Translations under genes and position numbers: made by a program | Notes under the pieces: model-generated | What the model was told of the DNA's origin: nothing | Databases searched by the model: none | Seen by the model: the letters and a program-made list of their open reading frames with translations, nothing else | Shown here: positions 1 through 64,000 of the stretch, in pieces | How positions within the stretch are numbered: the first letter of the stretch is position 1 | Layout: the number at the start of each line of letters is the position of its first letter | NCBI GenBank assembly: GCA_964436955.1 | Contig: CAYTFC010000003.1 | Span: 4,159 to 68,158, forward strand | Direction: 5' to 3' | DNA from: an uncultured bacterium | GTDB taxonomy: Bacteria; Chlamydiota; Chlamydiia; Chlamydiales; JAJFMA01 | DNA length: 64,000 nt

Positions 1-36
1 ATCGCTAGTTTGATTGTGCAGTACGATTTTTTCCAT
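1..36 (-). CDS. 5' end (12 codons, MEKIVLHNQTSD) of an unidentified CDS running off the left edge
   Basis: ATG at 36-34 (minus) with AAGGA 8 nt upstream, just downstream of the stop of the 50..496 gene; open to the window edge; too short to identify. Confidence 0.2.
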   Translation of the reverse strand, partial: MEKIVLHNQTSD

Positions 37-49
37 GAAGCATTCCTTA

Positions 50-496
50 CTAAGAACGGCCTGCGCCTATGGAATACCCTAGCCATACCAAGTAGGTGAA
101 TACTCCCAAAAGAACGACCGCTGAAAGGCATTCTTTGATGGGAAATGATTTTTGTAAAGTAGAACGCTGCGGTTGGCGAGGATCGTAGAAGGCTACCCAA
201 CTTAATTTACGCAAACTTTGGATATTATCCTCGGTTGCTGAAGGATTGCGAGAGCCTTCGTCATAAAGGAGGGTTTCTCCAGTATATATTCGTCCGCCGA
301 TCTTATAGTGATAACCAACCAACGGCACAAAGACGTCACCCGGCATTTCTTCAACGCTCCACTGACTATCGACTAATGGCGTGGTGGCAGACATAGCGCG
401 GTAATGCTGCACGGCCAATATGCCCGAAACACTGTACCACAGAGTGCAAATACCGATAATTCCTAGAAATACTAACCACAGTCTATTCTTGTGCAT
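50..496 (-). CDS. hypothetical membrane protein (TM helix at each end flanking a ~90-aa soluble domain; DUF3592-like layout)
   Basis: 148-aa ORF; hydrophobic LWLVFLGIIGICTLWY (N-term) and AVVLLGVFTYLVWLGY (C-term); 14-nt overlap with the upstream pseudouridine synthase gene. Confidence 0.55.
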   Translation of the reverse strand: MHKNRLWLVFLGIIGICTLWYSVSGILAVQHYRAMSATTPLVDSQWSVEEMPGDVFVPLVGYHYKIGGRIYTGETLLYDEGSRNPSATEDNIQSLRKLSWVAFYDPRQPQRSTLQKSFPIKECLSAVVLLGVFTYLVWLGYSIGAGRS

Positions 497-1403
497 AGGG
501 GGTTCCTTTTCGGGGAATACTGCGCGGCACGTTCACAAGTTTATAAAATTCTGGGGGGGGAGCTGATGTAAAAGACATCATTTTTCCAGTGATCGGATGC
601 TTAAATGCCAGTAAATGTGCGTGTAAACACAGGCGTTTAACTGGACTGCCAGTCGCCCCATACTTTATGTCGCCGACGATGGGGTGCCCAGCTTCCTGAC
701 AGTGAATGCGTATCTGATTTTTTTTGCCGGTTTCCAACGTGAGTTCCAGCCACGTACTCTTGCGGGATACGCCTTTTACTTCGTAGTGAGTAATGGCTTT
801 TTGGCCTCTGGTAGGGTCTTGACTGCTATGCACGCGATAGTTGGCATCTTCCCAAAGGTAGCTTTGCCAGCTGCCGGAACCTTCGTCTAAATGTCCTTCA
901 ACAATGGCGGCGTAGGAACGCTGTAGATCGTGCTTGCGAAAGATGTCCTTAAGACCGTCAAAAGCTTCCTCTGAAAGAGCGAAAAGCATCACGCCAGAGG
1001 TATCTTGATCCAAGCGATGTACCACCATCACCCGTGTGGGAAAATAGTGTTCCTTAAGAAATCCATGCACCGTTTTGTCAGTTTCATACGCCGTAGATAC
1101 ACTTAAGAGACCGCGCGGTTTATCGACCACAACAAAGTGGCGATCTTCATACAAAATGCGTAGATGTTGTGGCAAGGCCTTGCTTTTGGGCTGTAGAAAG
1201 ACGCGCTGTCCGGGTTTTACATTAACATCGGCGCGTTTTACAGGTTTGCCATCAATGGTAACGCGTCCCACCTTAACCCAATTTCGCTGTGAGTTTTTTG
1301 AACTCCCAGGAGCGAGCTTGCTGAGGCAGTCGAGTAACGATAAATTTTCTGTTGTTTGGTATTCCATTCGCAACATTATATCAAAGCGTCGGGTAGGTAG
1401 CAA
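483..1403 (-). CDS. RluA-family pseudouridine synthase (RluD/RluC-like) with N-terminal S4-like domain
   Basis: HRLDQDTSGVMLFA catalytic-Asp motif, KNQIRIH, S4-like VGRVTIDGKPV; TTG start at 1403, alternative ATGs at 1376/1367. Confidence 0.85.
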   Translation of the reverse strand: MLPTRRFDIMLRMEYQTTENLSLLDCLSKLAPGSSKNSQRNWVKVGRVTIDGKPVKRADVNVKPGQRVFLQPKSKALPQHLRILYEDRHFVVVDKPRGLLSVSTAYETDKTVHGFLKEHYFPTRVMVVHRLDQDTSGVMLFALSEEAFDGLKDIFRKHDLQRSYAAIVEGHLDEGSGSWQSYLWEDANYRVHSSQDPTRGQKAITHYEVKGVSRKSTWLELTLETGKKNQIRIHCQEAGHPIVGDIKYGATGSPVKRLCLHAHLLAFKHPITGKMMSFTSAPPPEFYKLVNVPRSIPRKGTPYAQE

Positions 1404-1411
1404 TCACGCGT

Positions 1412-1440
1412 TTGACTAAATATCTCTCTATCGCTATAAT
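1412..1440 (+). promoter_or_regulatory. sigma-70/66-type promoter candidate for rpsT (TTGACT - 17 nt - TATAAT)
   Basis: TTGACT 1412-1417, 17-nt spacer, TATAAT 1435-1440, 48 nt upstream of the rpsT ATG; AAGAGGAAA RBS before ATG. Confidence 0.5.
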
Positions 1441-1487
1441 CCCCCTTACTTAATTGTACTGAGAAGCACGAAACTAAGAGGAAACTC

Positions 1488-1775
1488 ATGGCCCAAGAAG
1501 CCGACGAAGAAAAAAAAGTTAAGCGCCCAACTCCTTTGAAGCGCGATGATCAAAGCAAGCGTAGAAACTTGCGTAATCGCGTATACAAGTCCAAAGTTAA
1601 GACAGCTGTTCGTCATTACGACGAAGCCCTGCAAGCTGGGGACACTGCTGTTTTGAAAGAGCGCCTCAATGAGGTTTATAGCTTGATGGATAAAGGCGTG
1701 AAAAAGGGTATTCTGAAAGCTAACGCCGCAAGCCGCAGCAAATCCAGACTTACTCAGCGCGCTGCAGCGAAATAA
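1488..1775 (+). CDS. rpsT: 30S ribosomal protein S20
   Basis: 95-aa basic protein, KRDDQSKRRNLRNRVYKSKVKT... S20-type N-terminus and helical C-terminus. Confidence 0.9.
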   Translation: MAQEADEEKKVKRPTPLKRDDQSKRRNLRNRVYKSKVKTAVRHYDEALQAGDTAVLKERLNEVYSLMDKGVKKGILKANAASRSKSRLTQRAAAK

Positions 1776-1786
1776 ATTCTGTTTTT

Positions 1787-1827
1787 AGATAGAAGCGACG
1801 ACCGCTAACTTAGCATCGTCGCTATCT
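1787..1827. terminator. hairpin between convergent rpsT and the 1834..2109 gene (bidirectional terminator candidate)
   Basis: AGATA-(gaa bulge)-GCGACGA ... TCGTCGC-TATCT, 14-nt loop, followed by CTTTTCC; lies exactly between two stop codons. Confidence 0.45.
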
Positions 1828-1833
1828 CTTTTC

Positions 1834-2109
1834 CTAACGAACTTCGTCGACATCGGCGGTGTTATATTCGATTCCACCAAAATTTTTCGCAGCTACATTG
1901 TAGGAAGCCGCAACTAACGCGCTGAATACATAGCACACGATCCAATAGGCAAATGGCACAAGCACTAAGGCTAAGTATTGCAGGTTGCGAGTTAGCAAAA
2001 ATGCTAAAATTGCCAACGGCATAAAGATAAGTGCCGCTAGTAAAAATTGAAACACTCCAAATACTTTGCTCGACTGATGTACAGAAATTTGCGTGATTTG
2101 TTTCTTCAT
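1834..2109 (-). CDS. small hypothetical membrane protein (2 predicted TM helices)
   Basis: ATG at 2109 has AGGAGGG just upstream; the longer ORF-track start at 2163 has none; hydrophobic FGVFQFLLAALIFMPLAILAFLL and ALVLVPFAYWIVCYVFSALVA. Confidence 0.5.
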   Translation of the reverse strand: MKKQITQISVHQSSKVFGVFQFLLAALIFMPLAILAFLLTRNLQYLALVLVPFAYWIVCYVFSALVAASYNVAAKNFGGIEYNTADVDEVR

Positions 2110-2283
2110 GATCCCTCCTAGGAGCCTGACGTTTTTAAATTCGGAGCTTAGCACGCAGCTCATTTGTCACAAATAAAATATTTAATAACGATCAAGAAAA
2201 ATTAACTTAAGGGTAATGGCATAGTGGGGACCTGATAACGGTATCGCCGTTTCCCTTTCTTAATGCCATTTTTATCAGCAGGG

Positions 2284-2292
2284 TGTTATAAT
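2284..2292 (+). promoter_or_regulatory. extended -10 promoter element (TGtTATAAT) upstream of the 2325 gene
   Basis: TG 2284-2285 and TATAAT 2287-2292, 33 nt before the ATG; -35 region (TGCCAT) is poor. Confidence 0.3.
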
Positions 2293-2324
2293 ATTACCTC
2301 AAATACTTAACGAGGTAGAATATC

Positions 2325-3956
2325 ATGCAGGGCTTTGTAGCCTGCTTGCTGGCAATCACATTCTCTTTTGCTCACATTTGGGCAGATGAACCACCTATTC
2401 CTTGCATCACAGTTGAAGTGCCGATGCGTGATGGGACGACATTGCCTACAGACATCTATCTTCCCAATGCAGAGGCCAAGGGGCTTCCCTGCGTATTGAT
2501 ACGCGCACCTAACGGTCGCAAATCGCATTACAAATCTTTTGCACCCTTAGCGATAGAAGGATATGCCGTAGCCATTCAGGATACGCGTAGTCATGTGGAT
2601 AGTGAAGGCAAGACAATGCCCTATCTCAGCGATGGATGGGGTGCATTACAAGATGGCTATGATACAGTACAATGGCTTGCTACCAGTCTCTATACCAATG
2701 GCAAGGTGGGTACTGCTGGAATTTCGGCCCAAGGAATCACACAACTACTTCTCGCACCTTCTTGTCCGCCCAATCTCATTTGCCAGCATATTGGAGTTGC
2801 TGCAGCAAGTATATATGATCAGGGCATGTTTCCGGGTGGTCAATTATTGAAGCATCAAGTAGAAGGCTGGCTTGGACAGTACGCTCCGCACCCTTCGGTC
2901 CTACAGATGGTCACGCGACAGATATTCTATAACGATTTTTGGGCCCAATTTGACACATCGAGTGTTGCGAGTCGTGTGCAGGTTCCTGGTCTCCACCATG
3001 GAGGATGGTACGATACGTTTTGTCAGGGCACCATTGATTCTTTCTGCTCGCGGCAACATAAAGGCGCGGATGGTGCGCGTGGCCAGCAAAAAATGGTGAT
3101 CGGCCCTTGGACCCACTGGTGGCACCAGTCAGTAGCCTTAGGGGATTATACGATTCCTGAAGCCGGACGCCAAGCCCCCGTAGACTTTTCCTTAAAGCGC
3201 TGGTTTGATCACTACCTTAAAGGAATAGATAACGGCATCGATAGAATACCCGCCATTACCTATTACGTCATGGGGCCATTTGATGGATCGTCCTCTAGTG
3301 GCAACGTATGGCGCAGCACCGATCAATGGCCGCCTGCCTCTACAGCGACTGATTTTTTTCTCACTCCTGACAGAAAACTGAGTACTAACCTACCAGCATC
3401 TGGACGTCTTTCGTTTCGTTATGATCCCTCAGACCCAAGCCCAACTTTAGGCGGACGCAATTTATTGTTGAAGGCCGGACCTGTCGATCAACGCCCCATT
3501 GAAGAGCGCTCAGATATACTTATTTTCACGACGGATGTGTTAGAAGAAGACGTAGAAGTAACAGGACGTATTCTAGCTAAGATGCTCTTCGCCTCAGATC
3601 AGCCAGATACCGATATTGTCGTGCGCTTAACGGATGTTTATCCTGATGGACGGAGCGTGCTTATTGCGGATGGAGTTAGGCGTTTAGCAGATGTTGTGCC
3701 TAGATATCTATCCTTGGGCAAGGCAGCTGGACCAAGAGTTGTTGAAGTTGATCTGTGGTCCACAAGTATTGTATTTGCTAAGGGACACCGCATTCGCGTT
3801 TCCGTGGCTAGTTCCAACTTTCCGCGCTATGCCAAGAATCTCAATGGAGGCAAGGAGAACGAACCCCCAAGGATCGCAATGAACACCCTGTACACTGGTC
3901 ATAAGCATGGATCTCGTATCATATTGCCTATAATCTCAAGAGAGAAAACTCAATGA
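2325..3956 (+). CDS. CocE/NonD-family (peptidase S15-type) alpha/beta hydrolase with N-terminal signal-like leader
   Basis: VPMRDGTTLPTDIYLP ... LIRAPNGRK N-terminal pattern, nucleophile elbow GISAQG, C-terminal beta-sandwich-type region; leader MQGFVACLLAITFSFAHIWA. Confidence 0.8.
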   Translation: MQGFVACLLAITFSFAHIWADEPPIPCITVEVPMRDGTTLPTDIYLPNAEAKGLPCVLIRAPNGRKSHYKSFAPLAIEGYAVAIQDTRSHVDSEGKTMPYLSDGWGALQDGYDTVQWLATSLYTNGKVGTAGISAQGITQLLLAPSCPPNLICQHIGVAAASIYDQGMFPGGQLLKHQVEGWLGQYAPHPSVLQMVTRQIFYNDFWAQFDTSSVASRVQVPGLHHGGWYDTFCQGTIDSFCSRQHKGADGARGQQKMVIGPWTHWWHQSVALGDYTIPEAGRQAPVDFSLKRWFDHYLKGIDNGIDRIPAITYYVMGPFDGSSSSGNVWRSTDQWPPASTATDFFLTPDRKLSTNLPASGRLSFRYDPSDPSPTLGGRNLLLKAGPVDQRPIEERSDILIFTTDVLEEDVEVTGRILAKMLFASDQPDTDIVVRLTDVYPDGRSVLIADGVRRLADVVPRYLSLGKAAGPRVVEVDLWSTSIVFAKGHRIRVSVASSNFPRYAKNLNGGKENEPPRIAMNTLYTGHKHGSRIILPIISREKTQ

Positions 3957-4639
3957 AAATCATCATTTTAGCCGCTGGAATTGGACGACGGTTAGGCATA
4001 GAAAACACACCTAAAGCATTAGCGCGCTTGGTAAACGGACAGAGTATTATTGAGCATCAATTGGAAAACATTGCCCGTTACCTAAGCTTAAGCGATGTTC
4101 GTGTTGTGGTGGGATACGAGCAGGATAAAATTAAGACCCTCTTTCCGCACCTTTCTTACATTGAAAATTCAAACTATGGCTCTGAAAACACCGCTAAGAG
4201 CTTGCAACGAGCTCTTAGTGAAGTCGGTAATGAAGCTGTGTTATGGTTGAACGGAGATGTCGTTTTTCACCACAAGATACTGGAGCCCCTGCTTGCACAA
4301 AGACGAAGTGCAATGATTGTTAATATAGGCGTTGTGGGGGAAGAAGAGGTCAAGTATCAAGCAGATGAATTTGGACGCATAATAGAAGTGGCTAAAGCAG
4401 TCGAAGATCCCTTAGGAGAAGCATTAGGCATTAACTTTTTTACGGAAGGGGATGCTCAGCTATTGAAGCAAGCGTTAGCGGAATGTGGCACTCAGGATTA
4501 CTTTGAGCGGGCCGTTCAAATCTGTTTAGATGCTGGTGTGGAGGTATGGACATCTGTAGTTTCTCCAGATTTATGCGTAGAAGTTGATTTTCTAGAGGAT
4601 TTAGGAAAAGCTAACCGCATGCTGAAGAGCTGGAAATAG
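3953..4639 (+). CDS. nucleotidyltransferase-family protein (LicC/MobA-like NTP transferase)
   Basis: MKIIILAAGIGRRLG N-terminal NTP-binding motif; ATGA overlap with upstream hydrolase gene. Confidence 0.7.
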   Translation: MKIIILAAGIGRRLGIENTPKALARLVNGQSIIEHQLENIARYLSLSDVRVVVGYEQDKIKTLFPHLSYIENSNYGSENTAKSLQRALSEVGNEAVLWLNGDVVFHHKILEPLLAQRRSAMIVNIGVVGEEEVKYQADEFGRIIEVAKAVEDPLGEALGINFFTEGDAQLLKQALAECGTQDYFERAVQICLDAGVEVWTSVVSPDLCVEVDFLEDLGKANRMLKSWK

Positions 4640-4698
4640 TTTTCTGAGGAGCACCACGTGCCTCGCGCATCCCTAAAACAGCTGCCTTTTCCTTGTGG

Positions 4699-4719
4699 GT
4701 CTGCCTCGCCGAGGCAGAC
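4699..4719. terminator. perfect 10+1+10 palindrome between convergent genes (bidirectional terminator candidate)
   Basis: GTCTGCCTCG-C-CGAGGCAGAC between the stops at 4639 and 4741. Confidence 0.4.
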
Positions 4720-4740
4720 AAGTTTCCTAAGGAAGCAGCA

Positions 4741-7700
4741 CTACAGGCTTTGTTTTTTTTTTATTTCGCGCCATTTGCTAGCGACGCTTGTGGCAATTGG
4801 GACGGCATCTCGGCCGAACGATCCATAGCGTAAATACACGACAACAACGAGTTCAGGACGTCCTTCCGGATCCTTAAAGACGGTTTCCTGTGATGTTCCA
4901 TCAAAGACAATTGTTCCGAACCACGTGTGGTTATAGGTGCGCGTACCTATTTGGCGATCAGGGCCAAAATTCTCTAAACTTTCTGCTGTGCTGGTCTTTC
5001 CTACTAATTGTCCTCGTAGATCGATCACGGATTGCAGGACCTCGGGATGAGGGGCATACAGTTCTTTCAAAGCATAAAACGTTTTGGTTTGATAACGGCT
5101 AGCGACTCGATGCATACCTTCGAGTAGTAAACTGCGAATAGGCGAGGGTAGCAGAACATGCCGCTCTACAATGCTATCTGGTGCTTCTGAGCGGCTTTCA
5201 CGCATACGTTGCGCGCTTGATAGAAAGAGAGGGAAGTCGATTCCTGCAGAAAGCAAGCTGTCTCGATAGTCAATGCCACGCCGACACGAGAGCGAAAAGT
5301 GGCGCGGTTGAGCTGTTCCCACAATGCTTTGAATGATTTTTGGCTGAAACACTTTCCCGCCGTTAGCCAAAGTTGAAAGCATAGTTGCTGTTTGCAATGG
5401 GGTGACCACCAAACTATGCTGTCCGATTGCCAAACTATATAGTCCATTGCGGTTATAGTCTAAATCTGAAGGGACTTTACCCGCAATTTCGCCTGGTAGT
5501 TGTATTCCTGTGCGTTGTCCATAAGATAGTGAGCGTGCGGCTTCAGCCAGGTCTAAGGGGCTTTCTAATACATCGCTTGTGAGCAGCGCAAAATAGCTAT
5601 TACTGGAAACTTCGATGGCTCTTACAACATCAAGTTCCCCGATGTTGGGGATTTGCGTTTTGGGAAGGAGTCCACCTTTATAGAATTGTGGGATGGGCTG
5701 TCCATCCATTGTGTAGCCGACGATCCAGTCATCCCTTACGCGAAGGGGTTGGTCCATAATTTTTAGTGGATTGAGGAGCTTTAGATCGGATCCTGATGCT
5801 TTTAATGCGATGTAGCGTTGCACTAATGCTTCATAGGCAGTCACAATTTTGAAAATGGAGCCTTGTGGGGTGGCCTGGCGATAGGCTATGGAGCGTCCAT
5901 AGCCAAAACCATAGGTGGGATAGAAGGCGGCAGCTAATTGCTTCTCATACTGTTGACCCTTTTCCCAACGTAATTGGCGATAGCGTCCATATAATGGGCG
6001 GTTTAACTCTTGATAGGAGCGCATGGTGGATAAGTATGCCTGCGCATTGGTATCGTCTAAATCCTGAAGGGTATTTTGTACTACGAGATAGTCCACATGC
6101 CATGGCATAGCCTGATGAGCGCCGTTTTTTATTTCTCGGTACCAGCTAGCAAAATAGTCTTGATAAGGTTCTAAAAGGGGGTTTCTTTCTAGGCCGCTCC
6201 CGCGAACAAACATGAGAACGAGCTTGGGTCCATTTGTCGCCCAAAATTCTTGAAACAATGCCTTTTCTTTTGCGTCGAGGTGCTCTGTATAGGGTTTGGC
6301 ATAGCGTTTATTTAAGACTTCTTCCCGTCGTTTGTCTTTCAAAAAGGTCTTTTCGTGAGCTTTACGCCATTCTTTAAAGGTCACGGTATGGAATAGGTCG
6401 CGGGTCATTTGATGCACTGCTTCTTGCACCACAATGCAGGCTTGGTTCACACGACGATAGTCGCTTAAAGACTGATCTCCAATGGACAGAAGCAGCTGCT
6501 GATTGAAGCGATCTCCATTCACTAGCATGCGGCAAAGATCGATAAGAAGTACCTTATCGTATGTATGCTTGACATCAGACAGATAGTGGTCAGTCTGAAA
6601 TTTGATCAGTTCGATTTCTTCAGCAGCGAGGTTAAGATTAGCTTCGATGCGCTCCCTTTCGGCGGCTGGTAAGGGACACGTTTGCGCTTGATGCCCGTTT
6701 TCTTGGTAGAGTAGGTTCAACAAGTAGGAAAGATCTGCTTGTCCACCGGCTGCAATGAGGCGGTCCGCAGCGCGTTGCAGGGCTACGGCACCATTGAGAT
6801 CGCGTACGTTCTTTAGACCTTTCACGACGTCGCCTTTCTCGTAGAGAGTGAGGTCGAGGTATTTTGACCAGCTTAAGGGTACGCTTTCTTCCCAAAAGCA
6901 GGTGTCACAGACTTCGCGTTGCAACGGACGCTTACCGTCCCACATGTTAGCTAGGTAATCATCGGTTTCAAACCACCGTCGAATGTTAGCTTTCTTGGTC
7001 GCGTTTAAAGTTGTGTCGCCTGAAGATACAAAGTCATTGGGATCGAATCGTGGCCAAGATGCCAACGCAACGATTTCGCCGTTATTGGGATCCATGGCTA
7101 CAATAGCGCCACCTTTAATCCACGGCTCCTTTACGGGCAGTTCTTCTTCTAACCGATGCGGCTTTGCCACACGTGTGTGTCGTATATGCTCGTTTTGAGC
7201 CAAAAGTTTTTCTGCGTGCTCTTGCAATTCTAGTGATAAGGTTAGCCCCACACTGCGACCCGGAATGGGTTGCCGCTGTCCTGGCAACTCGCGTAGATAG
7301 TTTCCCTTAGAATCCACGTAATAGCGCTTTTTTCCGTGATAGCCACGCAGGTCTTCCTCGAATTGCGCTTCAACTCCAGCCTTTCCTACATGATCATTGA
7401 TGGCGTAGGCGCGCTCGTCAATGTCGCGAAGGCGCTCACGCGCCTCTTCTACTGTCGCAAGGTTGAAGGGTAAAGGGGATTCTTGACCAGAGTCATATTC
7501 TCGAAAGTAACGCTGTAGAGACTTACGTTCGTGAATGATACCTTGGTATGTATTCGCATCAATCGCTCCCATATAGCCAACGATATCGCCTGCGGCACGT
7601 TCATAAGGATAATGACGCTTTGGAATACGCTGAGCTAGCAATCCCGGCCAGTCGGTTTCCAACATTTTTAGGCGATAGTATTCCTGTTCAGAAATATCCT

Positions 7701-8160
7701 TCTTTACCAAGTAGGGAACATGATCGTAATAAGCGGCCTCGGCATGAATGCGGTCTTCGAGCTCATCGGCGTCAAGATTGAGTTCTGCTGCCAATAGTTC
7801 TGAAAGCTTGCGGATATGTTCGCGTCGTTTAGGTTTGCGCACGCGTTTGCCATCTGGTCCAGTTTCCCAAGCCCATGAGGCTATGGGTTGGATCTGCGAA
7901 TAGTTGACGGCGGCATTGTACTGAATTTTATTGAGAGCTAATGGTAAGCCAAAGCGATCGCGAATCGAGGCTCGTCGCGCGGGTTCAATGACAGTGCGGC
8001 GAGTAGGAGCTTGGGCGGCCGCGGCCCGTTCGTCGTATTGCACTACCGACAAATACCAAACTCTTAAGAGAATCAGGAACAATCCGACCAATACAATATG
8101 GAGAATGCGGCTAGCTTTGCCGGGGACGTTCGCTGACTGTCGGTATGCATTCATGGGCAT
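4741..8160 (-). CDS. pbp2: penicillin-binding protein 2 (class B transpeptidase), oversized chlamydial type
   Basis: N-terminal TM anchor, SxxK (GSIFKIV), SxN (VSSNSYF), KTG-like (GKTSTAE) motifs in the C-terminal third; 1139 aa. Confidence 0.9.
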   Translation of the reverse strand: MPMNAYRQSANVPGKASRILHIVLVGLFLILLRVWYLSVVQYDERAAAAQAPTRRTVIEPARRASIRDRFGLPLALNKIQYNAAVNYSQIQPIASWAWETGPDGKRVRKPKRREHIRKLSELLAAELNLDADELEDRIHAEAAYYDHVPYLVKKDISEQEYYRLKMLETDWPGLLAQRIPKRHYPYERAAGDIVGYMGAIDANTYQGIIHERKSLQRYFREYDSGQESPLPFNLATVEEARERLRDIDERAYAINDHVGKAGVEAQFEEDLRGYHGKKRYYVDSKGNYLRELPGQRQPIPGRSVGLTLSLELQEHAEKLLAQNEHIRHTRVAKPHRLEEELPVKEPWIKGGAIVAMDPNNGEIVALASWPRFDPNDFVSSGDTTLNATKKANIRRWFETDDYLANMWDGKRPLQREVCDTCFWEESVPLSWSKYLDLTLYEKGDVVKGLKNVRDLNGAVALQRAADRLIAAGGQADLSYLLNLLYQENGHQAQTCPLPAAERERIEANLNLAAEEIELIKFQTDHYLSDVKHTYDKVLLIDLCRMLVNGDRFNQQLLLSIGDQSLSDYRRVNQACIVVQEAVHQMTRDLFHTVTFKEWRKAHEKTFLKDKRREEVLNKRYAKPYTEHLDAKEKALFQEFWATNGPKLVLMFVRGSGLERNPLLEPYQDYFASWYREIKNGAHQAMPWHVDYLVVQNTLQDLDDTNAQAYLSTMRSYQELNRPLYGRYRQLRWEKGQQYEKQLAAAFYPTYGFGYGRSIAYRQATPQGSIFKIVTAYEALVQRYIALKASGSDLKLLNPLKIMDQPLRVRDDWIVGYTMDGQPIPQFYKGGLLPKTQIPNIGELDVVRAIEVSSNSYFALLTSDVLESPLDLAEAARSLSYGQRTGIQLPGEIAGKVPSDLDYNRNGLYSLAIGQHSLVVTPLQTATMLSTLANGGKVFQPKIIQSIVGTAQPRHFSLSCRRGIDYRDSLLSAGIDFPLFLSSAQRMRESRSEAPDSIVERHVLLPSPIRSLLLEGMHRVASRYQTKTFYALKELYAPHPEVLQSVIDLRGQLVGKTSTAESLENFGPDRQIGTRTYNHTWFGTIVFDGTSQETVFKDPEGRPELVVVVYLRYGSFGRDAVPIATSVASKWREIKKKQSL

Positions 8161-8227
8161 TCTGTGTGAAAAAAGCTACGCAAAGCTTAACACACTAGCC
8201 AAACCCCAGCAACAGAGAAGCAATGAC

Positions 8228-16504: not shown

Positions 16505-16550
16505 GGTAGCAATCAGGGTCTCAGTGTCTGTGGTAAAAATCCGAAAAAAT
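16505..16550. repeat. truncated copy of the element C arm fused to a 17-mer also found next to element E
   Basis: TCTCAGTGTCTGTGGTAAAAATCCGAAAAAA matches 32744-32787 apart from an 8-nt deletion and one substitution; GGTAGCAATCAGGGTCT (16505-16521) is the reverse complement of 52600-52616. Confidence 0.6.
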
Positions 16551-16563
16551 AGAACAATCGTTT

Positions 16564-17181
16564 TTAAGTTAAGCTTGAACACAATGGACATTTCAGAGGA
16601 TCGTGCTGCTTAGCACGGCAATACTCACGCGCTCCATAGATGATTTGTAAATGTAGCTTGGACCAAGAACTTTTTGGAAAAAGTTGCTTTAGGTCTTTCT
16701 CGGTTTGCTCTACGGTCTTTCCATTGCTGAGTCCCCAACGGTGCGCACAGCGATGTATGTGCGTATCCACCGGAAAAGCTGGTATTCCAAAGGCTTGTAT
16801 CATTACGACAGAAGCTGTTTTATGACCGACACCAGGCAAAGATTCAAGGTCCTCAAAATTGTTGGGAACTTTTCCTCCAAATTTCTCTAGCAAAATTTTG
16901 GAAAGATTAGAAATGGCTTTTGCCTTAGTGTTCGCCAGGCCGCAGGTTTGAATAAGTTCTTTAATGGTATCTACAGATAGTTTTGCCATTTTCGCGGGGT
17001 TGTCCGCTCTGGCAAAGAGAGCGGGTGTTACCAGGTTCACACGTGCGTCGGTACATTGTGCTGATAAAAGCACTGCTATCAGCAAAGTATAACTATCTTT
17101 GTGGTGCAAGGGGATGGCGGGATTAGGATATAGCTGGTCAAGTGCCGCTTGGATGCGTTTTGCACGCTCTTTTTTGTTCAC
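16564..17181 (-). CDS. nth: endonuclease III (HhH-GPD DNA glycosylase)
   Basis: LESLPGVGHKTASVVM helix-hairpin-helix, VDTHIHR, C-terminal Cys cluster. Confidence 0.9.
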   Translation of the reverse strand: MNKKERAKRIQAALDQLYPNPAIPLHHKDSYTLLIAVLLSAQCTDARVNLVTPALFARADNPAKMAKLSVDTIKELIQTCGLANTKAKAISNLSKILLEKFGGKVPNNFEDLESLPGVGHKTASVVMIQAFGIPAFPVDTHIHRCAHRWGLSNGKTVEQTEKDLKQLFPKSSWSKLHLQIIYGAREYCRAKQHDPLKCPLCSSLT

Positions 17182-18558
17182 TTACTTGCCTACGCAAAAC
17201 TTAGAAAAAATGGCCGATAGGATATCTTCAGTAACATCTGTTCCGATGATTCGCCCTAGTTCACCCAAGCAATGGCGCATGTCAGCCGCTACAAACTCGG
17301 GTGATATTCCATTTTTGAGGCCGTGCATCACTTCGTGGCAAGCCTGAATGGCGTTGGCAAGGGCTTCCTTGTGGCGCACATTGGTGATCAGTACTTCTTC
17401 TCGTGAAGGAGGGCCATGTTCCCATATCACTTTGTCTATTGTATAACGCAGGATGTCGAGGCCAGTCTTTTCCTTAGCCGATACCACGACGACATTTGGT
17501 AAGGAAATCGTTTCGAGCATTCCAAAACCCAAATCCGCCTTATTCCATACTGCAATGGCCTTGTCGGGTGGAACCATTGCAATCAGTTCTTGTTCCTGAG
17601 GTGTTAAGGGCTGGCTGACGTCCAATACTAGCAACACCAAATCAGCTTCTTTGAGTGCTGCTTTAGAGCGACGTATGCCTTCTTGCTCTATGACCTCTTC
17701 TGAGTCTCGAATGCCGGCGGTATCTGTGAGTTTGATATTGAGACCGTTTAAGCGTAGGTGATCCTCAACAATATCTCTAGTTGTGCCAGGGATGGGAGAT
17801 ACAATGGCGCGATCTTTGTCGAGTAGGGCATTCATCAATGATGACTTTCCTACGTTTGGACTTCCTACTAAACATATTGAAAGGCCGTCATGCAAGATGC
17901 GTCCGTCGTGAAAAGTGTCTAGAAGCTTTTGCATGGCTGCTGTTGAGCTTTCAAGGTGCTGGCAAATTTCTTCTACAGTAGCAAATTCCAATCCTTCTTC
18001 GGGGAAATCAACCCACGCCTCTAAAATTGCTGCTGTATCAGTGAGGTTGTGCTGAAAAGAACGAATTTTTTCACTCAACGCCCCGCGCAATTGCTGTTCT
18101 GCAGCGTCGACTGCACGTTCATTTTTTGCGGCAATAAGCTCTTGAACAGCTTCAGCTTGGGCTAAATCCAATTTGCCGTTCACAAAGGCTTTAAAAGTGA
18201 ATTCGCCAGCGAATGCTGCTCTGGCGCCGGCTTGAATAACAACATCCAACACGCGACGTGAAATGAGGGAGCCGCCATGGCAGTGAATCTCAACCGTATC
18301 TTCACCAGTATAGGATCTTTTCCCAAGCATAGGAATAATGAGGATATCATCCACGTGTCGTTGATTGGCGTCGACAACATGACCAAAATGAACCGTATGT
18401 GTTGGATAGGAACGCACATCGCCGGAAAACACCTTATTCGCGACTTCTAATGCATGATCGCCCGCGATGCGAATGATTGCGACGCCACCATCTCCTGGTG
18501 CTGTGGCGATGGCTGCTACTGTATCGCCGGGTTGATAAGGTCTGTCATGAAAGGACAT
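17182..18558 (-). CDS. mnmE: tRNA modification GTPase MnmE (TrmE)
   Basis: DTVAAIATAPGDGGVAIIRIAG N-terminus, GSPNVGKSSLMNAL, DTAGIR, C-terminal CVGK; start taken at ATG 18558 (the 23 extra codons to 18627 are not conserved-looking). Confidence 0.95.
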   Translation of the reverse strand: MSFHDRPYQPGDTVAAIATAPGDGGVAIIRIAGDHALEVANKVFSGDVRSYPTHTVHFGHVVDANQRHVDDILIIPMLGKRSYTGEDTVEIHCHGGSLISRRVLDVVIQAGARAAFAGEFTFKAFVNGKLDLAQAEAVQELIAAKNERAVDAAEQQLRGALSEKIRSFQHNLTDTAAILEAWVDFPEEGLEFATVEEICQHLESSTAAMQKLLDTFHDGRILHDGLSICLVGSPNVGKSSLMNALLDKDRAIVSPIPGTTRDIVEDHLRLNGLNIKLTDTAGIRDSEEVIEQEGIRRSKAALKEADLVLLVLDVSQPLTPQEQELIAMVPPDKAIAVWNKADLGFGMLETISLPNVVVVSAKEKTGLDILRYTIDKVIWEHGPPSREEVLITNVRHKEALANAIQACHEVMHGLKNGISPEFVAADMRHCLGELGRIIGTDVTEDILSAIFSKFCVGK

Positions 18559-18702
18559 TGGATAATAGCCATTAACAAGTTTAATTTGATGATAATAGGT
18601 GTTTGTCGCAATTTTTGCCAGCAACAAATTTTTATCATTTATTTAAAATTACTGTTGTGTTAGATTTTTTTTATACTTTTTAAATAATTTAAAGGGCTAA
18701 TA

Positions 18703-19626
18703 ATGAACATATACGACATTGTTATAGATAAGGCTACCAAGTTAATTGAAGATAGTAATAATCGAGTGGCGGGTCAAGGGGCTGCGAATTTGAGCAAAGG
18801 CCTGTTCTACCCTCGCATCTACTATGAAAAATTGCTGGAGGGCGGAAAAAAAAATGAGAAAAGACTGAACTGGCTAAGAGACAAGCATGCTTTTAGCGCG
18901 GCTTACGTATCGCCGCAGCACTTTTCTCGCATTTTCGAAAAGCCACTTCCCGTAAAGGTCTCAGCAGGTGTTTTGCCTTCAAATGCTATAAAGGCAGCGA
19001 AAGTCGGACTTTCTCTTTTTGGATGTGTCGAATGTTGTCAATTAGCGCAATGGCTTGCAGTGGAAACATTTTTAGGAAAGGATCGTTTTAATGCCGTATT
19101 CGCCTCTGATTTAACGAGTGCTCTTATTTTTGGTGCACATCAAAAGAATCCCCTTCACACACTGACGTTATCCAATAGTAAGACTCTTCAGAGAGCGCAG
19201 ATTATTCACATTTTTAACAGCAGGCTATATATCCCAAAAAATCCTTTAGGCGAGTGGTGTGGTTTTCAATTAATTTGTATAGATGCTACTCCGGGTCATA
19301 CAAGATTTATTGGTTTTGGTATTCCATCCCAAGGGTTGGTTTATCAAGAAATTATTGATTTACTCTTAAATGAATACAACAAACCCCCGGCAAACATTGA
19401 TCATCTTCAAAGTGAAACAGCGAGTATGGTTCAGCGTACGAAGGAGTATGTGTCTTCGTTGTCTTTACGGGATCATACGATCACTATGGACGAGTTCAAG
19501 AGTACGGGAGGAGGTCAGACGACAATCATCAGTGAGTTTAACCTCCAGCGCTTAGAGCAGTTAAGGGATTGTCCTATAGAGGAAGCTTTGACACTAATGG
19601 CGGCATGGATGCAAGAGTTGATGTGA
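18703..19626 (+). CDS. hypothetical protein (no recognised family)
   Basis: 307-aa ORF behind an AT-rich upstream region; Cys cluster FGCVECCQLAQW and later PGHTRFIGFG. Confidence 0.6.
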   Translation: MNIYDIVIDKATKLIEDSNNRVAGQGAANLSKGLFYPRIYYEKLLEGGKKNEKRLNWLRDKHAFSAAYVSPQHFSRIFEKPLPVKVSAGVLPSNAIKAAKVGLSLFGCVECCQLAQWLAVETFLGKDRFNAVFASDLTSALIFGAHQKNPLHTLTLSNSKTLQRAQIIHIFNSRLYIPKNPLGEWCGFQLICIDATPGHTRFIGFGIPSQGLVYQEIIDLLLNEYNKPPANIDHLQSETASMVQRTKEYVSSLSLRDHTITMDEFKSTGGGQTTIISEFNLQRLEQLRDCPIEEALTLMAAWMQELM

Positions 19627-19862
19627 TTTCGGGCTTATTCCTTCTCGATCCAGAAGTACTCTATGGCGATTGCCAAGCACAAGTCCTTGGCAACTTGCCG
19701 TTCACACTATCTTACTTAAGTCTCTGACCAGGATGTAGGTGGCAAATCTGGTTTTAACCAATTGAATATCTACTCTTTACATTGACTTGATCTCTGTTTG
19801 GTAACCTTACTTATGAAACCCACGATTTATCAATAAGAGTTACAAAAAAATGGAGTCATGAG

Positions 19863-20300
19863 ATGGAAGCAACAGCAACAGGAAACAACGGTCCAATGGA
19901 CAAAATTTGGGAAAAAGCAAATGAGTTAGTCGCTCAAGGGCAACAATTGTACCAAAATCGTAATGAGCCTACTACCCATTTAATCTTAGCTGAGGGAGCC
20001 TCTACCGTATTAAAGACTCTTACCATCGCAACGAGCGTTGTTTTGGGATTTCCAGGACTAGTCCTAGGGTTTTTAGGAGGCGTAGTTGTCAATGAGCTAA
20101 AGGACTTCGATTTGGTGGCACCACACATTAAGGATGCTGCCAATTTCTTTGATAGCCTTCGAGAAAAAAGCTCCGATTCTACAACTCAATTGATGAAAGA
20201 TGCTCTTATCTTGGCTGGTACATATGCACTGCCATCTGTAGCGGCAGCTGCTATCGGCGCACGTGCAGGGCTTTATGCCGCTGAACGGCTTCACAACTAG
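19863..20300 (+). CDS. hypothetical membrane protein with Inc-like bilobed hydrophobic domain
   Basis: GGAG RBS 7 nt upstream of the ATG; ~40-aa hydrophobic block LKTLTIATSVVLGFPGLVLGFLGGVVV plus a second block ALILAGTYALPSVAAAAIGA. Confidence 0.55.
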   Translation: MEATATGNNGPMDKIWEKANELVAQGQQLYQNRNEPTTHLILAEGASTVLKTLTIATSVVLGFPGLVLGFLGGVVVNELKDFDLVAPHIKDAANFFDSLREKSSDSTTQLMKDALILAGTYALPSVAAAAIGARAGLYAAERLHN

Positions 20301-20319
20301 ATATAGCAGACTTGTTCAC

Positions 20320-21225
20320 TTATGCCTCCCCCATGGATTGTCCAAGGAGGCATCTTATTTCCATCTTGCGTGCCGTTGCATCCAATAGGCCATTATCAAA
20401 CCGTATGCTGCTGCTAGGGAATAGCAGGGCTATCGCCGATCCACCAAAGGAAAAATAACCTTTTTCTGCGCCTTTGGCATAGGTCTGATTCGGAGTAAAA
20501 GTTTGGGTAATAGTGCCCACGGAAGTGGCCCCAATTTCTACACACAGTACTTCGCCGAAAACATCTGACGCTAGAGTTGTCAGGATGCGCTTATTTTGCC
20601 AAAAGATAGCTGCATTTTTTCTAATAGCTAGTGGGTTTACTGAGTAGAGGTACCCATTGATCAATGTGCTTTCTGAGGGCACACAATCAATTGGAAAGTG
20701 AAAGCGATGGTAGTCGGAGGGACACAAGCGTCCAAGAACCATACTGGCATTTTGATAACGCGCTGCTAAGGCATCATCATGCAAAAATTTGCCTAGATCA
20801 AATTGGGATCCTTTTACGTCAAAGGGCGTCGCCTTGCTAATGTCATTATAGAAATAATAACGTCCATCGGTTGGCATAATGGCTGCATGAGATGCGATCG
20901 GGCGTGCTTCGGGTTTTAGCTCACGATAGAAAAAGTCATTAAACGATGTAAAAGCCTCAAGAGGTTTCAGGAATTCAGTGGTGTCGATAGCATATGCTTT
21001 TGTAAATGGAGCAATGCATTTGCGTGTGCAGCTAAGATTTTGATACCAGCCCATCAATCGCGAAAAAGCAGGATTGCGACACGCAAGACGTTGCAATGGC
21101 TCTGTCATCCAAGAAGAATATGTGCCTTGGCCGTAAAGCAATCGCACAAAAAAATCACCGTATACCTTCTCGATGCACTCTTGGCCAGTGGTTCGATCGA
21201 TATAGCGGATCGCATCAGCGACCAT
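20320..21225 (-). CDS. psd: phosphatidylserine decarboxylase proenzyme
   Basis: GYFSFGGSAIALLF self-cleavage (G-S) region, RLCPSDYHRFHFP motif. Confidence 0.9.
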   Translation of the reverse strand: MVADAIRYIDRTTGQECIEKVYGDFFVRLLYGQGTYSSWMTEPLQRLACRNPAFSRLMGWYQNLSCTRKCIAPFTKAYAIDTTEFLKPLEAFTSFNDFFYRELKPEARPIASHAAIMPTDGRYYFYNDISKATPFDVKGSQFDLGKFLHDDALAARYQNASMVLGRLCPSDYHRFHFPIDCVPSESTLINGYLYSVNPLAIRKNAAIFWQNKRILTTLASDVFGEVLCVEIGATSVGTITQTFTPNQTYAKGAEKGYFSFGGSAIALLFPSSSIRFDNGLLDATARKMEIRCLLGQSMGEA

Positions 21226-21236
21226 CCAATAAACTC

Positions 21237-21647
21237 CTATGGTCTTGGTAGGCCTTTCTTTGAGGCGATTTGTGAGAAGAAGTTGAGTTCCTCTAACAAA
21301 TCCGAATCGAAGAGATATTGTAGGTGCTGAGAATTGATCGATTGCTGCACAAGATGTGCTGCTTTGACAAGCTGAATGATATTATCTTTATTTTGTTCGT
21401 CTTGGAGATAGCGGGCTTTGACCTTATAGTAGTCGGAAAGCTGACGTCGTAATTGCTTTTGATCAATGGCGCTTTTTTCAGTAACAGCGATGATGTCATC
21501 GAGCTGTCGTAATGGCGTACTTTCGGGACGGGCGATACCGCCCGGAGGTAAATCTTCGGTAGATGAATTAACCGGCCCAAACGAGGCGGCAGATACTAGC
21601 AAGACAAAGCTTACGCTGGCAATTAAGGCACATATAAAAGTCTTCAT
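21237..21647 (-). CDS. hypothetical secreted protein
   Basis: Signal-peptide-like MKTFICALIASVSFVLLVSAASF; 11 nt upstream of psd on the same strand. Confidence 0.55.
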   Translation of the reverse strand: MKTFICALIASVSFVLLVSAASFGPVNSSTEDLPPGGIARPESTPLRQLDDIIAVTEKSAIDQKQLRRQLSDYYKVKARYLQDEQNKDNIIQLVKAAHLVQQSINSQHLQYLFDSDLLEELNFFSQIASKKGLPRP

Positions 21648-21714
21648 TACTTCCCCAGGGGTTATAACCGAGGGAAAAGTCTACCTTGCCTAAGGTATTT
21701 TGTCAAAAAACTCG

Positions 21715-22371
21715 TTATTTAACGCAAAGTGCCATCAAGTACCATGCCAAAGGACGAAAGCCTGTGGAAACCACTTCATCCGTCATGGAAAAGAGAAAGA
21801 CCTGCTTAAAATGACGTGACAATAGCTGTTCGAATTCGATTGGCTCAAATTCATGCAGGTGCGTATCACGGCGTCTTTGCGATGCATAGGGTTGGGAAAT
21901 TATATTAGGTGTGCCAATGATCGCGAAGCCATCATTTTTAGTCAATTTGTTATAGTTAGCAGCTACGATTTCGGTCTGTTCTTGTGTGAAATGTTCAATG
22001 ACATCCATTGAAACCACAACGTCAAAAGTGGCATGATTGGGCGGGATAGACAGTAAATCGAGCTTTTCGAATGAGACGTTACTAATATCTTTGTGCGCTT
22101 CAGCATTTGCTAGCACTAAGTCCTCATCAAAATCGCCTCCCGTGACGTGGCTTGCGAACTTGCTCATAAAAACCGTCCCGTGTCCATGACCACATCCAGC
22201 ATCTAAAACACAATGACTTTTCTTTAGAAATCGAATGCCGAACTTGTAGCGAGCAAGCAAAATAAAGAAATCTAGCGGACTTTCTCGAAAAGTGATTCCC
22301 TCAACGTGGGATAGCATTTCTTTCAGTTGTCCATCAGCAGTACGGAACAATTTTTGAGTAGGTTGTAGCAT
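21715..22371 (-). CDS. class I SAM-dependent methyltransferase
   Basis: VLDAGCGHGHGT motif I, DVVVSMDVIEH motif; 218 aa. Confidence 0.75.
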   Translation of the reverse strand: MLQPTQKLFRTADGQLKEMLSHVEGITFRESPLDFFILLARYKFGIRFLKKSHCVLDAGCGHGHGTVFMSKFASHVTGGDFDEDLVLANAEAHKDISNVSFEKLDLLSIPPNHATFDVVVSMDVIEHFTQEQTEIVAANYNKLTKNDGFAIIGTPNIISQPYASQRRRDTHLHEFEPIEFEQLLSRHFKQVFLFSMTDEVVSTGFRPLAWYLMALCVK

Positions 22372-22418
22372 AAATCTCCAAAAAAAGGAGCTGCTAGTGT
22401 CCTAGCAGCTCGTAAGAA

Positions 22419-23162
22419 TTAACGGTCACGTATTTTTGCCAGCAAGCGTAAGATTTCTAGGTACAGCCATACGAGCGTTACCATTAATCCAAATGCTGCG
22501 TACCAGTCCATGTATTGTGGTAGGCGCTTTGATGCGGCTCCTTGTTCGATGAAATCGAAGTCGAGCACAAGATTTAAAGCTGCGATGGCTACTACAAACA
22601 CGCTAAATGCGATTCCCCAAACACCGCCGCCATTCATTAATGGCACGTTTACGCCGAAGAAGCCCAGTGCAATTGTGACTAAATAAAAGATGGCGATGCC
22701 GGCAGTTGCCGCAACGATGCCCATACGAAACTTGTCGGTGACTTGAATGATTCCAGACTTATAGAGAAAGAGCATACCAGCCAGCGTGCCAAAGGTCAGC
22801 GCCACGGCTTGGATTACAATTCCTGGATAGCTGGCTTCTATTACTGAGGAAATTCCACCAATAAATACACCTTCAAGGAGGGCATAGATCGGAGCAGTAA
22901 TGGGAGCCCATTCCTTTTTAAAGATTGTGACCATGGCCACGATAAAGCCACCGATTGCACCCACCATGGTATAGGTTCCTACGGCTGCTTGTCCACCTTT
23001 GGCAAACACGCTCCATGTGTATCCTGCCCCTACTAGCAGCAGCAGTAGCAGCAAAATGGTTTTGTTGACAGCTCCGGAAATGGTCATCATTCCTTGCTGA
23101 GGGGTAGTTGTAGGGGTACTAGAAAAGACATCAGCTGACAGAGCTGGATTGGATGTGCGCAT
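22419..23162 (-). CDS. Bax inhibitor-1/YccA-family membrane protein
   Basis: MRTSNPALS N-terminus, ~7 TM helices, C-terminal LEILRLLAKIRDR; ATG 23162 has a GGGAGAGG RBS. Confidence 0.8.
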   Translation of the reverse strand: MRTSNPALSADVFSSTPTTTPQQGMMTISGAVNKTILLLLLLLVGAGYTWSVFAKGGQAAVGTYTMVGAIGGFIVAMVTIFKKEWAPITAPIYALLEGVFIGGISSVIEASYPGIVIQAVALTFGTLAGMLFLYKSGIIQVTDKFRMGIVAATAGIAIFYLVTIALGFFGVNVPLMNGGGVWGIAFSVFVVAIAALNLVLDFDFIEQGAASKRLPQYMDWYAAFGLMVTLVWLYLEILRLLAKIRDR

Positions 23163-23295
23163 AGCGACCTCTCCCGTTAAGTTGTTACACACTAAAGATC
23201 AATGATACGCCCTGTATTTTATTATGTCCACCACCCAAAAAAATAGCGCGAAAAATGCTCCATTCAAAGTAAGCTTGCCCACTTAAGTCAAAAAA

Positions 23296-24261
23296 ATGGA
23301 GATTGTTTTAATGAAAAGTTTGTCTAGGGCTATCGCAGAAGACATCAAGAAAGCGCATGAGGAACATCTCGTGCAGCAGGCGATAGAAAATCCTGAAAAT
23401 GGTGATGGAGAAATCAATTTCCTGAATGACATTGCAGAAGCTCTGGAAAATACTCTCACTGCATGTGAGCCTGGTGCCCAAGGCGAGCCTTATCACCTTG
23501 ATGTGGTAGAAGAAGAGGATTTCGAGGACGAAGAAGACGAGGCCGATGTATTAGATGATACCCCAAACGAATATGAGGTCTACATGGAGGTGTATCAGTA
23601 TGTCATTGGCATGGCTGGATATCTCGTAAACCAGGAAGCCCTTCTTGAGACCTATCCGGTCCTAAGACAATATCGTATGTTTTTGCACGGCGCTGTGTTG
23701 GATAGTCAACCAGACCATCCCGAAAGTACCGTGTCACAATCTTATTTTAATTTCTGGAGTACCTTCGATTGTCGCATTGGTAACACCGGCGAAACCCTGG
23801 GTTTGGTTGTTCGTGAAACAATTATTGAGCTCGAACAAGCCGATGCTAGTACCATGCATTTTCTGGATCTTGCGAATGCTTCGCGCATGGGGATCTATGT
23901 GCATTGTGGCTTCGATGAGGGTAATATGATCTTGGAGGAATTGGGCTCCGCTACTCAGATGATGGCCCAAACTCCATGGGACGATGATTATCAAGGACGC
24001 TCTGGAGAACTATGGTTCGTGCGCATTTTACCGCCTCTTGGAAGCTCAGCCTGTCATGTCATGGTTACAACGCCATATATATTGCAGTCAGAATGCCGGG
24101 ATGATTTTATGGAACTTATTGACGGCATGACCAATTTTTATGATTTTATGAAGTATGGACCTACTCCTCACTATTGGTTGGACTATCTGACGAAGGTACC
24201 AAGCATGGTTGATGAGGATCGCGGGGTTATCTTTCTGGAACATGCGCCGTCCGCGGGTTGA
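23296..24261 (+). CDS. hypothetical acidic protein
   Basis: 321-aa ORF with acidic run VVEEEDFEDEEDEADVLDD; alternative ATG 23311 has a GGAG RBS; no recognised motif. Confidence 0.6.
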   Translation: MEIVLMKSLSRAIAEDIKKAHEEHLVQQAIENPENGDGEINFLNDIAEALENTLTACEPGAQGEPYHLDVVEEEDFEDEEDEADVLDDTPNEYEVYMEVYQYVIGMAGYLVNQEALLETYPVLRQYRMFLHGAVLDSQPDHPESTVSQSYFNFWSTFDCRIGNTGETLGLVVRETIIELEQADASTMHFLDLANASRMGIYVHCGFDEGNMILEELGSATQMMAQTPWDDDYQGRSGELWFVRILPPLGSSACHVMVTTPYILQSECRDDFMELIDGMTNFYDFMKYGPTPHYWLDYLTKVPSMVDEDRGVIFLEHAPSAG

Positions 24262-24308
24262 CAATTCGACTTGCTCGTAGCTTCCGCGAAGCGGCATATT
24301 AAGTCGGG

Positions 24309-24337
24309 TTGAAATTAATCCCGTGGAGAGGTAAAAT
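24309..24337 (+). promoter_or_regulatory. promoter candidate for secA (TTGAAA - 17 nt - TAAAAT)
   Basis: TTGAAA 24309-24314, 17-nt spacer, TAAAAT 24332-24337; 50 nt upstream of the secA ATG. Confidence 0.4.
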
Positions 24338-24386
24338 TTCTAATTAACTAGTAATGAGTTCTAAAGCTCCAAAAAAGTGATGCATT

Positions 24387-27300
24387 ATGCTTTCATTTCT
24401 CAAGCGATTTTTCGGCACTGCACAGGACCGTAATGTACGTAAGTTTCGCAAAATTGTTGAAAAAATCAATCAATGGGAACAAAAGTTTCTAGATCTTTCC
24501 GACGATGAACTGCGTGGCAAAACAAACGAATTTCGCGAGCGCATAGCTAAGGGTGAAACGCTCGATGAGCTTCTTCCTGAAGCGTATGCCGTTGTGAAGG
24601 TTGCTTGCAGACGTCTGATGGGTACAGAAGTCCATGTGTCGGGTTACGATCAGAAATGGGATATGATTCCTTACGATGTACAGCTGATTGGTGGCATTGC
24701 CATGCATAGCGGAACAATCTCAGAGATGATGACTGGTGAGGGAAAAACTCTTACAGCGGTGCTTCCACTTTATTTGAACGCCCTGACAGGCAAGCCTGTT
24801 CATTTGGTTACTGTTAACGACTATCTCGCTGAACGTGACTGTCAGTGGGTCGGAACCATCCTACGTTGGCTAGGCCTTACGACGGGCGCTCTCACTAATG
24901 CCACACCCATAGAACAGCGTAAGCAGACATATAATTGCGATGTTGTCTATGGCACAGCCTCAGAATTTGGTTTTGACTATCTGCGTGATAACAGCATGGT
25001 CATGAATAAGAATGAGCAAGTCCAGCGTGGCTATTTCTTTGCTATCATAGATGAAGTGGACTCTGTCCTTATTGACGAAGCACGTACGCCTTTAATTATC
25101 TCCGGACCTTCGCCAGTAAGCCGTCAAATGTATGACCAATTGGAAGCTGGTGTAGCGGCCCTTGTTAAGCGGCAGCGAGATTTGTGCAACACCTTAGCCA
25201 CCGATGCGCGTAAAATTTTGGAAGAAGTTCAAAAAGCGCGCGAAAACGATACTTTCGATAAAAAGATGGGCGAAAAAGAGCGGGAAGCTCTTCATAAGTT
25301 ATGGCTTGTCACTAAAGGGACTCCGCGAAACAAGGTTCTCAAACGTCTTAAGGAAGATCCTGATGTCCGCGCAGGCATCGATGAATGGGATCTATTTTAC
25401 TATACGGACCAAAACAAGCCTGATAAGCACATAGCCATTTCTCAGATGTATATTACTGTCGATGAGAAAGCCAGTGAGTATGAACTCACCGATAAGGGCA
25501 TTACAGCTTGGGAAGAGGCCAGCAGTGGCGAGGTTTCCAGCAGCGACTTTATCATGCTCGATCTGGGCTATGAATATCACAAAATCGATCAAGACCCAGC
25601 TCTAGATGACGAAGCTAAGTTACGGGAACGTCTAGCCATCCAAGAGGAAGACACCAAACGCAAAGAACGTGCACACAACTTGCGCCAACTTCTGCGTGCT
25701 CACTTGCTAATGGAACGTGATGTCGATTACATGGTTCAAGAAGGCAAAGTTATCATCGTTGATGAACACACTGGCCGTCCACAGCCTGGACGTCGTTTCA
25801 GTGATGGTCTACATCAGGCAATAGAAGCCAAAGAGGGCGTTCCTATCCAGCGTGAAACGCAAACTTACGCCACGATTACACTACAGAACTACTTCCGTAT
25901 GTATGAAAAGCTGTCCGGAATGACGGGTACAGCAAACACAGAAGCCGGCGAGTTTAAGGAAATCTATAAATTGGATGTTTTGGAAATTCCAACGCATAAA
26001 ACATGCGTTCGCAAGGATTTCCATGATGAGATTTATATGACCGAGCGCGAGAAGTATAATGCTATTCTGAAGGAAGTGCGGGACATTAACTCACAAGGAC
26101 GCCCCATATTAATTGGTACAGAATCTGTTGAGGTTTCCGAAAAGCTTTCCCGAATCTTTAAGCAAAATGGCCTTGAACACACCGTTTTGAATGCGAAATA
26201 TCATGAACGTGAAGCAGAAATTATAGCTCTTGCGGGGCAGCGTGGTGCCATCACAATTGCCACTAACATGGCCGGTCGTGGAACGGATATTAAGTTGGGA
26301 AGCGGAGTTGCGGATGTCGGCGGTCTCTATGTTATGGGTACCACACGCCACCAGTCCCGACGTATCGACAGGCAGTTGAGAGGTCGATGCGCACGTCAAG
26401 GCGATCCTGGCACATCGAAGTTCTATGTGTCGTTTGAAGATCAGCTTTTGCGTCTATTCGCATCGCCAACATTGACTGGGATTTTGCAGAAATTACGCCC
26501 GCCTGAAGGCGAGCCCATTTCTGCACGTATGTTGGATAAATCCATCGAGACCGCACAGAAACGCGTTGAGCAGCGCAACTATACCATTCGTAAGCATACG
26601 CTAGAATACGACGATGTGATGAACAAGCAGCGTCAGGCTATTTACGAATTCCGTAATGAAGTATTGCAATCGGAAGACATTGAATCCATAGCTTTAGAAT
26701 TATTGCATACGGTTTGCTTGGCAGCGGGTGAAGATTATTTCCAGAGTCGTAGTCAAGAAAATGCGTGGGATCCAGAAGGCTATCGTCTTTGGCTCTTAGA
26801 GCATTTTCCTGTATCGTTTGAAGAAGGTGAGTTTGATGACGAGTATTCTGATGTCGATCATCTAGCGCAAAAAGCTTCAGATAAAATTGTGAAAGCATTT
26901 ACTGAGAAGCTTGCTCGCGAAAATGCGAAGGTTCCTGTTGCATCTGATGGTACGCGCCCTAACATAGCGAACAGAGCTATTCGCGACTTGATGATCCGTA
27001 AAATTGACAGCCGTTGGCAGGAACATCTTCTAACGATGGACCATTTGCGTGCCGATGTTAGTTTGCGTACGGTTGGTCAGCGTGATCCATTGATGGAGTT
27101 TAAACATGAAGCATTTCAGTTATTTAGTGATCTTTCGATCAATTTGCGTACAGACATTGCGCATGACATGTTCCGTTTTGAAATCATTACGCAGCAGCAA
27201 GCCAGTTTGCAGCAGCTTTTAAGTCGTCTGCACATGGAAACCAACCGCTCATTCCTGACAGAGTTGGAAGGTTTGCAGCCCTTACCACAGTCAGCGCAGG

Positions 27301-27452
27301 CTCCAACCAATGGCAAGCCAATGCTAGATCCCGAAATGCCTGAGAAGCTTGAGCCGGTTACAGTAGAGCAACGAGTAGGGCGTAACGACTTGTGTCCTTG
27401 TGGAAGTGGCCTCAAGTATAAAAAGTGCCACGGTAGAGGCAAAGAGGAGTAG
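24387..27452 (+). CDS. secA: preprotein translocase ATPase SecA
   Basis: MTGEGKTL Walker A, DEVDSVLIDEARTPLIISG, TNMAGRGTDI, C-terminal zinc motif CPCGSGLKYKKCHG; 1021 aa. Confidence 0.97.
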   Translation: MLSFLKRFFGTAQDRNVRKFRKIVEKINQWEQKFLDLSDDELRGKTNEFRERIAKGETLDELLPEAYAVVKVACRRLMGTEVHVSGYDQKWDMIPYDVQLIGGIAMHSGTISEMMTGEGKTLTAVLPLYLNALTGKPVHLVTVNDYLAERDCQWVGTILRWLGLTTGALTNATPIEQRKQTYNCDVVYGTASEFGFDYLRDNSMVMNKNEQVQRGYFFAIIDEVDSVLIDEARTPLIISGPSPVSRQMYDQLEAGVAALVKRQRDLCNTLATDARKILEEVQKARENDTFDKKMGEKEREALHKLWLVTKGTPRNKVLKRLKEDPDVRAGIDEWDLFYYTDQNKPDKHIAISQMYITVDEKASEYELTDKGITAWEEASSGEVSSSDFIMLDLGYEYHKIDQDPALDDEAKLRERLAIQEEDTKRKERAHNLRQLLRAHLLMERDVDYMVQEGKVIIVDEHTGRPQPGRRFSDGLHQAIEAKEGVPIQRETQTYATITLQNYFRMYEKLSGMTGTANTEAGEFKEIYKLDVLEIPTHKTCVRKDFHDEIYMTEREKYNAILKEVRDINSQGRPILIGTESVEVSEKLSRIFKQNGLEHTVLNAKYHEREAEIIALAGQRGAITIATNMAGRGTDIKLGSGVADVGGLYVMGTTRHQSRRIDRQLRGRCARQGDPGTSKFYVSFEDQLLRLFASPTLTGILQKLRPPEGEPISARMLDKSIETAQKRVEQRNYTIRKHTLEYDDVMNKQRQAIYEFRNEVLQSEDIESIALELLHTVCLAAGEDYFQSRSQENAWDPEGYRLWLLEHFPVSFEEGEFDDEYSDVDHLAQKASDKIVKAFTEKLARENAKVPVASDGTRPNIANRAIRDLMIRKIDSRWQEHLLTMDHLRADVSLRTVGQRDPLMEFKHEAFQLFSDLSINLRTDIAHDMFRFEIITQQQASLQQLLSRLHMETNRSFLTELEGLQPLPQSAQAPTNGKPMLDPEMPEKLEPVTVEQRVGRNDLCPCGSGLKYKKCHGRGKEE

Positions 27453-27528
27453 TCCCTTTGAGATAATTGCATAAGTCGGGTTGGCTTTTTCCGCTTTGTA
27501 AATAGACTTAGAAAGACATTATTTGTTC

Positions 27529-27778
27529 GAAAACCCCAAAAGGGGTTTCAAAATAATAGCCATGGGTAAGAACCCCGAGGGGTCGCAACCCATGGTATTG
27601 GCAATAGAATTCTGAACCCCGAACGGGGTTCCATATTTTTAAAATCCTATTTAAGACGTGCTGTGGATGATATTGAACCCGCTTCGGGGTTCGAGTTCTT
27701 CTCGCATTTTCCATGGGTTACGACCTCTTTCGAGGTCTTACCCATGGCTATTATTTTGAAACCCCTTTGGGGGTTTTC
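27529..27778. repeat. compound nested palindrome / hairpin cluster (element B)
   Basis: 43-nt inverted repeats 27529-27571 / 27736-27778 (one indel); each arm holds a CCATGGGT...ACCCATGG sub-palindrome; 6-7 short GC hairpins of the type GAACCCC-N4-GGGGTTC. Confidence 0.8.
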
Positions 27779-27878
27779 AGCCGCTTTGCGGCTAATAATC
27801 AAAGACATAAAGCATAAACAATTTTAGAGATCAAAGAGACGAAAGGGACAGATGCCCGTTGCGCCCCTTTAACTTAGA

Positions 27879-28364
27879 TTAAGCGGTTTGTTCGTCGAGT
27901 CCCTTAAGGACTTTGCAACCTAGGCCTAGAAGGGCTAACCCACTGCTTAGATACACATACCAGTAGTCCCCGTTCCAGTTCAACGTGAAGACTCCGTTTT
28001 GCGAGAATAGCCAAAGCACTAACCCAAATAAGAAAAAGACCGAACCGCCCAGTAAAAACAACAAAGAAGAGAATACCGTTGTGCTATCCGACGTGTTAAC
28101 ATTCTCTTCGCTTACCACGTCCTCTTCTTCTTCCACCACACGTTTGCCCAAACCTTCAAAAGGTGGCTGCGGAGCTTTCGCGGGTTTCGCCTCTTGCAAC
28201 ATGGCATAGGGAGGCGCTAAAGGATCTACGCCTTGTTTTTTCTTGGCCTGCTTGGGGTTTGCCCCTTCTTTTAGACTCGCTCCACAATAGGTACATTGGT
28301 CGACTGCTAGTGAAAGACTTCCGTCGCAGTTCCAGCATAGCCGTTTCTTGGGTGTTGCACTCAT
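27879..28364 (-). CDS. hypothetical zinc-ribbon membrane protein
   Basis: CWNCDGS...CTYCGAS zinc ribbon, Pro/Lys-rich linker, acidic run, two C-terminal TM helices; start ambiguous (ATG 28364, ATG 28418 or TTG 28427). Confidence 0.5.
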   Translation of the reverse strand: MSATPKKRLCWNCDGSLSLAVDQCTYCGASLKEGANPKQAKKKQGVDPLAPPYAMLQEAKPAKAPQPPFEGLGKRVVEEEEDVVSEENVNTSDSTTVFSSLLFLLGGSVFFLFGLVLWLFSQNGVFTLNWNGDYWYVYLSSGLALLGLGCKVLKGLDEQTA

Positions 28365-28440
28365 CGCCGTCGCTTGGTATATGGGGTTAGCATTACATCT
28401 ATCGCTTAAACGTCGCATTTCTTTCAAGGGACATTTGCGT

Positions 28441-29121
28441 GTGAAGACGGCTCTCTCTCTGGTGACTGCTTCTTTCCTATTAATCAGTCTAGCAGGCTGT
28501 ATGCCGTATCGCTATCATACACGAGATGTTGTTGCCTGTCAGGAAGAATGTGAGCCTATTTGCCATGTCTGTCGCGAACAAGCGCGCGATCACTGGCTAT
28601 ATGACATCATTCCACGCCATCGAACTCAAATTTACTGGTATGATGTCGGACATTGGATCACATGGGCGCTATTCGGTAATGACGATGACGGTATTTTTGG
28701 TGAAGAACCAACCTCTCATTTTTACTGCAATGAATCCCCCTCACTTTGGAAGGCGACTGCATGGGGATGCCGCAATTCACTACACAACTTTTGTTTCTAT
28801 GTGATCGGTTCAGCATACGAAGAGAATGATGAATTCACAGTTCTCCGTCTTACGCCGACTTACGGAGAAGCTTTTGTACATCGTCCCTCTGCTGACACCG
28901 TTTTTGCTGGGGATGGCTCGTCCCTCTACTTAGCTCTTCACGGATGCAAGCCATTTCTATCCGCGCGCATCGTGTGGAGTAAATATCGTGAAACGAGATT
29001 CTACGTTGGTTGGCGCTGCCGGGGAAATTTTGGTATCCGTTTCAATCCGCTAGCTCACAGAAAAATAAAACCCGCGATACACAAAATAGCGGACACCGGA
29101 TATCATAGCGACCACATCTAA
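28441..29121 (+). CDS. hypothetical Cys-rich lipoprotein
   Basis: GTG 28441 gives (M)KTALSLVTASFLLISLAGC, a signal peptide with lipobox; mature part has CQEECEPICHVC cluster and WALFGNDDDG, RNSLHNFCFYVIG motifs; the ORF-track start at 28348 would overlap the divergent gene. Confidence 0.6.
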   Translation: MKTALSLVTASFLLISLAGCMPYRYHTRDVVACQEECEPICHVCREQARDHWLYDIIPRHRTQIYWYDVGHWITWALFGNDDDGIFGEEPTSHFYCNESPSLWKATAWGCRNSLHNFCFYVIGSAYEENDEFTVLRLTPTYGEAFVHRPSADTVFAGDGSSLYLALHGCKPFLSARIVWSKYRETRFYVGWRCRGNFGIRFNPLAHRKIKPAIHKIADTGYHSDHI

Positions 29122-30548
29122 TGAAGCAGGTAATGGTTGTGAGTCTAGAAGAAAAGAAGTTCGATGTTGTAGTTCTTGGCGGCGGTCCAGGTGGCTATCC
29201 GGCCGCTATTCGCGCGGCTCAAAATGGTAAATCGGTCGCGCTGGTAGAAGCCGCAGAGGTTGGAGGTACTTGCCTTAACCGTGGCTGCATTCCCACCAAA
29301 GCGTTAATTGCCAATGGTGAAGCGTTACACAAAATTCGCACCGCCGAAGAGTTTGGCATCACTGTTAAGGAAGTTTCCTTTGACTACAGTAAGATGAATG
29401 CTCGTAAGGATCGTATCGTAGACCAAGTACGTACAAGCCTTGAGGGTTTGATTGCTAGCAATAAGGTAAAGTTAATCCGTGGTTATGGACGCTTTGTAGG
29501 CCCTCACGATATCAAAGTCACCGGACAAGATTCCTGCCTTATTTCTGCGAAATCCATTATCATCGCTACGGGTTCTGAGCCGCGTAATATGGCGGCATTT
29601 CCTTTTGACCACGAGCGCGTGCACAGCTCTACTTCGATTTTACAGCTTACCAAACTGCCAAAAAGCCTTGTTATTGTCGGTGGAGGTGTTATTGGTTGTG
29701 AATTTGCATCTCTTTATCAAGTATTAGGGGTTGAACTCATAGTTTTAGAGGCGCTAGGACAGATTCTGCCTCTAGAAAGCGTGGGAGTGAGTGACACACT
29801 GCGTAAAGCCTTTGATAGCAAGGGTATTCAGGTCGAAACAAGCGTGGCTGTTCAAAGCATTGAGCGCACCGAAAGTGGCGTGCGTGTGCATTGCGGCGGT
29901 AGTAATTTCTACGAAGCTGAGATGGCACTTGTTGCGATCGGCCGCATCCGCAATACGACCGATATCGGTCTTGAAAAAGCTGGCGTTGTGGTTAATGACA
30001 ATGGAGAAGTTCCTACTACGGATGAAATGCGCACAAATGTTCCTCATATCTATGCCGTAGGTGATATCACCCGTAATTGGTGGCTTGCTCATGTTGCCTC
30101 GCACCAAGGCCTGGTGGCGGCTGACAATGCCACTGGAAAGCCAGCACTCATGCACTACAATTCTGTTCCAGCTGTTATTTTTACTCAGCCTGAAATTGGA
30201 ACTGTTGGATTGACGCTTGAAAAGGCTATCGATGCTGGCTATAAAGCTACCGTCGGGTCATTTCCCTTTGCATATCTAGGTAAATCGCTTGCTAACAATG
30301 AAACCGTAGGTTTTGCTCAAATCGTTAGTGATCGGGCTACAGGCCAAATCTTGGGTGCACAGGTTGTAGGATTTGAAGCTGCTACCCTGGTCGCCGAAAT
30401 GGGTGTTGCCATAGCTAACGAACTTACCTTAGAATCAATTACTGCAACGATTCATGCCCATCCTACCATTGCAGAAGCATGGCTAGAAGCGGCTTTACAA
30501 GCCAATGGCACCCCCTTGCATTTGCCACCCAAGCGAACCAAGGCATAA
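29121..30548 (+). CDS. lpdA: dihydrolipoyl dehydrogenase (E3)
   Basis: GGGPGGYPAAIRAAQ FAD motif, redox disulfide GGTCLNRGCIPTK, C-terminal HAHPT. Confidence 0.95.
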   Translation: MKQVMVVSLEEKKFDVVVLGGGPGGYPAAIRAAQNGKSVALVEAAEVGGTCLNRGCIPTKALIANGEALHKIRTAEEFGITVKEVSFDYSKMNARKDRIVDQVRTSLEGLIASNKVKLIRGYGRFVGPHDIKVTGQDSCLISAKSIIIATGSEPRNMAAFPFDHERVHSSTSILQLTKLPKSLVIVGGGVIGCEFASLYQVLGVELIVLEALGQILPLESVGVSDTLRKAFDSKGIQVETSVAVQSIERTESGVRVHCGGSNFYEAEMALVAIGRIRNTTDIGLEKAGVVVNDNGEVPTTDEMRTNVPHIYAVGDITRNWWLAHVASHQGLVAADNATGKPALMHYNSVPAVIFTQPEIGTVGLTLEKAIDAGYKATVGSFPFAYLGKSLANNETVGFAQIVSDRATGQILGAQVVGFEAATLVAEMGVAIANELTLESITATIHAHPTIAEAWLEAALQANGTPLHLPPKRTKA

Positions 30549-30551
30549 GGA

Positions 30552-31541
30552 ATGCATAATAAAGATCAGTTCGACACCAATCCCCAAGTTAGGGAGAGAC
30601 GTCTTAACAGGCTTCCAGAGAATCCAGAGGCATCGGACCCTGATAAAGCCGTTAGTTTGGGCCGTTTTCCTTCCTGGCTGCATCGCCCCCTACCCAAAGG
30701 TGGTGAGCTATTCACGACCAATAAAATTATTCGTGAAAATCGCTTGGCGACAGTTTGCGAAGAGGCAAAGTGCCCAAATTTGCTCGAATGTTATTCTCGT
30801 AAAACCGCCACTTTTTTGATCATGGGCAGAGATTGCACACGCGCATGTGGATTTTGCGAAATCAACTTTGCTAAGGAACCAGCGCCTTTAGACGATGATG
30901 AACCCCTTCGCGTGGCCGAGTCGGTCAAAGAACTTGGGCTCAAACATGTTGTGATTACCATGGTTGCTCGCGATGATTTGTCAGATGGCGGTGCTAAGCA
31001 CCTCGTAAAAGTCGTCGATGCTGTGCGCAAAGAGGTTCCCGGTGTTACGATCGAAGTTCTCACATCTGATTTCGCTGGAAATAGCGACGCTTGGGATGAC
31101 ATGCTCGAAGCAAAACCAGACATCTTTAATCACAACATAGAGACCGTGCGGGATCTCACCCCTCGCGTCCGCCATAAAGCCACCTACGACCGTACCTTAT
31201 CCCTGCTTAACCATGTCAAGCGTTCTGGCGTCAAATTGCATGTCAAATCAGGACTAATGGCAGGGCTGGGAGAAACTGAAGTGCAAATGCACGCCACTCT
31301 CGATGATCTTAAGGCTGCAGGATGTGATATCGTCACCATTGGTCAATATCTCCAAGCCAATCGCAACAAGCTTCGAGTTCAATCCTTTGTGACTCCCGAA
31401 CAGTTTGCTGGCTACGAACAGTATGGCAATAGTATTGGCATCAAGACCATGTACTGCGGCCCATTTGTGCGTTCCAGTTACAACGCCAATCTAGTAATCG
31501 AAAGAGCAAATGGCGAAATCGCCACCATTAATAGTATTTAG
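30552..31541 (+). CDS. lipA: lipoyl synthase (radical SAM)
   Basis: CEEAKCPNLLEC auxiliary-cluster motif and CTRACGFC (Cx3Cx2C) radical-SAM motif. Confidence 0.95.
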   Translation: MHNKDQFDTNPQVRERRLNRLPENPEASDPDKAVSLGRFPSWLHRPLPKGGELFTTNKIIRENRLATVCEEAKCPNLLECYSRKTATFLIMGRDCTRACGFCEINFAKEPAPLDDDEPLRVAESVKELGLKHVVITMVARDDLSDGGAKHLVKVVDAVRKEVPGVTIEVLTSDFAGNSDAWDDMLEAKPDIFNHNIETVRDLTPRVRHKATYDRTLSLLNHVKRSGVKLHVKSGLMAGLGETEVQMHATLDDLKAAGCDIVTIGQYLQANRNKLRVQSFVTPEQFAGYEQYGNSIGIKTMYCGPFVRSSYNANLVIERANGEIATINSI

Positions 31542-31544
31542 GAA

Positions 31545-32531
31545 ATGAACATGGACGAGCAAAAGAAGTCTTTTCAACAACTCATGCGCGAAGCACTTGG
31601 AATCTCTGATTCCGAGGAGGCTTATGATGATCGTGCCGATCTTTCAGACGAAACGTATGATCTCGCAGACGCAGAGGATATAGAGATCCTAATGCATCGC
31701 GATGCTCATTTCGGTGGAAATTTTCCGCTGATGTTTGACTACTACGCGCGTGAGGGAAAGGGTGTTAATCAAGAGTTCAGCCTAGATCGCATGGACAGAT
31801 TGTATCAGGCAGAAACCTCCTCGGGAGAAGATCTAGCATCAATGATGCTCACAGGTGCAGATGCCGAAAAAGTAGCACAAGTGAGGCGGGTGTACCACGG
31901 TCTGCGCAAGATCTACGAATTGGATAATAGCGAAAATCCGCATCCCAAGTTATTAGCGGACCTTATTCTCAGTGAGGAGGAAGAACCTACCGAAGAGATT
32001 GATGCCATTGTGGCACAAGGCCCAGCCATTGTACCTTCGTTATTGCAACTGTTGCAAGCTAGGGAGTTTTACGATCCTCTCTATCCAGGCTATGGCTATG
32101 CTCCTGCTTTGGCTGCGCAATGTTTAGGTAAAATCAAAGATCGCAGTGCTATTGCACCCCTTTTTGAGGCCATTAATGCCGGTGATTTTTTTGCTGAAGA
32201 GGACATTTATCATGCTTTAGTAGAGATTGGAATTCCGGCCCGTGACTTTTTACTTAAGCTACTTCTGCTTAGACCAATGACTATGGATAATGAACGCGCA
32301 GGACGTGTTCTTACGCATTTTGCTTTGGATCCTCTCGTGGCAAAGACAGCGCTTCAGCAGCTTCAGGATGTCGATGTAGCAAAACATTCAAATCTAGCAG
32401 CCTATTTGGTTCTTTGCTGTGAAGGCCTAACAGATCCTTCTGATAGACAAGCTTTTATACAGTTGGCGAACCGTGAAGATCTGCGGGAATTTCACCTGGA
32501 TATCAATGCCATCGCCCATGAATGGAAGTAA
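31545..32531 (+). CDS. hypothetical protein, acidic N-terminus plus HEAT/PBS-lyase-like repeats
   Basis: ALAAQCLGKIKDRSAIAPLFEAIN and similar helical repeat units; function unknown. Confidence 0.6.
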   Translation: MNMDEQKKSFQQLMREALGISDSEEAYDDRADLSDETYDLADAEDIEILMHRDAHFGGNFPLMFDYYAREGKGVNQEFSLDRMDRLYQAETSSGEDLASMMLTGADAEKVAQVRRVYHGLRKIYELDNSENPHPKLLADLILSEEEEPTEEIDAIVAQGPAIVPSLLQLLQAREFYDPLYPGYGYAPALAAQCLGKIKDRSAIAPLFEAINAGDFFAEEDIYHALVEIGIPARDFLLKLLLLRPMTMDNERAGRVLTHFALDPLVAKTALQQLQDVDVAKHSNLAAYLVLCCEGLTDPSDRQAFIQLANREDLREFHLDINAIAHEWK

Positions 32532-32543
32532 GTTAAAAAATTC

Positions 32544-32792
32544 GTTTTGATTTTTTAGGATTTTTACCACAGAGGCACAGAGACACTGAGAAGGACCTGC
32601 GATTTAGAGGTCGGTTTTAGGGACTTTTTCTGGTCTTGAGAGACCAGAAAAAATTGCCTCAGTTTAACAGTTAAATGAGCTGGGTCTCCAGGCCTCTCAA
32701 GGCCTGGAGACTCCCTAAAACCGGTCTCTTAACCGCAGGCCCTTCTCAGTGTCTCTGTGCCTCTGTGGTAAAAATCCTAAAAAAAATCAAAC
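32544..32792. repeat. ~250-bp long-arm palindrome (element C) upstream of sctJ
   Basis: 32557-32594 is the exact reverse complement of 32741-32778 (38 bp); ~80-nt arms overall; internal hairpins 32625-32652 and 32684-32711. Confidence 0.9.
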
Positions 32793-32885
32793 AGACTTGT
32801 ATACCAGGCTAAACTAGCATTGGTGAAAACCGTCAAATATGTTACCTTCCATAATTAACGGTGTCTTTTCCTAGGCCTATATATT

Positions 32886-33866
32886 TTGGTAATTGCAATG
32901 ACCACCTCTCGTTTTGTTAGTACTTTTTTTGCTTTCTTTGCTCTGCTTCTCCTCTTGACAGGCTGCTCTAGCCGCGAAATCATCGCTCACGATATGGATG
33001 AACGCGACGCTAACGAAATCCTCGTCTTCCTATCGGGTAAAGGGATTGAAGCCATCAAGGAGGAAGCTTTAGCAGGTACTGGAGGCGGTGGTGGCGGGGC
33101 GAAAAAATGGAATATTTCTGTCCCTTCAGAACAGAAACGTGAATCCATGGCCATTCTTAGCCAGGCTGGATTGCCTCGTCGTCCAGTTCAGAACCTTCTT
33201 GACCTCTTTAAGGACTCCGGCTTGGTGCCATCCGAACTTCAGCAGGAAATTCGCTATCAAACCGGCCTTGCCGAACAAATTGCTAGTGTCATTCGTAAAA
33301 TGGACGGAATTGTCGATGCAGAAGTACAACTAGCATTTCCTAAGGAAGATATTCTGAACCCTAATGCCAAAAAGGGTAAGATTACGGCTTCTGTATATGT
33401 GAAACATACCGGTGTACTGAACGATCCTAACAGCCTTGTTATTTCACGTATTCGTTCGCTAGTATCAGGATCGGTTCCGGAGCTGAACTATGATAACGTC
33501 ACTGTTGTACCTGACTTAGCTCGGTATCGCGAAGCTACTCCTAGTGGTGGTGAGGAAGGTATGAAATCTGGAGACAAGCCTTTGGTCTCTATCTGGACCA
33601 TTATCATAGCCAAAGAATCGGTTACACGTTTCCGTATCGTATTCTTCTCTTTCTTTGTTACTACGATCCTTTTGCTTACTCTGTTGTTCCTGCTGATCTT
33701 CCGTATTATGCCTATTCTACATGCAGCGAAAACTTCAGGTTCGCTATTTTCATTACGGCGTATTCATCCTGACGATGTCGTAAAGAAAGATGAACCAAAG
33801 TCACAAGCTGGTGTCGTGGAAGCAGGGAAGAATCCCTCAGACGCCGATGAAGAAGAGGAAACCTAA
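32886..33866 (+). CDS. sctJ: T3SS inner-membrane ring lipoprotein SctJ (YscJ/HrcJ/CdsJ family)
   Basis: Lipobox LLLTGCSS, then EIIAHDMDERDANEILVFLSGKGIEA (YscJ-type), C-terminal TM; TTG 32886 or ATG 32898. Confidence 0.85.
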   Translation: MVIAMTTSRFVSTFFAFFALLLLLTGCSSREIIAHDMDERDANEILVFLSGKGIEAIKEEALAGTGGGGGGAKKWNISVPSEQKRESMAILSQAGLPRRPVQNLLDLFKDSGLVPSELQQEIRYQTGLAEQIASVIRKMDGIVDAEVQLAFPKEDILNPNAKKGKITASVYVKHTGVLNDPNSLVISRIRSLVSGSVPELNYDNVTVVPDLARYREATPSGGEEGMKSGDKPLVSIWTIIIAKESVTRFRIVFFSFFVTTILLLTLLFLLIFRIMPILHAAKTSGSLFSLRRIHPDDVVKKDEPKSQAGVVEAGKNPSDADEEEET

Positions 33867-33874
33867 TAGATATC

Positions 33875-34735
33875 ATGGAACGCAAAGGATGGATGATTCT
33901 GCGTGTTTTGTTGAATCGCTATTATGGCGGCCTTTCAGAAGAGGTTGCTGCAATGGTGCCGGAGAGTTATCGCGCTACGCTTAAACAAAGCGATCTTTCG
34001 GCCACCGATGCAGCCTCTTTGCTGGTACAACCTTCTTTCCGCCTGAAAAATATTCATTATTCATGGTTTATACCAGCTATTCAGGCTTTGCCAAAGCCGC
34101 TGCGTAAACCGACAATTGGTGCCTTGGAACATTCTCAGGCTATTGGAATCTGTCGTATGCTACGCTGTGGGATGCCCGAAACATCGCCTAGCTCGCCCAT
34201 TGGGGAATTTTTGCTTCACACACTGTATCATCGAGTAGATCCTGAAGAACGATTGCCAGCATCTTATCTTGAAGACACACCATTAAAGTCATTGGCAGTG
34301 TATTCTAAAGCTACCCTTACGAAACTTATCGATCTCTTAGGAATTAGAGACCTTGTTCAGGAAGTGCGCCTTATCGTGAATAAGCATCATCAAGAAGCAC
34401 TCATGAATTGTTTAACTGAGGAAGAGCGACAGTTTTTTGAATTCTATATGTATAAGCAGCGGGAAAAACTTAAGGTTCCTCGGTTAAATCTCACGGGATG
34501 GAATGGCGAACCTCGCAAAGTGCGTCAGCAAATTCAAATACGTGGCCTTATGCGTTTTGGCAAGGCGCTATCGGGACAAAATCCAGATTTTCTTTGGTAT
34601 ATCTATCATACCTTAGATACGGGGCGCGCCGCGATTATTAAACAATATTGTGCCAATACGCCTATTGAAGGGCTTACGGCAGAATTACAGCGACAGGTCA
34701 TAGGACTCATCAATTATTTTAATAAGAAAGAGTAG
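33875..34735 (+). CDS. hypothetical T3SS-associated protein in the sctK position
   Basis: 286-aa ORF between sctJ and sctL, 8-nt and 2-nt intergenic gaps; no motif recognised. Confidence 0.6.
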   Translation: MERKGWMILRVLLNRYYGGLSEEVAAMVPESYRATLKQSDLSATDAASLLVQPSFRLKNIHYSWFIPAIQALPKPLRKPTIGALEHSQAIGICRMLRCGMPETSPSSPIGEFLLHTLYHRVDPEERLPASYLEDTPLKSLAVYSKATLTKLIDLLGIRDLVQEVRLIVNKHHQEALMNCLTEEERQFFEFYMYKQREKLKVPRLNLTGWNGEPRKVRQQIQIRGLMRFGKALSGQNPDFLWYIYHTLDTGRAAIIKQYCANTPIEGLTAELQRQVIGLINYFNKKE

Positions 34736-34737
34736 TC

Positions 34738-35367
34738 GTGGGTAAAAAGAAGTTTTTCACTCTCTTGTATGGGCAAAATGTACATGTCTCTCCAGGTTCC
34801 AAGGTCATACCTGCCAAGGTGTTTTCCAAAGCCCTTACGGCAGCAGAAGTGCTTGCACATGCGCAAGAGGAAGTAGATCGCTATCGCCAGGAAGTTGCTG
34901 AAGAGTGTGAGAAGCTTAAAATTCAAGCTCAGCAAGAAGGGTTTCAAGAAGGTTTTGCTAAATGGGCTGGGCATGTCGCGGAATTGGAAGCGGAAATGGC
35001 AAACGTCAATCGCGCTACCGAAAAAATGATTATTCCAGTAGCTTTAAAGGCCGCACGAAAAATTGTTGGACGCGAAATTGAGCTTTCTGAAAAAGCCATT
35101 GTGGATATCGTTGCAACCAAACTCAAAGCTGTTAAGCAGAGCAAGCAAGTTGTTGTTTACGTTTGCCCTCAAGACCTTAATAAACTTGAGGCTAGCAGAA
35201 AAGAACTCATGCAGGTATTCGAGAAATTAGAGACACTCTCCATTCGTCCTAGCGATGATGTTAAGCCTGGAGGCTGCATCATTGAAACGGAAGCTGGAAT
35301 TATCAATGCCCAGCTAGAGAAGCAGTGGGAAATACTGGAAAATGCCTTTCAATCGATGATGACATAA
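34738..35367 (+). CDS. sctL: T3SS stator protein SctL (YscL/FliH family)
   Basis: 209 aa, coiled-coil-rich (AEVLAHAQEEVDRYRQEVAEECEKLKIQAQQEG), position directly before sctR; GTG start. Confidence 0.65.
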   Translation: MGKKKFFTLLYGQNVHVSPGSKVIPAKVFSKALTAAEVLAHAQEEVDRYRQEVAEECEKLKIQAQQEGFQEGFAKWAGHVAELEAEMANVNRATEKMIIPVALKAARKIVGREIELSEKAIVDIVATKLKAVKQSKQVVVYVCPQDLNKLEASRKELMQVFEKLETLSIRPSDDVKPGGCIIETEAGIINAQLEKQWEILENAFQSMMT

Positions 35368-35379
35368 AGGTCAATAGAC

Positions 35380-36273
35380 ATGAGATCGAGACTTTTCTCC
35401 TTACGCTTTATGCTTTATCTCTCGGCGGCACTGGCCGTTGCATGGCTCGTGCCAGTGGATCTTTTTCCGCAAAACAAAACGAATGTTGAAAAGACCGATC
35501 AAGTTCAAAAAGCCCCTGCTGACGCAAACAAGACCCAGGAACAAGTTGCAGGTCAACCAAAGCCGGCTGAAATTTTGGAGCATGCCCCATTCGATGAATT
35601 CAAACGACCATCGTTGATTACTCAGGCTGTTACGCTTTCTTTGTTGGCACTGTTGCCCTTCATCATCATGCTGTTGACCTCGTTCCTAAAGATCGTGATC
35701 GTGCTATCACTTCTTCGAAGCGCCTTAGGTGTTCAGCAAGCGCCCCCGAACCAGATCATCAACGGCGTGGGCTTCATGCTCACCATGTACATCATGTATC
35801 CCACAGCGCTGGAAATGTATGATGAATCTAATCTTGCCATTAACGAGTATGCTGCGCCTGAGTCCATGTTTACTACTGAATCATCTCAATATATTGTTAA
35901 CGTTGCCGGACGCACGCGGGAGCCTCTTAGGTTGTTCTTGAAACGCAATTCGGCCGTTAAGCACCAAGCTCTCTTTTACCGAATGGCTTACCGCATTATC
36001 CCTGAAGACCATCGTGCAAGCTTAACCCCAGAAGATTTCATTATTTTGGTACCAGCATTTATCACGAGTCAGCTGAAAGAAGCTTTTGAGATCGGGGTAT
36101 TGATCTACATACCGTTCTTTGTTATCGATCTTGTGACCTCCAACGTCCTACTCGCTATGGGTATGATGATGCTGTCCCCCGTAACCATTTCCATGCCTCT
36201 GAAACTTTTCCTGCTGGTAATGCTTGATGGATGGACGCTGTTGATCGAAGGTTTGGTATTAACTTTCCGCTAA
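35380..36273 (+). CDS. sctR: T3SS export apparatus protein SctR (YscR/FliP family) with N-terminal extension
   Basis: TSFLKIVIVLSLLRSALGVQQAPPNQIINGVGFMLTMYIMYP matches the FliP/YscR core. Confidence 0.9.
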   Translation: MRSRLFSLRFMLYLSAALAVAWLVPVDLFPQNKTNVEKTDQVQKAPADANKTQEQVAGQPKPAEILEHAPFDEFKRPSLITQAVTLSLLALLPFIIMLLTSFLKIVIVLSLLRSALGVQQAPPNQIINGVGFMLTMYIMYPTALEMYDESNLAINEYAAPESMFTTESSQYIVNVAGRTREPLRLFLKRNSAVKHQALFYRMAYRIIPEDHRASLTPEDFIILVPAFITSQLKEAFEIGVLIYIPFFVIDLVTSNVLLAMGMMMLSPVTISMPLKLFLLVMLDGWTLLIEGLVLTFR

Positions 36274-36291
36274 TTGAAAGGGGCTTAAACG

Positions 36292-36567
36292 ATGTTCCAA
36301 ACACAAGTTGTGCAGCTGGCCTATAAGGGCCTTTTGCTGATTCTCATTCTCTCAGCGCCCCCGATTTTGATCAGTATGTTCTTTGGTATCATCGTGGCTA
36401 TCTTTCAGGCAGCAACGCAAATTCAGGAGCAAACTCTCTCTTTTACGGTTAAGTTGGTGGCTGTTACCTTAGTCTTGATGCTTCTTGGCCCTTGGTTAGG
36501 AGCTCAGATTATGAGTTTGGCAGTTGACGTTTTCAAAAACTTCCCCGTTTGGGCAAGGTCGGGATAA
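36292..36567 (+). CDS. sctS: T3SS export apparatus protein SctS (YscS/FliQ family)
   Basis: 91 aa, FQAATQIQEQTLSFTVKLVAV core motif, two TM helices. Confidence 0.9.
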   Translation: MFQTQVVQLAYKGLLLILILSAPPILISMFFGIIVAIFQAATQIQEQTLSFTVKLVAVTLVLMLLGPWLGAQIMSLAVDVFKNFPVWARSG

Positions 36568-36570
36568 TCG

Positions 36571-37443
36571 ATGGAGGCCGAATCAAATCTTTACCTAGAT
36601 CTCTATTTGAACGGCCATTTTCCTAACAATACGCCCGTATCTTTGCTTTCTATGATGCTGTTGGTTTTAGGACGCATTCTGCCCATTATCTCTCAGTCAC
36701 CCTTTTTGGGTGCACGTGTGTTACCCCACCCGGTTAAGGTGACGTTTGCCATGTCCCTTTTTGTGATTTTTTTGCCCCAACTTTTGATCACTACAGAAAC
36801 ACCTATCGAGTTCAACTTACGTATGGTGTTGCTCATGGCAAAGGAAATTTTCATTGGTTATTCCATCGGATTTTTGATGAGTATTCCGTTTGTTGTGGCT
36901 CAAAACGTGGGTATGATCATAGACCACCAGCGCGGTGGTGCCAGCTTGATGGTGAACGACCCCACTATTCAGAACCAATCATCGCCGATTGGCACCCTTC
37001 TCAACATGATGTTGATCTATTTGTTCTTTGTCATGGATGGTCCTTTTCACTTCATTGAGGGAATTCGCAAATCTTATGAATTAATACCTCTAGACCGGTT
37101 TTTGAGCAGCGCCTTCTTTTCTCCACAGTCTCCAATGTATCGGCTAAACCTCGAAGTCTTCAACACAATGATGGTGCTCACACTGCAACTTTCTGCGCCT
37201 GCATTGCTGACGATTTTGATGACAGACGTCTTTTTAGGTATCGCTAATCGCCTAGCACCTCAAGTACAGATAACCTTTTTAGGTATGCCCTTAAAGTCTT
37301 TGCTGGCCCTCATGATAGTCACGATAGGACTACAGGTGTTTACACAGCAGCTTACGATAGATACCTATAAATGGCTGCAAACAGTCATTAGAGCCATTGG
37401 ATGGTTAACATATGGTCTACCACCTTCTGTTGCCCCAACATAA
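36571..37443 (+). CDS. sctT: T3SS export apparatus protein SctT (YscT/FliR family)
   Basis: 290-aa polytopic membrane protein directly after sctS; DHQRGGA loop typical of FliR/SctT. Confidence 0.85.
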   Translation: MEAESNLYLDLYLNGHFPNNTPVSLLSMMLLVLGRILPIISQSPFLGARVLPHPVKVTFAMSLFVIFLPQLLITTETPIEFNLRMVLLMAKEIFIGYSIGFLMSIPFVVAQNVGMIIDHQRGGASLMVNDPTIQNQSSPIGTLLNMMLIYLFFVMDGPFHFIEGIRKSYELIPLDRFLSSAFFSPQSPMYRLNLEVFNTMMVLTLQLSAPALLTILMTDVFLGIANRLAPQVQITFLGMPLKSLLALMIVTIGLQVFTQQLTIDTYKWLQTVIRAIGWLTYGLPPSVAPT

Positions 37444-37600
37444 CCTTGTCTTTTATACCTTTTTTAGATTCTTATCCTGGCGCTTAAGAGTAAATGCAAT
37501 GTTCCCAATGTCAATTTTAGTTTAAAATATTGTTGATTAAAACTTTAATCATGCTTAAACTGCCTGATATCATTTTTTAATTAATGAGAAGAAATACTTG

Positions 37601-39058
37601 ATGGAGCCACTTCGTGCTGAGTCTAATACCTCGGCGGTCTATTCGAAAAATAACACCCCTCCTATAAAAGATAAGTATTTAAATTATTTACGTGATTATC
37701 TTTGCGTGAATGAAGCACAAGCTCGCTGTGAAAAGGCATATGAATGCTATAGTCAGTTTGCATCTAGCAATCTTGACGATGCTCTTAGAGTGGTAGAGAG
37801 GGTTTTGGAGACCTTGACTACTACGACGCAGACGCCTGATTCCCTGCCTCCTCCTACGGCAGAATCCCTATGGGGTGTAATAGAAAGCGTTGTGTGTATT
37901 CAAGCACATCTTAAAGCAGCAGATTCCTTACAAAGTTACATCCATCAAGATTTTACTTTAAGAAATCTTTTAAATTACATATCAGATCTTTGTATTGGAC
38001 AAGACATTGCAAAAGATGGTCCTTTGCTTTTTGCGGCAGCATTTCTTTTGGACGATTTTCCTGAGATATTTACCCAGAAAGATTTTAGCAGAAGATTGTC
38101 ATTTGGAACATCATCTCTTCTTTGCCGTCTTGTTTTTGAAAATCATACAAATCAACCATTAACGGAGGAATTAGATGCGTTACATGAACGCATAGGGTGG
38201 ATTGTCGCCATAGATTGGCTTGAAAGCAATACCCAGCCAGAGTTTGGCAGTTGTGCCACGCATCTAAGAAGATTGGTCGTAATAGAGCTACAAAAACGCA
38301 CCTCTGAATTGCCACTAGGGCATCAGTTTTTGTTTCCATTAGGTTGGATGTGTATTGAAAAGACTGCCCATGTGATGATTGGAAGATTCACTAAAAGGAT
38401 GGAAGGATTTGAGCTATCTATTATTAATCCTGGGGAAGGAGCTCAGCAATGGCACAATGCCCATAAAGTGCCATTTTCTGCTTATCCATCTATTGAAGAT
38501 ACCGTTACCATGAGTAATATCTCATTGGATGATGCCTTTCAATATCTTGAGCAAGTCATCTCCCTATCAAGTTCTTTAAAGACACAATCTCCTTCCGAGA
38601 TAGTTAAACAGGCATTGGAAGTTCTTTACGGTTTGCGAACCAATAAAGTTGTCTGTTCCTCGCGGTCACAGATACAACGATCGCCTGTATGCGGAGTTAA
38701 AGTTTTGAAACGTTTACGTAAATTGTATGGATCTTGGCAGATACAAGATAAAATGTATGTGCTATCTCTATTTTGGCCTACGATACGCACGACAGTCTTG
38801 GCAAGACACATTATAAACCAACTTAAGCATATTCTTTTAAAAAATTGGTTACTAAGTGTCATCCAAAAGTCGTCGGCCACTCAAATTACAGCATTGGTGA
38901 ATGATTACATCGCGCGGACGAAATATATTCCTGGCAAAGTAGTGGCAGTAGCTTTTTACAATATACCCGAGGAAGGGGCGCTTAAAGACTTTGTGCAATG
39001 TATTCTTAAAAGCTTTCCTGACTGGGCCATTGACTTTGATCATATTGCAGCTGGATAG
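37601..39058 (+). CDS. hypothetical protein (candidate T3SS substrate)
   Basis: 485-aa ORF after sctT behind an AT-rich 150-nt gap; no TM, no signal peptide; see findings for a weak His...Asn...Gln-x4-Cys pattern. Confidence 0.6.
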   Translation: MEPLRAESNTSAVYSKNNTPPIKDKYLNYLRDYLCVNEAQARCEKAYECYSQFASSNLDDALRVVERVLETLTTTTQTPDSLPPPTAESLWGVIESVVCIQAHLKAADSLQSYIHQDFTLRNLLNYISDLCIGQDIAKDGPLLFAAAFLLDDFPEIFTQKDFSRRLSFGTSSLLCRLVFENHTNQPLTEELDALHERIGWIVAIDWLESNTQPEFGSCATHLRRLVVIELQKRTSELPLGHQFLFPLGWMCIEKTAHVMIGRFTKRMEGFELSIINPGEGAQQWHNAHKVPFSAYPSIEDTVTMSNISLDDAFQYLEQVISLSSSLKTQSPSEIVKQALEVLYGLRTNKVVCSSRSQIQRSPVCGVKVLKRLRKLYGSWQIQDKMYVLSLFWPTIRTTVLARHIINQLKHILLKNWLLSVIQKSSATQITALVNDYIARTKYIPGKVVAVAFYNIPEEGALKDFVQCILKSFPDWAIDFDHIAAG

Positions 39059-39107
39059 CCTTCGGCGCCTAGAGGATTATGGTTCTTGTGCTGTTCTGGT
39101 GAACATC

Positions 39108-40445
39108 CTAATACGACAAAATGTTCGCGTATACCTTCTCAAACGGTTGCCAGGGATGTACATTGAAGCTTGAATTATGCCAGAGCAGTGTAAATGTGCC
39201 TTTGTACTTTCGGACGCTCTCCACGAGAGACTTGACTTTTTGTGCCATCTCATTAGGAGTCTGTTGTTGATAGATAATAAACGAACCCTCCATGGCAATG
39301 AGCGGCACTTCAATCAGCTTGAGTTTCTGACGTGTTAACACATTAAAAACGGGATAGGGATCGCATATGCCACATCGAAATCCGGGTGCATCGGCGTAAC
39401 CAAGCGTGCTATCATATTCCATGCCATTGTCTTCCCAGACGTTCCATAGTTGTGGAACGTTGCATCTCAAATAGTGTTGTCTTCCTTTGCGTACAGGCCG
39501 TCTAGCAGACTCTTCTAGAAGCTTATGTTCGTTAGTCCATTGCTGTGGATTTTGCAGCGTATTGTAGCTAGGGTGAAAACCTATTTGATGTCCACGAGTT
39601 TGTATTTCGCGAAATAAGGATTGGATGCGATGATCCTTCACTGAATAGGAACTGTCATATTTTGTGCTGCCGCCACTCATAAAGTTAAACTGTGATTGGG
39701 CTCCAACCGCTTCTGAGAGGTTCATCAGATTGGAAAACGTATCATATGGATCGGATCTTCCTAAGTATTTTGTGTGTACAAAGCTCTTCAAATTAGTCAA
39801 AGCTAGCTTGATATCACGACGTTTTAGGATATCTCCAGCACAAACACGTACACCGTTAGTCAATCCATTCCAGCGCCAAGGAAAGTCAACATCGTGACTA
39901 ATATCCCATTTAAAGACTCGTTGTTTACGCGGAGATGTATATCCCAAGTGCCTGAGCATATTGTAGAGCATTTCTGCATATTCATTTACTACAGGACGAT
40001 GAAGGAATCCATCGCGAAACGCTACGCTAGCCAATCCGGGAAAGCGCTCGTGACCATCTCTAACCTTATTGACAGATTCTTCCCAGCGGGTCAGCATGAA
40101 GAATGCGCTAGCCACTAGGTCTATTTGGCAAAGGATGCGCCCTGTCTCGACTACTACATCATTATAACCAAAAATGATGGGAAGATCACTCTCAGGGGCG
40201 AATGGTACGTGTGAAAGACGTACGGATGTTGGTATTTTAGAATACTCGAGAAAGGTATCTCCGTATTTCTCAAAGAAATGATCTACTAGTTTTAGCTGAT
40301 TACCATTAGGTAAACTTAGCACGACGGATTGGACAGTACAATCCACTACGACAACAAAAGAAAAGCCTAAAATTACCTCTAAAAGTACTTCTAAAACATA
40401 TCTACGTTCGGATTCAAATGTGGGTGGTATTGCTATGTTTAGCAT
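39108..40445 (-). CDS. polysaccharide deacetylase-like (NodB-type) protein with N-terminal extra domain
   Basis: WDISHDVDFPW (Asp-Asp-type metal motif) and IGFHPSYNT (H-x-x-x-x His motif); 445 aa. Confidence 0.6.
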   Translation of the reverse strand: MLNIAIPPTFESERRYVLEVLLEVILGFSFVVVVDCTVQSVVLSLPNGNQLKLVDHFFEKYGDTFLEYSKIPTSVRLSHVPFAPESDLPIIFGYNDVVVETGRILCQIDLVASAFFMLTRWEESVNKVRDGHERFPGLASVAFRDGFLHRPVVNEYAEMLYNMLRHLGYTSPRKQRVFKWDISHDVDFPWRWNGLTNGVRVCAGDILKRRDIKLALTNLKSFVHTKYLGRSDPYDTFSNLMNLSEAVGAQSQFNFMSGGSTKYDSSYSVKDHRIQSLFREIQTRGHQIGFHPSYNTLQNPQQWTNEHKLLEESARRPVRKGRQHYLRCNVPQLWNVWEDNGMEYDSTLGYADAPGFRCGICDPYPVFNVLTRQKLKLIEVPLIAMEGSFIIYQQQTPNEMAQKVKSLVESVRKYKGTFTLLWHNSSFNVHPWQPFEKVYANILSY

Positions 40446-40446
40446 A

Positions 40447-41424
40447 TCACATCAAACTTTGACGTAGCGCGCGCAATAATCGTAGCCATTTTGGCTTAGT
40501 GTGCCAGATGTGAAAGTAAGGGGTTTGCTCTCCTCCAAACGCGCGCAGAAAAGGTTCAACTCTTTCGATCATGCTTCCTTCAAAATTTAGAGTTCGACCC
40601 ATTTTAGAGGCTAATTTTATCGCCTCCCAAAATAGAAAACTACTGGCTCCGCTACTCCTCCACATTGGATCCGCTCCCGCCATTAAAGAATGAACTTCTT
40701 GGTTGTCCCAAGCAAGATAAAGTCCCGCATGCATTATTCCCTCTGAGTCTCTGGCAATCAAAATCTCACGACAGCCTTTTTCAGCACATGCCTTATCTAG
40801 TGATTTAATGGCGGCATCCGAATTAGGCACCTGTTTGTTTTGCCGCTCAAACGTTTTCCTTTGAATGTCGAGTAAACTGCGCAAGTCTTCTCCGAAAGAA
40901 CATGTCAGTTGCTTAGAAGCCTTCCGAATATCCGTCTTAATATTGCCCTTAAAGCTATTAAAGACAGCCTCAGGATTAGATAAATCTTTAAGAATGTATG
41001 TATATCGCACACTTGACTGAAAACCTTTCCAGTAGCAAGGCAACCAATTAGTTACGGAGTGATGCAAATACTGATTAAAATGCGCGATATTGGGGAAATC
41101 GGATAGGAGTTCAGTGTATATTTCGCATTCATAAGATGCCTTAGATACATGCTTTTGTCCTTTCGGATAGCTTAAAAATGGCCCCATTCTAGGAGTCAAT
41201 GGTGGCATATTAATCGTGGTTATCCCTAGTTTTTTTTTGGTAAAATAGGGCCAAACGCCGGCTACTTTGCCTTCCCGATAGACAATGGAGGCATCCCATC
41301 CTTCGATGCCGCAAACAGCATCTAACCAAAATGGCTGCACGTATAGTGGAAGAGCGGCGTGTTCATTCGCAAATTGACGGTAGGCGGTTTGTTTTTTTAA
41401 CTGCGCCATTTGTGAGCCTTGCAA
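40447..41424 (-). CDS. FemAB-like / GNAT-fold acyl- or aminoacyl-transferase
   Basis: 325 aa, two-lobed GNAT-like pattern (ILIARDSEGIMHAGLYLAWDNQEVHSLMAG ... SSFLFWEAIKLASKMG); 1-nt gap to the downstream deacetylase-like gene. Confidence 0.5.
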   Translation of the reverse strand: MQGSQMAQLKKQTAYRQFANEHAALPLYVQPFWLDAVCGIEGWDASIVYREGKVAGVWPYFTKKKLGITTINMPPLTPRMGPFLSYPKGQKHVSKASYECEIYTELLSDFPNIAHFNQYLHHSVTNWLPCYWKGFQSSVRYTYILKDLSNPEAVFNSFKGNIKTDIRKASKQLTCSFGEDLRSLLDIQRKTFERQNKQVPNSDAAIKSLDKACAEKGCREILIARDSEGIMHAGLYLAWDNQEVHSLMAGADPMWRSSGASSFLFWEAIKLASKMGRTLNFEGSMIERVEPFLRAFGGEQTPYFHIWHTKPKWLRLLRALRQSLM

Positions 41425-41452
41425 CGATGTGTCTTACACGAAATAACCACAT

Positions 41453-42187
41453 TTACTCCGATGCTAATCTAGCTAATACTCCACCATCACAGACAAATTC
41501 TTGGCCTGTGATACTACCTGATAAATCCGTATTCGCCAAAAATAAGGCGAGGGATGCAATTTCTTCGGGCCGTACAATACGGCCTAAAGGAGTAGATCTC
41601 TCTAAACGAAGCTTGGCCTCTTCATATTCTGAAGATCTGCTTAGGCTTCTTTTGAGCATCTCTGTGTTCACAGCTCCTGGCAAAATAGCATTCACGCGGA
41701 TATCAAGGGGCGCTAATTCAAGAGCAGCAGCTCGAGTAAATGCGCTCATCCCCCCTTTAGAGGTGACATAGGCGCACATTCCAGCCGAGGTCGCTCTGGC
41801 ATGAACCGACGAAATGTTCACAATCGAGCCTCCACTTAGTACTGGAGCAAATGCTTTGGTCATATAGAATGCGCCATTCAAATTAGTGGACATCACACGG
41901 TCCCATTCATCGATTGAGGTATCTAGTAACGATTTTTCGATCTGAATTGCCGCATTGTTAACCAAACAGTTAATGGTGCGATTCTCGGCTATGAATGCAT
42001 CTGCGAGACGTATCACTTGTGCTGGCTTACTAATATCTAACTCGATGTAGTTCCAGGCGCATTCGCTAGGCTTATCAGTGATGTCTAAACCGGTTACAAT
42101 CCATCCACGTTCAAAAAAGAGGTCTGCTATGGCTCTGCCAATACCTTGATTGCATCCAGTGATTAGAACATGCTTATTGTTGACCAA
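41453..42187 (-). CDS. short-chain dehydrogenase/reductase (SDR)
   Basis: VLITGCNQGIGRAIA cofactor motif, NISS, YVTSKGG (YxxxK) catalytic motif. Confidence 0.85.
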   Translation of the reverse strand: MVNNKHVLITGCNQGIGRAIADLFFERGWIVTGLDITDKPSECAWNYIELDISKPAQVIRLADAFIAENRTINCLVNNAAIQIEKSLLDTSIDEWDRVMSTNLNGAFYMTKAFAPVLSGGSIVNISSVHARATSAGMCAYVTSKGGMSAFTRAAALELAPLDIRVNAILPGAVNTEMLKRSLSRSSEYEEAKLRLERSTPLGRIVRPEEIASLALFLANTDLSGSITGQEFVCDGGVLARLASE

Positions 42188-43097
42188 TACCTAGCCCCTC
42201 CAGAAGCATATTAACGGAATTGATATGGACACGATCCCAACATACCAAGCTGCTGTTGGAGTTATGTGCGGCGAGGAAGACATTATTCATGCTACGTAGA
42301 GGGCTATTCAAGGCCAAGGGCTCGTGCTCAAAGACGTCTAATCCAGCTCCGGAAATTTGTTTGGTTTGCAAAGCCTGGACGAGATCAGATTCGTTAATTA
42401 ATGGCCCTCTGCCAGTATTGATAATAAAAGGACGGCGTTGCATTTGTGCAAAAGTAGCGGAGCTTAGGATATGCCTGGAGGTGGAATTAAGGTCGCAATG
42501 CAGAGAGATGATATCAGACTGACGTACTAACGTAGGAAGATCAACCATGGTGACATGTTCTTGTTCTTTTGACAAAATGTCATACGCCAAAATGCGCGCT
42601 CCACATGCTTGAAGTCGCTTTGCGAAGGCGGATCCTATTGCGCCGAGTCCAATGATTCCCACAGCGAGTTCAGAAAGGGCATATCCTTGTGGTTTGTGCC
42701 AGCCACCGCTCTTAAGAATGGAGTCATTGACAACGACATTGCGACAATAAGCTAGGGCATAAGCCAATGCTGTATCCGCAACGGGATCGGTGAAGGCGTT
42801 GGGGGTGCGGTAAACCTTAACCTGATATTTTTCGGCTTCGTCTTTCTGGATGGAATCGATACCGGTTCCCCATTTGACAACGACTTTAAGGTCTTTAGAT
42901 TGTTTATAGACGCTTTCACTAAAGCGATCATCCCCACAGATGATGCCATGCGCACCATTGAGATAGTGGATGAGCTCAGGTTCCTCAAGACGCTCTTCAA
43001 CGGCGGCCCAAACAACCTCTAAGGGTATTCCGCTTAAGAGAGGTTCGACCTTATGACGCTCACGCAGCATATAGGGCGCTGAAATTACGACTTTCAT
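42174..43097 (-). CDS. D-isomer-specific 2-hydroxyacid dehydrogenase family protein
   Basis: GIIGLGAIGSAFAKRL NAD motif, INTGRGPLINESDL, LDVFEHEP, AAHNS catalytic His region. Confidence 0.85.
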   Translation of the reverse strand: MKVVISAPYMLRERHKVEPLLSGIPLEVVWAAVEERLEEPELIHYLNGAHGIICGDDRFSESVYKQSKDLKVVVKWGTGIDSIQKDEAEKYQVKVYRTPNAFTDPVADTALAYALAYCRNVVVNDSILKSGGWHKPQGYALSELAVGIIGLGAIGSAFAKRLQACGARILAYDILSKEQEHVTMVDLPTLVRQSDIISLHCDLNSTSRHILSSATFAQMQRRPFIINTGRGPLINESDLVQALQTKQISGAGLDVFEHEPLALNSPLRSMNNVFLAAHNSNSSLVCWDRVHINSVNMLLEGLGIGQQ

Positions 43098-43101
43098 AAA
43101 A

Positions 43102-44661
43102 TCACATACTCTCTTTTGTCAATATGGCTCGTAGGGGAGCGCCATCGAGGTTTGGTAGATGCAGAGGTAGAGCGATAAGTTTGTATTTGCCGGGAGTTAC
43201 ATGCTTAAGATGTAGCCCCTCAACAATAATGGTATTTGCCTTCAGAAGAATTTCATGTGTGGCATTTGTGGGATCTTCAAACGCTTGTATCGAAGGTCCA
43301 TCGGTACCGATTAGATGGATGCCTTTTTGTACCAATAACTCAGCACTTTCGGGAGTAATTGCGATAAATTTTGGATCGAATTCTCCACACATTTCGGAAT
43401 TCTTTGTTTTAAGTAGAATGCGCGTAGTGGCAGCGGGAATATTTGCTGCGAGGAAGAACGACGGTTGGATATGGCCATTTCCGCGGTATTCTAGGACGTG
43501 AGCTTCGCCAATTAATTTGTCTAACCCGATGTCATGTGTAAAGGAACCGTCTTCAACAAAATGAAAGGGGGCATCCAGATGGGTTCCTGAGTGGGCACTT
43601 AACGAAACATGCGAAACATTGTGGCCATGTTCTGCCATCGTTTTGGTTTGAGAAATCTTTACGGGATGGTCGCCTGGCCACACAACCATACTAGAGGTAA
43701 TTGGTCGAGAAATGTCGATATATTCAGGTTTCATCGATGGCATATTGCTTTGCTGGCTAAAGGGCTTACGTGGGTAATAAAGTCGCCTACGCATCCCATC
43801 AGACATCGGTTCGCGATAGCGGTAGGCACGGAAAGTGCCCCAAAACTGCAAAAAGCGAAATAGCGGAATATCCATGAGGTTTGTGAGTAGTTTTCCATCC
43901 CTCAACGCATGGAAATAGTCTCCAATCGTATTCATGAGAGAGAATTTGGCAAAGCTCCACAAACCGAAATGATGATCCTTAAAGATCTCTTTGTAAGCTA
44001 GAGCCTCGCGGTAGTAGCGTCGATAGATCTGTGTGCTGGTTTCATCATGAATATGATAAACACTGGCTTCAGCAATGTATGCAATGCGATGGCCTTTTTG
44101 AAGGATGGCTTTGCCCCATGCGATGTCCTCTAGACCTGAGAGTGTTTCGTCAAATGGAGTTTGGTCCCATAAAGACCTTCGAATGGCCGAGTTGGCATTG
44201 TTGCAAAAGGCAAGCCCACAATCGGGATTGCTTTCCAGGGGAAACCATTTAGCAAAGATCTGATGTTCGGAATAGCGGGTTTGTTCATCACCTTGTTGAC
44301 GACCATAAACAAGCCCCACATTACTATCACGGCGAAGAGGTTCTACTAGATATTTCAACCACAATGTATTGGTGGGGTGGCAGTGTGCACTGATAACGAC
44401 TACTATGTTACCTTGTGCTTTGGCAATTCCCTGGTTTAACGAATAGCCAAATGTAAACTTCTCCGGAGATATTGTGACAATTTGTACAGGATAATCTCTG
44501 ACGATATCTAAAGTACCATCAATAGAACCAGAATCAACGACGATCACTTCAAAGGCAAGATCTATTTGTTGTGCATGAATTTCCTGAAGAAGACTCCCAA
44601 TATGCCTTGCTTCATTGTGAGTGCGGATGACAATGGAAATTTCGGGTTGCATCGAAGGCAT
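43102..44661 (-). CDS. fusion protein: N-terminal family-2 glycosyltransferase + C-terminal cyclase/kynurenine-formamidase-like domain
   Basis: GT2: ISIVIRTHNE, VIVVDSGSIDGT, LEDIAWG; cyclase family: AHSGTHLDAPFHF (HxGTHxDxPxH). Confidence 0.8.
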   Translation of the reverse strand: MPSMQPEISIVIRTHNEARHIGSLLQEIHAQQIDLAFEVIVVDSGSIDGTLDIVRDYPVQIVTISPEKFTFGYSLNQGIAKAQGNIVVVISAHCHPTNTLWLKYLVEPLRRDSNVGLVYGRQQGDEQTRYSEHQIFAKWFPLESNPDCGLAFCNNANSAIRRSLWDQTPFDETLSGLEDIAWGKAILQKGHRIAYIAEASVYHIHDETSTQIYRRYYREALAYKEIFKDHHFGLWSFAKFSLMNTIGDYFHALRDGKLLTNLMDIPLFRFLQFWGTFRAYRYREPMSDGMRRRLYYPRKPFSQQSNMPSMKPEYIDISRPITSSMVVWPGDHPVKISQTKTMAEHGHNVSHVSLSAHSGTHLDAPFHFVEDGSFTHDIGLDKLIGEAHVLEYRGNGHIQPSFFLAANIPAATTRILLKTKNSEMCGEFDPKFIAITPESAELLVQKGIHLIGTDGPSIQAFEDPTNATHEILLKANTIIVEGLHLKHVTPGKYKLIALPLHLPNLDGAPLRAILTKESM

Positions 44662-44785
44662 AGCAATAAAGGCCTATGTATCTTAGGGAGTTTGGATAAT
44701 CATGCGCGCCACTCTAAATTTAGTCAATTATTGACATAGCAAATATTACGAAAGACAGTATCGTCAAAATAAGGGAAACTATTAG

Positions 44786-44865
44786 GGCTGCCACTTCGGC
44801 GAAGTGGCTCTACATGTTTTGTTACACGTTGTAGCGCCGCTTCGCCGAAGCGGCATAAACAAAGG
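44786..44865. repeat. double-hairpin palindromic element (element D) in a divergent promoter region
   Basis: GCCACTTCG-G-CGAAGTGGC (44790-44808) and GCCGCTTCG-C-CGAAGCGGC (44836-44854); 44836-44865 matches 52651-52680 at 27/30. Confidence 0.85.
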
Positions 44866-44930
44866 CTTGGTATGGACATCGGATTCCTGGTATCGTTTTG
44901 ATATTCAACTCACAACCGCAGGGGACCAAA

Positions 44931-45677
44931 ATGAAGATCGTAGGTTGCATTCCCGCACGAATGGGGTCAAGTCGCTTTCCTGGAAAGCCTATGGAATTGA
45001 TCCATGGTGTACCGATGATTGGTCACGTCTATCTTAGAGCACGAGAGGCCACTTCCTTGAATGGGCTTTATGTAGCAACCTGTGATCAGGTAATCTTCGA
45101 TTACATCACCTCCATCGGAGGGATTGCAATTATGACTAGTGATGAACATCCAGGTTGTGTAGATCGTTGTACTGAAGCCTTATATGTTATAGAACAGCTA
45201 CAGGGAAAGCAGGTCGACGTGATGGTGATTATTCAGGGCGATGAACCTTTACTACGTCCAGAAATGATCGACGATGCGATTGCACCACTTAAGCAAGACC
45301 CTTCTATTTCCATTTCTAACTTGATGGGCCGCATTGAGGATCCTAAAGAGTTTAGTGATATCAATGAAATCAAGGTTGTGGTGGATTGTCATAGCAATGC
45401 TCTTTATTTTTCAAGAGAGCCAATTCCCTGCGGAAAAAAGGGGGAGGGCCATGCAAATCGATGGAAGCAAATTTGCATTATGCCAATACGTCGTGACTTG
45501 TTAATTCGATTTGGCGAAATGCCGCGCACATCACTAGAGATCTGTGAATCAATCGATATGTTAAGGCTATTGGAGAATGGTATTCCCGTTCGTATGGTGC
45601 CTACAAATCATGTGATGAAGAGTGTTGATACTCTAGAAGATCTTATTAAGGTTCGCGAATTAATGGAGGTTCATTAG
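44931..45677 (+). CDS. KdsB-like 3-deoxy-manno-octulosonate (or related ulosonic acid) cytidylyltransferase
   Basis: MKIVGCIPARMGSSRFPGKPM, IIQGDEPLL, ALYFSREPIP align by eye to E. coli KdsB; ATG 44931 preferred over TTG 44898. Confidence 0.8.
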   Translation: MKIVGCIPARMGSSRFPGKPMELIHGVPMIGHVYLRAREATSLNGLYVATCDQVIFDYITSIGGIAIMTSDEHPGCVDRCTEALYVIEQLQGKQVDVMVIIQGDEPLLRPEMIDDAIAPLKQDPSISISNLMGRIEDPKEFSDINEIKVVVDCHSNALYFSREPIPCGKKGEGHANRWKQICIMPIRRDLLIRFGEMPRTSLEICESIDMLRLLENGIPVRMVPTNHVMKSVDTLEDLIKVRELMEVH

Positions 45678-47449
45678 CCCGACGCCTCCACTGCTACCGG
45701 GTCTGTGCATAGGCGTTGGTAGAGATTAGATGTTTCTAACAACTCTTGATGCGTACCTTTCATCACAATGCGTCCAGCTTCTAGTACATGGATGCAATCA
45801 AAATTCTCAACTGTTGAAAGGCGATGCGCAATAGCTACTATCGTTTTACGACCAGCCATCTCCTTAATTGCTTGAGCGATGATCGATTCAGAAATATGAT
45901 CTAACGACGAAGTGGCTTCGTCAAACACAAGTATTTCTGGCTGATGGTAAAGCGCCCTAGCAATTCCCACGCGTTGCTTTTGTCCTCCTGAGAGCCTCAC
46001 GCCCCGTTCGCCAACGTGAGTGTTTGCTTTTTCAGGAAGTGTTTGCACAAATTCATGAAGATGGGCCATTACCAATGCATCGTGTAGCTTTTGGGTATCG
46101 ATAGTGGACTCACCAAATGCCACATTTTGAGCGATCGAGCCATCGACCAATGCGATGTCTTGCGGAACATAGCCAATTAGGTGCTTAATGCCCTGTAAAC
46201 TATGAACTGATTTGCCATCGATTTGGAATTTTCCTGAGTCAGGGGATAGTAAAGAAATCAGAATATCGACAAGAGTGCTTTTACCTACTCCAGATGGGCC
46301 CACAAAGGCAACCGAAGAATTTTTCATAATTTGGAAGCTAACGTCGTGTAAAACCTCTACGTCGTTTGAATAGGAGTAACATACATTTTCGAATGCTAAG
46401 CTACTTAAAAAGCTCCTTGCATGAGGCGAAAACTCTTGGTGCGTTGTTTCAATGTTTTTATGAAGTTCGAGATCTAAGCACTGCAAAGAGGCCTGAAATG
46501 CCTGCATTTGTATCCGTTGAGATACCACCTGGTTCACTGCGGGTAACAATCGCCTTCCCACTGCTCCCAGAAACAACATCGGAGCCACCAATTCAGAAGC
46601 GGGCCAATTCGAAAGTATCCAAACAACGACTACGCCTAGTAAGCCTATAAGAGCCACATATTCAATCAAGACCATAGGCACGGTTGGGTAGTAGACTGTT
46701 ACTGTTTGCGATCGTGCAATGCGCTTCACATAGCTGTCAAACAGCGAAGAAAAGTAGTTCTGTTTTTCATACAGCTTGACTTCTTTAAAGCTTAAAAGAC
46801 CATCGCTAATTGTTTGAAAAACTTTTGGAAAAATTGTTTCTTTTTCTTCTCCAGCCGCATTCATCGGTTTCTTTACAAGATGGTGCATCCAAGCACCAAT
46901 AAGTCCAAATAACGCAATCACTCCCATGGACAAAGCGAAAAATTCGGTTAATATCAGTATGGTCAAAAATATGGTCATGACGATAGCAGCAAGATAACGT
47001 AGATACTGCACCAGCGCATTTGCGCATTGGTCAATCGTAGTGGTACAGTTCTTCAGAAATAGCCCTGTATTACCTTTGATAAAGTCCTGATAGTTTTGAT
47101 GCAGATACCGATTAAAGATAAACAGCGCTTTTCTGCGATAGAATTGATAGGGAAATTTTGCAATTTGGTAGTTGAGGTACATCTGTAGCACAGATTTAAT
47201 GGTGATAGAAAGGCAGAATAGAACGGTAAGCCAAATGACTAGTTCCTTAGCTGTCCATTCCAAACCTGTCCAAACTTGTGCTACAGCAATGACGCGCTCC
47301 GGGTTACTGAGGACCTCCACATAGGGCACGATTAAAGCCAAGCCGAATGACTCGAAAAGAGAAAAGAAAATCATCAGGGCAAGGATAGCAAAAAAGCTAC
47401 GCTTTTCTTGAGTATTAAGGACGGCGATAATTAGCTTCCAGTTAGTCAC
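45674..47449 (-). CDS. ABC exporter, fused permease-ATPase (MsbA/PglK-like half transporter)
   Basis: 6-TM N-terminal domain; Walker A GPSGVGKST, signature LSGGQKQR, Walker B ILVFDEATSSLD. Confidence 0.9.
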   Translation of the reverse strand: MTNWKLIIAVLNTQEKRSFFAILALMIFFSLFESFGLALIVPYVEVLSNPERVIAVAQVWTGLEWTAKELVIWLTVLFCLSITIKSVLQMYLNYQIAKFPYQFYRRKALFIFNRYLHQNYQDFIKGNTGLFLKNCTTTIDQCANALVQYLRYLAAIVMTIFLTILILTEFFALSMGVIALFGLIGAWMHHLVKKPMNAAGEEKETIFPKVFQTISDGLLSFKEVKLYEKQNYFSSLFDSYVKRIARSQTVTVYYPTVPMVLIEYVALIGLLGVVVVWILSNWPASELVAPMLFLGAVGRRLLPAVNQVVSQRIQMQAFQASLQCLDLELHKNIETTHQEFSPHARSFLSSLAFENVCYSYSNDVEVLHDVSFQIMKNSSVAFVGPSGVGKSTLVDILISLLSPDSGKFQIDGKSVHSLQGIKHLIGYVPQDIALVDGSIAQNVAFGESTIDTQKLHDALVMAHLHEFVQTLPEKANTHVGERGVRLSGGQKQRVGIARALYHQPEILVFDEATSSLDHISESIIAQAIKEMAGRKTIVAIAHRLSTVENFDCIHVLEAGRIVMKGTHQELLETSNLYQRLCTDPVAVEASG

Positions 47450-47955
47450 TTTTTCGCTCCTACCGATTGTAAATCGGGAATAAGGCCATTCTTTAATAGG
47501 TATGTGGAACTGAATACGATGTCGTCAGTATAGTAGATGCGCCCGCCCACTGCTTCGATAGCCGCAATTTCTTCCTGCAGTTTAACGTCATCTGGCGTTT
47601 TCTGATACTCAATGCCTTTAATGTAAATGCTTGGAGCTAGCAGACGTATCGTAGGAGCCGCTGAGGGCCATCGATTGAGGCCAACATAATCAATGATGGA
47701 TAGAGCATTCAAATATTCACAACGTTGCCGGTGATTAAAAAAAGGTCTGCCTGGGCCTTTATTTACATAGCGATCTTCAGTCACCGTCACCACTAGAACA
47801 TCGCCTTGGCTCTTTGCTTCTTCAAAGTGCTTAAGGTGGCCGTAGTGTACAAGATCAAAGCACCCATGACAGTGAACGACACAAGTTCCCTGAGATTTTT
47901 TTAATGCGATTATTGCTGCCAGCTCATCTAGGTCTTTAATTTTATTTAAATCCAT
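47446..47955 (-). CDS. HxGH-type cytidylyl/adenylyl-transferase (RfaE domain II / TagD-like)
   Basis: HGCFDLVHYGHLKHFEEAK nucleotidyltransferase motif; IKGIEY ... GGRIYYT ... SSTYLL as in HldE domain II. Confidence 0.8.
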   Translation of the reverse strand: MDLNKIKDLDELAAIIALKKSQGTCVVHCHGCFDLVHYGHLKHFEEAKSQGDVLVVTVTEDRYVNKGPGRPFFNHRQRCEYLNALSIIDYVGLNRWPSAAPTIRLLAPSIYIKGIEYQKTPDDVKLQEEIAAIEAVGGRIYYTDDIVFSSTYLLKNGLIPDLQSVGAKK

Positions 47956-49447
47956 ATTTCAGCCCTTGTCTTAGATCCTCTATAGAAACCGGAATATTAC
48001 CTGTGCGGCTAACCTGGCATGCTGCAGCAAGACTGCCTAAAAAGGCACTTTCCCAAAGACTACCCCCAGCAATTAGAGTTAGGGCTGCGGCTGTCAGCAG
48101 GGAATCACCAGCGCCGGCAACGTCTTTTGGAGAGCTGTTAAGCGCTGGTAGCTTGTCTGTATGGAAAATAGACGAACCCGCTTCTGCGGAATACATAAGA
48201 ATACCTTCAGCGCCTAAAGTGATCACAACGTTCTGAGCATTACATTTATGGCAAAGGTTTTGAGCCAATACAGCCAAACCAGAATCATAGTCCTTTAGGG
48301 CAATTCGGGCTTCGCGCTCAGTGGGAGTAATGAGTTTCATTCCCATAAACCGTGATACGTCACCAATTTGTGAGGAGGACTGACTGTCTGCGACCATGGC
48401 AATGCCCTTGTCTGTGCAATGACGAGTAAGGACATCTACCATTGATTGGGGCAAACAGCCGTAGCTAAAATCGGAAAAAATGACGACGTCACATCCCTCA
48501 ATGCACTCTTGAAGGTCTTTCAACATGCGTTGAGATGTTTCATTCGAGATCGCATGTTGTCGCAGATGGTTAACTCGCAATAACGTTTTTCCTGCCGCGC
48601 GAAAACGTTGCTTGAGTGTAGTAGGTCGCTCGGGTTCAACATAAAATGTGGCCTTCACACCTTCTTGCATTAAGCGCTGACGAACAAAACTAGCAGGTTC
48701 ATCCTGACCTAATACGGAAAAGAACGAAACTTCTGCTCCTAAGCGCTTAGCATGGGCTGCAACTATAGCCGCTCCCCCCACAAACGTTTCGCGCATTAGA
48801 GGGCTGACAACTATGGTAGGATCCTCCTGTGACATGCCTAAGGCTTCACAATCAATGTATTCATCAATAATGGTATCTCCAATCACGCATACTTTGACGG
48901 AGGTAAATGATTCAAAAAGAGTAGGTAGGCGATGCAGTCCGCTTCCATGGCGCTCTAAAAAATTCGATGGAATATGGATGCCTGTTGCGGAGACCTCCTT
49001 GATCTGTTTTCTCAATAGATCAAAAGATGAAAACCCGATGTCTCCAGAGCAAAAGGCTAAGCGTCCTCCATACTTTTGTAATACCGCGGTTTCAGGATTA
49101 TCTCTTCCCTCGTGTTCCTTACCCTTAACAACAATTTCGGGACGCAGCCATTCCACAATTTGAGCAGATGGATCGCGCATGATGAATGCATGATCTACCC
49201 AAGTTGTCTCCTGAATTGCTTCCAAACGAATGGCCTCTGGCAGAAGAGTATCTGGAAAATCGTCTGATGTGACCCCCACAACCAAGCAATCGCCACTTTC
49301 AGCAGCGAAGCGTAATAGGCGTAAATGGCCAGGGTGAAGGATATTGAAATTGCCTGGGACAAAAACAATGCTACTGCCAGTACCGGCCTTGATCCTTATC
49401 TGTTCTAGATAATCCTTGCAGTTAACGGGAACTGTATTTGACACCAT
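47942..49447 (-). CDS. bifunctional HldE-like protein with inverted domain order (N-terminal HxGH nucleotidyltransferase + C-terminal PfkB sugar kinase)
   Basis: N-term PGNFNILHPGHLRLLRFA; C-term VCVIGDTIIDEY ... GGAAIVAAHAKRLGA ... DVAGAGDSLLTAAAL (PfkB signature). Confidence 0.8.
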   Translation of the reverse strand: MVSNTVPVNCKDYLEQIRIKAGTGSSIVFVPGNFNILHPGHLRLLRFAAESGDCLVVGVTSDDFPDTLLPEAIRLEAIQETTWVDHAFIMRDPSAQIVEWLRPEIVVKGKEHEGRDNPETAVLQKYGGRLAFCSGDIGFSSFDLLRKQIKEVSATGIHIPSNFLERHGSGLHRLPTLFESFTSVKVCVIGDTIIDEYIDCEALGMSQEDPTIVVSPLMRETFVGGAAIVAAHAKRLGAEVSFFSVLGQDEPASFVRQRLMQEGVKATFYVEPERPTTLKQRFRAAGKTLLRVNHLRQHAISNETSQRMLKDLQECIEGCDVVIFSDFSYGCLPQSMVDVLTRHCTDKGIAMVADSQSSSQIGDVSRFMGMKLITPTEREARIALKDYDSGLAVLAQNLCHKCNAQNVVITLGAEGILMYSAEAGSSIFHTDKLPALNSSPKDVAGAGDSLLTAAALTLIAGGSLWESAFLGSLAAACQVSRTGNIPVSIEDLRQGLKYGFK

Positions 49448-49473
49448 ATTTTAAACTCCTCCCACCTAAGTAT

Positions 49474-51444
49474 TTAGTATGCTTTTGCCAACTTGGGTTG
49501 GAGAAGCGTTGTAGACCCAGGCCCGACTGGGAGTAGTTTTGGGTGCTGTCTATCAATGAACCAATGATACCACAGTTCGAAATTGGCGAAATACAATAGC
49601 CGGCGAGCGGCTCGTGTAGTACCAGATCTGTCATTGAGCACGTCTTCTAGAGCCGAGCGCTTAAAGACAGCTCGCTCTTTAAGCTGCTCCACTCGCTTTC
49701 GCAACACCTGCTCTATTGATCCGGTAATAAAGTCGGCTTCTGGTATGCCAAAGCCCTTTTTCTTCATTTCCAAGCAGGAAGGATGGATGTATTTTGCACT
49801 TAGTTTTCGTAAAAGATACTTGGATTGATCTTTACGCCATTTCAAATGGGTGGGTAAGCGGAAGCAGAATTCCACCAAGTCGCGATCTAGATAGGGAAAC
49901 CTGCCCTCTATATGAAACCGCATCAAAAACCTGTCTGAGGTATGATTGTGATGAGTTCCTATATAGAATTTCATGTCTGCATAAGACAAAGCTTGGAATG
50001 AGTCCGTGAACTTTTTTAGATCTGGCGAAGCGCTTCTGATAGCTGCTAGTGCATCAATATTATCGTCTAAAAGATTATCTGCAAAGACGCTCGCGGGATT
50101 TTCATAAAGGTAGGAAGCAAAGAGTCTTCTAAAGATATCAAAGGGATCACTACTTTCCATGATTCGCGCAGCGGTTGTAAGGCGACCTTTTCGAGGGATA
50201 AAAGGTGCCAAAAAGGAAAGATGCTTCAACCATGGCCAATGTTGCTGGAGGTTTCTGTAGTATCCATACCCTCCCATCAATTCATCCGGTCCAAGTCCGT
50301 TTAAAATAACGCGAATTCCATGTTTTGAGATATTTTGTGCAATGGGGTAGTGTGGTTCTAAAGCTCCAATAGGTTCTTCAAATACCCATAGCATATCATC
50401 CAGAGAACCCATTAAGTCTTCTTTGCGAAACCTTGTAATGGTATGTGACAAGTTATGCATTTTTGCAGTTGCATGCGCCTGATCCAGTTCACTCAGGGAA
50501 TCAAGCGCTGTGTCATATGCCAATGTAAAGGCTCGGATAGTCGGGTGCATACTTGCAGCTATCGCCGTCATGGTTGTGGAATCTAACCCACCGCTCATGA
50601 GTGTCCCTACTTCCACATCAGCGATCAAGCATCTCTTGATAGCTTGATGAAGAAGCTCTTCGTAACGCTCTAAAGCCTTTTCTTCGCTAATGTCCAGCTG
50701 CTGACCTACTGGCAAATCCCAGTATTGAACAATTTGCTTTGAACCAACAGCTCTACCACTTAAGTAATGGCCAGGAGATAGCGCAAAGGCATCTTTGTAA
50801 GAGGTAGATGGCCTGGGAGAGCCCTGAAAAGCTATTCCTAAACAGAGTCCATTCCAGTTCGGTTTTGGATCGTAAAGGCCAGAAGCAATCAGAGTTGTCA
50901 TGTCCGAAGCAAAGACAAAGGAGCTCTCTCTTTGGTGATAGTATAACGGTTTTATTCCGATACAATCCCTAGCAATAAAAATAGAACGCTCCACAGCATC
51001 ATAAATGGCAAAGGCATACATGCCGCGAAATTTATCCAGTGCGTTATTACCCCATTGAAGATAGGCCTTTAGAACGACTTCGGTATCCGAGTCGCTGTAG
51101 AAATCCCATCCATGGCTTTCAAGTTCAGTACGAATCTCCAAAAAATTGTAGACCTCGCCATTGTACGTAAGCCAAAAGCGTCCTGAAGAAGCAGACATTG
51201 GCTGCGCTGCGCGATCGCTCAGATCGATAATTTTTAGGCGCGTATGCAGCAATGCGCCGAATACTAACGTATTGGGGTCTATCGCTTCGTTGAATGATGA
51301 AACCGTGCCTTGATTTGTGAAGAATACCCACCCTTGACCATCAGGACCACGGTCATAAAGAGTGCTTAAACAGCGTTGAGCCATCGCCAATGCCAGAGTA
51401 AAAGGCAGAGGATTGTCCAGAAAGAAGCCGGCAATACCACACAT
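49474..51444 (-). CDS. asparagine synthase (glutamine-hydrolysing)-family amidotransferase
   Basis: MCGIAGFF Ntn-Cys start, PP-loop LMSGGLDST; 656 aa. Confidence 0.9.
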   Translation of the reverse strand: MCGIAGFFLDNPLPFTLALAMAQRCLSTLYDRGPDGQGWVFFTNQGTVSSFNEAIDPNTLVFGALLHTRLKIIDLSDRAAQPMSASSGRFWLTYNGEVYNFLEIRTELESHGWDFYSDSDTEVVLKAYLQWGNNALDKFRGMYAFAIYDAVERSIFIARDCIGIKPLYYHQRESSFVFASDMTTLIASGLYDPKPNWNGLCLGIAFQGSPRPSTSYKDAFALSPGHYLSGRAVGSKQIVQYWDLPVGQQLDISEEKALERYEELLHQAIKRCLIADVEVGTLMSGGLDSTTMTAIAASMHPTIRAFTLAYDTALDSLSELDQAHATAKMHNLSHTITRFRKEDLMGSLDDMLWVFEEPIGALEPHYPIAQNISKHGIRVILNGLGPDELMGGYGYYRNLQQHWPWLKHLSFLAPFIPRKGRLTTAARIMESSDPFDIFRRLFASYLYENPASVFADNLLDDNIDALAAIRSASPDLKKFTDSFQALSYADMKFYIGTHHNHTSDRFLMRFHIEGRFPYLDRDLVEFCFRLPTHLKWRKDQSKYLLRKLSAKYIHPSCLEMKKKGFGIPEADFITGSIEQVLRKRVEQLKERAVFKRSALEDVLNDRSGTTRAARRLLYFANFELWYHWFIDRQHPKLLPVGPGSTTLLQPKLAKAY

Positions 51445-51463
51445 ACTTTTTTACTCCTATTGG

Positions 51464-52534
51464 CTAAGTCAATGATAATCCCTTAAAAAAGCTTCGAAAT
51501 TCCTGAAACACTAGTTCTGGGTGCAAGGCCCACAGGCATGCATGATCGGTGCAATCGACAGCATTCTTAAATCGGCTGGTATTTCTTCCTACCCAAACAT
51601 TACAAGGTCCACAAGAAGGGTTAGAGGAAACATCTCGATGCATTTTAGGATTTAGCCACTCATAGCCAAATTGACTGGGGCTTGAACCACCCCAAACAAT
51701 GAAGGTGGGCTTCTTAAGGGAAGCAGCAATATGCATTAAACCGCTATCATGTCCAACAAGAACACTGCTTTGTTTAATAATATTCATAACCTCACTCAGA
51801 TTTGTCTTCCCAACTAGAGATGCTACCCCAGGAATATTCTCCTGCATAATTATTTGAGCATTGATCTGCTCGTTTTTATCGCCCAGTAAAATAAACTGAT
51901 GGCTTCGAAAGGCTTTTGATGCCATTTTGAGCCACTCTATCCAGTATTCTAATGGCCACGTTTTAAAGGCAAAAAGGTTATTCGCCGCGGTAGGCTGAAT
52001 GGCAATATAGGGCAAAGTTGTGTCTATGGAAGTAGGCTGCGCGGTTGAAAAACATCTTGCTATAGTATCCTCTGAAAATGCCATCATATCAGGCAACATA
52101 TCGTCATTTGTGGCATGGGGGACGCTAAGGCGCAGATTTTGAATTGCAGCATGAATACCTGTTGCGGGTGGTTGAGTAGTAGCATTTGCTCCTAGAAGCA
52201 GCCACAGTCTTTTTCCTTCTAGGGTGCCGATGATTTTGCGTCCTATCAATCGAGAGGTGAGGATGTTTTCCTTCGTTGCAGCTAGATAGCTGAGATAGAC
52301 TTCGTCAAACGCTTTATAGTTGTCTTTTACCAGACCAAATAGCGAGGCCATTGAGTCTTGGATAGAAATGGCGTTATCTAAAAGGCCGGTATCTTTGAAT
52401 AATACATCAGAGAAGTATTGCGATTGAAATATACCGGTGACGATACGCCCAGTTGCCTTTAGATTTTTTAATAAAGGAATCATGAGCAACGCATCGCCAA
52501 GTCCGGCGTTAATGTAGACAGCAGCTCGTATCAC
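51464..52534 (-). CDS. glycosyltransferase family 9 (LPS heptosyltransferase-type)
   Basis: GLGDALLMIPLLKNLK N-terminus, VGHDSGLMHIAASLKKPTFIVWGG C-terminal motif; GTG start. Confidence 0.8.
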   Translation of the reverse strand: MIRAAVYINAGLGDALLMIPLLKNLKATGRIVTGIFQSQYFSDVLFKDTGLLDNAISIQDSMASLFGLVKDNYKAFDEVYLSYLAATKENILTSRLIGRKIIGTLEGKRLWLLLGANATTQPPATGIHAAIQNLRLSVPHATNDDMLPDMMAFSEDTIARCFSTAQPTSIDTTLPYIAIQPTAANNLFAFKTWPLEYWIEWLKMASKAFRSHQFILLGDKNEQINAQIIMQENIPGVASLVGKTNLSEVMNIIKQSSVLVGHDSGLMHIAASLKKPTFIVWGGSSPSQFGYEWLNPKMHRDVSSNPSCGPCNVWVGRNTSRFKNAVDCTDHACLWALHPELVFQEFRSFFKGLSLT

Positions 52535-52599
52535 AGTAAAATCCAGAATTTAGTATTGTGGAAACTCTAGCATAATGTGAAATTTGATGTGTAGAGGTT

Positions 52600-52705
52600 A
52601 GACCCTGATTGCTACCCAATGCAGTCAACTTAAAATAAACCTTTGTTAATGCCGCTTCGCCGAAGTGGTATTAACAAAGGTTTATTTTAAGTTGACAGCA
52701 TTGGG
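52600..52705. repeat. 91-nt hairpin palindrome (element E) plus flanking 17-mer, in a divergent promoter region
   Basis: 45-nt arms 52615-52659 / 52661-52705 with 3 mismatches (two are G:T); core GCCGCTTCGCCGAAGTGG related to element D. Confidence 0.85.
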
Positions 52706-52755
52706 TGGCAAGTCGGGTTTAAAGCTTGGGCATCGATAATTCCAAGCCGATCACC

Positions 52756-52784
52756 TTGTCAAAAATAAGTTATTTCAATATTGT
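52756..52784 (+). promoter_or_regulatory. promoter candidate (TTGTCA - 17 nt - TATTGT) for the 52820 gene
   Basis: Hexamers at 52756-52761 and 52779-52784; the implied start site lies downstream of TTG 52781, which supports ATG 52820. Confidence 0.35.
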
Positions 52785-52819
52785 GCAGTGCAGTTTTTCA
52801 TAACCGAAGGCAGGCAACC

Positions 52820-54370
52820 ATGTATCAACTTATAAACAAAATGGACTTCGAAGCTATCAGATTTCGGGGCCTTCTAGTAGTGGGTTGGGCCTTATTTGGC
52901 GCTTTTGTGGCGACATATTTGCTTTATTGGTACAGCGTTGGTGGCGATGCTTCTATCTACCTGCCTTATGCTAAGTGGATGTTCCATTCTCCATTTAGTT
53001 ATGGTGTTAGAGGCAATATCGCGTATGGAGCATCTTCTCCCCTTTGGGCCTTATTTATCTCGGTTTTCTATAGTCCTTCTGACACGGTATACTTGTACAG
53101 TTTAAAGGTCGCCAATTTAGCACTATTCCTTGGTTCAATTGTGATCCTCACCAAGAGCCTAAAGGTGCCTTTTTTACCGTTGTTTTTCTTAATCACAGTG
53201 AATGTCTCGGGTGTTTTCGAGTTTTTTCTGCTTTATGAAAATGCTCTTATCTTGTTTTGGATTGCCCTCGTGGTGCATTGCATTTGCAAGAACGACGTGC
53301 GTCGTTTACTTTGGGTAACTGCATTTTTACCTTTGGTTCGTGGTGAATTTGTGTTTATTCAGGTGGCTTGTCTGTATGCCTTCAGAAGGGAAATTCACAT
53401 TAAGCACCTATTATGGCAATGCGTGCCCTTTGGTCTTTATGCTGGTTACATGTTTTTTAATACGGATTCTCTTATCCCTTCGAGTGTGTTGACGCAAATT
53501 TTGAAAAACCGTCTTGCCTCACTAGAGCGTACTGACCGTCATTGGATACTCCAAATACTGGCAAATCTGTTCAACAATCCATACGCGTTAGCCTATCTGA
53601 TTTTTCTCACTGTCGCTGGTCTTTGCAAGGTTCCGCGAATGGAAAAGCTCTTTAGCGTATGCTTCTGGTCTTTGCTAGCAATGTTTCTTGTTGCAATACT
53701 ATTGCAACCATCGCTTCGATATAGTTCGGAGTTCTTTTCGCTTGGCAGTATTGCCTGTGCCGTTTACTTGCATCATTTTCTGGCGAAGAATCGTCTGCCC
53801 GACTCATCTTTAGTATTTTCCGCAGTTATCGTGATTATGTTTTTTACTTGGACGAACCTCTTCTTCCAGGAGTTTAAAGCCAGAAAGGAAAACTCTGAAG
53901 GACTTGCTTCTACATGGTACAGTCGCACAGTGCCCGATATGGCAAATATTCTTAATCAAGTAATGCTACCTGATGATAAAGTCCTCATCTATGAAATTCA
54001 GGGTCAGTATCACTTGAATCAACGTGCAGTATCTATGGACGGAGTAGTCGGCGGACAAGCTACGCCATATTTATTGATGGGAATCAAGGCTGGTAAACCC
54101 ACCATGGATGCTAGTTATGCAGATTTCATAGAGCAGCACCAGTATTTAGTATTAGGTCATGGTACGGGCGGAACTCTTTTCAAGGGAACAGCATACGATT
54201 TTCTAAATGACACTTGCGAGACATTAAATGTCGGAGATCATTGTCGCTATGGATCTTTGATCTTCACGAAGATAGCACAAAACCCTCGTTGGACAACAAA
54301 GGGGCAAAAGATAGACGAAACGTGGCGATCAATTTTTAAGATCGACCATGCTTCCCAAACAGCTGACTAA
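52820..54370 (+). CDS. polytopic membrane protein, GT-C / ArnT- or O-antigen-polymerase-like (function uncertain)
   Basis: ~10-12 hydrophobic helices over the first ~360 aa, then a ~150-aa soluble C-terminal domain; located in the glycan island. Confidence 0.55.
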   Translation: MYQLINKMDFEAIRFRGLLVVGWALFGAFVATYLLYWYSVGGDASIYLPYAKWMFHSPFSYGVRGNIAYGASSPLWALFISVFYSPSDTVYLYSLKVANLALFLGSIVILTKSLKVPFLPLFFLITVNVSGVFEFFLLYENALILFWIALVVHCICKNDVRRLLWVTAFLPLVRGEFVFIQVACLYAFRREIHIKHLLWQCVPFGLYAGYMFFNTDSLIPSSVLTQILKNRLASLERTDRHWILQILANLFNNPYALAYLIFLTVAGLCKVPRMEKLFSVCFWSLLAMFLVAILLQPSLRYSSEFFSLGSIACAVYLHHFLAKNRLPDSSLVFSAVIVIMFFTWTNLFFQEFKARKENSEGLASTWYSRTVPDMANILNQVMLPDDKVLIYEIQGQYHLNQRAVSMDGVVGGQATPYLLMGIKAGKPTMDASYADFIEQHQYLVLGHGTGGTLFKGTAYDFLNDTCETLNVGDHCRYGSLIFTKIAQNPRWTTKGQKIDETWRSIFKIDHASQTAD

Positions 54371-54453
54371 GATTCCATATAGTCCCAAAAAATTGTTGCG
54401 CATCAAAATTCCCAGGGCTATCGTGAACGGCACCTAAACGATGAGGACACCAT

Positions 54454-55050
54454 ATGACACTTGCTAACTATAACTCCCATATTGTCAATACTCTTAATAA
54501 TACCGAAGTAACCCATCGCCAACAAGCCGTGGAGCTGCAAGATGGTCTTTCGCAACTGCTTGCACAAATGCAGTTGGTTAAACAGAATACCCGTAAGGTA
54601 ATTCTCATTGGTAATGGTGGTAGCGCGGCGATAGCCAGTCATATCGCCACTGACTTTTGGAAGCGTGGTGGTATTCGCGCCATAGCATTCAGTGATGCAT
54701 CATTGATTACTTGTGTCAGCAATGACTTTTCGTATGCGGAAGTTTACAGCAAACCTATAGCGCAGTTTGCTGATGAGCACGATCTACTCATCGCCATAAG
54801 CAGCAGCGGAAATTCAGAGAACATTCTTAATGCGGTGAAGGAAGCTAAAAAACAAGGTTGCATTACAGTAACGCTATCAGGATTTTCTTCTGCTAATCTT
54901 CTTAGAACTCTTGGTGATATCAACTTCTACGTTCCTGGAAAAGATTATGGCTGTGTGGAAATTGGACACCTCATCCTTCTTCACTATCTCATCGACTCGT
55001 TTTTGACTCAGCAGGTTACCCGAGTTAGCGCTGGCTTAGCTGCCACATAG
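54454..55050 (+). CDS. gmhA: D-sedoheptulose 7-phosphate isomerase (SIS domain, GmhA type)
   Basis: VILIGNGGSAAIASHIATDF, LLIAISSSGNSENILNAVKEAK align by eye to E. coli GmhA; 198 aa. Confidence 0.8.
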   Translation: MTLANYNSHIVNTLNNTEVTHRQQAVELQDGLSQLLAQMQLVKQNTRKVILIGNGGSAAIASHIATDFWKRGGIRAIAFSDASLITCVSNDFSYAEVYSKPIAQFADEHDLLIAISSSGNSENILNAVKEAKKQGCITVTLSGFSSANLLRTLGDINFYVPGKDYGCVEIGHLILLHYLIDSFLTQQVTRVSAGLAAT

Positions 55051-55068
55051 TAATTTTACACACTTTGG

Positions 55069-56616
55069 TCAATGAACGAACTTGTGAATGGTGTCTCGCA
55101 AGGGTATATCTGAGAATAGTAATTTGTAATGTGCCATTGTGTGCCTTGGAACCAACAATGGACGTAGCAGATCTAGACTGGTTAGCTTCGGTATCATATT
55201 TAGCGATATGGAATGCGCTATACCCTCTTCAACGATGTCGATGAATTGAAAAGGCGTTTCAAGATACCAAATGGGCTTATTGCAGCTCATTAATTCATAT
55301 GCCAAGGTTGTTTGGGTACAAGCAATGACATCAATTTTGGATAGAGAAGATTCATCCAATACGTCGATGCCCTTGAGCTGTGGTCTTATATCATCATCAT
55401 ACACATCTGTATCGGCATCCTTTGTCCCTGGTGCAGGGGGGCGTTGTTTAACATAGACATGCCAACCCAATGCAAGAAAGGCCCTCATATAGGCAGATAT
55501 TGCTTTGTTATCTGATAAAAACTCATAGGGAATAAGGACAGACAAGTTTGTGCGTTCTAAGGGCTTTAGTGAAGGCCAAGGCTTGTGAGAAATATTGTTT
55601 CTTAAATGGCCTCCAACAACGATTTGATGTGGCAAATATTTATTGGAATGCTCAATGAGCACATCCCTCCAGTAATCGCCCCAAACAATAAGAGTGTTGG
55701 AGACCACATTGCAGTATTCTCTGGGAATTCCCGGTGCAATCCACCCAGCGTGGTACTTTGTGAAAAGGCCATGTTGGAAGGTAACTATAGGAATGCTCTT
55801 CACTTTGCAGGCTATTAAATAGCCCAATGCTGATTCCAACTGATCATATCCAAGCACTAATTTTGAGGGGATTGCTTTAGGGCTATCACAAAATGACTTT
55901 GCCTCTGCTACCGCATCATAGCATCGTCGATTGATCGCATTCAAAAGCAAGAAAAACTCATTTTCGGAAAGGTAGGAATGCAAAAACGGTGCGGAAGCGT
56001 AGTCTACGGAAGGGGCAACTGGATATTTCCAAGCTTTTTTACCAATGCAAAGGGAAGACCTACTTTGCAACCAGTTTAACATGCCTCTGCTGGTATGGAG
56101 GTGATCCAAGCGTGTATATGTATGGGTTTCCTTTAGTATGTTCTTCAAATGCCTATAGCGAAAACCGTCCTCGCCATCATCGTACACAACGATTGCTTGT
56201 GCCTTTGGGGATAGAGCACGAGCCACACTTGTACCGAAATTGTAAACACAACGTTCAATAAAGCTTCTTTTGCGATGAAGAATATCCCACAAGGCTTGCA
56301 TCCCTCTTGCGGCTGCATATGGCTGAGGGGGAAATTTGAGTTGATGTCCTCGACAAGCGGCCCAAGCCTCTTGATGCCATACAAGTGGTACGCATACACT
56401 CCAGAACAAAAATTCTTGAAATGCAGGTAGTAAGTAGTAGCCTTTATATTGCCAGCTTGCATAAAGGGGAATACCGGTGGGGGTCTTTAGGTTATTGATT
56501 TGTAGGAGCAGGTCTTTAGCTCTAGCTAGATCAAAACTGGGATGAAACGTGCGTACACCGCCTGGAAGACCTGCGATCACAACTTCTTCATTTTTCCTTT
56601 CAATAATTGAAAGCAA
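55069..56616 (-). CDS. hypothetical protein, last gene of the carrier-protein operon (possible Rossmann/GT-B-like transferase)
   Basis: 515-aa soluble ORF, alternating beta-alpha-looking segments (IPIVTFQHG, LIVWGDYW, LSVLIPYEF); no motif I can name. Confidence 0.55.
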   Translation of the reverse strand: MLSIIERKNEEVVIAGLPGGVRTFHPSFDLARAKDLLLQINNLKTPTGIPLYASWQYKGYYLLPAFQEFLFWSVCVPLVWHQEAWAACRGHQLKFPPQPYAAARGMQALWDILHRKRSFIERCVYNFGTSVARALSPKAQAIVVYDDGEDGFRYRHLKNILKETHTYTRLDHLHTSRGMLNWLQSRSSLCIGKKAWKYPVAPSVDYASAPFLHSYLSENEFFLLLNAINRRCYDAVAEAKSFCDSPKAIPSKLVLGYDQLESALGYLIACKVKSIPIVTFQHGLFTKYHAGWIAPGIPREYCNVVSNTLIVWGDYWRDVLIEHSNKYLPHQIVVGGHLRNNISHKPWPSLKPLERTNLSVLIPYEFLSDNKAISAYMRAFLALGWHVYVKQRPPAPGTKDADTDVYDDDIRPQLKGIDVLDESSLSKIDVIACTQTTLAYELMSCNKPIWYLETPFQFIDIVEEGIAHSISLNMIPKLTSLDLLRPLLVPRHTMAHYKLLFSDIPLRDTIHKFVH

Positions 56617-56631
56617 GGCAACCAGCTCCTT

Positions 56632-57984
56632 TTATGAACGACGCGTTCTTTTATGTCTTATTGTTGGTAGCATATCATATGAAACGATCACTCGTACAGG
56701 AACCATAAATTTAGGTAATCGCTTTAGGCAATAGTGGCGAATAGCGCTGGGCAAGTCTATTTTGGATTCACGATTTGCGGGTAGTACTTTAACTGCAACG
56801 ATTTGGCCAAGGATGGCATTTGCTTCACCATAAGCCATAACATCAGCAACCTCAGACATTTGACGGATAACGTTCTCAACATCGAGCGGATTTACTTTTT
56901 CTCCACCCACATTGATCACATCACTAGCTCTTCCCTTAATGCGCAACAACGCTTCTGATTCTTCCACGATATCTCCGGTAATATACCAACCATCTTCAGT
57001 TAATGGTGTGGAGGCATTTAGATAGCCCAACATCATGTTGGGACTATAGACCTCTAATATTCCGTTGCGTACGCGAATTTGATGTTCCTCGCCTCCCATA
57101 CGCATCCATAGTGAATCGGAGCTTTCTGAGGCAGTTCTAAGCACTCCTAATTCAGTGGTAGCGTAGGTTTGTGTGAGTTTTATATGAGGGTAGATTTGGT
57201 GAAAGCGTTTTAGCGTGGTTTGTGGCATAGGCTCTGCGCCATAGGATATCTTTCGTAGTGAACTCAGCAGATGTCGCTCGTATGCACCGCTCAATAGCAC
57301 CAAGTTTAGAAATGATGGAGAGGTAGGTAGTAGGGTCACTTGATGCTTTTCGATAGCCTCAAGAATGCCATCTGGAGTTCTCAGCGAAGGAATGACCAAA
57401 CAACCGCAGTTATAGAGGCAGTAGAGCAAGGTGTCGAATCCACCTAAATGATCAAGCGTTAAAAAGGCCAAGATGCGTTCGTGTTTGGCTACAATACGTG
57501 CGCCTTTTGCTAATAGCTTGTAGGTGTCATGTACAGCACCTTTTGGATTTCCTGAAATGCCAGAGGTGAATAGCACTAATCCTGGATGACAATTGTGTCT
57601 GAGTTGTTGATAAAGAGCATTTTCCGAGGTGGCAGATTTGATGGCATGCGTGCGCGTCTGCTGTTCGTCTATTTTCACGATGTGCTGAGGAGCGGCGATG
57701 CTTAAATACTCTTCGCGTATAGGGTTATTCAGCTGAGAGAAGGGAATGACAATAGCTCCAAGACGCCACAGTGCTAGTAGGGCAGCGATCCCGGAAGGAG
57801 AATAATCTGCTTCCAATAGAACGACTTCACCAGCACAGATCAGCTCGTTTGTCAGCCAAACCTCCCAAACCGTGATTTGATCGATGATCCAAGCATATGA
57901 ATAGGTGACTTCCTGCCAAATGACCGCGTCTTGATGACGATGCAGATGCATCTTTTGAATGAGATGTTTTATTGGATTGTCCAC
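56632..57984 (-). CDS. adenylate-forming (ANL superfamily) acyl/aminoacyl ligase
   Basis: LFTSGISGNPKGA (A3), YATTELG (A5), WYITGD (A7), GRASDVINVGGEKV (A8); 450 aa, DltA/AlmE-like size. Confidence 0.85.
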   Translation of the reverse strand: MDNPIKHLIQKMHLHRHQDAVIWQEVTYSYAWIIDQITVWEVWLTNELICAGEVVLLEADYSPSGIAALLALWRLGAIVIPFSQLNNPIREEYLSIAAPQHIVKIDEQQTRTHAIKSATSENALYQQLRHNCHPGLVLFTSGISGNPKGAVHDTYKLLAKGARIVAKHERILAFLTLDHLGGFDTLLYCLYNCGCLVIPSLRTPDGILEAIEKHQVTLLPTSPSFLNLVLLSGAYERHLLSSLRKISYGAEPMPQTTLKRFHQIYPHIKLTQTYATTELGVLRTASESSDSLWMRMGGEEHQIRVRNGILEVYSPNMMLGYLNASTPLTEDGWYITGDIVEESEALLRIKGRASDVINVGGEKVNPLDVENVIRQMSEVADVMAYGEANAILGQIVAVKVLPANRESKIDLPSAIRHYCLKRLPKFMVPVRVIVSYDMLPTIRHKRTRRS

Positions 57985-57989
57985 GCGTC

Positions 57990-58688
57990 TTAGATACCGC
58001 CTAAAAAGATGATCTGGCCGGTAATAAAGTTACTTTCCTTTCTCAGAAAAAAGTCGATGACGTTAGAAACATCTTCAAATTCGCCAAAACGCTTTATTGC
58101 TTGGCGGGAAAGAAGTTCGTCTATCTTAGCTTTAGGGACCGTATTGACAAGGTCGGTTTTGATCGGATTCGGTCCCACCGCATTTACCGTAATTCCATAA
58201 GATCCTAGTTCGCGGGCAAGAATCTGCGTAAAGCTGTCCACAGCCGCTTTTGACGCGGCGTATATGGTTTCTCCTTCGAGTTTGAGTGGAGTGGCTACTG
58301 AACTAAAGTTCACGATTCGCCCGAAGTTACCCTTTTTCATCAGCTTCGCGGCTTCACGACAACAAATTAAGGCGCCCACAACATTTGTCTCTAAAATGGA
58401 CCGTATCGTGCTTGTCGGAGTGAGCAGAATGTGGTTCATAGAACCGATGCCTGCATTATTTAATAGCACATCGAGTCTGCCAAATTGTTTGCGAATGCTG
58501 CTGAAAACCTCCAGCATTGCCGATTCATCAGAAATATCTGCTTCAAAGTGCGAGTAGCCATTGATAGAAGCGCTAAAACATCCTCGACTTACGCCAACAA
58601 CTCGATAGCCTTTTGCAACGTAGTAGTCGACCAAGTAGCGGCCAATGCCCTTTCGAGTACCCGTAATGAGCATTACTGGTCTATCCAT
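57990..58688 (-). CDS. SDR-family oxidoreductase (FabG-like)
   Basis: VMLITGTRKGIGRYL, NNAG, YAASKAA (YxxxK); ATG 58688 overlaps the carrier-protein stop (ATGGATAG). Confidence 0.85.
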   Translation of the reverse strand: MDRPVMLITGTRKGIGRYLVDYYVAKGYRVVGVSRGCFSASINGYSHFEADISDESAMLEVFSSIRKQFGRLDVLLNNAGIGSMNHILLTPTSTIRSILETNVVGALICCREAAKLMKKGNFGRIVNFSSVATPLKLEGETIYAASKAAVDSFTQILARELGSYGITVNAVGPNPIKTDLVNTVPKAKIDELLSRQAIKRFGEFEDVSNVIDFFLRKESNFITGQIIFLGGI

Positions 58689-58989
58689 GCTTTGTCTTCT
58701 CTCGAACAAGATCTAAAGAATAGTCAGTTAGCGTTTGCACGCTCCTAAAAGGGGTATGCTTCATTGATAACGCGCGATCGTTAGCCAATACAATTTTGAT
58801 GCCGGTTTTGTCTTCGATTCTGTGTTCGATGTCGACAATTAGGGTAACAAGATCCAAGGAATCCAGCTTGGAATTCATTCCATACAATAACGCAGAGGGT
58901 TCATTTGTGATCTTGTGGTCCGCAGCGAGCTGCGAATTAAGTTCATCGATTGACTCAGAGATGGCTTCTTTAACTTGCAAATCATGCAT
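58681..58989 (-). CDS. acyl/peptidyl carrier protein
   Basis: 102 aa, acidic, phosphopantetheine-attachment motif GMNSKLDSLDLVTLI. Confidence 0.8.
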   Translation of the reverse strand: MHDLQVKEAISESIDELNSQLAADHKITNEPSALLYGMNSKLDSLDLVTLIVDIEHRIEDKTGIKIVLANDRALSMKHTPFRSVQTLTDYSLDLVREKTKHG

Positions 58990-59602
58990 CAGGCATTTCC
59001 TTCATGAAGGGAAAATCGGCTAAAGCGAGCATTTCTTTGTCCCCCTTGCTGTCGCCATAGGCATAGAGAATGTATTGGTCTTTAGGACCGAGTAGTTCAT
59101 CTAAGCGTCTTGTTTTCTCGGCTCCGCGACAATTTTTGCCTTTGAGATAGCCTGTTAGCCTATTTTCTGAGTTTACGGCCAATTCCGAGCTTAGAACTTC
59201 ATTAATGCCAACTGAGTGTGCCCAGGGAATAAGATAGAGATTCATGGACGCACTGACGAGAATGCAGCGATGTCCCTGGTCGTTATGCCATTTTATGCGC
59301 TGTAAAGCCTCGGGTCTTATCTGACTTGGAAGACTTTCTTTTGCAAATCTATGTGCATCTTCGGTGACTTCGTTGAGCGGCATTCCCTTGAAAAAGTAGG
59401 TGAGGACGCGCTCTTTCATGGTTTGACGATCGCGTCCGAGGGCAACATCAAGAGCTAACAAAGGAGCTAGCAAACCAAGTCCAAGAAGGGTTTTGAACCA
59501 GCCAAAGCGAAAAAAAAGAAATGGCACAAGCGAATCGCGATAGCTAATGGTGCCGTCGAAATCAAAGGCCGCAACTGTCTGTAAAGCTTCTTTTTGCATC
59601 AT
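58982..59602 (-). CDS. HAD-superfamily subfamily IB hydrolase
   Basis: AAFDFDGTIS (DxDGT), ILVSAS, YGDSKGDKEML motifs. Confidence 0.8.
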   Translation of the reverse strand: MMQKEALQTVAAFDFDGTISYRDSLVPFLFFRFGWFKTLLGLGLLAPLLALDVALGRDRQTMKERVLTYFFKGMPLNEVTEDAHRFAKESLPSQIRPEALQRIKWHNDQGHRCILVSASMNLYLIPWAHSVGINEVLSSELAVNSENRLTGYLKGKNCRGAEKTRRLDELLGPKDQYILYAYGDSKGDKEMLALADFPFMKEMPDA

Positions 59603-59703
59603 ACGCCGCAGCTTAGCATAAAGCCAGCCTCACTGACAAGATCCCAAAAAATCAAAACAGACGAAAGCGAGGACGTGAGTCCATAATCATTACGTTCGTA
59701 GAC

Positions 59704-59731
59704 TTGCGAGTATTTGCTGTTCATGCATAAT
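59704..59731 (+). promoter_or_regulatory. promoter candidate (TTGCGA - 16 nt - CATAAT) for the 59764 gene
   Basis: Hexamers at 59704-59709 and 59726-59731, 33 nt before the ATG. Confidence 0.3.
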
Positions 59732-59763
59732 GCTCAGATCAATCATTTTTTTATGGGGCAAGC

Positions 59764-60741
59764 ATGAAGGCAATCGTCACAGGTGGATGCGGCTTTATTG
59801 GAAGCCATGTTGTGGATTTATTGGTTGCTAAAGGCGTCGATGTTGTCGTTTTAGATAATTTCAGCTCTGGACGTCGTGAAAATCTAGACCATGTGAAAGA
59901 ACACGTAAAAATTGTGGCTTGTGACATATCTCAGCCAGGTTCGTGGGACAATGAATTCGCACATGTAGATTGGGTGTTTCATCTTGCAGCTCTTGCAGAC
60001 ATTGTTCCTTCCATTAAGGACCCAGCCAACTACTTTCGTTCCAACGTGGACGGCACTTTCAACGTCTTGGAGGCTGCACGAAAACATCAGGTTAAGCGTT
60101 TGGTTTACGCGGCGTCTAGCTCATGCTATGGCATTCCTGATGCATTCCCTACATCTGAAGATGCTCCCCTAAGAGCAATGTACCCTTATGCCTTAACAAA
60201 AAGCTTGGGAGAGCAACTGGTTTTGCATTGGGCTCAAGTATATAAACTGCCTGCTCTCTCATTGCGCCTATTTAATGTTTATGGTCCGCGAGCCCGCACG
60301 TCGGGTACTTATGGCGCTGTCTTTGGAGTTTTTTTAGCTCAAAAACTCGCCCAAAGCCCATTTACAGTGGTGGGTGATGGCACGCAAACACGCGACTTTA
60401 CCTATGTTACTGATGTCGCCGCCGCGTTCATTGCCGCAGCAGAAAGTCAGCGTATCGGAAAGATCTACAATGTTGGTAGCGGGCATACAGTTTCTGTTAA
60501 CCATCTTGTCAATTTACTCGAAGGTGAAGTCACCTATATTCCTAAAAGGCCCGGAGAACCTGACTGCACTTTCGCCGATATTAAAAGCATTTGCCAAGAT
60601 TTAAAATGGGCTCCAAAAGTAAGCATCGAAGAGGGTGTTACCAAGCTGTTAGACGGGATTGAAGGGTGGAAATCGGCTCCCGTCTGGACGCCTGCAACAA
60701 TAGCCCATGAGACAAAGGAATGGTTTGAGTGTCTACGCTAA
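59764..60741 (+). CDS. NAD-dependent nucleotide-sugar epimerase/dehydratase (extended SDR)
   Basis: AIVTGGCGFIGSHV, YALTK (YxxxK), FNVYGPR. Confidence 0.85.
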   Translation: MKAIVTGGCGFIGSHVVDLLVAKGVDVVVLDNFSSGRRENLDHVKEHVKIVACDISQPGSWDNEFAHVDWVFHLAALADIVPSIKDPANYFRSNVDGTFNVLEAARKHQVKRLVYAASSSCYGIPDAFPTSEDAPLRAMYPYALTKSLGEQLVLHWAQVYKLPALSLRLFNVYGPRARTSGTYGAVFGVFLAQKLAQSPFTVVGDGTQTRDFTYVTDVAAAFIAAAESQRIGKIYNVGSGHTVSVNHLVNLLEGEVTYIPKRPGEPDCTFADIKSICQDLKWAPKVSIEEGVTKLLDGIEGWKSAPVWTPATIAHETKEWFECLR

Positions 60742-62036
60742 AACGCTGTTATCTTTGGCTTAAAAAGATTGAGCATTACATGCTTCACATCCCAATGACT
60801 CTCAAAAATTGCGTAAGTGCACACCGAATTTTTTCTGAAAAATACAAAGATAAATTAGTAGGTTTGCTTCCAAACCACGCAATTGGTCCCCAAGCACAAT
60901 ATATCGAAATGTACTTACGTAAGTCTAAGGTTCACAATTTCGATTTAAAGGAAGATGTGGTTCTAGTAGCCACTTCCCGGTATTGCAATAGACAATTTGA
61001 CCTTATGTGTTCGCGCTTAGCTAACATCGTTATCGATGATCAGTTGTATGACCTTCTTCAATATGGAGGATGGCGTTATTTAAAAAGGCAACGGCGTTGG
61101 TTGAGAAGTAGTTTTAGAAATGGAGTTGTTTATCATCCTTCCTGCCCCAGTCAATTAGATTTTTTGCCTGCCGAAGAGGAGCATGGTCGCTTCCTTTTAA
61201 AAAAAATGGGGGTAGACCCCACTAAGCCCTTTGTTACGATTAGCAATAAAGATAATTGGTATTGGCAAAGTCGTGGGGAAGATAAACCGTGGGATGCATA
61301 CCGTTGCTCTGTTTTTGAGGACCTTGTTCCCGCGATAGAATATCTACATATCAACGGCGTGCAGTCAATTCGGGTTGGATATTGTCCTGATACGTCGGCT
61401 CCGAACGCCTACCACACTCTATCTGTTCTTACGGTAGATGAAATCGACTTTATGGACATTTATTTGCAAAAGCATGCGTTATTTTCTGTTTGTGGGGACA
61501 GTGGACTTGCATGGGTGCCCTATATTTTCAAGACGCCAGTACTTTTGCATAACATGATTCCCCTGGGTGAAAGTCCGGTTGTAGAGCGTGGTATTTTTTT
61601 GCCTAAATGCATGAGGAAGGCTGGGACTGATAGAATAGCGAGCTTGAGTGAAATTCAAGAGATTAAACATTTCATAGGCTATTCCGAGATGGATCAATAT
61701 ATGATTCGAGAAATGAGTGCAGAGTTCTTTCAAGGAAGCTACTACTATGCTAAATATGGTCTAGAAATTATGGACAGCAGCCCGGAAGATATCTTGCAGG
61801 CTGTCAAAGAAATGCTGGGATATGTCGATGGAAAGTTTCAGCTGTCTCCTGAACAAAAAGCTAGGCAAACAGCCTTCAATCGATCATTTTCCTTGGGACA
61901 TCCCATGCGTCATACTACGGGGTGGGTTTCGCCTTCGTTTTTGCAGAAGAATGAAAATTTAGTCCGAGACAGGGTCCCTATCGGTGAGAATAAGCGCATT
62001 GACGGAATAGGAGAGCGGATAGATACACGTGCCTGA
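60729..62036 (+). CDS. hypothetical protein, possible glycosyltransferase (uncharacterised family)
   Basis: 435-aa ORF (GTG 60729; ATG alternatives 60780/60795); FVTISNKDNWYW ... VCGDSGLAWVPYIFKTPVLLHN resembles putative GT families seen in O-antigen clusters; weak. Confidence 0.5.
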   Translation: MSTLKRCYLWLKKIEHYMLHIPMTLKNCVSAHRIFSEKYKDKLVGLLPNHAIGPQAQYIEMYLRKSKVHNFDLKEDVVLVATSRYCNRQFDLMCSRLANIVIDDQLYDLLQYGGWRYLKRQRRWLRSSFRNGVVYHPSCPSQLDFLPAEEEHGRFLLKKMGVDPTKPFVTISNKDNWYWQSRGEDKPWDAYRCSVFEDLVPAIEYLHINGVQSIRVGYCPDTSAPNAYHTLSVLTVDEIDFMDIYLQKHALFSVCGDSGLAWVPYIFKTPVLLHNMIPLGESPVVERGIFLPKCMRKAGTDRIASLSEIQEIKHFIGYSEMDQYMIREMSAEFFQGSYYYAKYGLEIMDSSPEDILQAVKEMLGYVDGKFQLSPEQKARQTAFNRSFSLGHPMRHTTGWVSPSFLQKNENLVRDRVPIGENKRIDGIGERIDTRA

Positions 62037-62378
62037 TACAATGGGTGCCCACCAAATACCTGCAATTTCATGGTAGACTACCAAATGGTAGATGGTCACA
62101 CTTAGCGACAACAATAACAGATAGCTTAACAAGTATTTAGTAAACTTCGCGATGTTGAAGCGTTGTGAATTGAAAACAAATTTGCCATTAGCAATAAACG
62201 CAAACACGATCCCACCAAAATACGCAAATCCGTACGCTACTTCGGGCGGCAACACAAACATCAAGCTGCCATACAAAAGATAGATGAATATCGCTATGAT
62301 CAGACTGAGACTCATGTAAGTGCTCATTTTGACAATAGACTGGGGTAAAAAACGATTCCACTTAGCCGGCTGACTCAC
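61959..62378 (-). CDS. GtrA-family membrane protein
   Basis: 139 aa, 4 TM helices, FAYFGGIVFAFIANGKFVF GtrA-like motif. Confidence 0.7.
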   Translation of the reverse strand: MSQPAKWNRFLPQSIVKMSTYMSLSLIIAIFIYLLYGSLMFVLPPEVAYGFAYFGGIVFAFIANGKFVFNSQRFNIAKFTKYLLSYLLLLSLSVTIYHLVVYHEIAGIWWAPIVSGTCIYPLSYSVNALILTDRDPVSD

Positions 62379-62484
62379 CTTATCTCCTCATAAACATGGA
62401 TGCATTAGGCTAAGGTCTTGGACTGTTAAGGTCAAGAGTCTGGACGGGAATTCTGTAGTTTCCTGTACGAGCCTTTATCCTGAA

Positions 62485-62513
62485 TTGACAAAAGTCCAGG
62501 CATGACCTATGTT
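62485..62513 (+). promoter_or_regulatory. promoter candidate (TTGACA - 17 nt - TATGTT) for the 62543 gene
   Basis: Perfect -35 at 62485-62490, -10 at 62508-62513, 30 nt before the ATG. Confidence 0.4.
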
Positions 62514-62542
62514 CTTGAGGAACTGCTTACCAAGAGATTTTA

Positions 62543-63523
62543 ATGACTAAGACCGTTCTTGTTACTGGAGCTGCGGGCTTCATTGGATTTCACCTCTGCA
62601 AGGCTCTACATGCCCGTGGAGACCAAGTTATCGGATACGATAATTTTAACTCCTATTACGACCCGGCTCTCAAACGATCACGTGCAGCTGAACTGCAGCA
62701 CTTAGGCGTAAACCTTATTGAAGGCGATATTTGTGATGTCGACCGTTTGCACGATGTCATGGTATTCCATGGACCGACTCATATTGCGCACTTAGCTGCT
62801 CAAGCTGGAGTACGGTATTCCATCGAAAATCCTTACGTCTATGTAAAAACAAATCTTGAGGGATTCGTAAATATTCTTGAAGTCTGTCGTCATCGCCCAG
62901 GTACACGCCTTATCTATGCATCTTCTTCATCTGTATATGGCGCTAACACCAAGCTGCCCTTCGCTGAAGCAGACATGACAGATCATCCCGTCAGTCTTTA
63001 TGGAGCTACCAAAAAATCAAACGAAGTCTTGGCAGCGTCCTATCATCGATTGTACAAAATTCCAGTGACTGGACTACGTTTCTTTACCGTTTACGGTCCA
63101 TGGGGACGTCCTGATATGGCCTATTATAGCTTCACAAAGGCGATTATCGAAGGTGAACCTATCAAGATCTATAATTATGGAAAGCTTCAACGCGACTTCA
63201 CGTATATCGATGATATCGTTCAAGGAACTATTAGTGCCATTGATCTTGGGGCGCAGAACGAAATCTTCAACCTTGGTAATCACCGTCCGGTGACCTTGGA
63301 ACACTTTATTAGTGTCTTGGAAGCGTCCATCGGCCAGAATGCTATTAAAGAGTTTCTTCCTATGCAAGCCGGTGATGTTCCTGCAACCTATGCCGATATT
63401 GCACACAGTCGGCGCATGTTAAATTTCGAACCTAAAATAAGTTTGGAAGAAGGGATTCCTCGCTTTGTTGCCTGGTATAAGGCTTCCCAAATAAGCAATA
63501 AAACCCATACCATGGCGCCTTAA
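62543..63523 (+). CDS. UDP-glucuronate 4-epimerase-type NAD-dependent epimerase
   Basis: VLVTGAAGFIGFHL, NFNSYYDPALK, YGATK, FFTVYGPWGRPDMA typical of the UDP-GlcA/GalA epimerase subgroup. Confidence 0.8.
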   Translation: MTKTVLVTGAAGFIGFHLCKALHARGDQVIGYDNFNSYYDPALKRSRAAELQHLGVNLIEGDICDVDRLHDVMVFHGPTHIAHLAAQAGVRYSIENPYVYVKTNLEGFVNILEVCRHRPGTRLIYASSSSVYGANTKLPFAEADMTDHPVSLYGATKKSNEVLAASYHRLYKIPVTGLRFFTVYGPWGRPDMAYYSFTKAIIEGEPIKIYNYGKLQRDFTYIDDIVQGTISAIDLGAQNEIFNLGNHRPVTLEHFISVLEASIGQNAIKEFLPMQAGDVPATYADIAHSRRMLNFEPKISLEEGIPRFVAWYKASQISNKTHTMAP

Positions 63524-63545
63524 CGGCTCCGGAGGGCGCGAACAT

Positions 63546-64000
63546 ATGAGATCTTGCTGCGTATTACTACTTTTACTGACCACATTAACGGGTTGTCTTT
63601 ATAATGATCCTGCTTATCGTGAAGAGATGCCTGACATTCCAGCTTTGGAAGAGATAGTGGTTACTTATAGCGATGAGATGGAGCGTTATAACCGCCTGTT
63701 TTTATCAGATTCCCGTGCATACTACGATCATTACGTAGAAAAGGTATGCATGAAGTTCCGAACGGAAGCCATTATGGATGTACTCGAGGCAAGAGACCTG
63801 ATCGTTCATGTGGTTGAAGGCTTTCTTGCGCGCGTCAATGAAGATCCATGGGTCTCCACAGATCTATATAACTTTCCCTTTACCGCTGACAATCTTCACG
63901 TTGAAATAGAGTTTGATAGCTTTTACGGAAAGTATGTGGACACTAGAGAGATTGGGCAAGTGCACCTCAAAGAAGGAATTGTTTACTATTACGCGAATGA
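63546..64000 (+). CDS. hypothetical lipoprotein, 3' end beyond the window
   Basis: GGAGGG RBS, MRSCCVLLLLLTTLTGC signal peptide with lipobox; frame open to the window edge (not in the ORF track because it is truncated). Confidence 0.6.
   Translation, partial: MRSCCVLLLLLTTLTGCLYNDPAYREEMPDIPALEEIVVTYSDEMERYNRLFLSDSRAYYDHYVEKVCMKFRTEAIMDVLEARDLIVHVVEGFLARVNEDPWVSTDLYNFPFTADNLHVEIEFDSFYGKYVDTREIGQVHLKEGIVYYYAN

Follow-up and report, generated by a model that had tools for sequence, protein, structure and literature searches.

The textbook example of a domesticated transposase that lives with its own non-autonomous repeats is the REP/REPIN-RAYT system, which has so far been linked to Y1 enzymes of class 2 and to palindromes tagged with the tetranucleotide GT[AG]G. 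Insertion sequences of the IS200/IS605 type are bounded by two different hairpins that lie on the same strand and have no inverted symmetry, and they are present in multiple copies with near-identical genes. Classical MITEs carry terminal inverted repeats and a target-site duplication, and are mobilised by a DDE transposase.

Y1 HUH enzymes, including the TnpA proteins of IS608 and ISDra2 and the TnpAREP of E. coli, use single-stranded DNA as substrate, on which an imperfect hairpin is bound (PMC6006769), and the position of the cleavage site is set by a tetranucleotide at the 5' foot of that hairpin (PMC6006769). One branch of these enzymes, named subclass 1.2, is characterised by a median length of 148 aa, the HuH motif DH[IV]H, a WQ and the Y motif YIKNQKEHH (PMC6006769); it occurs at low copy number in Bacteroidetes and Cyanobacteria (PMC6006769) and was reported without associated REPs (Quentin, Siguier, Chandler & Fichant 2018, PMC6006769). 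The automatic REP search performed by these authors required GT[AG]G (PMC6006769), and repeat units tagged with ATAG would therefore have been missed by it.

In the current work, a cluster of hairpins located downstream of secA is analyzed within a stretch of DNA of 64,000 nucleotides (named “the window”, i.e. the whole of this stretch). The SecA protein encoded in the window shares 84% identity with that of a Chlamydiales MAG and 71% with that of Protochlamydia, which indicates that the source organism is an environmental chlamydia. The reading that we prefer, and to which we assign a probability of about 0.8, is that the cluster represents an orphan, gene-less REPIN-like doublet belonging to a widespread family of hairpin units. 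The element is most likely neither a gene nor a dedicated regulatory RNA, being instead a mobile-element copy of the REP/REPIN type. Its parts and neighbours, in window coordinates, are the following.

24387-27452, plus strand: secA, which ends 76 nt before the element and for which Pfam SecA domains are on record
27508-27714, minus strand: open reading frame of 68 aa, overlapping the left unit and the spacer, without Pfam match
27529-27778, no strand assigned: the whole element, a 250-bp near-palindrome formed by a doublet of two inverted composite units (REPIN-like)
27529-27631, plus strand: left unit, composed successively of H1, the tagged linker, P, a spacer and H3
27531-27548, plus strand: left H1, AAACCCC-AAAA-GGGGTTT, from sequence inspection
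27549-27559, plus strand: the 11-nt A/T linker CAAAATAATAG, ending in AATAG
27560-27595, plus strand: left P, an 8-bp stem CCATGGGT/ACCCATGG around the inner hairpin ACCCC-GA-GGGGT (27572-27583)
27614-27631, plus strand: left H3, GAACCCC-GAAC-GGGGTTC
27632-27674, no strand assigned: central spacer of 43 nt, at the place taken by the Y1 gene in gene-bearing cassettes (compare L012, L029 and L030 below)
27675-27778, minus strand: right unit, inverted, with H3', P', the complement of the tag and H1'
27675-27692: H3' of the right unit, GAACCC-GCTTCG-GGGTTC
27711-27747: P' of the right unit, CCATGGGT...ACCCATGG with the inner hairpin GACCTC-TTTC-GAGGTC at 27722-27737
27748-27751: CTAT, the complement of the tag in the right unit
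27759-27776: H1' of the right unit, partner of the left H1
27779-27793, no strand assigned: hairpin AGCCGC-TTT-GCGGCT, which abuts the right end and lies outside the inverted repeat
27879-28427, minus strand: open reading frame of 182 aa, convergent with secA and ending 100 nt after the element, without Pfam match

Inspection of the sequence recovered, position for position, every hairpin that had been listed in an initial sequence-only reading of this DNA. That reading had counted six to seven short hairpins of a single family; the hairpins themselves are present, but they are of three types (H1, P and H3) distributed over two copies of one unit in inverted orientation, and the one at 27779-27793 does not belong to either copy. 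The outer arms of the palindrome (27529-27571 versus 27736-27778) measure 43 nt and are 98% complementary, and the indel that had been postulated between them gave way to a gapless alignment in which the arms differ by a single mismatch, located in the loop of H1 (AAAA versus CAAA). Further inwards the two units, mirrored around position 27653, have 59-nt arms that are 71% complementary. From 5' to 3', P consists of CCATGGGT, AAGA, a small inner hairpin, CG(C/T)A and ACCCATGG; the tetranucleotide ATAG (27556-27559), being the last four bases of the linker, is placed at its 5' foot, and P is separated from H3 by about 18 nt in both window units. The inner hairpins of P differ between the two units (ACCCC/GGGGT versus GACCTC/GAGGTC) and both still pair, so that the local hairpins are kept while long-range pairing between the two halves is weakened. 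The 68-aa open reading frame, which had been suspected to be an artefact, lies inside the palindrome, in agreement with this suspicion, and is most likely spurious.

The clustering of these motifs far exceeds what is expected for the window. The pattern AACCC-N2-8-GGGTT has four matches in the window, all of them within the element (0.24 expected), and two matches were retrieved both for CCATGGGT-N4-30-ACCCATGG and for a 23-nt core of the arms, with 0.00 expected in either case. When the element is folded as single-stranded DNA it forms one long hairpin, the predicted energy of positions 27525-27795 being -91 kcal/mol versus -32.7 +/- 3.6 for shuffled sequences (z = -16), and each half-unit, when folded separately, yields three local hairpins (z = -5.5 for the left and -7.4 for the right). 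No target-site duplication is present at 27528/27779, where the flanks (...TTGTTC on the left and AGCCGC... on the right) show no direct repeat.

The composite unit was found at about 20 metagenome and genome loci. Species-representative genomes were scanned with the 19-mer CAAAATAATAGCCATGGGT, by which nine loci were retrieved, none of them from the source species, and one Cloacimonadota MAG carries four units on two contigs in which the linker and P are unchanged and the stem of H1 differs (CTGCCC..GGGCAG). The matches at L002, L003, L005, L006, L008, L009 and L010 were set aside as single 19-mer matches at chance level, from which the surrounding architecture is absent. Metagenomes were scanned with TAATAGCCATGGGT-N4-30-ACCCATGG, and nearly all of the 18 resulting loci possess H1 at a fixed distance, a linker ending in AATAG, and P, usually accompanied by an H3 of the type AACCC-TGAAG-GGGTT located 18-29 nt 3' of P; six units are present on five contigs of the metagenome assembly PJEL01. 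Two loci were left out as non-members, one (L015) being a bare palindrome without H1 and the other (L020) a tandem repeat of the CCATGGGTATA type. A scan of viral contigs with the P pattern gave 0 matches. Besides the window, gene-less inverted doublets within a range of 199-250 bp are present in four other organisms, with lengths of 213 bp (L022), 199 bp (L024), 231 bp (L026) and, for two copies in tandem, 240 bp (L031/32).

Two alignments were used to build covariance models, namely A1, composed of 26 aligned units and generating model R1, and A2, composed of 39 realigned matches (38 distinct units) and generating model R2. In A1, 92.6% of the cells are paired and seven pairs display double changes. 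The corresponding value in A2 is 93.4% (at most 47% with slid partners), with double changes in 10 of 14 pairs and a covariation score of 0.407 versus 0.137 +/- 0.014 after shuffling. Such double (compensatory) changes concern all six pairs of H1 and four of the eight pairs of P, whose helix is 99% paired across the 38 units; for H1 and H3 it is the structure that is conserved and not the sequence. The AATAG of the linker is invariant in A1. The metagenome loci had been selected by the exact pattern TAATAGCCATGGGT...ACCCATGG, which fixes part of P, so that the invariance of the columns covered by this pattern is partly given by construction. Independent evidence comes from the loci picked through the Y1 protein (see below): in these the P stems are wholly different (CCCTGGGT, CCACGGGT, CCCCGGAT, CTTCGCGT and CCATGCAT) and the tag is kept, as ATAG or ATAA.

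Applied to the window, R1 assigns 58.1 bits (E 1e-11) and R2 54.8 bits to the left unit, on 27529-27600; on the minus strand, at 27706-27778, the right unit obtains 58.6 bits (R1) and 57.1 bits (R2). With filters off, no further unit was detected in the 64 kb, the next best score being 16.8 bits; the portion of the source genome examined here thus contains one doublet only. The hairpin at 27779-27793 is matched by neither model and is followed by no T-run on either strand; it may represent a 3'-end hairpin of the minus-strand open reading frame. A Logan contig that carries an identical secA breaks off within the left arm, at about 27559, and an inference of multiple copies from this break was dropped, since a 43-nt inverted repeat that exceeds the k-mer of an assembler is by itself sufficient to break contigs.

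The partner gene of the unit is revealed by loci from other bacteria. At L012 the order is H1-P-H3-gene-H3'-P'-CTAT-H1', a 148-aa open reading frame being located directly between the inverted units, and P' is a compensated variant with the stem CCACGGGT/ACCCGTGG; the same layout surrounds a frameshifted copy of the Y1 gene at L023. Six loci were selected by protein similarity alone (L029, L030, L031/32, L033, L038 and L039), and in every one of them units are present less than 250 bp from the Y1 gene, with inverted units on both sides of it in five. The gene lies between inverted units at L029 (an isolate of Rhodohalobacter barkolensis), L033 and L038, and likewise at L030, where the P stems are CTTCGCGT/ACGCGAAG and CCATGCAT/ATGCATGG and the tag is ATAG or ATAA. 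At L031/L032 and L039, tandem arrays of (+)(-) doublets are located upstream of the gene in a BIME-like manner. Across 20-kb loci around Y1 genes the units crowd beside the gene and are rare farther off, and the family may perhaps never reach REP-like copy numbers. Between two Balneolaceae genomes (L012 and L029), collinearity extends over 12.7 kb and is interrupted only by the unit-Y1-unit cassette, which is flipped as a whole, from which it appears that the cassette behaves as a discrete module.

The Y1 protein (148 aa) matches PF01797 with 83 bits and the NCBIfam model of IS200 (NF033573) with 61 bits (cut-off 55), and it obtains 22.4 bits with the NCBIfam model REP_Tyr_transpos (cut-off 80). 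A profile of this protein retrieved the TnpA structures of IS608 and ISDra2 from the PDB (E 1e-7 to 1e-5), and no TnpAREP structure was among its PDB matches at E <= 0.01. More than 4,000 homologues of the protein were retrieved at E <= 1e-10; the top 120 are 65-89% identical and belong to Balneolaceae, Saprospiraceae and Draconibacterium, with most clusters found on one contig. The motifs DH[ILV]H, WQ and Y[IV]KNQ.EHH are present; judged by this sequence signature, the gene family beside the units is that described as subclass 1.2 by Quentin et al. 2018, and the same signature separates the partner protein from typical IS200 transposases. Its length, motifs, low copy number and occurrence in Bacteroidetes agree with the published description (PMC6006769). 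Unlike in that report, units accompany each of the six sampled genes, inverted on both sides of five, and a unit doublet is present in Chlamydiales, which is outside the published range. The tie between the unit and subclass 1.2 appears not to have been described before: no later description was found in the literature, of which the coverage was incomplete, and a text search for TAGCCATGGGT returned only primers and unrelated sequences.

Compared with the REP/REPIN-RAYT system (PMC3116915, PMC6006769), the family shares a palindromic hairpin that has a conserved tetranucleotide at its 5' foot, and a single-copy Y1 HUH gene situated between inverted copies of the repeat (L012, L023, L029, L030, L033 and L038). 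The gene-bearing loci, in which a unit, the Y1 gene and an inverted unit follow each other, therefore have a REPtron-like layout, whereas the window itself contains no Y1 gene and is not a REPtron. The gene-less inverted doublets, which fold into one long hairpin, resemble REPINs (the window, with L022, L024, L026 and L031/32 as analogues), the tandem arrays of alternating orientation beside the Y1 gene resemble BIMEs (L031/32 and L039), and the sequence of the hairpin co-varies with the lineage of the enzyme, as it does for REPs and RAYTs. In contrast to REPs, the tag is ATAG (ATAA in some units) and never GT[AG]G; each unit combines three hairpins in about 100 nt instead of consisting of one palindrome of 20-40 nt; and P in its CCATGGGT version hardly varies between phyla, unlike REPs, which usually are specific to a lineage. 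The enzyme also differs, being of class 1 (Y---Q--HH, IS200-like) and not, like RAYTs, of class 2 (Y---NP). Of the three proposals made in the initial reading, that of a BIME/REP-like array, for which a search for a RAYT-type gene had been suggested, is the one favoured by the evidence, in that inverted units are associated with a Y1 HUH gene elsewhere; the enzyme, however, is IS200-like and not a canonical RAYT.

The partner gene in other genomes is an IS200-type Y1 transposase, and the family has in common with IS608 and ISDra2 both the fold and family of the enzyme and the use of subterminal hairpins with a 5' guide tetranucleotide. The element is nonetheless not an IS200/IS605 end pair, because the ends of such insertion sequences are same-strand hairpins whereas here they are inverted copies of one unit; in addition, the gene is typically single-copy and syntenic. 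As to a decayed nested MITE, which had also been proposed, the element is indeed a short (250 bp), non-coding and intergenic sequence that lacks a gene and is bounded by terminal inverted repeats of 43 nt. It is not a classical MITE, because both a target-site duplication and a DDE partner are absent; the enzyme found in association with the units is a Y1 HUH protein, and the conserved internal hairpins belong to the design of the unit instead of being nested insertions.

Considering that units of the same type flank a Y1 gene in other bacteria, the doublet of the window is read as a gene-less copy of a mobile element. Its layout is that of the cassette with a 43-nt spacer in the place of the gene, which makes it the REPIN counterpart of the cassette, i.e. 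a non-autonomous doublet. The same layout would also be obtained if a unit-Y1-unit cassette had been inserted horizontally after secA and had subsequently lost its gene by deletion, in which case the doublet would be a relic in situ that never transposed. Whole-cassette transfer is plausible, since the family is otherwise known from Bacteroidota, Balneolaceae and Cloacimonadota, and the 64 kb contain neither a second copy of the unit nor a Y1 homologue (tblastn, E<1). We nevertheless regard this course of events as unlikely: the 43-nt spacer contains no significant remnant of a Y1 gene, the best match being the 8-nt CTATTTAA with an E of about 5; the outer 43 nt of the two window units are 98% alike, in contrast to gene-bearing cassettes, whose left and right units clearly differ in type; and gene-less doublets of the same size, tandem copies included, exist in the four other organisms mentioned above.

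The region downstream of secA was compared among relatives. No unit follows secA in three Chlamydiales (L035, L036 and L037; SecA 81-87% identical), where a different and unrelated inverted-repeat element is present after each secA, from which it follows that the element of the window is an insertion-type feature specific to its lineage, as opposed to a conserved part of secA. The 3' region of secA looks like a preferred landing site for small inverted-repeat elements that are unrelated to each other. No insertion boundaries could be defined from these relatives, whose intergenic DNA has diverged too far and contains other elements, and no empty-site alignment defining the insertion event was obtained. 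In the syntenic relative L037 a minus-strand gene is found at the place of the 182-aa open reading frame, and a search of a plasmid collection merely confirmed secA.

The position between two convergent genes raises the question of whether the hairpins primarily serve the host, as a bidirectional terminator or as a 3' structure that stabilises the mRNAs of secA and the 182-aa open reading frame. REPs of E. coli provide a precedent, as they act as terminators and stabilisers, and their presence between convergent genes is correlated with higher expression (bioRxiv 10.64898/2026.03.23.713779). T-rich tails follow two hairpins of the element and terminator-like sites occur on the plus strand at 27614-27631 and 27673-27694, but their number is at the level of shuffled sequences (2 versus 1.0 +/- 1.0). 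Such a primary role is made quite improbable by this count, by the three relatives in which secA is followed by unrelated inverted repeats instead of the element, and by the occurrence of the unit in many unrelated contexts and beside Y1 genes; a regulatory role can only be conceived as a secondary exaptation. The sequence-only reading had further entertained a highly structured 3' UTR or a small RNA; neither found support, as Rfam was blank at threshold for the element and the element was absent from the three relatives, although an effect of the 3' UTR type is possible as a side effect.

At the gathering threshold, the Rfam scan of the window identified three tRNAs only, and a permissive search added VR-RNA at 20 bits and a partial match to CRISPR-DR17, both of which are sub-threshold noise; a CRISPR interpretation was dropped, the element consisting of two inverted copies with no array. 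A gene for a structured non-coding RNA, such as an sRNA or a riboswitch-like element, is very improbable. The strong local folding and the covariation observed for H1 and P speak in its favour, but the best Rfam match reaches 27.5 bits versus a gathering threshold of 42, no promoter-like site was found ahead of the element, and units are present in either orientation and mirror each other around a gene or spacer, as befits a site acting at the level of DNA and not a transcript.

For the gene-less REPIN-like doublet, a mechanism can be proposed from the enzymes described at the outset. The composite unit would be the cognate flanking sequence of the 148-aa, single-copy subclass 1.2 Y1 enzyme. 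By analogy, on single-stranded DNA, P together with ATAG at its 5' foot would constitute the site that is bound and cut by this enzyme, and the doublet would then be moved or copied by it in trans. The ATAG, invariant and placed at the 5' foot of a stem of 8 bp that covaries with lineage, fits the role of a guide tetranucleotide. Mobilisation of the doublet by a Y1 enzyme is, however, a proposal in which we place less confidence than in the identification of the element. H1 and H3 may provide additional sites for binding or serve to position the cleavage site; alternatively, they may act as insulators of the gene against transcription. As an orphan, the doublet could have been mobilised from elsewhere in the genome or could be what remains of a horizontally acquired cassette, and its hairpins, by analogy with the REPs of E. 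coli, may form an incidental barrier at transcript 3' ends.

Within the window the element is a modest and explainable feature, and the association between the unit and the Y1 gene is of broader interest. Taken as a whole, and with more reserve than for the identification of the element, we favour the view that subclass 1.2 Y1 enzymes probably possess a cognate, ATAG-tagged unit of three hairpins and ~100 nt, which is inverted around the gene and also forms REPIN-like doublets and BIME-like arrays, and of which the CCATGGGT hairpin is almost invariant across Bacteroidota, Balneolaceae, Cloacimonadota and Chlamydiales. This would represent a second, independently evolved system (of class 1) that combines a domesticated transposase with REPINs, whose cassette would flip in place and which would have reached the chlamydial genome horizontally.

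The finding has a practical value for annotation, as it accounts for a class of intergenic hairpin clusters in metagenome-assembled genomes, together with the spurious short open reading frames and assembly breaks to which these can give rise; the genome of an environmental Chlamydiales is an example. For the enzymes, a different branch of the Y1 family, closest to true IS200 transposases, is now linked to a conserved hairpin unit of its own, and this link yields a testable candidate recognition site, consisting of ATAG and an 8-bp stem, for a family that comprises thousands of uncharacterised enzymes.

In tblastx comparisons, two Balneolaceae genomes (the loci L012 and L029, the latter being from Rhodohalobacter barkolensis) are collinear over ~12.7 kb with the exception of the cassette, in which the gene encoding an IS200-like Y1 transposase is located between two units (each a composite of hairpin H1, an A/T linker, hairpin P and hairpin H3). 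The entire unit-Y1-unit cassette is present in opposite orientations at these two loci, while being flanked by the same genes. From this sequence comparison, the cassette is evidently capable of flipping or of re-insertion in place. Hairpins of the AAACCTCCAAGG..CCTTGGAGGTTT type are also found on both flanks.

Cassette at the two loci
L012 3150-3860, unit-Y1-unit cassette
L029 9840-10570, unit-Y1-unit cassette in the opposite orientation

In five loci (L017, L018, L019, L025 and L027), all of which originate from a single metagenome assembly, PJEL01, H3 is replaced downstream of P by another conserved module, TTTTGGCG-N-ATTTTTG(hairpin)CAAAAAT-AATGACAAAA, and this replacement suggests that modular variants of the unit exist. 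In the stretch 3554-5764 of L032, a locus chosen by Y1 protein similarity, a group II intron is located between the Y1 gene and the downstream unit, its ORF containing RVT_1 and GIIM domains (4094-5533) and the unit being positioned beyond it (5710-5764). In a Cloacimonadota MAG (L004 1100-1560; L007 2400-2640) the unit is embedded in a longer repeat (period ~215 nt), which occurs as tandem copies and includes the additional conserved hairpins GCAATTG..CAATTGC and AGACGCACGGCCGTGCGTCT.

When the whole window was searched against Rfam at the gathering threshold, nothing was retrieved besides three tRNA genes. Inverted repeats located elsewhere in the window are listed with these genes.

tRNA genes and other inverted repeats in the window
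9551-9621, tRNA gene
12782-12856, tRNA gene
12869-12942, tRNA gene
13541-13685, inverted repeat made of GGACCTAAAGGAC-type short repeats, just downstream of tRNA genes; 43-nt arms, 93% complementarity
32551-32784, separate MITE-like element with T-rich and A-rich runs at its borders and no sequence relationship to the secA element; 73-nt arms, 93% complementary, 88 nt apart
52598-52722, near-perfect 125-bp intergenic palindrome; 62-nt arms, 87% complementary, 1 nt apart

The GGACCTAAAGGAC-type motif is also present in the related Chlamydiales MAG L035, right after secA (13090-13160) and again 1.1 kb later (14200-14260), and such repeats probably constitute another small repeat family common to these chlamydiae.

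The secA element itself, an inverted doublet of the unit, is entered by the end of a Logan contig with an identical secA (L001 13143-13173, overlapping the left arm at window ~27529-27559), which is an example of a short-read assembly broken by an inverted repeat. Immediately 3' of secA, three Chlamydiales relatives each contain an inverted-repeat element.

Inverted-repeat elements 3' of secA in relatives
L035 13080-13160
L036 4790-4960
L037 4250-4390

Because this element is a different one in each relative, the intergenic region 3' of secA is suggested to be a hotspot for small mobile elements.

Follow-up and report, generated by a model that had tools for sequence, protein, structure and literature searches.

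We analysed a 64,000 nucleotide stretch of DNA from an uncultured bacterium assigned to the Chlamydiota, hereafter called the window, in which a preliminary description had pointed out a family 2 glycosyltransferase (GT2) joined to a cyclase-like domain. The frame was found as reported, a single one of 519 aa without interruption, and lies on the minus strand, a point left unsaid before (Table 1). Pfam detects Glycos_transf_2 (PF00535) at aa 9-164 (E 9e-21, 74.9 bits, cutoff 23.3) and Cyclase (PF04199) at aa 315-458 (E 4.5e-18, 66.3 bits, cutoff 23.1). The motifs on which the preliminary description relied were recovered at their expected places, with ISIVIRTHNE (aa 8-17), VVDSGSIDGT (aa 41-50) and LEDIAWG (aa 177-183) in the N-terminal ~300 aa, and the cyclase-family signature AHSGTHLDAPFHF at aa 356-368 in the C-terminal ~200 aa. 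In the secondary structure predicted by AlphaFold, the GT2 domain ends with amphipathic helices (aa ~209-295). The full-length model has a pTM of 0.58 with a disordered inter-domain linker, pLDDT being below 50 over aa 298-309. This linker carries MPSMKPE, a near-copy of the protein's own N-terminus MPSMQPE, and is probably a former intergenic region followed by the old cyclase start. The frame is predicted to encode a real bifunctional enzyme, as the first gene of a minus-strand operon (44661 to 39108) in a surface-glycan region. Promoter and terminator scans gave nothing above chance, and Rfam and tRNA scans detected three tRNAs only, all distant from the locus.

Table 1. Features of the fused open reading frame and of the genes around it in the window
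Feature	Position	Strand	Basis
Whole fused ORF, 519 aa: GT2 domain, linker and cyclase/KynB-like domain	43102..44661	-	
GT-A/GT2 domain, aa 1-~296	43774..44661	-	Pfam, DXD alignment, homologue invariance, predicted secondary structure
Linker, aa ~297-311	43729..43773	-	Low pLDDT
Cyclase/kynurenine-formamidase-like binuclear metal hydrolase domain, aa ~312-519	43102..43728	-	Pfam, arylformamidase model, KynB structure matches
D-isomer 2-hydroxyacid dehydrogenase, conserved cassette member, 4 bp downstream of fusion	42174..43097	-	
Classical SDR, conserved cassette member, overlaps 2-hydroxyacid dehydrogenase gene	41453..42187	-	
FemAB/GNAT-like acyltransferase, same operon as fusion	40447..41424	-	
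DUF7033, VimE-like sugar-nucleotide deacetylase, last gene of operon, lineage-specific	39108..40445	-	
CTP_transf_3 cytidylyltransferase, KdsB subfamily PRK13368, divergent, cassette member	44898..45677	+	
PglK/MsbA-like ABC exporter	45674..47449	-	

The neighbouring genes were compared with known enzymes. For the SDR, the top solved homologues are the Thermoplasma aldohexose/glucose 1-dehydrogenases, with a small lead over FabG-type matches (132 versus ~120 bits), and the 2-hydroxyacid dehydrogenase is nearest to phosphoglycerate dehydrogenases. The KdsB/KpsU-like cytidylyltransferase, which probably begins at the ATG near 44931, scores 277 bits against PRK13368 (cutoff 255); among solved structures it comes nearest to the capsule-type K-CKS 1gq9 (148.6 bits). 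The last gene of the operon has a DUF7033 domain and reaches 201 bits with the equivalog model of VimE, a UDP-GlcNAc3NAcA deacetylase, below the cutoff of 440. The FemAB/GNAT-like gene is lineage-specific, being present only in the window and in one related locus (L002). A transporter resembling the PglK/MsbA-like exporter was found near the cassette in L002, L003, L004 and L005.

The GT2-cyclase architecture, aligned over its full length, was found in ~39 protein clusters (90% identity) from several phyla, with the fusion kept at 41-65% identity across these clusters. Of 80 species-representative loci, 24 encode GT2 and cyclase as separate neighbouring genes, often with a 4-bp overlap, and 3 have them one gene apart; the cyclase is absent from 33. 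What recurs is a cassette made of the GT2, a CTP_transf_3 protein, a D-2-hydroxyacid dehydrogenase and an SDR or MDR dehydrogenase, with a hydrolase of cyclase or metallo-beta-lactamase (MBL) fold as an optional member, usually in the order GT2, cyclase when present, CTP_transf_3, 2-hydroxyacid dehydrogenase, SDR. All three partners were found within 6 kb in 39 of the 59 loci with adequate flanks, and the cyclase as well in 23 of these 39. Larkinella arboricola has the locus with a cyclase, and L. humicola and L. punicea have the same locus without it. Carriers of the cassette include Chlamydiota-like bacteria, cyanobacteria, Chloroflexota, Bacteroidota, Deinococcota and several proteobacterial lineages. 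Among cultured bacteria it is carried by Larkinella arboricola DSM 21851, Spirosoma flavum, Mucilaginibacter kameinonensis and Thermocoleostomius sinensis. In three Saprospiraceae loci with a GT2-cyclase pair, the other three cassette genes are all lacking within 6 kb, and further loci of this family also lack the two dehydrogenases; these pairs argue for a tighter link between GT2 and hydrolase. We conclude that the fusion is a joining of operon neighbours which has arisen, or been split, more than once. By itself it does not demonstrate that both active sites act on the same sugar.

Fusion partners were then surveyed in 39 long representatives of the GT2 subfamily. In 19 of them the GT2 is fused to an MDR dehydrogenase (14 of those also match Glu_dehyd_C), whose best matches among solved structures are to threonine and alcohol dehydrogenases, ahead of glucose dehydrogenases. 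The remaining fusions detected were to the cyclase (4), to an MBL-fold hydrolase (3), to CTP_transf_3 (3, in both orders) and to the 2-hydroxyacid dehydrogenase (1). Two loci illustrate the MDR variant: L090 reads 2-hydroxyacid dehydrogenase, cyclase, rSAM, GT2 fused to MDR dehydrogenase, KdsB-like, and L091 reads GT2 fused to MDR dehydrogenase, then 2-hydroxyacid dehydrogenase. The MBL-fold and MDR variants are confined to more distant members of the subfamily; within the 80 loci, no MBL-fold or MDR protein was found substituting in cassettes lacking the cyclase or the SDR. Joining of the GT2 to a cytidylyltransferase, to dehydrogenases and to an MBL-fold hydrolase points to a precursor-supply pathway.

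The N-terminal domain has the GT-A fold of classical GT2 enzymes (SpsA, DPMS/GtrB, K4CP, WrtF, PcManGT), which are its nearest structural neighbours, and likewise carries their N-terminal D-x-S nucleotide-binding motif and E-D pair. It differs by the DXD metal motif. At this site, which reads 'DCD' in K4CP and 'ADD' in WrtF, the alignment places S91-A92-H93 in lieu of DXD, with S91 and H93 unchanged in all of 120 homologues. Equally invariant (120/120) is E178-D179 of the LEDI motif, which would provide the catalytic base at the usual ED/TED position; other invariants are D43-S-G-S46, H203/H205 and several Arg and Asn residues. Judging from these alignments, the GT2 belongs to a distinct, tightly conserved subfamily with S-A-H in place of DXD. 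Loss of DXD is no proof of metal independence, since H93 together with H203/H205 could bind a metal. Fusions with CTP_transf_3, and adjacency to it, lead us to predict a CMP-sugar donor. We know of no CMP-sugar-using GT2. A Foldseek search with the N-domain returned generic GT-A neighbours, and no CMP-dependent GT-A family was among the best 50 matches.

The C-terminal domain is close to kynurenine formamidase (KynB). The arylformamidase model TIGR03035 matches aa 314-515 (E 7e-50, 169.9 bits), under its equivalog cutoff of 223.05, and solved KynB structures (PF04199; PDB 4co9, 4cog, 4cob) match aa 312-514 (E ~5e-34). The AlphaFold model superposes on 4cog with a TM of 0.91 and an rmsd of 1.7 Å. 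The motif HxGTHxDxPxH is present as H357-S-G-T-H361-L-D363-A-P-F-H367, and W328, H357, H361, D363, H367, H469 and E481 correspond to Trp20, His50, His54, Asp56, His60, His161 and Glu173 of BaKynB, where His50, His54, Asp56, His161 and Glu173 are binuclear-zinc ligands and His60 is the base (PMC4243253). None of the six binuclear-zinc ligand residues is missing, and the WPGD motif retains its Trp. H357, H361, D363, H469 and E481, as well as H367, are invariant in 25 fused homologues. The metal-binding set, on whose presence the preliminary description had made its reading depend, is therefore complete. KynB is an obligate dimer in which the partner subunit completes the active site (PMC4243253), and so the domain probably dimerises too. 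Of the KynB aryl pocket, the Trp is kept (W328), Leu158 is replaced by a near-invariant N466, Val40 is deleted, and the Val42 position is V349 here and Glu in most homologues; the substrate pocket thus appears, from the alignment, more polar than that of KynB. Among characterised proteins the nearest relatives of this hydrolase are formamidases (KynB, 32-35% identity) and not lactonases, a counterpoint to the lactonase role considered below.

Gene context sets the domain apart from KynB, as it is joined or adjacent to a glycosyltransferase in a glycan cassette and kynurenine-pathway neighbours are absent: neither tryptophan 2,3-dioxygenase nor kynureninase was found in the scanned ORFs from 37.6 to 63.5 kb of the window, nor in the 80 related loci. 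By comparison, a true KynB (P0166) has kynureninase as neighbour; the other nearest stand-alone cyclases showed no informative gene context. In a neighbour-joining tree the cassette-linked cyclases cluster separately from the true KynB set. Isatin hydrolase, cyclase-phosphotriesterase (8f9x), esterase MGS0169 and trans-dienelactone hydrolase share the fold, at just 19-22% identity in structural alignments; in MGS0169 and dienelactone hydrolase, Gln takes the place of the motif's first two His, whereas the domain retains the classical His motif. PF04199 comprises a lactone-degrading cyclase-phosphotriesterase (PMC9371700) as well as a metal-dependent esterase and a trans-dienelactone hydrolase (PMC5341072), and its chemistry extends to lactams, lactones and carboxyl esters (PMC9371700, PMC5341072), the same chemistry as the step proposed below for the fusion.

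The cassette as a whole was compared with systems supplying CMP-Kdo or CMP-nonulosonates (KdsB/KpsU, NeuA, PseF), in which a PF02348 cytidylyltransferase also stands beside a transferase. The likeness extends to the window cytidylyltransferase, which passes the KdsB-subfamily threshold and is nearest to capsule-type K-CKS, and to a KpsC/KpsS-like Capsule_synth protein carried by some of the related clusters. This protein, instead of the GT2, could be the user of the CMP-sugar. Two differences stand out. The transferase of the cassette is a GT-A/GT2 enzyme and belongs neither to GT30, GT99 or GT107 nor to a sialyltransferase family. Moreover, the aldolase-type synthase (KdsA/NeuB) and KdsC/KdsD are absent from the cassette. 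Two dehydrogenases and an optional hydrolase stand in their place, which implies an oxidative, not a condensation, route to the keto acid.

These four to five enzymes probably make an unusual acidic sugar and attach it to a surface glycan. The scheme that we favour, with a probability of roughly 40%, runs from aldose to lactone, aldonate, 2-keto acid, CMP-sugar and transfer, with the cyclase domain as a dispensable lactonase. An aldose would be oxidised to an aldonolactone by the SDR, or by the MDR dehydrogenase in other lineages. The lactone would be opened by the cyclase domain, by the MBL-fold hydrolase in some lineages and by neither in many; as lactones also open spontaneously, this would explain why the hydrolase is dispensable. 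The 2-hydroxyacid dehydrogenase would next oxidise C2, giving a 2-keto (ulosonic) sugar acid, from which the cytidylyltransferase would make the CMP-sugar. Finally, the DXD-less GT2 would move the sugar onto a lipid-linked glycan, to be handled by the adjacent ABC exporter. What we infer here is in which order the steps run, what the substrates are and that the GT2 is CMP-dependent. More tentatively, and with doubt, the cassette may make a CMP-activated 2-keto-aldonic (hex-2-ulosonic-type) acid by an oxidative route not described before, through an aldose dehydrogenase, a lactonase, the 2-hydroxyacid dehydrogenase and a KdsB/PseF-like cytidylyltransferase, and the S-A-H GT2s may be the first CMP-sugar-using GT2-type GT-A enzymes.

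The preliminary description had proposed instead that glycosyl transfer is coupled to removal of an N-formyl or N-acyl group, on the model of ArnC and ArnD. The hydrolase domain would then strip the group from the sugar just transferred by the GT2, or from its lipid-linked product, as in ArnC/ArnD, PgaC/PgaB or NodC/NodB; pairing of a glycosyltransferase with a deacylase is a well-known theme. ArnC/ArnD do share with the fusion the association of a GT2-family transferase and a hydrolase in envelope-glycan modification. The formamidase kinship of the domain, with the KynB metal site intact, is consistent with this, as is the fact that GT2 and cyclase form the tightest pair, fused or adjacent in ~30 loci, including the Saprospiraceae loci described above. 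The window operon also has other N-acyl chemistry, in the form of the VimE-like deacetylase and the FemAB-like gene. The likeness to the Arn enzymes did not withstand comparison, however: the ArnC model NF007986 gave only 14.7 bits (cutoff 529), ArnC-type enzymes have the DXD that this GT2 lacks, and ArnD has a polysaccharide-deacetylase fold, not the cyclase fold. Neither an ArnA-like formyltransferase nor an ArnB-like aminotransferase, nor any amino-sugar gene, is conserved with the cassette. A Pfam scan of ORFs of 150 aa or longer from 37.6 to 63.5 kb detected no formyltransferase, none was recognisable in the scanned part of the 25 largest gene families of the 80 loci, and an aminotransferase family (DegT) occurs in only 6 of these loci. 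As partners, a cytidylyltransferase and two dehydrogenases are conserved, and the same GT2 is elsewhere fused to each of these and to the unrelated MBL-fold hydrolase. Furthermore, ~40% of the cassettes that are complete in other respects have no cyclase, and it is also lacking in near relatives of the same genus; in L090 it adjoins the 2-hydroxyacid dehydrogenase and not the GT2, and polar residues replace aromatic pocket residues of KynB. Altogether, deacylation appears unlikely.

Still less probable is that the hydrolase acts as a phosphatase or another esterase in precursor synthesis, either releasing phosphate from a 2-keto-6-phospho-aldonate derived from 6-phosphogluconate, in a KdsC-like step, or removing an O-acyl group. 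The phosphoglycerate dehydrogenases to which the 2-hydroxyacid dehydrogenase is nearest act on phospho-aldonates, carboxylesterases and phosphotriesterases are found within PF04199, and the MBL-fold proteins in the same position could be phosphoesterases too. Such a route would leave the second dehydrogenase (SDR/MDR) without a role, and a phosphatase step is not expected to be dispensable in ~40% of cassettes. Neither phosphatase nor phosphodiesterase activity is significant in the cyclase-phosphotriesterase that has been characterised (PMC9371700).

Lastly, two further readings are most improbable. One is that the fusion was produced by a wrong assembly join, a frameshift or an overlooked stop, a single window sequence leaving room for a one-base error; it is rejected for practical purposes on the identical fused protein, which is recorded in NCBI and ENA and was also recovered from an independent Logan assembly, and on the recurring architecture. 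The other is an ordinary tryptophan-catabolic KynB joined by chance, as the E value of the arylformamidase model might suggest; it is rejected on the sub-cutoff TIGR03035 score, the gene context and the tree position.

The preliminary description had also taken the architecture to be undescribed. This stands as far as characterisation goes, literature searches having found no published description of the architecture, of the cassette or of a CMP-hexulosonate; the architecture is nevertheless common in sequence databases, and one such fusion is labelled 'kynurenine formamidase/GT2 family glycosyltransferase' by JGI.

Even if the oxidative pathway proposed here is wrong, the cassette is a widespread, well-defined and uncharacterised module, and the variants with and without hydrolase that exist in nature make it easy to test. 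If the pathway is true, many bacteria put an acidic keto sugar on their surface glycans by simple oxidation of an aldose, and not by PEP condensation as is known for Kdo and sialic-acid-like sugars. Carriers would include an apparent environmental chlamydia, a member of a group usually regarded as having minimal LPS. The DXD-less GT2 subfamily would represent a new class of CMP-sugar transferase, and glycobiology would gain a nucleotide sugar, a biosynthetic logic and a transferase type. Thousands of genes that at present carry the labels 'glycosyltransferase', 'arylformamidase', 'phosphoglycerate dehydrogenase' or 'KdsB' would also receive functional names.

The 519-aa frame on the minus strand is unbroken throughout, and each motif quoted for it in the preliminary description was found at its relative position within this single ORF. 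The proposed makeup, a family 2 glycosyltransferase (GT2) domain followed by a cyclase-family domain, was borne out by Pfam, with PF00535 (Glycos_transf_2, aa 9-164) and PF04199 (Cyclase, aa 315-458) both well over threshold. The NCBIfam arylformamidase model aligned to aa 314-515 (E 7e-50) with 169.9 bits, below its equivalog cutoff of 223, and aa 312-514 matched solved kynurenine formamidases (E about 5e-34). An AlphaFold model built with 25 homologues as input was well folded in both domains (mean pLDDT 89.5), their relative orientation being undefined because pTM is only 0.58 and residues 298-309 are disordered (pLDDT < 50). In this model the cyclase domain superposes on KynB 4cog with a TM of 0.91 and an rmsd of 1.7 Å, and the structural matches of the N-domain are generic GT-A enzymes (PcManGT, WrtF, K4CP). 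NCBI and ENA both record the same protein, 100% identical, and so does an independent Logan assembly of SRR5855237, with the same neighbours; the best 120 homologues include about 39 clusters (90% identity) with the architecture, which align over the full length at 41-65% identity, some of them from MAGs that bear the labels Bacteriovorax, Bdellovibrionales and Thermodesulfobacteriota. Proteins of this architecture are thus common in databases, and an assembly artefact is effectively excluded by the Logan record and these clusters. That this is a real, conserved bifunctional protein, member of the cassette described below, is close to certain.

The N-terminus, MPSMQPE (aa 1-7, 44641-44661), recurs as MPSMKPE at the domain junction (aa 307-313, 43741-43761), with 6/7 aa and 21/36 nt in common; of 200 shuffles, just 3 gave any repeat of this kind. 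The junction resembles the kept start of a formerly separate cyclase gene, and M307 and M310 are possible internal start codons.

The C-terminal metal-binding residues, on which the preliminary description made its assignment depend, are all present: the KynB ligands H357, H361, D363, H469 and E481, as well as the base H367 and W328, are invariant in the fused family (roles of the KynB residues from PMC4243253). The hydrophobic pocket of KynB is not kept. Its Leu158 corresponds to N466, a near-invariant Asn in the homologues, Val40 of the partner subunit is deleted, and Val42 is Val in the window's fusion and Glu in most homologues ('GVNES' consensus), so that the pocket is more polar than in an aryl-formamidase. 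In equivalog score, pocket and context, three criteria out of four, the fusion departs from KynB, and an ordinary KynB is effectively excluded. In the GT2 domain, S91-A92-H93 occupies the DXD position (opposite 'DCD' in chondroitin polymerase and 'ADD' in WrtF when aligned). S91 and H93 occur without exception in 120/120 homologues, fused or unfused, as do D43-S-G-S46, E178-D179 and H203/H205; R161 is found in 119 of the 120, and R215 and R218 are invariant too. Judged from these alignments, the GT2 proteins with Ser-Ala-His (S-A-H) form a tightly conserved subfamily, about 50% identical across phyla, that lacks the canonical metal motif.

The fusion gene heads a minus-strand operon whose genes are tightly packed, and genes beyond 45.6 kb, upstream of its start, lie mostly on the minus strand.

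Features of the window around the fusion and elsewhere
Feature	Coordinates	Strand	Remark
GT2-cyclase fusion	43102-44661	-	operon gene 1
D-2-hydroxyacid dehydrogenase	42174-43097	-	operon gene 2; 4-bp gap to fusion
SDR	41453-42187	-	operon gene 3; overlaps D-2-hydroxyacid dehydrogenase gene
FemAB/GNAT-like protein	40447-41424	-	operon gene 4
DUF7033/VimE-like deacetylase	39108-40445	-	operon gene 5; 201 bits, below VimE cutoff of 440
KdsB-subfamily cytidylyltransferase	44898-45677	divergent from fusion	277 bits against cutoff of 255
PglK/MsbA-like ABC exporter	> 45.6 kb		upstream of fusion start
Two more nucleotidyltransferases	> 45.6 kb		one fused to pfkB-family kinase domain
AsnB-like amidotransferase	49474-51444	-	
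GT9, GmhA-like isomerase, HAD phosphatase	> 45.6 kb		upstream of fusion start
Acyl-AMP ligase, second SDR, epimerases	> 45.6 kb		upstream of fusion start
Heptose-pathway-like set	47446-49447, 51464-52534, 54454-55050, 58982-59602	-, -, +, -	
ORFs of 486-529 aa	37598-39058, 52781-54370, 55069-56616	+, +, -	
435-aa ORF	60729-62036		
Type III secretion genes	32886-37443	+	
PBP2	4741-8160	-	
SecA	24387-27452	+	

The VimE-like, FemAB/GNAT-like acyltransferase and AsnB-like genes, together with additional WbpA-, WbpE- and WbpB/D-like genes at 14067-21596 of L002, a close relative, are reminiscent of the Wbp/Vim pathway by which Porphyromonas makes an N-acyl-exchanged 2,3-diamino uronic acid, and would here belong to a probable chlamydia. 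The heptose-pathway-like set, unexpected for a chlamydial genome, comprises a protein in which the nucleotidyltransferase domain precedes the pfkB kinase domain (the reverse of the HldE order), an additional 169-aa nucleotidyltransferase, a GT9 heptosyltransferase-like protein, a GmhA-like SIS isomerase and a HAD-IB phosphatase; every score is below its equivalog cutoff. The type III secretion genes run sctJ, unknown, sctL (PRK06328 type, 260 bits, over cutoff), sctR, sctS, sctT, and the 1139-aa PBP2 is unusually long. Judged from this gene order, the SctL type and the long PBP2, the organism is probably a member of the Chlamydiota; with the SecA added, they suggest an environmental one. At the thresholds used, none of the three ORFs of 486-529 aa had a Pfam match, and the second and third, both inside the glycan region, had no NCBIfam match either; the first, scanned with Pfam alone, has the secretion genes on one side and the glycan operon on the other. 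The sole match of the 435-aa ORF was the TIGR04372 glycosyltransferase domain.

Scanning a single genome for each species returned 556 relatives, of which the best 80 loci were analysed; picked through GT2 sequence patterns, these cannot be taken as an unbiased sample. Their sources are Saprospiraceae, Cytophagales (Larkinella, Spirosoma), Mucilaginibacter, Anaerolineae and other Chloroflexota, cyanobacteria, Trueperaceae, deltaproteobacterial MAGs and others. ORFs and families were called by a simple script and BLAST thresholds, some genes probably being missed, and partners were counted at the locus only. The usual order is GT2, optional cyclase, CTP_transf_3 cytidylyltransferase (a PseF-like type of about 228 aa), 2-hydroxyacid dehydrogenase and SDR, hereafter the cassette. 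The last three were all found within 6 kb in 39 of 59 loci with adequate flanks, joined by the cyclase in 23 of the 39. GT2 and cyclase are neighbouring separate genes in 24/80 loci (gaps mostly -4 to +21 bp), one gene apart in 3/80 and fused in one (L010), giving five fusions examined with the window and the separately looked-up homologues L002-L004. In 33/80 loci no cyclase lies within at least 4 kb; Larkinella arboricola has one, and L. humicola and L. punicea carry the same locus without it. Fused forms fall in at least three positions of the neighbour-joining cyclase-domain tree (without support values), the fused P0037, for example, being nearest to the separate cyclase gene of L019, which indicates that fusion or fission occurred repeatedly.

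Three Saprospiraceae loci have the GT2-cyclase pair with the other three cassette genes absent within 6 kb. L009, L054, L058, L079 and L085, all from this family, yielded neither a 2-hydroxyacid dehydrogenase nor an SDR, and at most one of them has a cytidylyltransferase. The neighbours of the pair in most of them are very large proteins that share a family, and the one scanned, from L058, combines an M43 peptidase with PKD and SprB repeats and a CHU_C signal for type IX secretion. Methyltransferases of the FkbM type (L058 and L085 scanned) and, in L058, a sulfotransferase also adjoin the pair, and two loci have a Uma2-family nuclease gene between its members. In Anaerolineae/Chloroflexota, mostly monoderm lineages, cassettes (e.g. 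L069, L074, L077, L084) are flanked by sulfotransferases, by one of two proteins (KpsC/KpsS-like Capsule_synth or DUF4910 aminopeptidase-like) and by a large multi-pass membrane protein, ArnT/PMT-type GT-C by eye only. This suggests a sulfated acidic polysaccharide as product there.

Searching 1.84 billion cluster representatives exhaustively with HMMER yielded 742 matches to the S-A-H GT2 at E < 1e-30, with 39 long proteins (> 480 aa) among the top 150. The commonest partner was an MDR zinc dehydrogenase (19/39, 14 of them also matching the glucose-dehydrogenase C-terminal model), followed by the cyclase (4/39), CTP_transf_3 (3/39, in both domain orders), an MBL-fold hydrolase (3/39) and the 2-hydroxyacid dehydrogenase (1/39); P0247, P0249, P0264, P0288, P0289 and P0310 are fusions to CTP_transf_3, MDR or MBL-fold partners. 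Locus L090 reads 2-hydroxyacid dehydrogenase, cyclase, radical-SAM, GT2-MDR dehydrogenase fusion and a KdsB-like gene 56% identical to the window's cytidylyltransferase; in L091 a fusion of the same type precedes the 2-hydroxyacid dehydrogenase. The L090 cassette holds two radical-SAM genes, one of them B12-binding. From adjacency and fusion, the S-A-H GT2 is therefore tied to five functions, its own as transferase included: an ulosonic-acid-type cytidylyltransferase, a D-2-hydroxyacid dehydrogenase, an SDR or MDR, and a cyclase or MBL hydrolase that is often absent.

The substrates activated by PF02348 cytidylyltransferases are 2-keto sugar acids, Kdo and nonulosonic acids among them. Since the cassette has two dehydrogenases and a hydrolase and no KdsA/NeuB-type synthase, the simplest path to such an acid would be oxidative: an aldose would be oxidised to the aldono-lactone, opened to the aldonate, oxidised to the 2-keto-aldonate, activated with CMP and transferred. 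We give this pathway as a whole a probability of about 0.4, and the following points agree with it. The best solved homologues of the window's SDR are Thermoplasma aldohexose/glucose 1-dehydrogenases, and aldose 1-dehydrogenases occur in SDR and MDR families alike; the 2-hydroxyacid dehydrogenase is nearest to enzymes oxidising C2 of (phospho)aldonates or reducing 2-keto acids. Lactone opening proceeds spontaneously, which would account for the dispensability of the hydrolase, and lactonases are known in both folds found at this position. One PF04199 cyclase-phosphotriesterase 'efficiently degrades lactones' (PMC9371700), and the family includes a trans-dienelactone hydrolase (PMC5341072). The more polar pocket fits a sugar-derived substrate. 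To our knowledge DXD is generally missing from CMP-sugar transferases, a type that S-A-H would match. One of the unusual sugars listed for E. coli K antigens is hexulosonic acid (PMC4702918).

The preliminary description had proposed, by analogy with ArnC/ArnD, that the hydrolase removes an N-formyl or N-acyl group in step with glycosyl transfer. KynB-type formamidases are indeed its nearest characterised relatives, no pair of the cassette is tighter than GT2 and cyclase, and in the three Saprospiraceae loci this pair has none of the other three cassette genes within 6 kb and stands beside cargo of type IX secretion and genes for FkbM-type methyltransferase and sulfotransferase. However, formyl- or amino-sugar genes are not conserved (no formyltransferase domain in the ORFs scanned from 37.6 to 63.5 kb of the window), the hydrolase is dispensable, adjoins the dehydrogenase in L090 and has an MBL-fold alternative, and the pocket is altered relative to KynB; we consider this coupling unlikely. 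A phosphatase or esterase role for the hydrolase fits the data less well than the oxidative pathway and is more improbable still.

By score the fusion belongs to PF00535, but it lacks the DXD of classical GT2 enzymes and is not ArnC-like; it is likewise a PF04199 member by score. The view that the architecture is undescribed holds for the literature, where we found no paper on the fusion, the S-A-H subfamily, the cassette or a CMP-hexulosonate, but not for databases, one such protein bearing the JGI label 'kynurenine formamidase/GT2 family glycosyltransferase'. Nucleotide-sugar supply with a transferase, and glycosyltransferases with an accessory hydrolase, are known kinds of which the fusion is a variant. 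The fusion itself is less valuable than the cassette that it brings to light, which is both widespread and uncharacterised.

Follow-up and report, generated by a model that had tools for sequence, protein, structure and literature searches.

Two perfect palindromes stand between divergently transcribed genes of a glycan island in an uncultured member of the Chlamydiales, and they raise the question of whether such sequences are binding sites of a regulator or copies of a mobile repeat. The initial annotation of this DNA left both answers standing, proposing either a common operator for a dimeric regulator that coordinates the island operons or a REP-type repeat that prefers these gaps. We examined the palindromes and their relatives in a 64,000-nt stretch of the genome (the window). 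The census of copies was taken on a 71,544-nt contig from a groundwater metagenome, rebuilt by joining two records, which includes the window and amounts to about 3% of a typical chlamydial genome.

Gene context of the divergent gaps

The first gap, at 44.8 kb, is flanked by a gene for a GT2-cyclase fusion protein on the minus strand (43102-44661) and by a CTP_transf_3 (kdsB-like) gene on the plus strand, with its ATG at 44931. The second gap, at 52.6 kb, lies between a GT9 gene (51464-52534, minus strand) and an unannotated 529-aa ORF that starts at 52781 on the plus strand. The divergent arrangement described for both gaps holds, as do its coordinates. Elsewhere in the window, the gene order sctJ-?-sctL-sctRST is that of chlamydial type III secretion clusters, and SecA shares 84% identity with a protein named 'MAG: Chlamydiales bacterium' and 71% with that of Protochlamydia. 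Inspection of the ORFs, Pfam tables and scans revealed no recognisable DNA-binding regulator gene in the glycan island.

The palindromes at 44.8 kb form one inverted doublet

Direct reading of the sequence places two perfect 9+1+9 palindromes in the first gap, pal1 at 44790-44808 (GCCACTTCG-G-CGAAGTGGC) and pal2 at 44836-44854 (GCCGCTTCG-C-CGAAGCGGC), and between them the CTACA (44810-44814) and TGTAG (44830-44834) motifs that had been reported. The two palindromes are the arms of a single 67-nt inverted doublet (44789-44855), with the GTAG tags inside. Each arm measures 26 nt (44789-44814 and 44830-44855); the arms are 88% complementary and are separated by a 15-nt spacer (TGTTTTGTTACACGT, 44815-44829). 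Both arms, taken outwards from the centre, have the sequence T-GTAG-N-GCCRCTTCGCCGAAGYGGC. The pal2 unit (44830-44865, plus strand) consists of T-GTAG-C, the core GCCGCTTCGCCGAAGCGGC (44836-44854) and the tail ATAAACAAAGG, while its inverted partner, the pal1 unit (44790-44814, minus strand), consists of T-GTAG-A followed by the core GCCACTTCGCCGAAGTGGC. Since the two GTAG tags belong to one inverted duplication, they do not count as independent observations.

On folding, the whole doublet forms a single RNA hairpin of -45.9 kcal/mol (z = -8.5). Where pal1 and pal2 differ, at stem position 4/16, an A-T pair is exchanged for a G-C pair; the change is compensatory, and both palindromes stay perfect. 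Searching the window with a degenerate pattern and up to three mismatches gave four matches against 0.07 expected, a count that none of 100 shuffles reached. The 71.5-kb contig has 21 perfect hairpins with a stem of at least 8 bp, and in GC content the cores rank near the top of them. An independent assembly from another sample (L117) is base-for-base identical over the element, and the element is therefore no assembly artefact. The sequence next to pal1 (AAGGGAAACTATTAGGGCT, 44771-44789) is itself repeated DNA, which recurs inverted beside a core copy at 64467, where 19 of 21 positions match (44771-44791 against 64458-64438 in contig-equivalent numbering). No intrinsic terminator was called at 44500-45100, and no T-run follows the 44.8-kb palindromes. 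We also considered a cUUCGg tetraloop and rejected it, as its stem would have only 3 bp, compared to 8 bp for the palindrome.

Relatives keep a different promoter block

The closest homologues of the GT2-cyclase, 65% and 59% identical, both keep the divergent CTP_transf_3 | GT2-cyclase pair. The gap in these relatives (L112 and L115) measures 87 and 162 nt as called, compared to 269 nt here, and the palindromes are absent from it. All that the window shares with both relatives is a block of about 40 nt, TTGACGATAATGCGCCGCT.CCCTAATTTCGTCAAT, which in alignment with them corresponds to 44686-44728 of the window (TTGGATAATCATGCGCGCCACTCTAAATTTAGTCAAT). The minus strand of this block reads TTGACT-17-CATGAT, facing the GT2-cyclase operon, and a homologous promoter site facing GT2-cyclase was called in all three genomes, as TTGACG-17-CATTAT in the relatives. 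The conserved N-terminus of the kdsB-like protein (M-x-IVG-x-IPARM) begins 22-26 nt past the block in the relatives and 204 nt past it here. At such a short distance, we infer that the kdsB-like promoter of the relatives must overlap the block, where the opposite-facing hexamers TTGACG-17-TAATTT fall below the threshold of the promoter scan. This points to the block at 44686-44728 as the part of the kdsB-like / GT2-cyclase gap in which promoter sequence is conserved. The doublet sits mid-way in the stretch of about 180 nt that separates this block from the start of the kdsB-like gene and is specific to this lineage. At secA, relatives with SecA identities of 84-87% keep the promoter TTGAAA-17-TAAAAT and not the hairpin just upstream of it. 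The core was absent from every relative locus that we compared.

Palindromic operators of dimeric repressors exist in Chlamydia, where CIRCE is bound by HrcA. The sites described here resemble this type in being perfect dyads, in lying close to promoters and in standing upstream of several functionally related genes. In contrast to such operators, their GC-rich half-sites of 9 bp stand one base apart, the changes between copies are mirrored in both half-sites, no cognate regulator gene is encoded in the island, and the site sits within other repeats and is not kept at orthologous promoters.

Five copies of the core at four intergenic loci

Cores with at most one mismatch occur on the 71.5-kb contig at 44790, 44836, 52651 and 64467-64485, and a degenerate core occurs at 24277. 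These five copies at four loci are all intergenic. The copy at 64467-64485 (L123 11925-11943) is a singleton just past the window, between a 286-aa ORF and gpsA and upstream of gpsA. The match of 44836-44865 to 52651-52680 at 27 of 30 positions was reproduced. Two degenerate relatives had also been listed, and one of them is genuine: the plus-strand core at 24277-24295 has three mismatches to the pattern, and its right half together with ATA matches at 12 of 12 positions. The other, at 4699-4719, was not recovered even at four mismatches; this hairpin (GTCTGCCTCG-C-CGAGGCAGAC) is unrelated and lies between convergent genes.

With the central base oriented as C, the copies read GTAGC-core-ATAAACAAAGG (pal2), GTAGA-core-AGCCCTAAT (pal1), GTAAGA-core-ATTAGAAAAAGG (64467) and TTAAT-core-ATTAACAAAGG (52651). 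At 24277, GTAG overlaps the stem and ATATT follows. The tag therefore stands 1 nt from the stem in both arms of the doublet, takes the form GTAAG at 64467 and is absent at 52651. The core is usually followed by a tail, ATWAAMAAAGG. Likeness between the copies stops 11-21 nt beyond the core, and from one locus to another the modules at its sides change order or orientation. The degenerate core belongs to a decayed 47-nt mini-copy on the plus strand (24265-24311), composed of AATTCGACTTGC, GTAGCTTCCGCGAAGCGGC, ATATT and AAGTCGGGTT, which ends at the -35 of the conserved secA promoter. This mini-copy resembles an internally deleted version of a larger element, with an end, a decayed core and a second end. 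From the centre of the core to the downstream start codon, the distances are 86, 132, 161 and 190 nt.

Good copies occur at three loci between 44.8 and 64.5 kb, all of them inside or at the edge of a block of glycan and lipid genes. They are found in 3 of 9 island gaps and in none of about 21 gaps outside (p≈0.02, hypergeometric, on one 71.5-kb contig). This skew lends slight weight to the suggestion that the repeat prefers these gaps, and it could have arisen because the repeat spread locally or because an accessory region tolerates insertions. Scans of metagenomes with the core plus tail gave no matches, nor did scans of viral sequences with the core plus tail or with the MITE end described below. 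In Rfam searches with gathering and E-value thresholds, only tRNAs passed; the elements gave hairpins resembling microRNA precursors, far below threshold.

The core lies at the tip of a MITE-like palindrome at 52.6 kb

In the second divergent gap, a 125-nt near-perfect palindrome, whose 62-nt arms (52598-52659 and 52661-52722) are 87% complementary, has the core copy GCCGCTTCGCCGAAGTGGT (52651-52669) at its exact centre and tip. This MITE-like palindrome, annotated at 52601-52719, has the left end GACCCTGATTGCTACC and the right end GGTGGCAAGTCGGGTT, and is flanked by TTA and TAA. The 125-nt element folds at -88.1 kcal/mol on the plus strand and at -72.2 kcal/mol on the minus strand. It folds better on the plus strand, by 16 kcal/mol, because all five of its transition mismatches are G·T there. 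Each arm contains an inward promoter-like site. The centre is terminator-like in both directions, with an A-run, a 20-bp stem and a T-run, and this extended central hairpin is the only one that qualifies as an intrinsic terminator.

The ends of the element are found elsewhere. The left end recurs exactly at 16505 and 67193 on the 71.5-kb contig. At 67193, the contig stops about 120 nt later, inside a MITE. The copy at 16505-16520 (minus strand) is a solo end fused to a fragment of another inverted-repeat element, the adjoining 16527-16550 resembling the ends of the element at 32551-32784. A 310-bp element in the relative L118, whose SecA is 84% identical, is bounded by perfect terminal repeats of 21 nt that are formed by GACCCAGATTGCTACC, one base different from the left end. 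The right-end variant AAGTCGGGTT has exactly three exact copies, at 24301, 27473 and 52710, all on the plus strand, where about 0.1 would be expected for a 10-mer; the copy at 27473-27482 is again a solo end. The trinucleotides at the borders, TTA/TAA for the 52.6-kb element and ATA/ATA for the L118 element, are suggestive of a target duplication, short of proof. The 52.6-kb insertion is identical in independent samples; the nearest GT9 homologues do not exceed 38% identity, and no empty site was found.

Several families of bacterial MITEs have palindromic bodies, including Correia elements in Neisseria, ERIC/IRU in enterobacteria and the Rickettsia palindromic elements. The 52.6-kb element shares with them a length of about 125 nt with almost complete self-complementarity, terminal inverted repeats in common with other elements, TA-containing flanking trinucleotides, promoter-like and terminator-like motifs, and the long double-stranded RNA that it would give if transcribed. 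Unlike these families, it shows no sequence similarity to any of them, and the 44.8-kb doublet itself lacks the MITE ends. Further large inverted-repeat elements are present in the window at 13541-13685, 27529-27778 and 32551-32784. Relatives carry long-armed MITEs of their own, and a DDE_Tnp_1 transposase adjoins secA in relatives. Logan short-read contigs break inside both the 44.8-kb and the 52.6-kb elements (at 44809/44839 and at 52629, respectively). A reading of the 125-nt palindrome as an integron attC site was discarded by eye, as one end only fits GTTRRRY, on the wrong side, and no integrase is present.

The doublet resembles GTAG-type REPs

REPs of the GTAG type have stems of 5-13 bp with tiny loops and form head-to-head or tail-to-tail dimers, which fold separately or as one hairpin (PMC3733652). 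G-T pairing is frequent in them and has been taken as a sign of function at the RNA level, and they can sit within long palindromes (PMC3733652). The GTAG that lies 5' of the palindrome acts as a recognition and guide element for TnpAREP, and the REPs of group 3 are perfect palindromes (PMC8266576).

The doublet at 44789-44855 has the layout of a tail-to-tail REP dimer, or REPIN-like doublet. Its 19-nt cores make units of 24-35 nt with tag and tail, within the 20-40 nt of GTAG REP, BIME and REPIN units, and GTAG stands just 5' of a GC-rich stem-loop, the stem of which has about 8-9 bp and a tiny loop. Like a 'TT dimer', the doublet is inverted with GTAG inside and is able to form either separate hairpins or a single long one. 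Like a 'heterodimer', it has partners that differ at a compensatory stem position. As in known GTAG REPs, there are G·T pairs in the stems, every copy is extragenic, and one copy (at 52.6 kb) is nested in a long palindrome. The family here differs from those systems in several respects. The host is an environmental chlamydia, one copy lacks GTAG and two have it in imperfect form, 17 nt separate the tags where published spacers are usually 20-100 bp, and the five copies on 71.5 kb are not accompanied by a RAYT gene. A RAYT gene typically has REPs on its flanks. Pfam tables and scans of the contig's ORFs revealed no RAYT (Y1 transposase) and no transposase of another type. A literature search returned no paper that pairs REPs with chlamydia-related genera.

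To look for tagged cores elsewhere, we scanned JGI metagenomes for GTAG-N-core. The scan gave 11 loci, ten of which came from two sister samples with about 70% GC. In this GC-rich organism, the tag plus core (GTAGGGCCGCTTCGCCGAAGCGGCC) is present at at least six distinct extragenic loci, among them the convergent uvrD/gyrA gap and a threefold tandem array with a 42-nt period. The bare core, in comparison, had GTAG within 0-2 nt in none of its 111 occurrences in 110 unrelated genomes, among the matches listed. The listed matches were single ones in GC-rich genomes and attributable to chance. Thus, where the stem-loop is repeat-like, it carries the tag, and the chlamydial doublet has GTAG at the same offset as the repeat of the ~70%-GC organism. 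No RAYT gene was found beside the REPs of that organism.

Origin of the palindromes and alternative explanations

We conclude with high confidence that the palindromes belong to a dispersed repeat that is not an operator. The REP-type alternative of the initial annotation is the one borne out, by the copy upstream of gpsA and the decayed copy upstream of secA, by the nesting of copies in larger repeats, by the GTAG tag and by the absence of the palindromes from the orthologous gap. In its specific form, our reading is that they are probably a hairpin-forming repeat of the REP kind, with the unit 5'-GTAG-N-GCCRCTTCGCCGAAGYGGC-3', spread by a trans-acting enzyme for which we favour the RAYT type. 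That the mobilisation was due specifically to a RAYT is put forward tentatively. The variation among the copies, which is either compensatory or G·T, preserves a hairpin and not a base-specific protein site. In the other two copies, each of the six transition mismatches pairs as G·T when the sense (plus) strand is read, a result about 3% likely by chance, and this bias could also reflect mutation bias.

The alternative that survives best, although we think it unlikely, is that all of this is MITE debris. The core would then be the middle of a single terminal-inverted-repeat MITE family moved by a DDE enzyme, the doublet and the copies at 64467 and 24277 would be rearranged or internally deleted remnants, and GTAG would be a coincidence that involves no RAYT. 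The recurrence of the 52.6-kb ends at 16505 and 67193, and nearly identically in the 310-bp L118 element, is consistent with this, as are the TTA and TAA flanks, the end-core-end structure of 24265-24311, the other long-armed MITEs of relatives with a DDE_Tnp_1 transposase beside secA, and the lack of a RAYT among the contig ORFs. Against it, the doublet and the 64467 copy carry no MITE end, and GTAG-N-core stands on both arms of the doublet and very nearly at 64467. The same tag plus core is, moreover, truly multi-copy elsewhere, set against no tagged bare core in 111 among the matches listed, and REPs nested in long palindromes, as at 52.6 kb, have been described before (PMC3733652).

Less probable still is that the hairpins are non-mobile RNA structures selected by the host in leaders or at terminators, for example as stabilisers, RNase III sites or attenuators. 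We consider this improbable. In the sense strand of the genes downstream, all six wobble mismatches read as G·U, which would fit such a role, as would the very stable folds (z = -8.5 and z = -17.6) and the resemblance of the 125-nt centre to a bidirectional intrinsic terminator. Against this, the 44.8-kb palindromes lack a following T-run, the hairpins are absent from the orthologous leaders of relatives, and no Rfam family was found above threshold, the generic microRNA-precursor matches lying far below gathering scores. The shuffled flanks and solo end fragments are typical of decaying repeats and not of a conserved RNA, and the G·T bias could be mutational.

The weakest alternative is the shared operator, in which a dimeric transcription factor would bind the 9+1+9 palindrome as double-stranded DNA and so control the glycan/LPS operons of the island jointly: the perfect dyads, the position of two loci in divergent promoter gaps and the three good loci upstream of genes in or at the edge of the island speak for it, but it is unsupported, and we hold it to be very improbable, because the palindromes are absent from the orthologous gap of L112 and L115, where the different block of about 40 nt is conserved instead, because the copies differ either by changes mirrored in both half-sites or by G·T wobbles, which keep pairing and not base contacts, and because the island encodes no regulator, to which are added the varying core-to-start distances, the copies before gpsA and (decayed) secA and the embedding of copies in other repeats. 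Neither conservation at orthologous promoters nor base-specific variation was found. A regulatory reading is kept alive at this low probability because the good copies cluster in the glycan island.

Proposed mechanism

The favoured reading remains that of a REP-like repeat moved in trans. Mobilisation of GTAG-tagged REPs and their dimers is attributed to RAYT/TnpAREP, which are HUH tyrosine transposases (Di Nocera 2013, PMC3733652; Corneloup 2021, PMC8266576), and reportedly so in work by Bertels and Rainey in 2011 and by Messing in 2012. The copies may have been spread by a trans-acting enzyme, with a RAYT-type HUH tyrosine transposase that acts on single-stranded DNA containing GTAG and the hairpin as the favoured candidate, while a DDE transposase is a candidate for moving the MITE shell around the core at 52.6 kb. 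From the predicted position of the promoter, the doublet is probably transcribed within the 5' leader of the kdsB-like gene, where it would fold as a hairpin of about 26 bp or as three small ones. In the same way, the leader of the plus-strand gene downstream would contain the 125-nt element. Any effect on expression would presumably arise through RNA structure, by way of stability, RNase III-type processing or a roadblock, and not through a dedicated dimeric DNA-binding regulator.

Implications

A bolder reading can be stated, which we regard as speculative and improbable. According to it, a live or recently live GTAG-REP/RAYT system operates in an obligate intracellular environmental chlamydia, the 74%-GC unit, identical in tag and stem to the REP of an unrelated 70%-GC bacterium, was seeded horizontally, and copies were recruited as sense-strand RNA hairpins in LPS/glycan leaders, as a shared post-transcriptional handle. 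To our knowledge, REP/RAYT systems of this kind have not been described in this obligate intracellular lineage. What is unusual about the repeat is confined to its host lineage and to the identity of tag and stem with the REP of a GC-rich bacterium.

These results take support away from the tempting hypothesis of a regulon for the glycan island. Repeats of this kind also fragment MAGs such as this one when they are assembled from short reads. That a GC-rich bacterium has a REP with identical tag and stem is a small, testable hint as to how REP systems spread. If a genome-wide census confirms the pattern, Chlamydiae would join the lineages that carry GTAG-type REP doublets together with long-armed MITEs.

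Sequence signals in and around the two palindromic elements

The extra leader DNA around the doublet, the two GTAG-tagged palindromes between the kdsB-like gene and the GT2-cyclase operon, is bracketed by a 7-nt direct repeat, GTATCGT (44758-44770 and 44890-44902). One copy is followed by TCAAAA and the other by its inverse, TTTTGA. The direct repeat could be a relic of how this insert of ~130 nt arose, or it could have arisen by chance.

The 125-nt palindrome, the MITE-like element between the GT9 operon and a 529-aa ORF, carries in each arm an inward-facing promoter-like site, TTGCYA-16-TAAAAT (52609-52636 on the plus strand and 52711-52684 on the minus strand). Its centre (52637-52683) is a 20-bp hairpin, and this segment looks like a bidirectional terminator because the hairpin stands between an A-run and a T-run.

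Both palindromic elements hold ends of Logan short-read contigs, namely the start of L001 and both ends of L116. The breaks fall at 44809/44839 in the doublet, where a gap of 29 nt is left between contigs, and at 52629 in the 125-nt palindrome. The rebuilt 71.5-kb contig has an end near 67314, ~120 nt into a MITE. Such contig ends may be due to a coverage dip at hairpins, to repeats or to strain variants.

Other inverted repeats and neighboring genes

The perfect 10+1+10 palindrome at 4699-4719 (GTCTGCCTCG-C-CGAGGCAGAC), listed in the initial annotation as a degenerate relative, proved to be unrelated to the GTAG-core family. The genes on either side of it converge, a long T-run follows ~35 nt downstream, and the palindrome is probably a terminator.

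Three larger inverted repeats were observed in the window. Directly 3' of secA lies a nested element of 250 nt (27529-27778) with outer arms of 43 nt that are 98% complementary; it is crowded with small GC hairpins (GAACCCCGAACGGGGTTC, GACCTCTTTCGAGGTC and AAACCCCTTTGGGGGTTT) and has no match in the rest of the window. The inverted repeat at 32551-32784 has arms of 73 nt (93% complementary) around a centre of 88 nt, which contains two perfect hairpins of 12 bp. The ends of this repeat (…CTCTGTGGTAAAAATCCTAAAAAA) turn up again, as fragments, in three further intergenic gaps (16527-16550, 59641-59658 and 18658-18673), and the element and its fragments apparently belong to a second MITE family. 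The third, at 13525-13698, has a HAD-hydrolase gene on one side and a UVR-motif gene on the other; its 43-nt arms are made of short repeats of the AAAGGAC / GTCCTTT type, one arm being identical at 23/25 positions to L115 7703-7727 in a related chlamydial genome.

The glycan island is directly adjoined by a type III secretion gene cluster (32886-37443) in chlamydial order: YscJ/FliF-like, 286-aa ORF, FliH-like, FliP, FliQ-like and FliR-like.

Related repeats and putative mobile elements in other genomes

A GTAG REP family, GTAGGGCCGCTTCGCCGAAGCGGCC, that shares both tag and stem with the chlamydial unit occurs in a ~70%-GC organism from metagenomes Ga0299913/Ga0299914 (L126-L136). At one locus (L134 7390-7497) three units stand in tandem, one every 42 nt. 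A second palindrome, GGCGCGCTCGGCGAGCGCGCC, often adjoins the unit in this organism.

Related chlamydial genomes have MITE-like elements of their own: an element of 310 bp whose 21-nt terminal repeats are perfect and which has ATA on its flanks (L118 4764-5073), and an element of ~230 nt with arms of 63-64 nt that is present twice (L112 507-734 and 8477-8699). Relatives have large toxin genes of the RHS/YD-repeat type near the kdsB-like gene and directly after secA, and an IS4/IS5-type DDE transposase directly upstream of secA (loci L112 2547-8306, L121 3481-8034 and L120 170-1492). The surroundings of the kdsB-like gene and of secA are evidently insertion hot spots in this clade.

Follow-up and report, generated by a model that had tools for sequence, protein, structure and literature searches.

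The described systems closest to the locus studied here are enzymes of heptose activation. HldE carries a PfkB heptokinase-type domain and an HxGH nucleotidyltransferase (NT)-fold domain in one polypeptide and has a GmhA-type isomerase as partner; in Burkholderia and Neisseria, the kinase HldA and the adenylyltransferase HldC (4E84 and 5X9Q) are separate proteins. The GDP-D-glycero-alpha-D-manno-heptose pathway (GmhA, HddA, GmhB, HddC) relies on a GHMP kinase and a transferase of the PF00483 HddC/RmlA fold. Related HxGH enzymes are TagD, the glycerol-3-phosphate cytidylyltransferase, and ECT, the ethanolamine-phosphate cytidylyltransferase (3ELB/4XSV), whose tandem CT modules play unequal catalytic roles.

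In the window analysed here, a 64-kb stretch of DNA, an initial annotation had described a rearranged HldE followed by an extra stand-alone NT. Both open reading frames lie on the minus strand as described: a 501-aa fusion (47942-49447) and a 169-aa HxGH protein, NT169 (47446..47955), which belongs to the family called NT160 here. Pfam supports the order HxGH NT then PfkB kinase within the fusion, with PF01467 (CTP_transf_like) at residues 30-109 (E 7.8e-13) and PF00294 (PfkB) at residues 185-486 (E 3e-32), and places PF01467 at residues 30-153 of NT169 (E 1.4e-13). The fused NT-like domain occupies about aa 1-168 (48944..49447, minus strand) and the kinase domain about aa 178-501 (47945..48916, minus strand). 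All of the motifs quoted earlier were found (PGNFNILHPGHLRLL, VVKGKEHEG, GFSSFDLL, VCVIGDTIIDEY and DVAGAGDSLL). Read directly, the junctions display a GGAGG Shine-Dalgarno ahead of the fusion ATG, a 14-nt overlap between the fusion stop and the NT169 start (aaatATGGATTTAAATAAaatt) and a GTGA overlap of the NT169 stop with the start of an ABC exporter. Since the ORFs are long, the domain scores strong and the conserved orthologues of L003 (67% identity) arranged alike, the two-gene arrangement is far beyond chance.

The proposed resemblance of the kinase half to HldE domain I is borne out. The heptose-7-P kinase model TIGR02198 scores 200.6 bits, under its cutoff of 345, against 62.5 bits for ribokinase; the best PDB sequence match is HldA 4E84 with 95 bits, the next reaching about 30 bits, and Foldseek superposes the domain on 4e84 with TM 0.90 and rmsd 2.0 A (E 2e-25, other PfkB kinases E 1e-17). 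The GAGD anion hole is kept, and the lid motif reads GMSQEDPTIVV where HldE has RISPEAPVPVV, the common pattern being S-x-E-x-P-x-x-VV. HldA is thus the clear best match of the kinase in sequence and structure despite an identity of 25-31% to EcHldE/BcHldA (25% to HldE domain I), compared with 51-67% within its own family. These identities, together with an N-terminal domain type that is found only ahead of PfkB and always fused, point to an old, separate and widespread family and not to a shuffled hldE, so that the term rearranged HldE had to be abandoned. The two halves match HldE/HldA and HldC best, but relative to HldE the domain order is reversed, both halves score under the TIGR02198/TIGR02199 cutoffs and an extra NT gene almost always lies beside the fusion, whereas relative to HldA the kinase bears an additional N-terminal domain.

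That N-terminal domain belongs to the HldC clade, HldC being its best PDB sequence match (5X9Q, 46.9 bits) and its nearest structural neighbour (5xf2, E 1e-10, 29% identity). Around 30 of its columns are invariant in the family, many of them charged or polar, among them the HPGH motif, H38, H41, R43, R74, K108, E111, N117, E119, S134 and S141. The KG..RP catalytic-lysine loop is absent from the window protein, in which the loop is shortened; the lost lysine is the equivalent of BpHldC Lys69 and is present in 20% of 120 members of the fused-domain family. Moreover, the domain has FSSF where HldE-type enzymes have STT. A sister fusion lineage (L010-12, L096, L097) has HPG[V/M/I] and [R/L]G.GRP in its fused copies, which have lost HxGH next to an intact NT160 partner and, judged from their motifs, are catalytically degenerate. 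Their kinases constitute a lineage of their own, deeply separated (23-27% identity), and these fusions therefore bear on the window protein by analogy only. From its sequence, the fused domain of the window derives from HldC and, as HPGH is invariant, should certainly still bind nucleotide. Lacking the catalytic-lysine loop, it is unlikely to be the main sugar-1-P nucleotidyltransferase, and most likely it would serve as a nucleotide or NDP-sugar binding module on the kinase, for regulation or transferase docking, or as a transferase of altered chemistry. On the other hand, the invariant columns look like an active site, and the domain may well be catalytic.

NT169 has the full set of catalytic motifs (HYGH, KGPGRP, R, KGxE and FSST) and, as far as these motifs tell, is missing no catalytic element of the HldC/CCT/TagD clade; in its family (n=112) HxGH occurs in 100%, K-G-P-G-R-P in about 100% and FSST in about 98%. 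Like HldC, it is a stand-alone protein of the clade of about 165 aa with HxGH, the KG lysine, the conserved Arg and the KG-x-E/D motif. Unlike HldC, it has HCHGC for TNG, T-E-D for NSD, RWPSA for EXTP and DDIVFSST for FEHDRSTT, and it scores 87 bits with TIGR02199, where the cutoff is 181.5. Neither NT of the window has TNG, NSD and EXTP, the sugar motifs predicted for BpHldC, or (F/L)XXGXSTT, the hallmark of heptose NTs (PMC11461863). The best PDB sequence match of NT169 is ECT (60 bits), followed by HldC (45.7 bits) and TagD (36 bits). ECT, in which two cytidylyltransferase-fold modules of unequal catalytic equipment work together, provides a useful analogy for the pairing of an altered NT with an intact one, but it holds both modules in one chain with no kinase, and the partner of most fusion relatives is not of the CT fold. 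The earlier proposal of two nucleotidyl transfers is thus upheld as regards the presence of two HldC-like HxGH domains; two transfers as such are unproven and somewhat disfavoured, given that NT169 has the lysine loop and the fused domain does not.

The alternative that one NT makes CDP-glycerol for a TagF-like enzyme found no support. TagD shares the HxGH fold and clade and gives weak matches to both domains, but TIGR01518 scores 24 bits for the fused domain and 39 bits for NT169 against a cutoff of 165. The cassette has no genomic link to glycerol-phosphate metabolism or TagF-type polymerases: NT169-type proteins accompany fusion, SIS and transketolase genes in 6/6 non-chlamydial loci and not TagF-like genes, and the sole weak TarB/F-like match of the window (15399-16487, E 1e-4) is 30 kb off.

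At 50% identity, the fusion family falls into hundreds of clusters from many phyla of bacteria, and archaea have a sister type; the family is common and not unusual. The NT gene beside it is usually of the HddC/RmlA fold and in the window is the HldC-like NT160. A PF00483 NT lies directly 3' of the fusion in about 60 of the 75 loci having downstream sequence (45 by strict count plus 15 with a start over-extended by ORF calling), the remainder mostly having NT160 beside the fusion. Among 27 well-flanked loci, defined by at least 5 kb on both sides of the fusion, a PF00483 NT was found within 8 kb in 22 and NT160 in 5, together with SIS (19), SDR (22), split transketolase (16-18) and APH-type kinase genes (8). 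All five sampled NT160 homologues (Omnitrophota, Nitrospinae, Ca. Methanoperedens and two metagenome contigs) sit directly 5' of an NT-PfkB fusion, behind which come SIS and transketolase genes. The relatives resemble the GDP-heptose pathway in that most pair the kinase with a PF00483 NT (about 235-250 aa) and, within surface-glycan clusters, have SIS and 4,6-dehydratase-like SDR genes after it; they differ from it in having a PfkB and not a GHMP kinase, and the window also in having an HxGH and not a PF00483 transferase. In L025 and L047, GmhB and SIS are part of a full HddA/HddC/GmhA/GmhB module distinct from the cassette, so that the cassette is not simply the heptose pathway there.

In the window, the minus-strand operon begins with a GT9 (heptosyltransferase-family) glycosyltransferase (51464..52534; PF01075 E 1.7e-22), which scores 68 and 60 bits with the heptosyltransferase II and I models, under cutoffs (68 against 134). 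An AsnB-type glutamine amidotransferase (49474..51444, minus strand; TIGR01536 380 bits, over cutoff) lies upstream of the fusion and adjoins GT9 in L003 too. The fused permease-ATPase ABC exporter (45674..47449, minus strand), translationally coupled to NT169 through the GTGA overlap, is PglK/MsbA-like (NF050066 324 bits, TIGR02203 294 bits, both under cutoffs) and a probable flippase for lipid-linked glycan; its L003 orthologue is 59% identical, and ABC genes near other cassettes are about 30% identical. The operon with GT9 and ABC exporter is also kept in L003. On the plus strand, a GmhA-like SIS isomerase (54454..55050; TIGR00441 107 bits, under 209) retains E. coli GmhA residues H61, D94, S119, S121, S124 and H180, with the substitutions E65D and Q172E that recur in nearly all cassette-associated SIS proteins; the resulting H-D-E-H pattern is found in 31 of 34 cassette-locus SIS proteins. 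GmhA-like isomerases directly adjoin the fusion in relatives, as the SIS orthologue does in L003, where the SDR orthologue lies beside both. The window SDR is an extended epimerase/dehydratase (59764..60741, plus strand; PF01370 E 9e-63) under the cutoffs of GalE, 4,6-dehydratase and heptose-6-epimerase models, and probably modifies the NDP-sugar. Next to it, as in L003 (orthologue of 412 aa), is a TIGR04372-family glycosyltransferase (60729..62036, plus strand; 114 bits, over 45).

A search with the E. coli GmhB model across the 64-kb window returned no GmhB-type phosphatase, in agreement with the initial annotation. The two candidates it had offered instead are unlikely: the HAD at 58982-59602 is HAD-IB (TIGR01490 132 bits, over 98.3) in an acyl-ligase/FabG/ACP module, and that at 12972-13502 is a genuine KdsC (173 bits, over 107), 34 kb off. 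A GmhB-like gene occurs in 6/27 well-flanked loci. L017 has the order fusion, GmhB (150 bits, cutoff 178), PF00483, and in the archaeal locus L096 adjacent genes provide for all steps: those for transaldolase and transketolase, for SIS, the fused kinase and NT160, and for a HAD bearing the GmhB signature DRDG...SNQSGIARG...CDCRKPRPGML.

Therefore, we lean, at slightly better than even chances, towards the two genes being the core of a paralogous nucleotide-heptose activation pathway, with the nucleotidyl transfer carried out by NT169 and the fused domain in a non-canonical role. The heptose-type module proposed earlier stands on the HldA-like kinase, the GmhA-like isomerase and GT9, though not as a rearranged HldE. 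The GmhA-like SIS would convert a ketose phosphate, most likely sedoheptulose-7-P, to an aldose-7-P; the PfkB domain would phosphorylate the anomeric hydroxyl to give a 1,7-bisphosphate; the distal phosphate would be removed by a 7-phosphatase encoded outside the window; and NT169 would make the NDP-sugar. The SDR would tailor this product, GT9 and further glycosyltransferases would consume it, and the exporter would flip the lipid-linked glycan. The analysis itself shows what the domains are, which families they belong to, how the gene neighbourhood is conserved and which motifs are kept or lost; that the substrate is heptose, in which order the steps run, which NT catalyses the transfer and what the fused domain does are what we infer. 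As kinase, NT169, SIS and GT9 all score under the curated heptose equivalog cutoffs, the sugar could be other than D-glycero-D-manno-heptose.

It is also conceivable, if rather unlikely, that the two HxGH domains both work and that two nucleotidyl transfers take place in the pathway. The fused domain could turn heptose-1,7-bisphosphate into NDP-heptose-7-P, bypassing GmhB, a reaction type which HxGH adenylyltransferases reportedly perform with ADP-heptose-7-P as product, or it could make a second NDP-heptose with a different nucleotide, the other pool coming from NT169 (from the PF00483 enzyme in relatives). The invariant HPGH and columns of the fused domain, its obligate fusion to the kinase, a second NT that can have one fold or the other, as though all that mattered were a second NDP product, and the co-occurrence of the cassette with a complete GDP-heptose module in L025 and L047 would all fit, as would the lack of GmhB in the window and in 21/27 well-flanked loci. 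However, GmhB may simply lie elsewhere, as in the E. coli genome, the Lys69 equivalent is missing from the shortened loop, the sister lineage tolerates a dead fused copy, and we know of no pathway with two nucleotidyl transfers on one sugar.

That the cassette activates, by the same chemistry of isomerase, anomeric kinase and NT, a sugar other than a glycero-manno-heptose, such as an octose or another aldose phosphate from the dedicated transketolase and isomerase, seems improbable. The sub-cutoff scores of every component, the lid and predicted sugar-binding motifs unlike those of HldE/HldC, the systematic E65D and Q172E, the dedicated split transketolase of most loci and the canonical module alongside in L025 and L047 favour it. 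Transaldolase with transketolase is, however, the textbook route to sedoheptulose-7-P, and this pair in L096, the near-threshold GmhB orthologues of some cassettes (L017, L096), the GT9 of the window operon and the wide margin by which HldA and GmhA are the best matches speak for heptose. We find it slightly less probable still that the fusion is a functional reversed HldE and NT169 activates another phospho-alcohol (glycerol-3-P, phosphoethanolamine or an alditol phosphate) for the same glycan. Phospho-alcohol cytidylyltransferases exist in both the HxGH (CCT) and the PF00483-like (LicC) fold, which would fit the interchangeable partner NT, as would APH-type kinases in 8/27 loci, ECT and TagD among the matches of NT169 and HldC as best match of the fused domain. 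Yet the HldC scores of the two domains are near-equal, the TagD model is far under cutoff for NT169, the window operon has no APH kinase, glycerol-3-P dehydrogenase or TagF-like gene, and NT160 is tied to fusion, SIS and transketolase in every sampled locus, being the only intact HxGH NT beside the kinase where the fused copy lost HxGH.

The suggestion that ADP-heptose from this locus would matter for innate sensing through ALPK1 is speculation, ALPK1/TIFA being vertebrate-only (PMC11573728). We found no biochemical data on the cassette, which is common yet biochemically uncharacterised and is present here in a Chlamydiota-like genome. On the reading favoured here, it would represent a widespread and so far unstudied variant of the enzyme set that supplies surface glycans with nucleotide-activated heptose.

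The two genes at issue lie on the minus strand. The 501-aa ORF at 47942-49447 carries a CTP_transf_like domain at residues 30-109 (the domain reaches to about residue 168) and then a PfkB kinase domain at residues 185-486, and the 169-aa ORF at 47446-47955, here called NT169, has CTP_transf_like at residues 30-153 (Pfam). ORF reading and Pfam domains thus bear out the initial annotation, which had described a reversed-order nucleotidyltransferase-kinase ORF together with a second HxGH ORF, and both junctions are as it had claimed: the fusion and NT169 genes overlap by 14 nt, and the NT169 stop overlaps the start of the ABC exporter in GTGA. A GGAGG ribosome-binding site precedes the fusion gene and, head to tail, the gaps from GT9 through the AsnB-like amidotransferase, the fusion and NT169 to the ABC exporter are 19, 26, -14 and -4 nt; these five genes constitute one operon. 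The gene of a GmhA-like isomerase (SIS; 54454-55050, plus strand) lies about 5 kb from the fusion/NT169 pair. The ABC exporter does not qualify as a partner specific to the cassette: its conservation (59% identity) is confined to the chlamydial lineage, and the ABC genes near other cassettes, about 30% identical, are generic.

The window comes from a Chlamydiota-like genome. At 29121-37443 the gene order is lpdA, lipA, sctJ, an unassigned gene, sctL, sctR, (sctS) and sctT, and a type III secretion sub-cluster placed straight after the lipoate genes (lpdA-lipA-sctJ) is typical of Chlamydiae. Three of the four proteins SctJ, SctL, SctR and SctT score above the curated cutoffs, SctT reaching 148.5 bits against 163. 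McsA and McsB are also encoded in the window, as is rpsB-tsf-pyrH-frr, recognised by eye only. A TLC ATP/ADP translocase gene lies near the fusion of the related locus L003 (67% identical), and an NT169 homologue with 64% identity comes from a record named 'Chlamydiales bacterium SCGC AG-110-M15'.

In HldE the kinase is N-terminal and the adenylyltransferase C-terminal, whereas the fusion has the opposite order, as seen by comparison with a translated E. coli HldE reference. The reading of this protein as a rearranged HldE did not hold, since the fusion belongs to a separate, widespread family with a fixed NT-then-PfkB order. The best 120 homologues, which are 53-68% identical and about 495 aa long, all have PF01467 followed by PF00294, and they occur in Desulfobacterota, Betaproteobacteria, Chloroflexota, Nitrospirota, Ozemobacteraceae and others. 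A relative is encoded in at least 568 of the 600 candidate stretches listed by a metagenome scan, and the N-terminal domain alone, used as query against 1.84 billion representatives, matched 526 clusters at E<=1e-10. Throughout the 150 best of these clusters the domain is N-terminal, in proteins of about 470-500 aa or fragments of them, with neither a stand-alone nor a C-terminal copy among them. A search for other fusion partners of this domain gave matches of unusual length, all of them either pieces of this architecture or a single contig that is probably chimeric, and a scan of genome contigs with a single-protein query yielded only one genuine relative, in a Flavobacteriales MAG. The family therefore comprises hundreds of 50%-identity clusters in many phyla, and source records label its members 'PfkB family carbohydrate kinase', 'rfaE bifunctional protein kinase chain/domain' or 'ADP-heptose synthase'. 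Three types of nucleotidyltransferase-containing enzymes are given in commentaries on Tang et al. (2024), namely NT alone, kinase-NT and isomerase-kinase-NT (PMC11461863, PMC11573728), and the NT-kinase order is not among the architectures listed there. We found no characterised NT-PfkB enzyme in the literature; Tang et al. (2024) or another paper might treat this architecture. The locus represents a variant of a known pathway, one that is common and uncharacterised.

The kinase half of the fusion finds its best family in heptose-7-phosphate kinase, with 200.6 bits for TIGR02198 against 62.5 for ribokinase, although it stays below the TIGR02198 equivalog-domain cutoff of 345 bits, and the whole fusion falls below the HldE equivalog cutoff (NF008454, 168.6 against 521 bits). 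Its closest solved relative is Burkholderia HldA (95 bits, the next about 30), to which it is 31% identical; identity to the E. coli HldE kinase domain is 25%, and those two references share 49%. By Foldseek, the AlphaFold model (pLDDT 82.5) superposes on HldA 4e84 with a target-normalised TM of 0.90 and an rmsd of 2.0 Å (E 2e-25), and is nearer to it in fold than to other PfkB kinases (E 1.7e-17 at best). Since heptose-7-phosphate kinase/HldA is the best match in both sequence and structure, leading in family score, PDB and fold, the ribokinase or fructokinase affinity that the initial annotation had named as a ground against its reading was not found.

The cassette is recognisable from its neighbours as well. 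ORFs were called in 91 related loci, the window included, and labelled with HMMs. These were home-made, with Pfam-annotated neighbours and E. coli HldE, GmhB and GmhA as their basis, and since the ORF caller was also crude, the locus counts are approximate. A second nucleotidyltransferase of PF00483 (about 235-250 aa) directly follows the fusion in 45 of the 75 loci with downstream sequence under a strict rule, and in about 60 of the 75 once over-extended ORF starts are counted. These partners score best as mannose-1-phosphate guanylyltransferase (104-130 bits) and then as HddC (71-88), in all cases below threshold. In a minority formed by the window, L003, L067 and L010-L012, the fusion stands instead beside a protein of about 160 aa of the NT169 family (NT160), so that the second partner is replaceable by an enzyme of different fold. 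In 27 loci the fusion is flanked by 5 kb or more on each side; of these, 22 have PF00483 and five NT160 within 8 kb, 22 have an SDR, 19 a GmhA-like SIS, 16-18 a split transketolase and only six a GmhB-like HAD. The window itself holds the features by which we define the cassette, namely a CTP_transf_like plus PfkB protein of about 500 aa with at least 50% family identity, an adjacent second nucleotidyltransferase and a SIS nearby, and its fusion/NT169/SIS arrangement recurs in L003 and L067. For five NT160 homologues taken from the search list, the next gene downstream is in each case an NT-PfkB fusion, with SIS and transketolase after it; one of the five, from Ca. Methanoperedens, is annotated 'FMN adenylyltransferase' by its source. 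In the archaeal locus L096, genes for transaldolase, a HAD with a clear GmhB signature, NT160, the fusion, SIS and transketolase stand side by side, a set predicted to lead all the way from pentose-phosphate intermediates to an NDP-heptose.

Several loci carry additional genes. In L001, L008, L022, L031 and L043 the gene immediately upstream of the fusion encodes a medium-chain, zinc-dependent alcohol dehydrogenase of about 305-360 aa, which is absent from the window. TarJ ribulose-5-phosphate reductase belongs to this enzyme class, so that many cassettes may include an alditol or keto-reduction step. At L022:11455-12746 a gene for a 23S rRNA intervening-sequence protein (bAvd-like) splits an otherwise tight fusion/PF00483 pair. 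A Lept_O_ant_chp1 gene (Leptospira O-antigen conserved hypothetical; L097:4843-5988) adjoins an NT160/fusion cassette, and therefore Leptospira rfb loci might hold the same cassette.

Which of the two HxGH modules catalyses can be approached through their motifs. HldC is among the top PDB-level matches of both (fused domain 46.9 bits, NT169 45.7 bits), and it is also the nearest structure to the fused-domain model (pLDDT 84.3; E 1e-10, 29% identity), followed by Fom1-CyTase, TagD, ECT and CCT. [quoted passage not shown] Scoring 120 fused domains and 112 NT160 proteins, we found HxGH in all NT160 proteins and HPGH in all fused domains. The KG..RP lysine loop reads K-G-P-G-R-P in about 100% of NT160 proteins, whereas in the fused domain the loop is shortened and the lysine present in 20%. 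Both sets have K-G-x-E at the KGG-type motif, and the C-terminal motif is E-I-V-F-S-S-T in about 98% of NT160 proteins and F-S-S in the fused domain. In the window the fused domain has no lysine at the Lys69 position (the loop reads SDDFPDTLLPE), lacks (F/L)XXGXSTT, with GDIGFSSF in a family consensus of G-[DE]-[IV]-x-F-S-S-x, and scores 59.3 bits against the TIGR02199 cutoff of 181.5. NT169 keeps HYGH, NKGPGRP and the conserved Arg (H/G/H, K, R and P are each present in 100% of the 112 NT160 proteins), and TIGR02199 is its best-scoring family, at 87.1 bits against the same cutoff. At the BpHldC motif sites it has HCHGC, TED, RWPSA, KGIE and DDIVFSST, retaining only K-G of KGG and S-S-T from the predicted beta-heptose-1-phosphate and hallmark motifs; TNG, NSD, EXTP and (F/L)XXGXSTT occur in neither the fused domain nor NT169. 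Just before HxGH, NT160 proteins have an invariant C-H-G-C (Cys in 100% and 98%; VHCHGCF at residues 27-33 in the window), which may be a redox or metal feature and differs from the T-N-G-V of HldC and HldE.

On these motifs, NT169 is the best candidate for the sugar-1-phosphate nucleotidyltransferase, and the fused domain would be something extra beyond the working transferase. A sister lineage of fusions, about 510 aa long and with a degenerate HxGH, offers a comparison (L010:8476-10008, L011:8480-10015, L012:8492-10051, L096:7537-9063 and L097:7474-9018). Their fused copy reads HPG[V/M/I] and [R/L]G.GRP, so that the second catalytic His and the Lys are lost, and the adjoining NT160 is intact. 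In L010-L012 the degenerate domain is 39-42% identical to the product of the NT160 gene immediately upstream, and judged by sequence it looks like a duplicated, inactivated transferase retained within the kinase. The kinases of these fusions form a third deep lineage, only 19-27% identical to both others, and the comparison with the window is therefore one of analogy, not orthology. The fused domain of the window's family has about 30 invariant columns, and is therefore predicted to be functional and nucleotide-binding; it may catalyse, sense or dock, and the two nucleotidyl transfers proposed in the initial annotation are hypothetical.

The sugar handled by the cassette has to be weighed among several readings. 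The initial annotation had offered CDP-glycerol, made for a TagF-like enzyme, and this finds no support: on the TagD model TIGR01518 (cutoff 165.4) the fused domain reaches 24.1 bits and NT169 39.1, and NT160 is constantly linked to kinase, SIS and transketolase. The sole TagF-like match within the window is weak (E 1e-4) and lies 30 kb away. The heptose-type activation route of the same annotation has support, in the HldA-like kinase and the GmhA-like SIS; its rearranged-HldE and CDP-glycerol parts have none. Compared with E. coli GmhA, the window SIS keeps H61, D94, S119, S121, S124 and H180, with E65 replaced by Asp and Q172 by Glu; these eight we take to be the catalytic, metal and phosphate-binding residues of GmhA. 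Against a simple heptose pathway stand the sub-threshold scores of every component for heptose equivalogs (107 bits for the window SIS on TIGR00441, cutoff 209), the systematic E65D and Q172E changes in the SIS proteins and the dedicated transketolase at most loci, and it is a possibility that the cassette sugar is other than glycero-manno-heptose. The SIS subtype failed to divide cassette from canonical modules, the H-D-E-H pattern being present in 31 of 34 proteins regardless of module.

The phosphatase bears on the same question. Scanning the window with the E. coli GmhB model gave no match, which agrees with the earlier failure to recognise a GmhB-type phosphatase in the island, and both substitutes then suggested are unlikely. 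The HAD-IB protein at 58982-59602 is a TIGR01490 member within an acyl-carrier module, and the protein at 12972-13502 is a genuine KdsC, above its cutoff, which might possibly also act promiscuously as the phosphatase. GmhB-like genes occur in six of the 27 well-flanked loci and in L096. Those of L096 and of L017, where the fusion is followed by GmhB (150 bits, cutoff 178) and PF00483, are supportive of a bisphosphate intermediate. As proof of that intermediate such neighbours are weakened by L025:2943-5788 and L047:2991-6479, where GmhB belongs to a separate HddA/HddC/GmhA module, a full GDP-heptose-type set of GHMP kinase, PF00483 nucleotidyltransferase, SIS and GmhB a few kb from the NT-PfkB plus PF00483 pair (in L047 a single 646-aa ORF joins NT and GmhB and has a PRK-like tail). 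Since these two organisms have both the canonical module and the cassette, they probably form a second product that differs in anomer or in chemistry.

The one unusual feature is an HldC-derived domain that lacks the catalytic lysine of its clade and is obligately fused to the kinase. That such a domain, joined to a heptokinase-like enzyme, represents a new functional class, either a pseudo-nucleotidyltransferase or a lysine-independent transferase, is a reading we consider rather improbable. Were it correct, a pseudo-nucleotidyltransferase could possibly sense NTP or NDP-heptose and gate the kinase, or dock the real transferase; a lysine-independent transferase could possibly act on the bisphosphate to give an NDP-heptose(-7-P) independently of GmhB.

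The surrounding glycan island holds further genes. Four overlapping genes at 56632-59602 (minus strand) form an acyl-activation/modification module: an AMP-binding ligase (450 aa), a FabG-like SDR (239 aa), a carrier-protein-like ORF (102 aa, with a DSLD motif and without family match) and the HAD-IB hydrolase (206 aa). At 42174-44661 (minus strand) a D-2-hydroxyacid dehydrogenase gene precedes one for a GT2 that carries a fused 'cyclase' domain of arylformamidase-like type, and in the Omnitrophota locus L012 (4826-8020) separate 2-Hacid_dh, Cyclase, HAD and GSU2086-family genes lie directly upstream of NT160, which suggests a shared, unexplained side branch. The ORFs at 55069-56616 (minus, 515 aa), 52781-54370 (plus, 529 aa) and 37598-39058 (plus, 486 aa) have no Pfam match, and the first two no NCBIfam match either; the 529-aa ORF, between GT9 and SIS, is by eye a polytopic membrane protein, possibly a ligase or polymerase. 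At the island's edge (39108-41424, minus strand) a VimE-like (DUF7033) deacetylase homologue, with a sub-threshold score of 201 bits, adjoins a FemAB/GNAT-like protein.

Nucleotide-heptoses go into the making of LPS cores, capsules, S-layers and antibiotics. According to the two commentaries, vertebrate ALPK1 takes ADP-, CDP- and UDP-heptose in the cytosol as danger signals (PMC11461863, PMC11573728), and ALPK1/TIFA is confined to vertebrates (PMC11573728). Because of that confinement, the relevance of the locus to ALPK1 is speculative and would depend on a vertebrate host; if the reading as a lysine-independent transferase is true, an intracellular chlamydia-like bacterium would make an NDP-heptose(-7-P) that falls into the chemical class of the ALPK1 agonists. 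Once known, the role of the lysine-less domain and the sugar nucleotide of the cassette would close a gap in the inventory of heptose producers, would mend automatic labels such as 'ADP-heptose synthase' and 'PfkB family carbohydrate kinase', and would show if chlamydia-like bacteria put heptose on their envelope; the LPS of Chlamydiaceae is Kdo-only and is not known to contain heptose. Should the fused domain prove to sense the product or to bypass GmhB, an enzyme fold would have been repurposed inside its own pathway.
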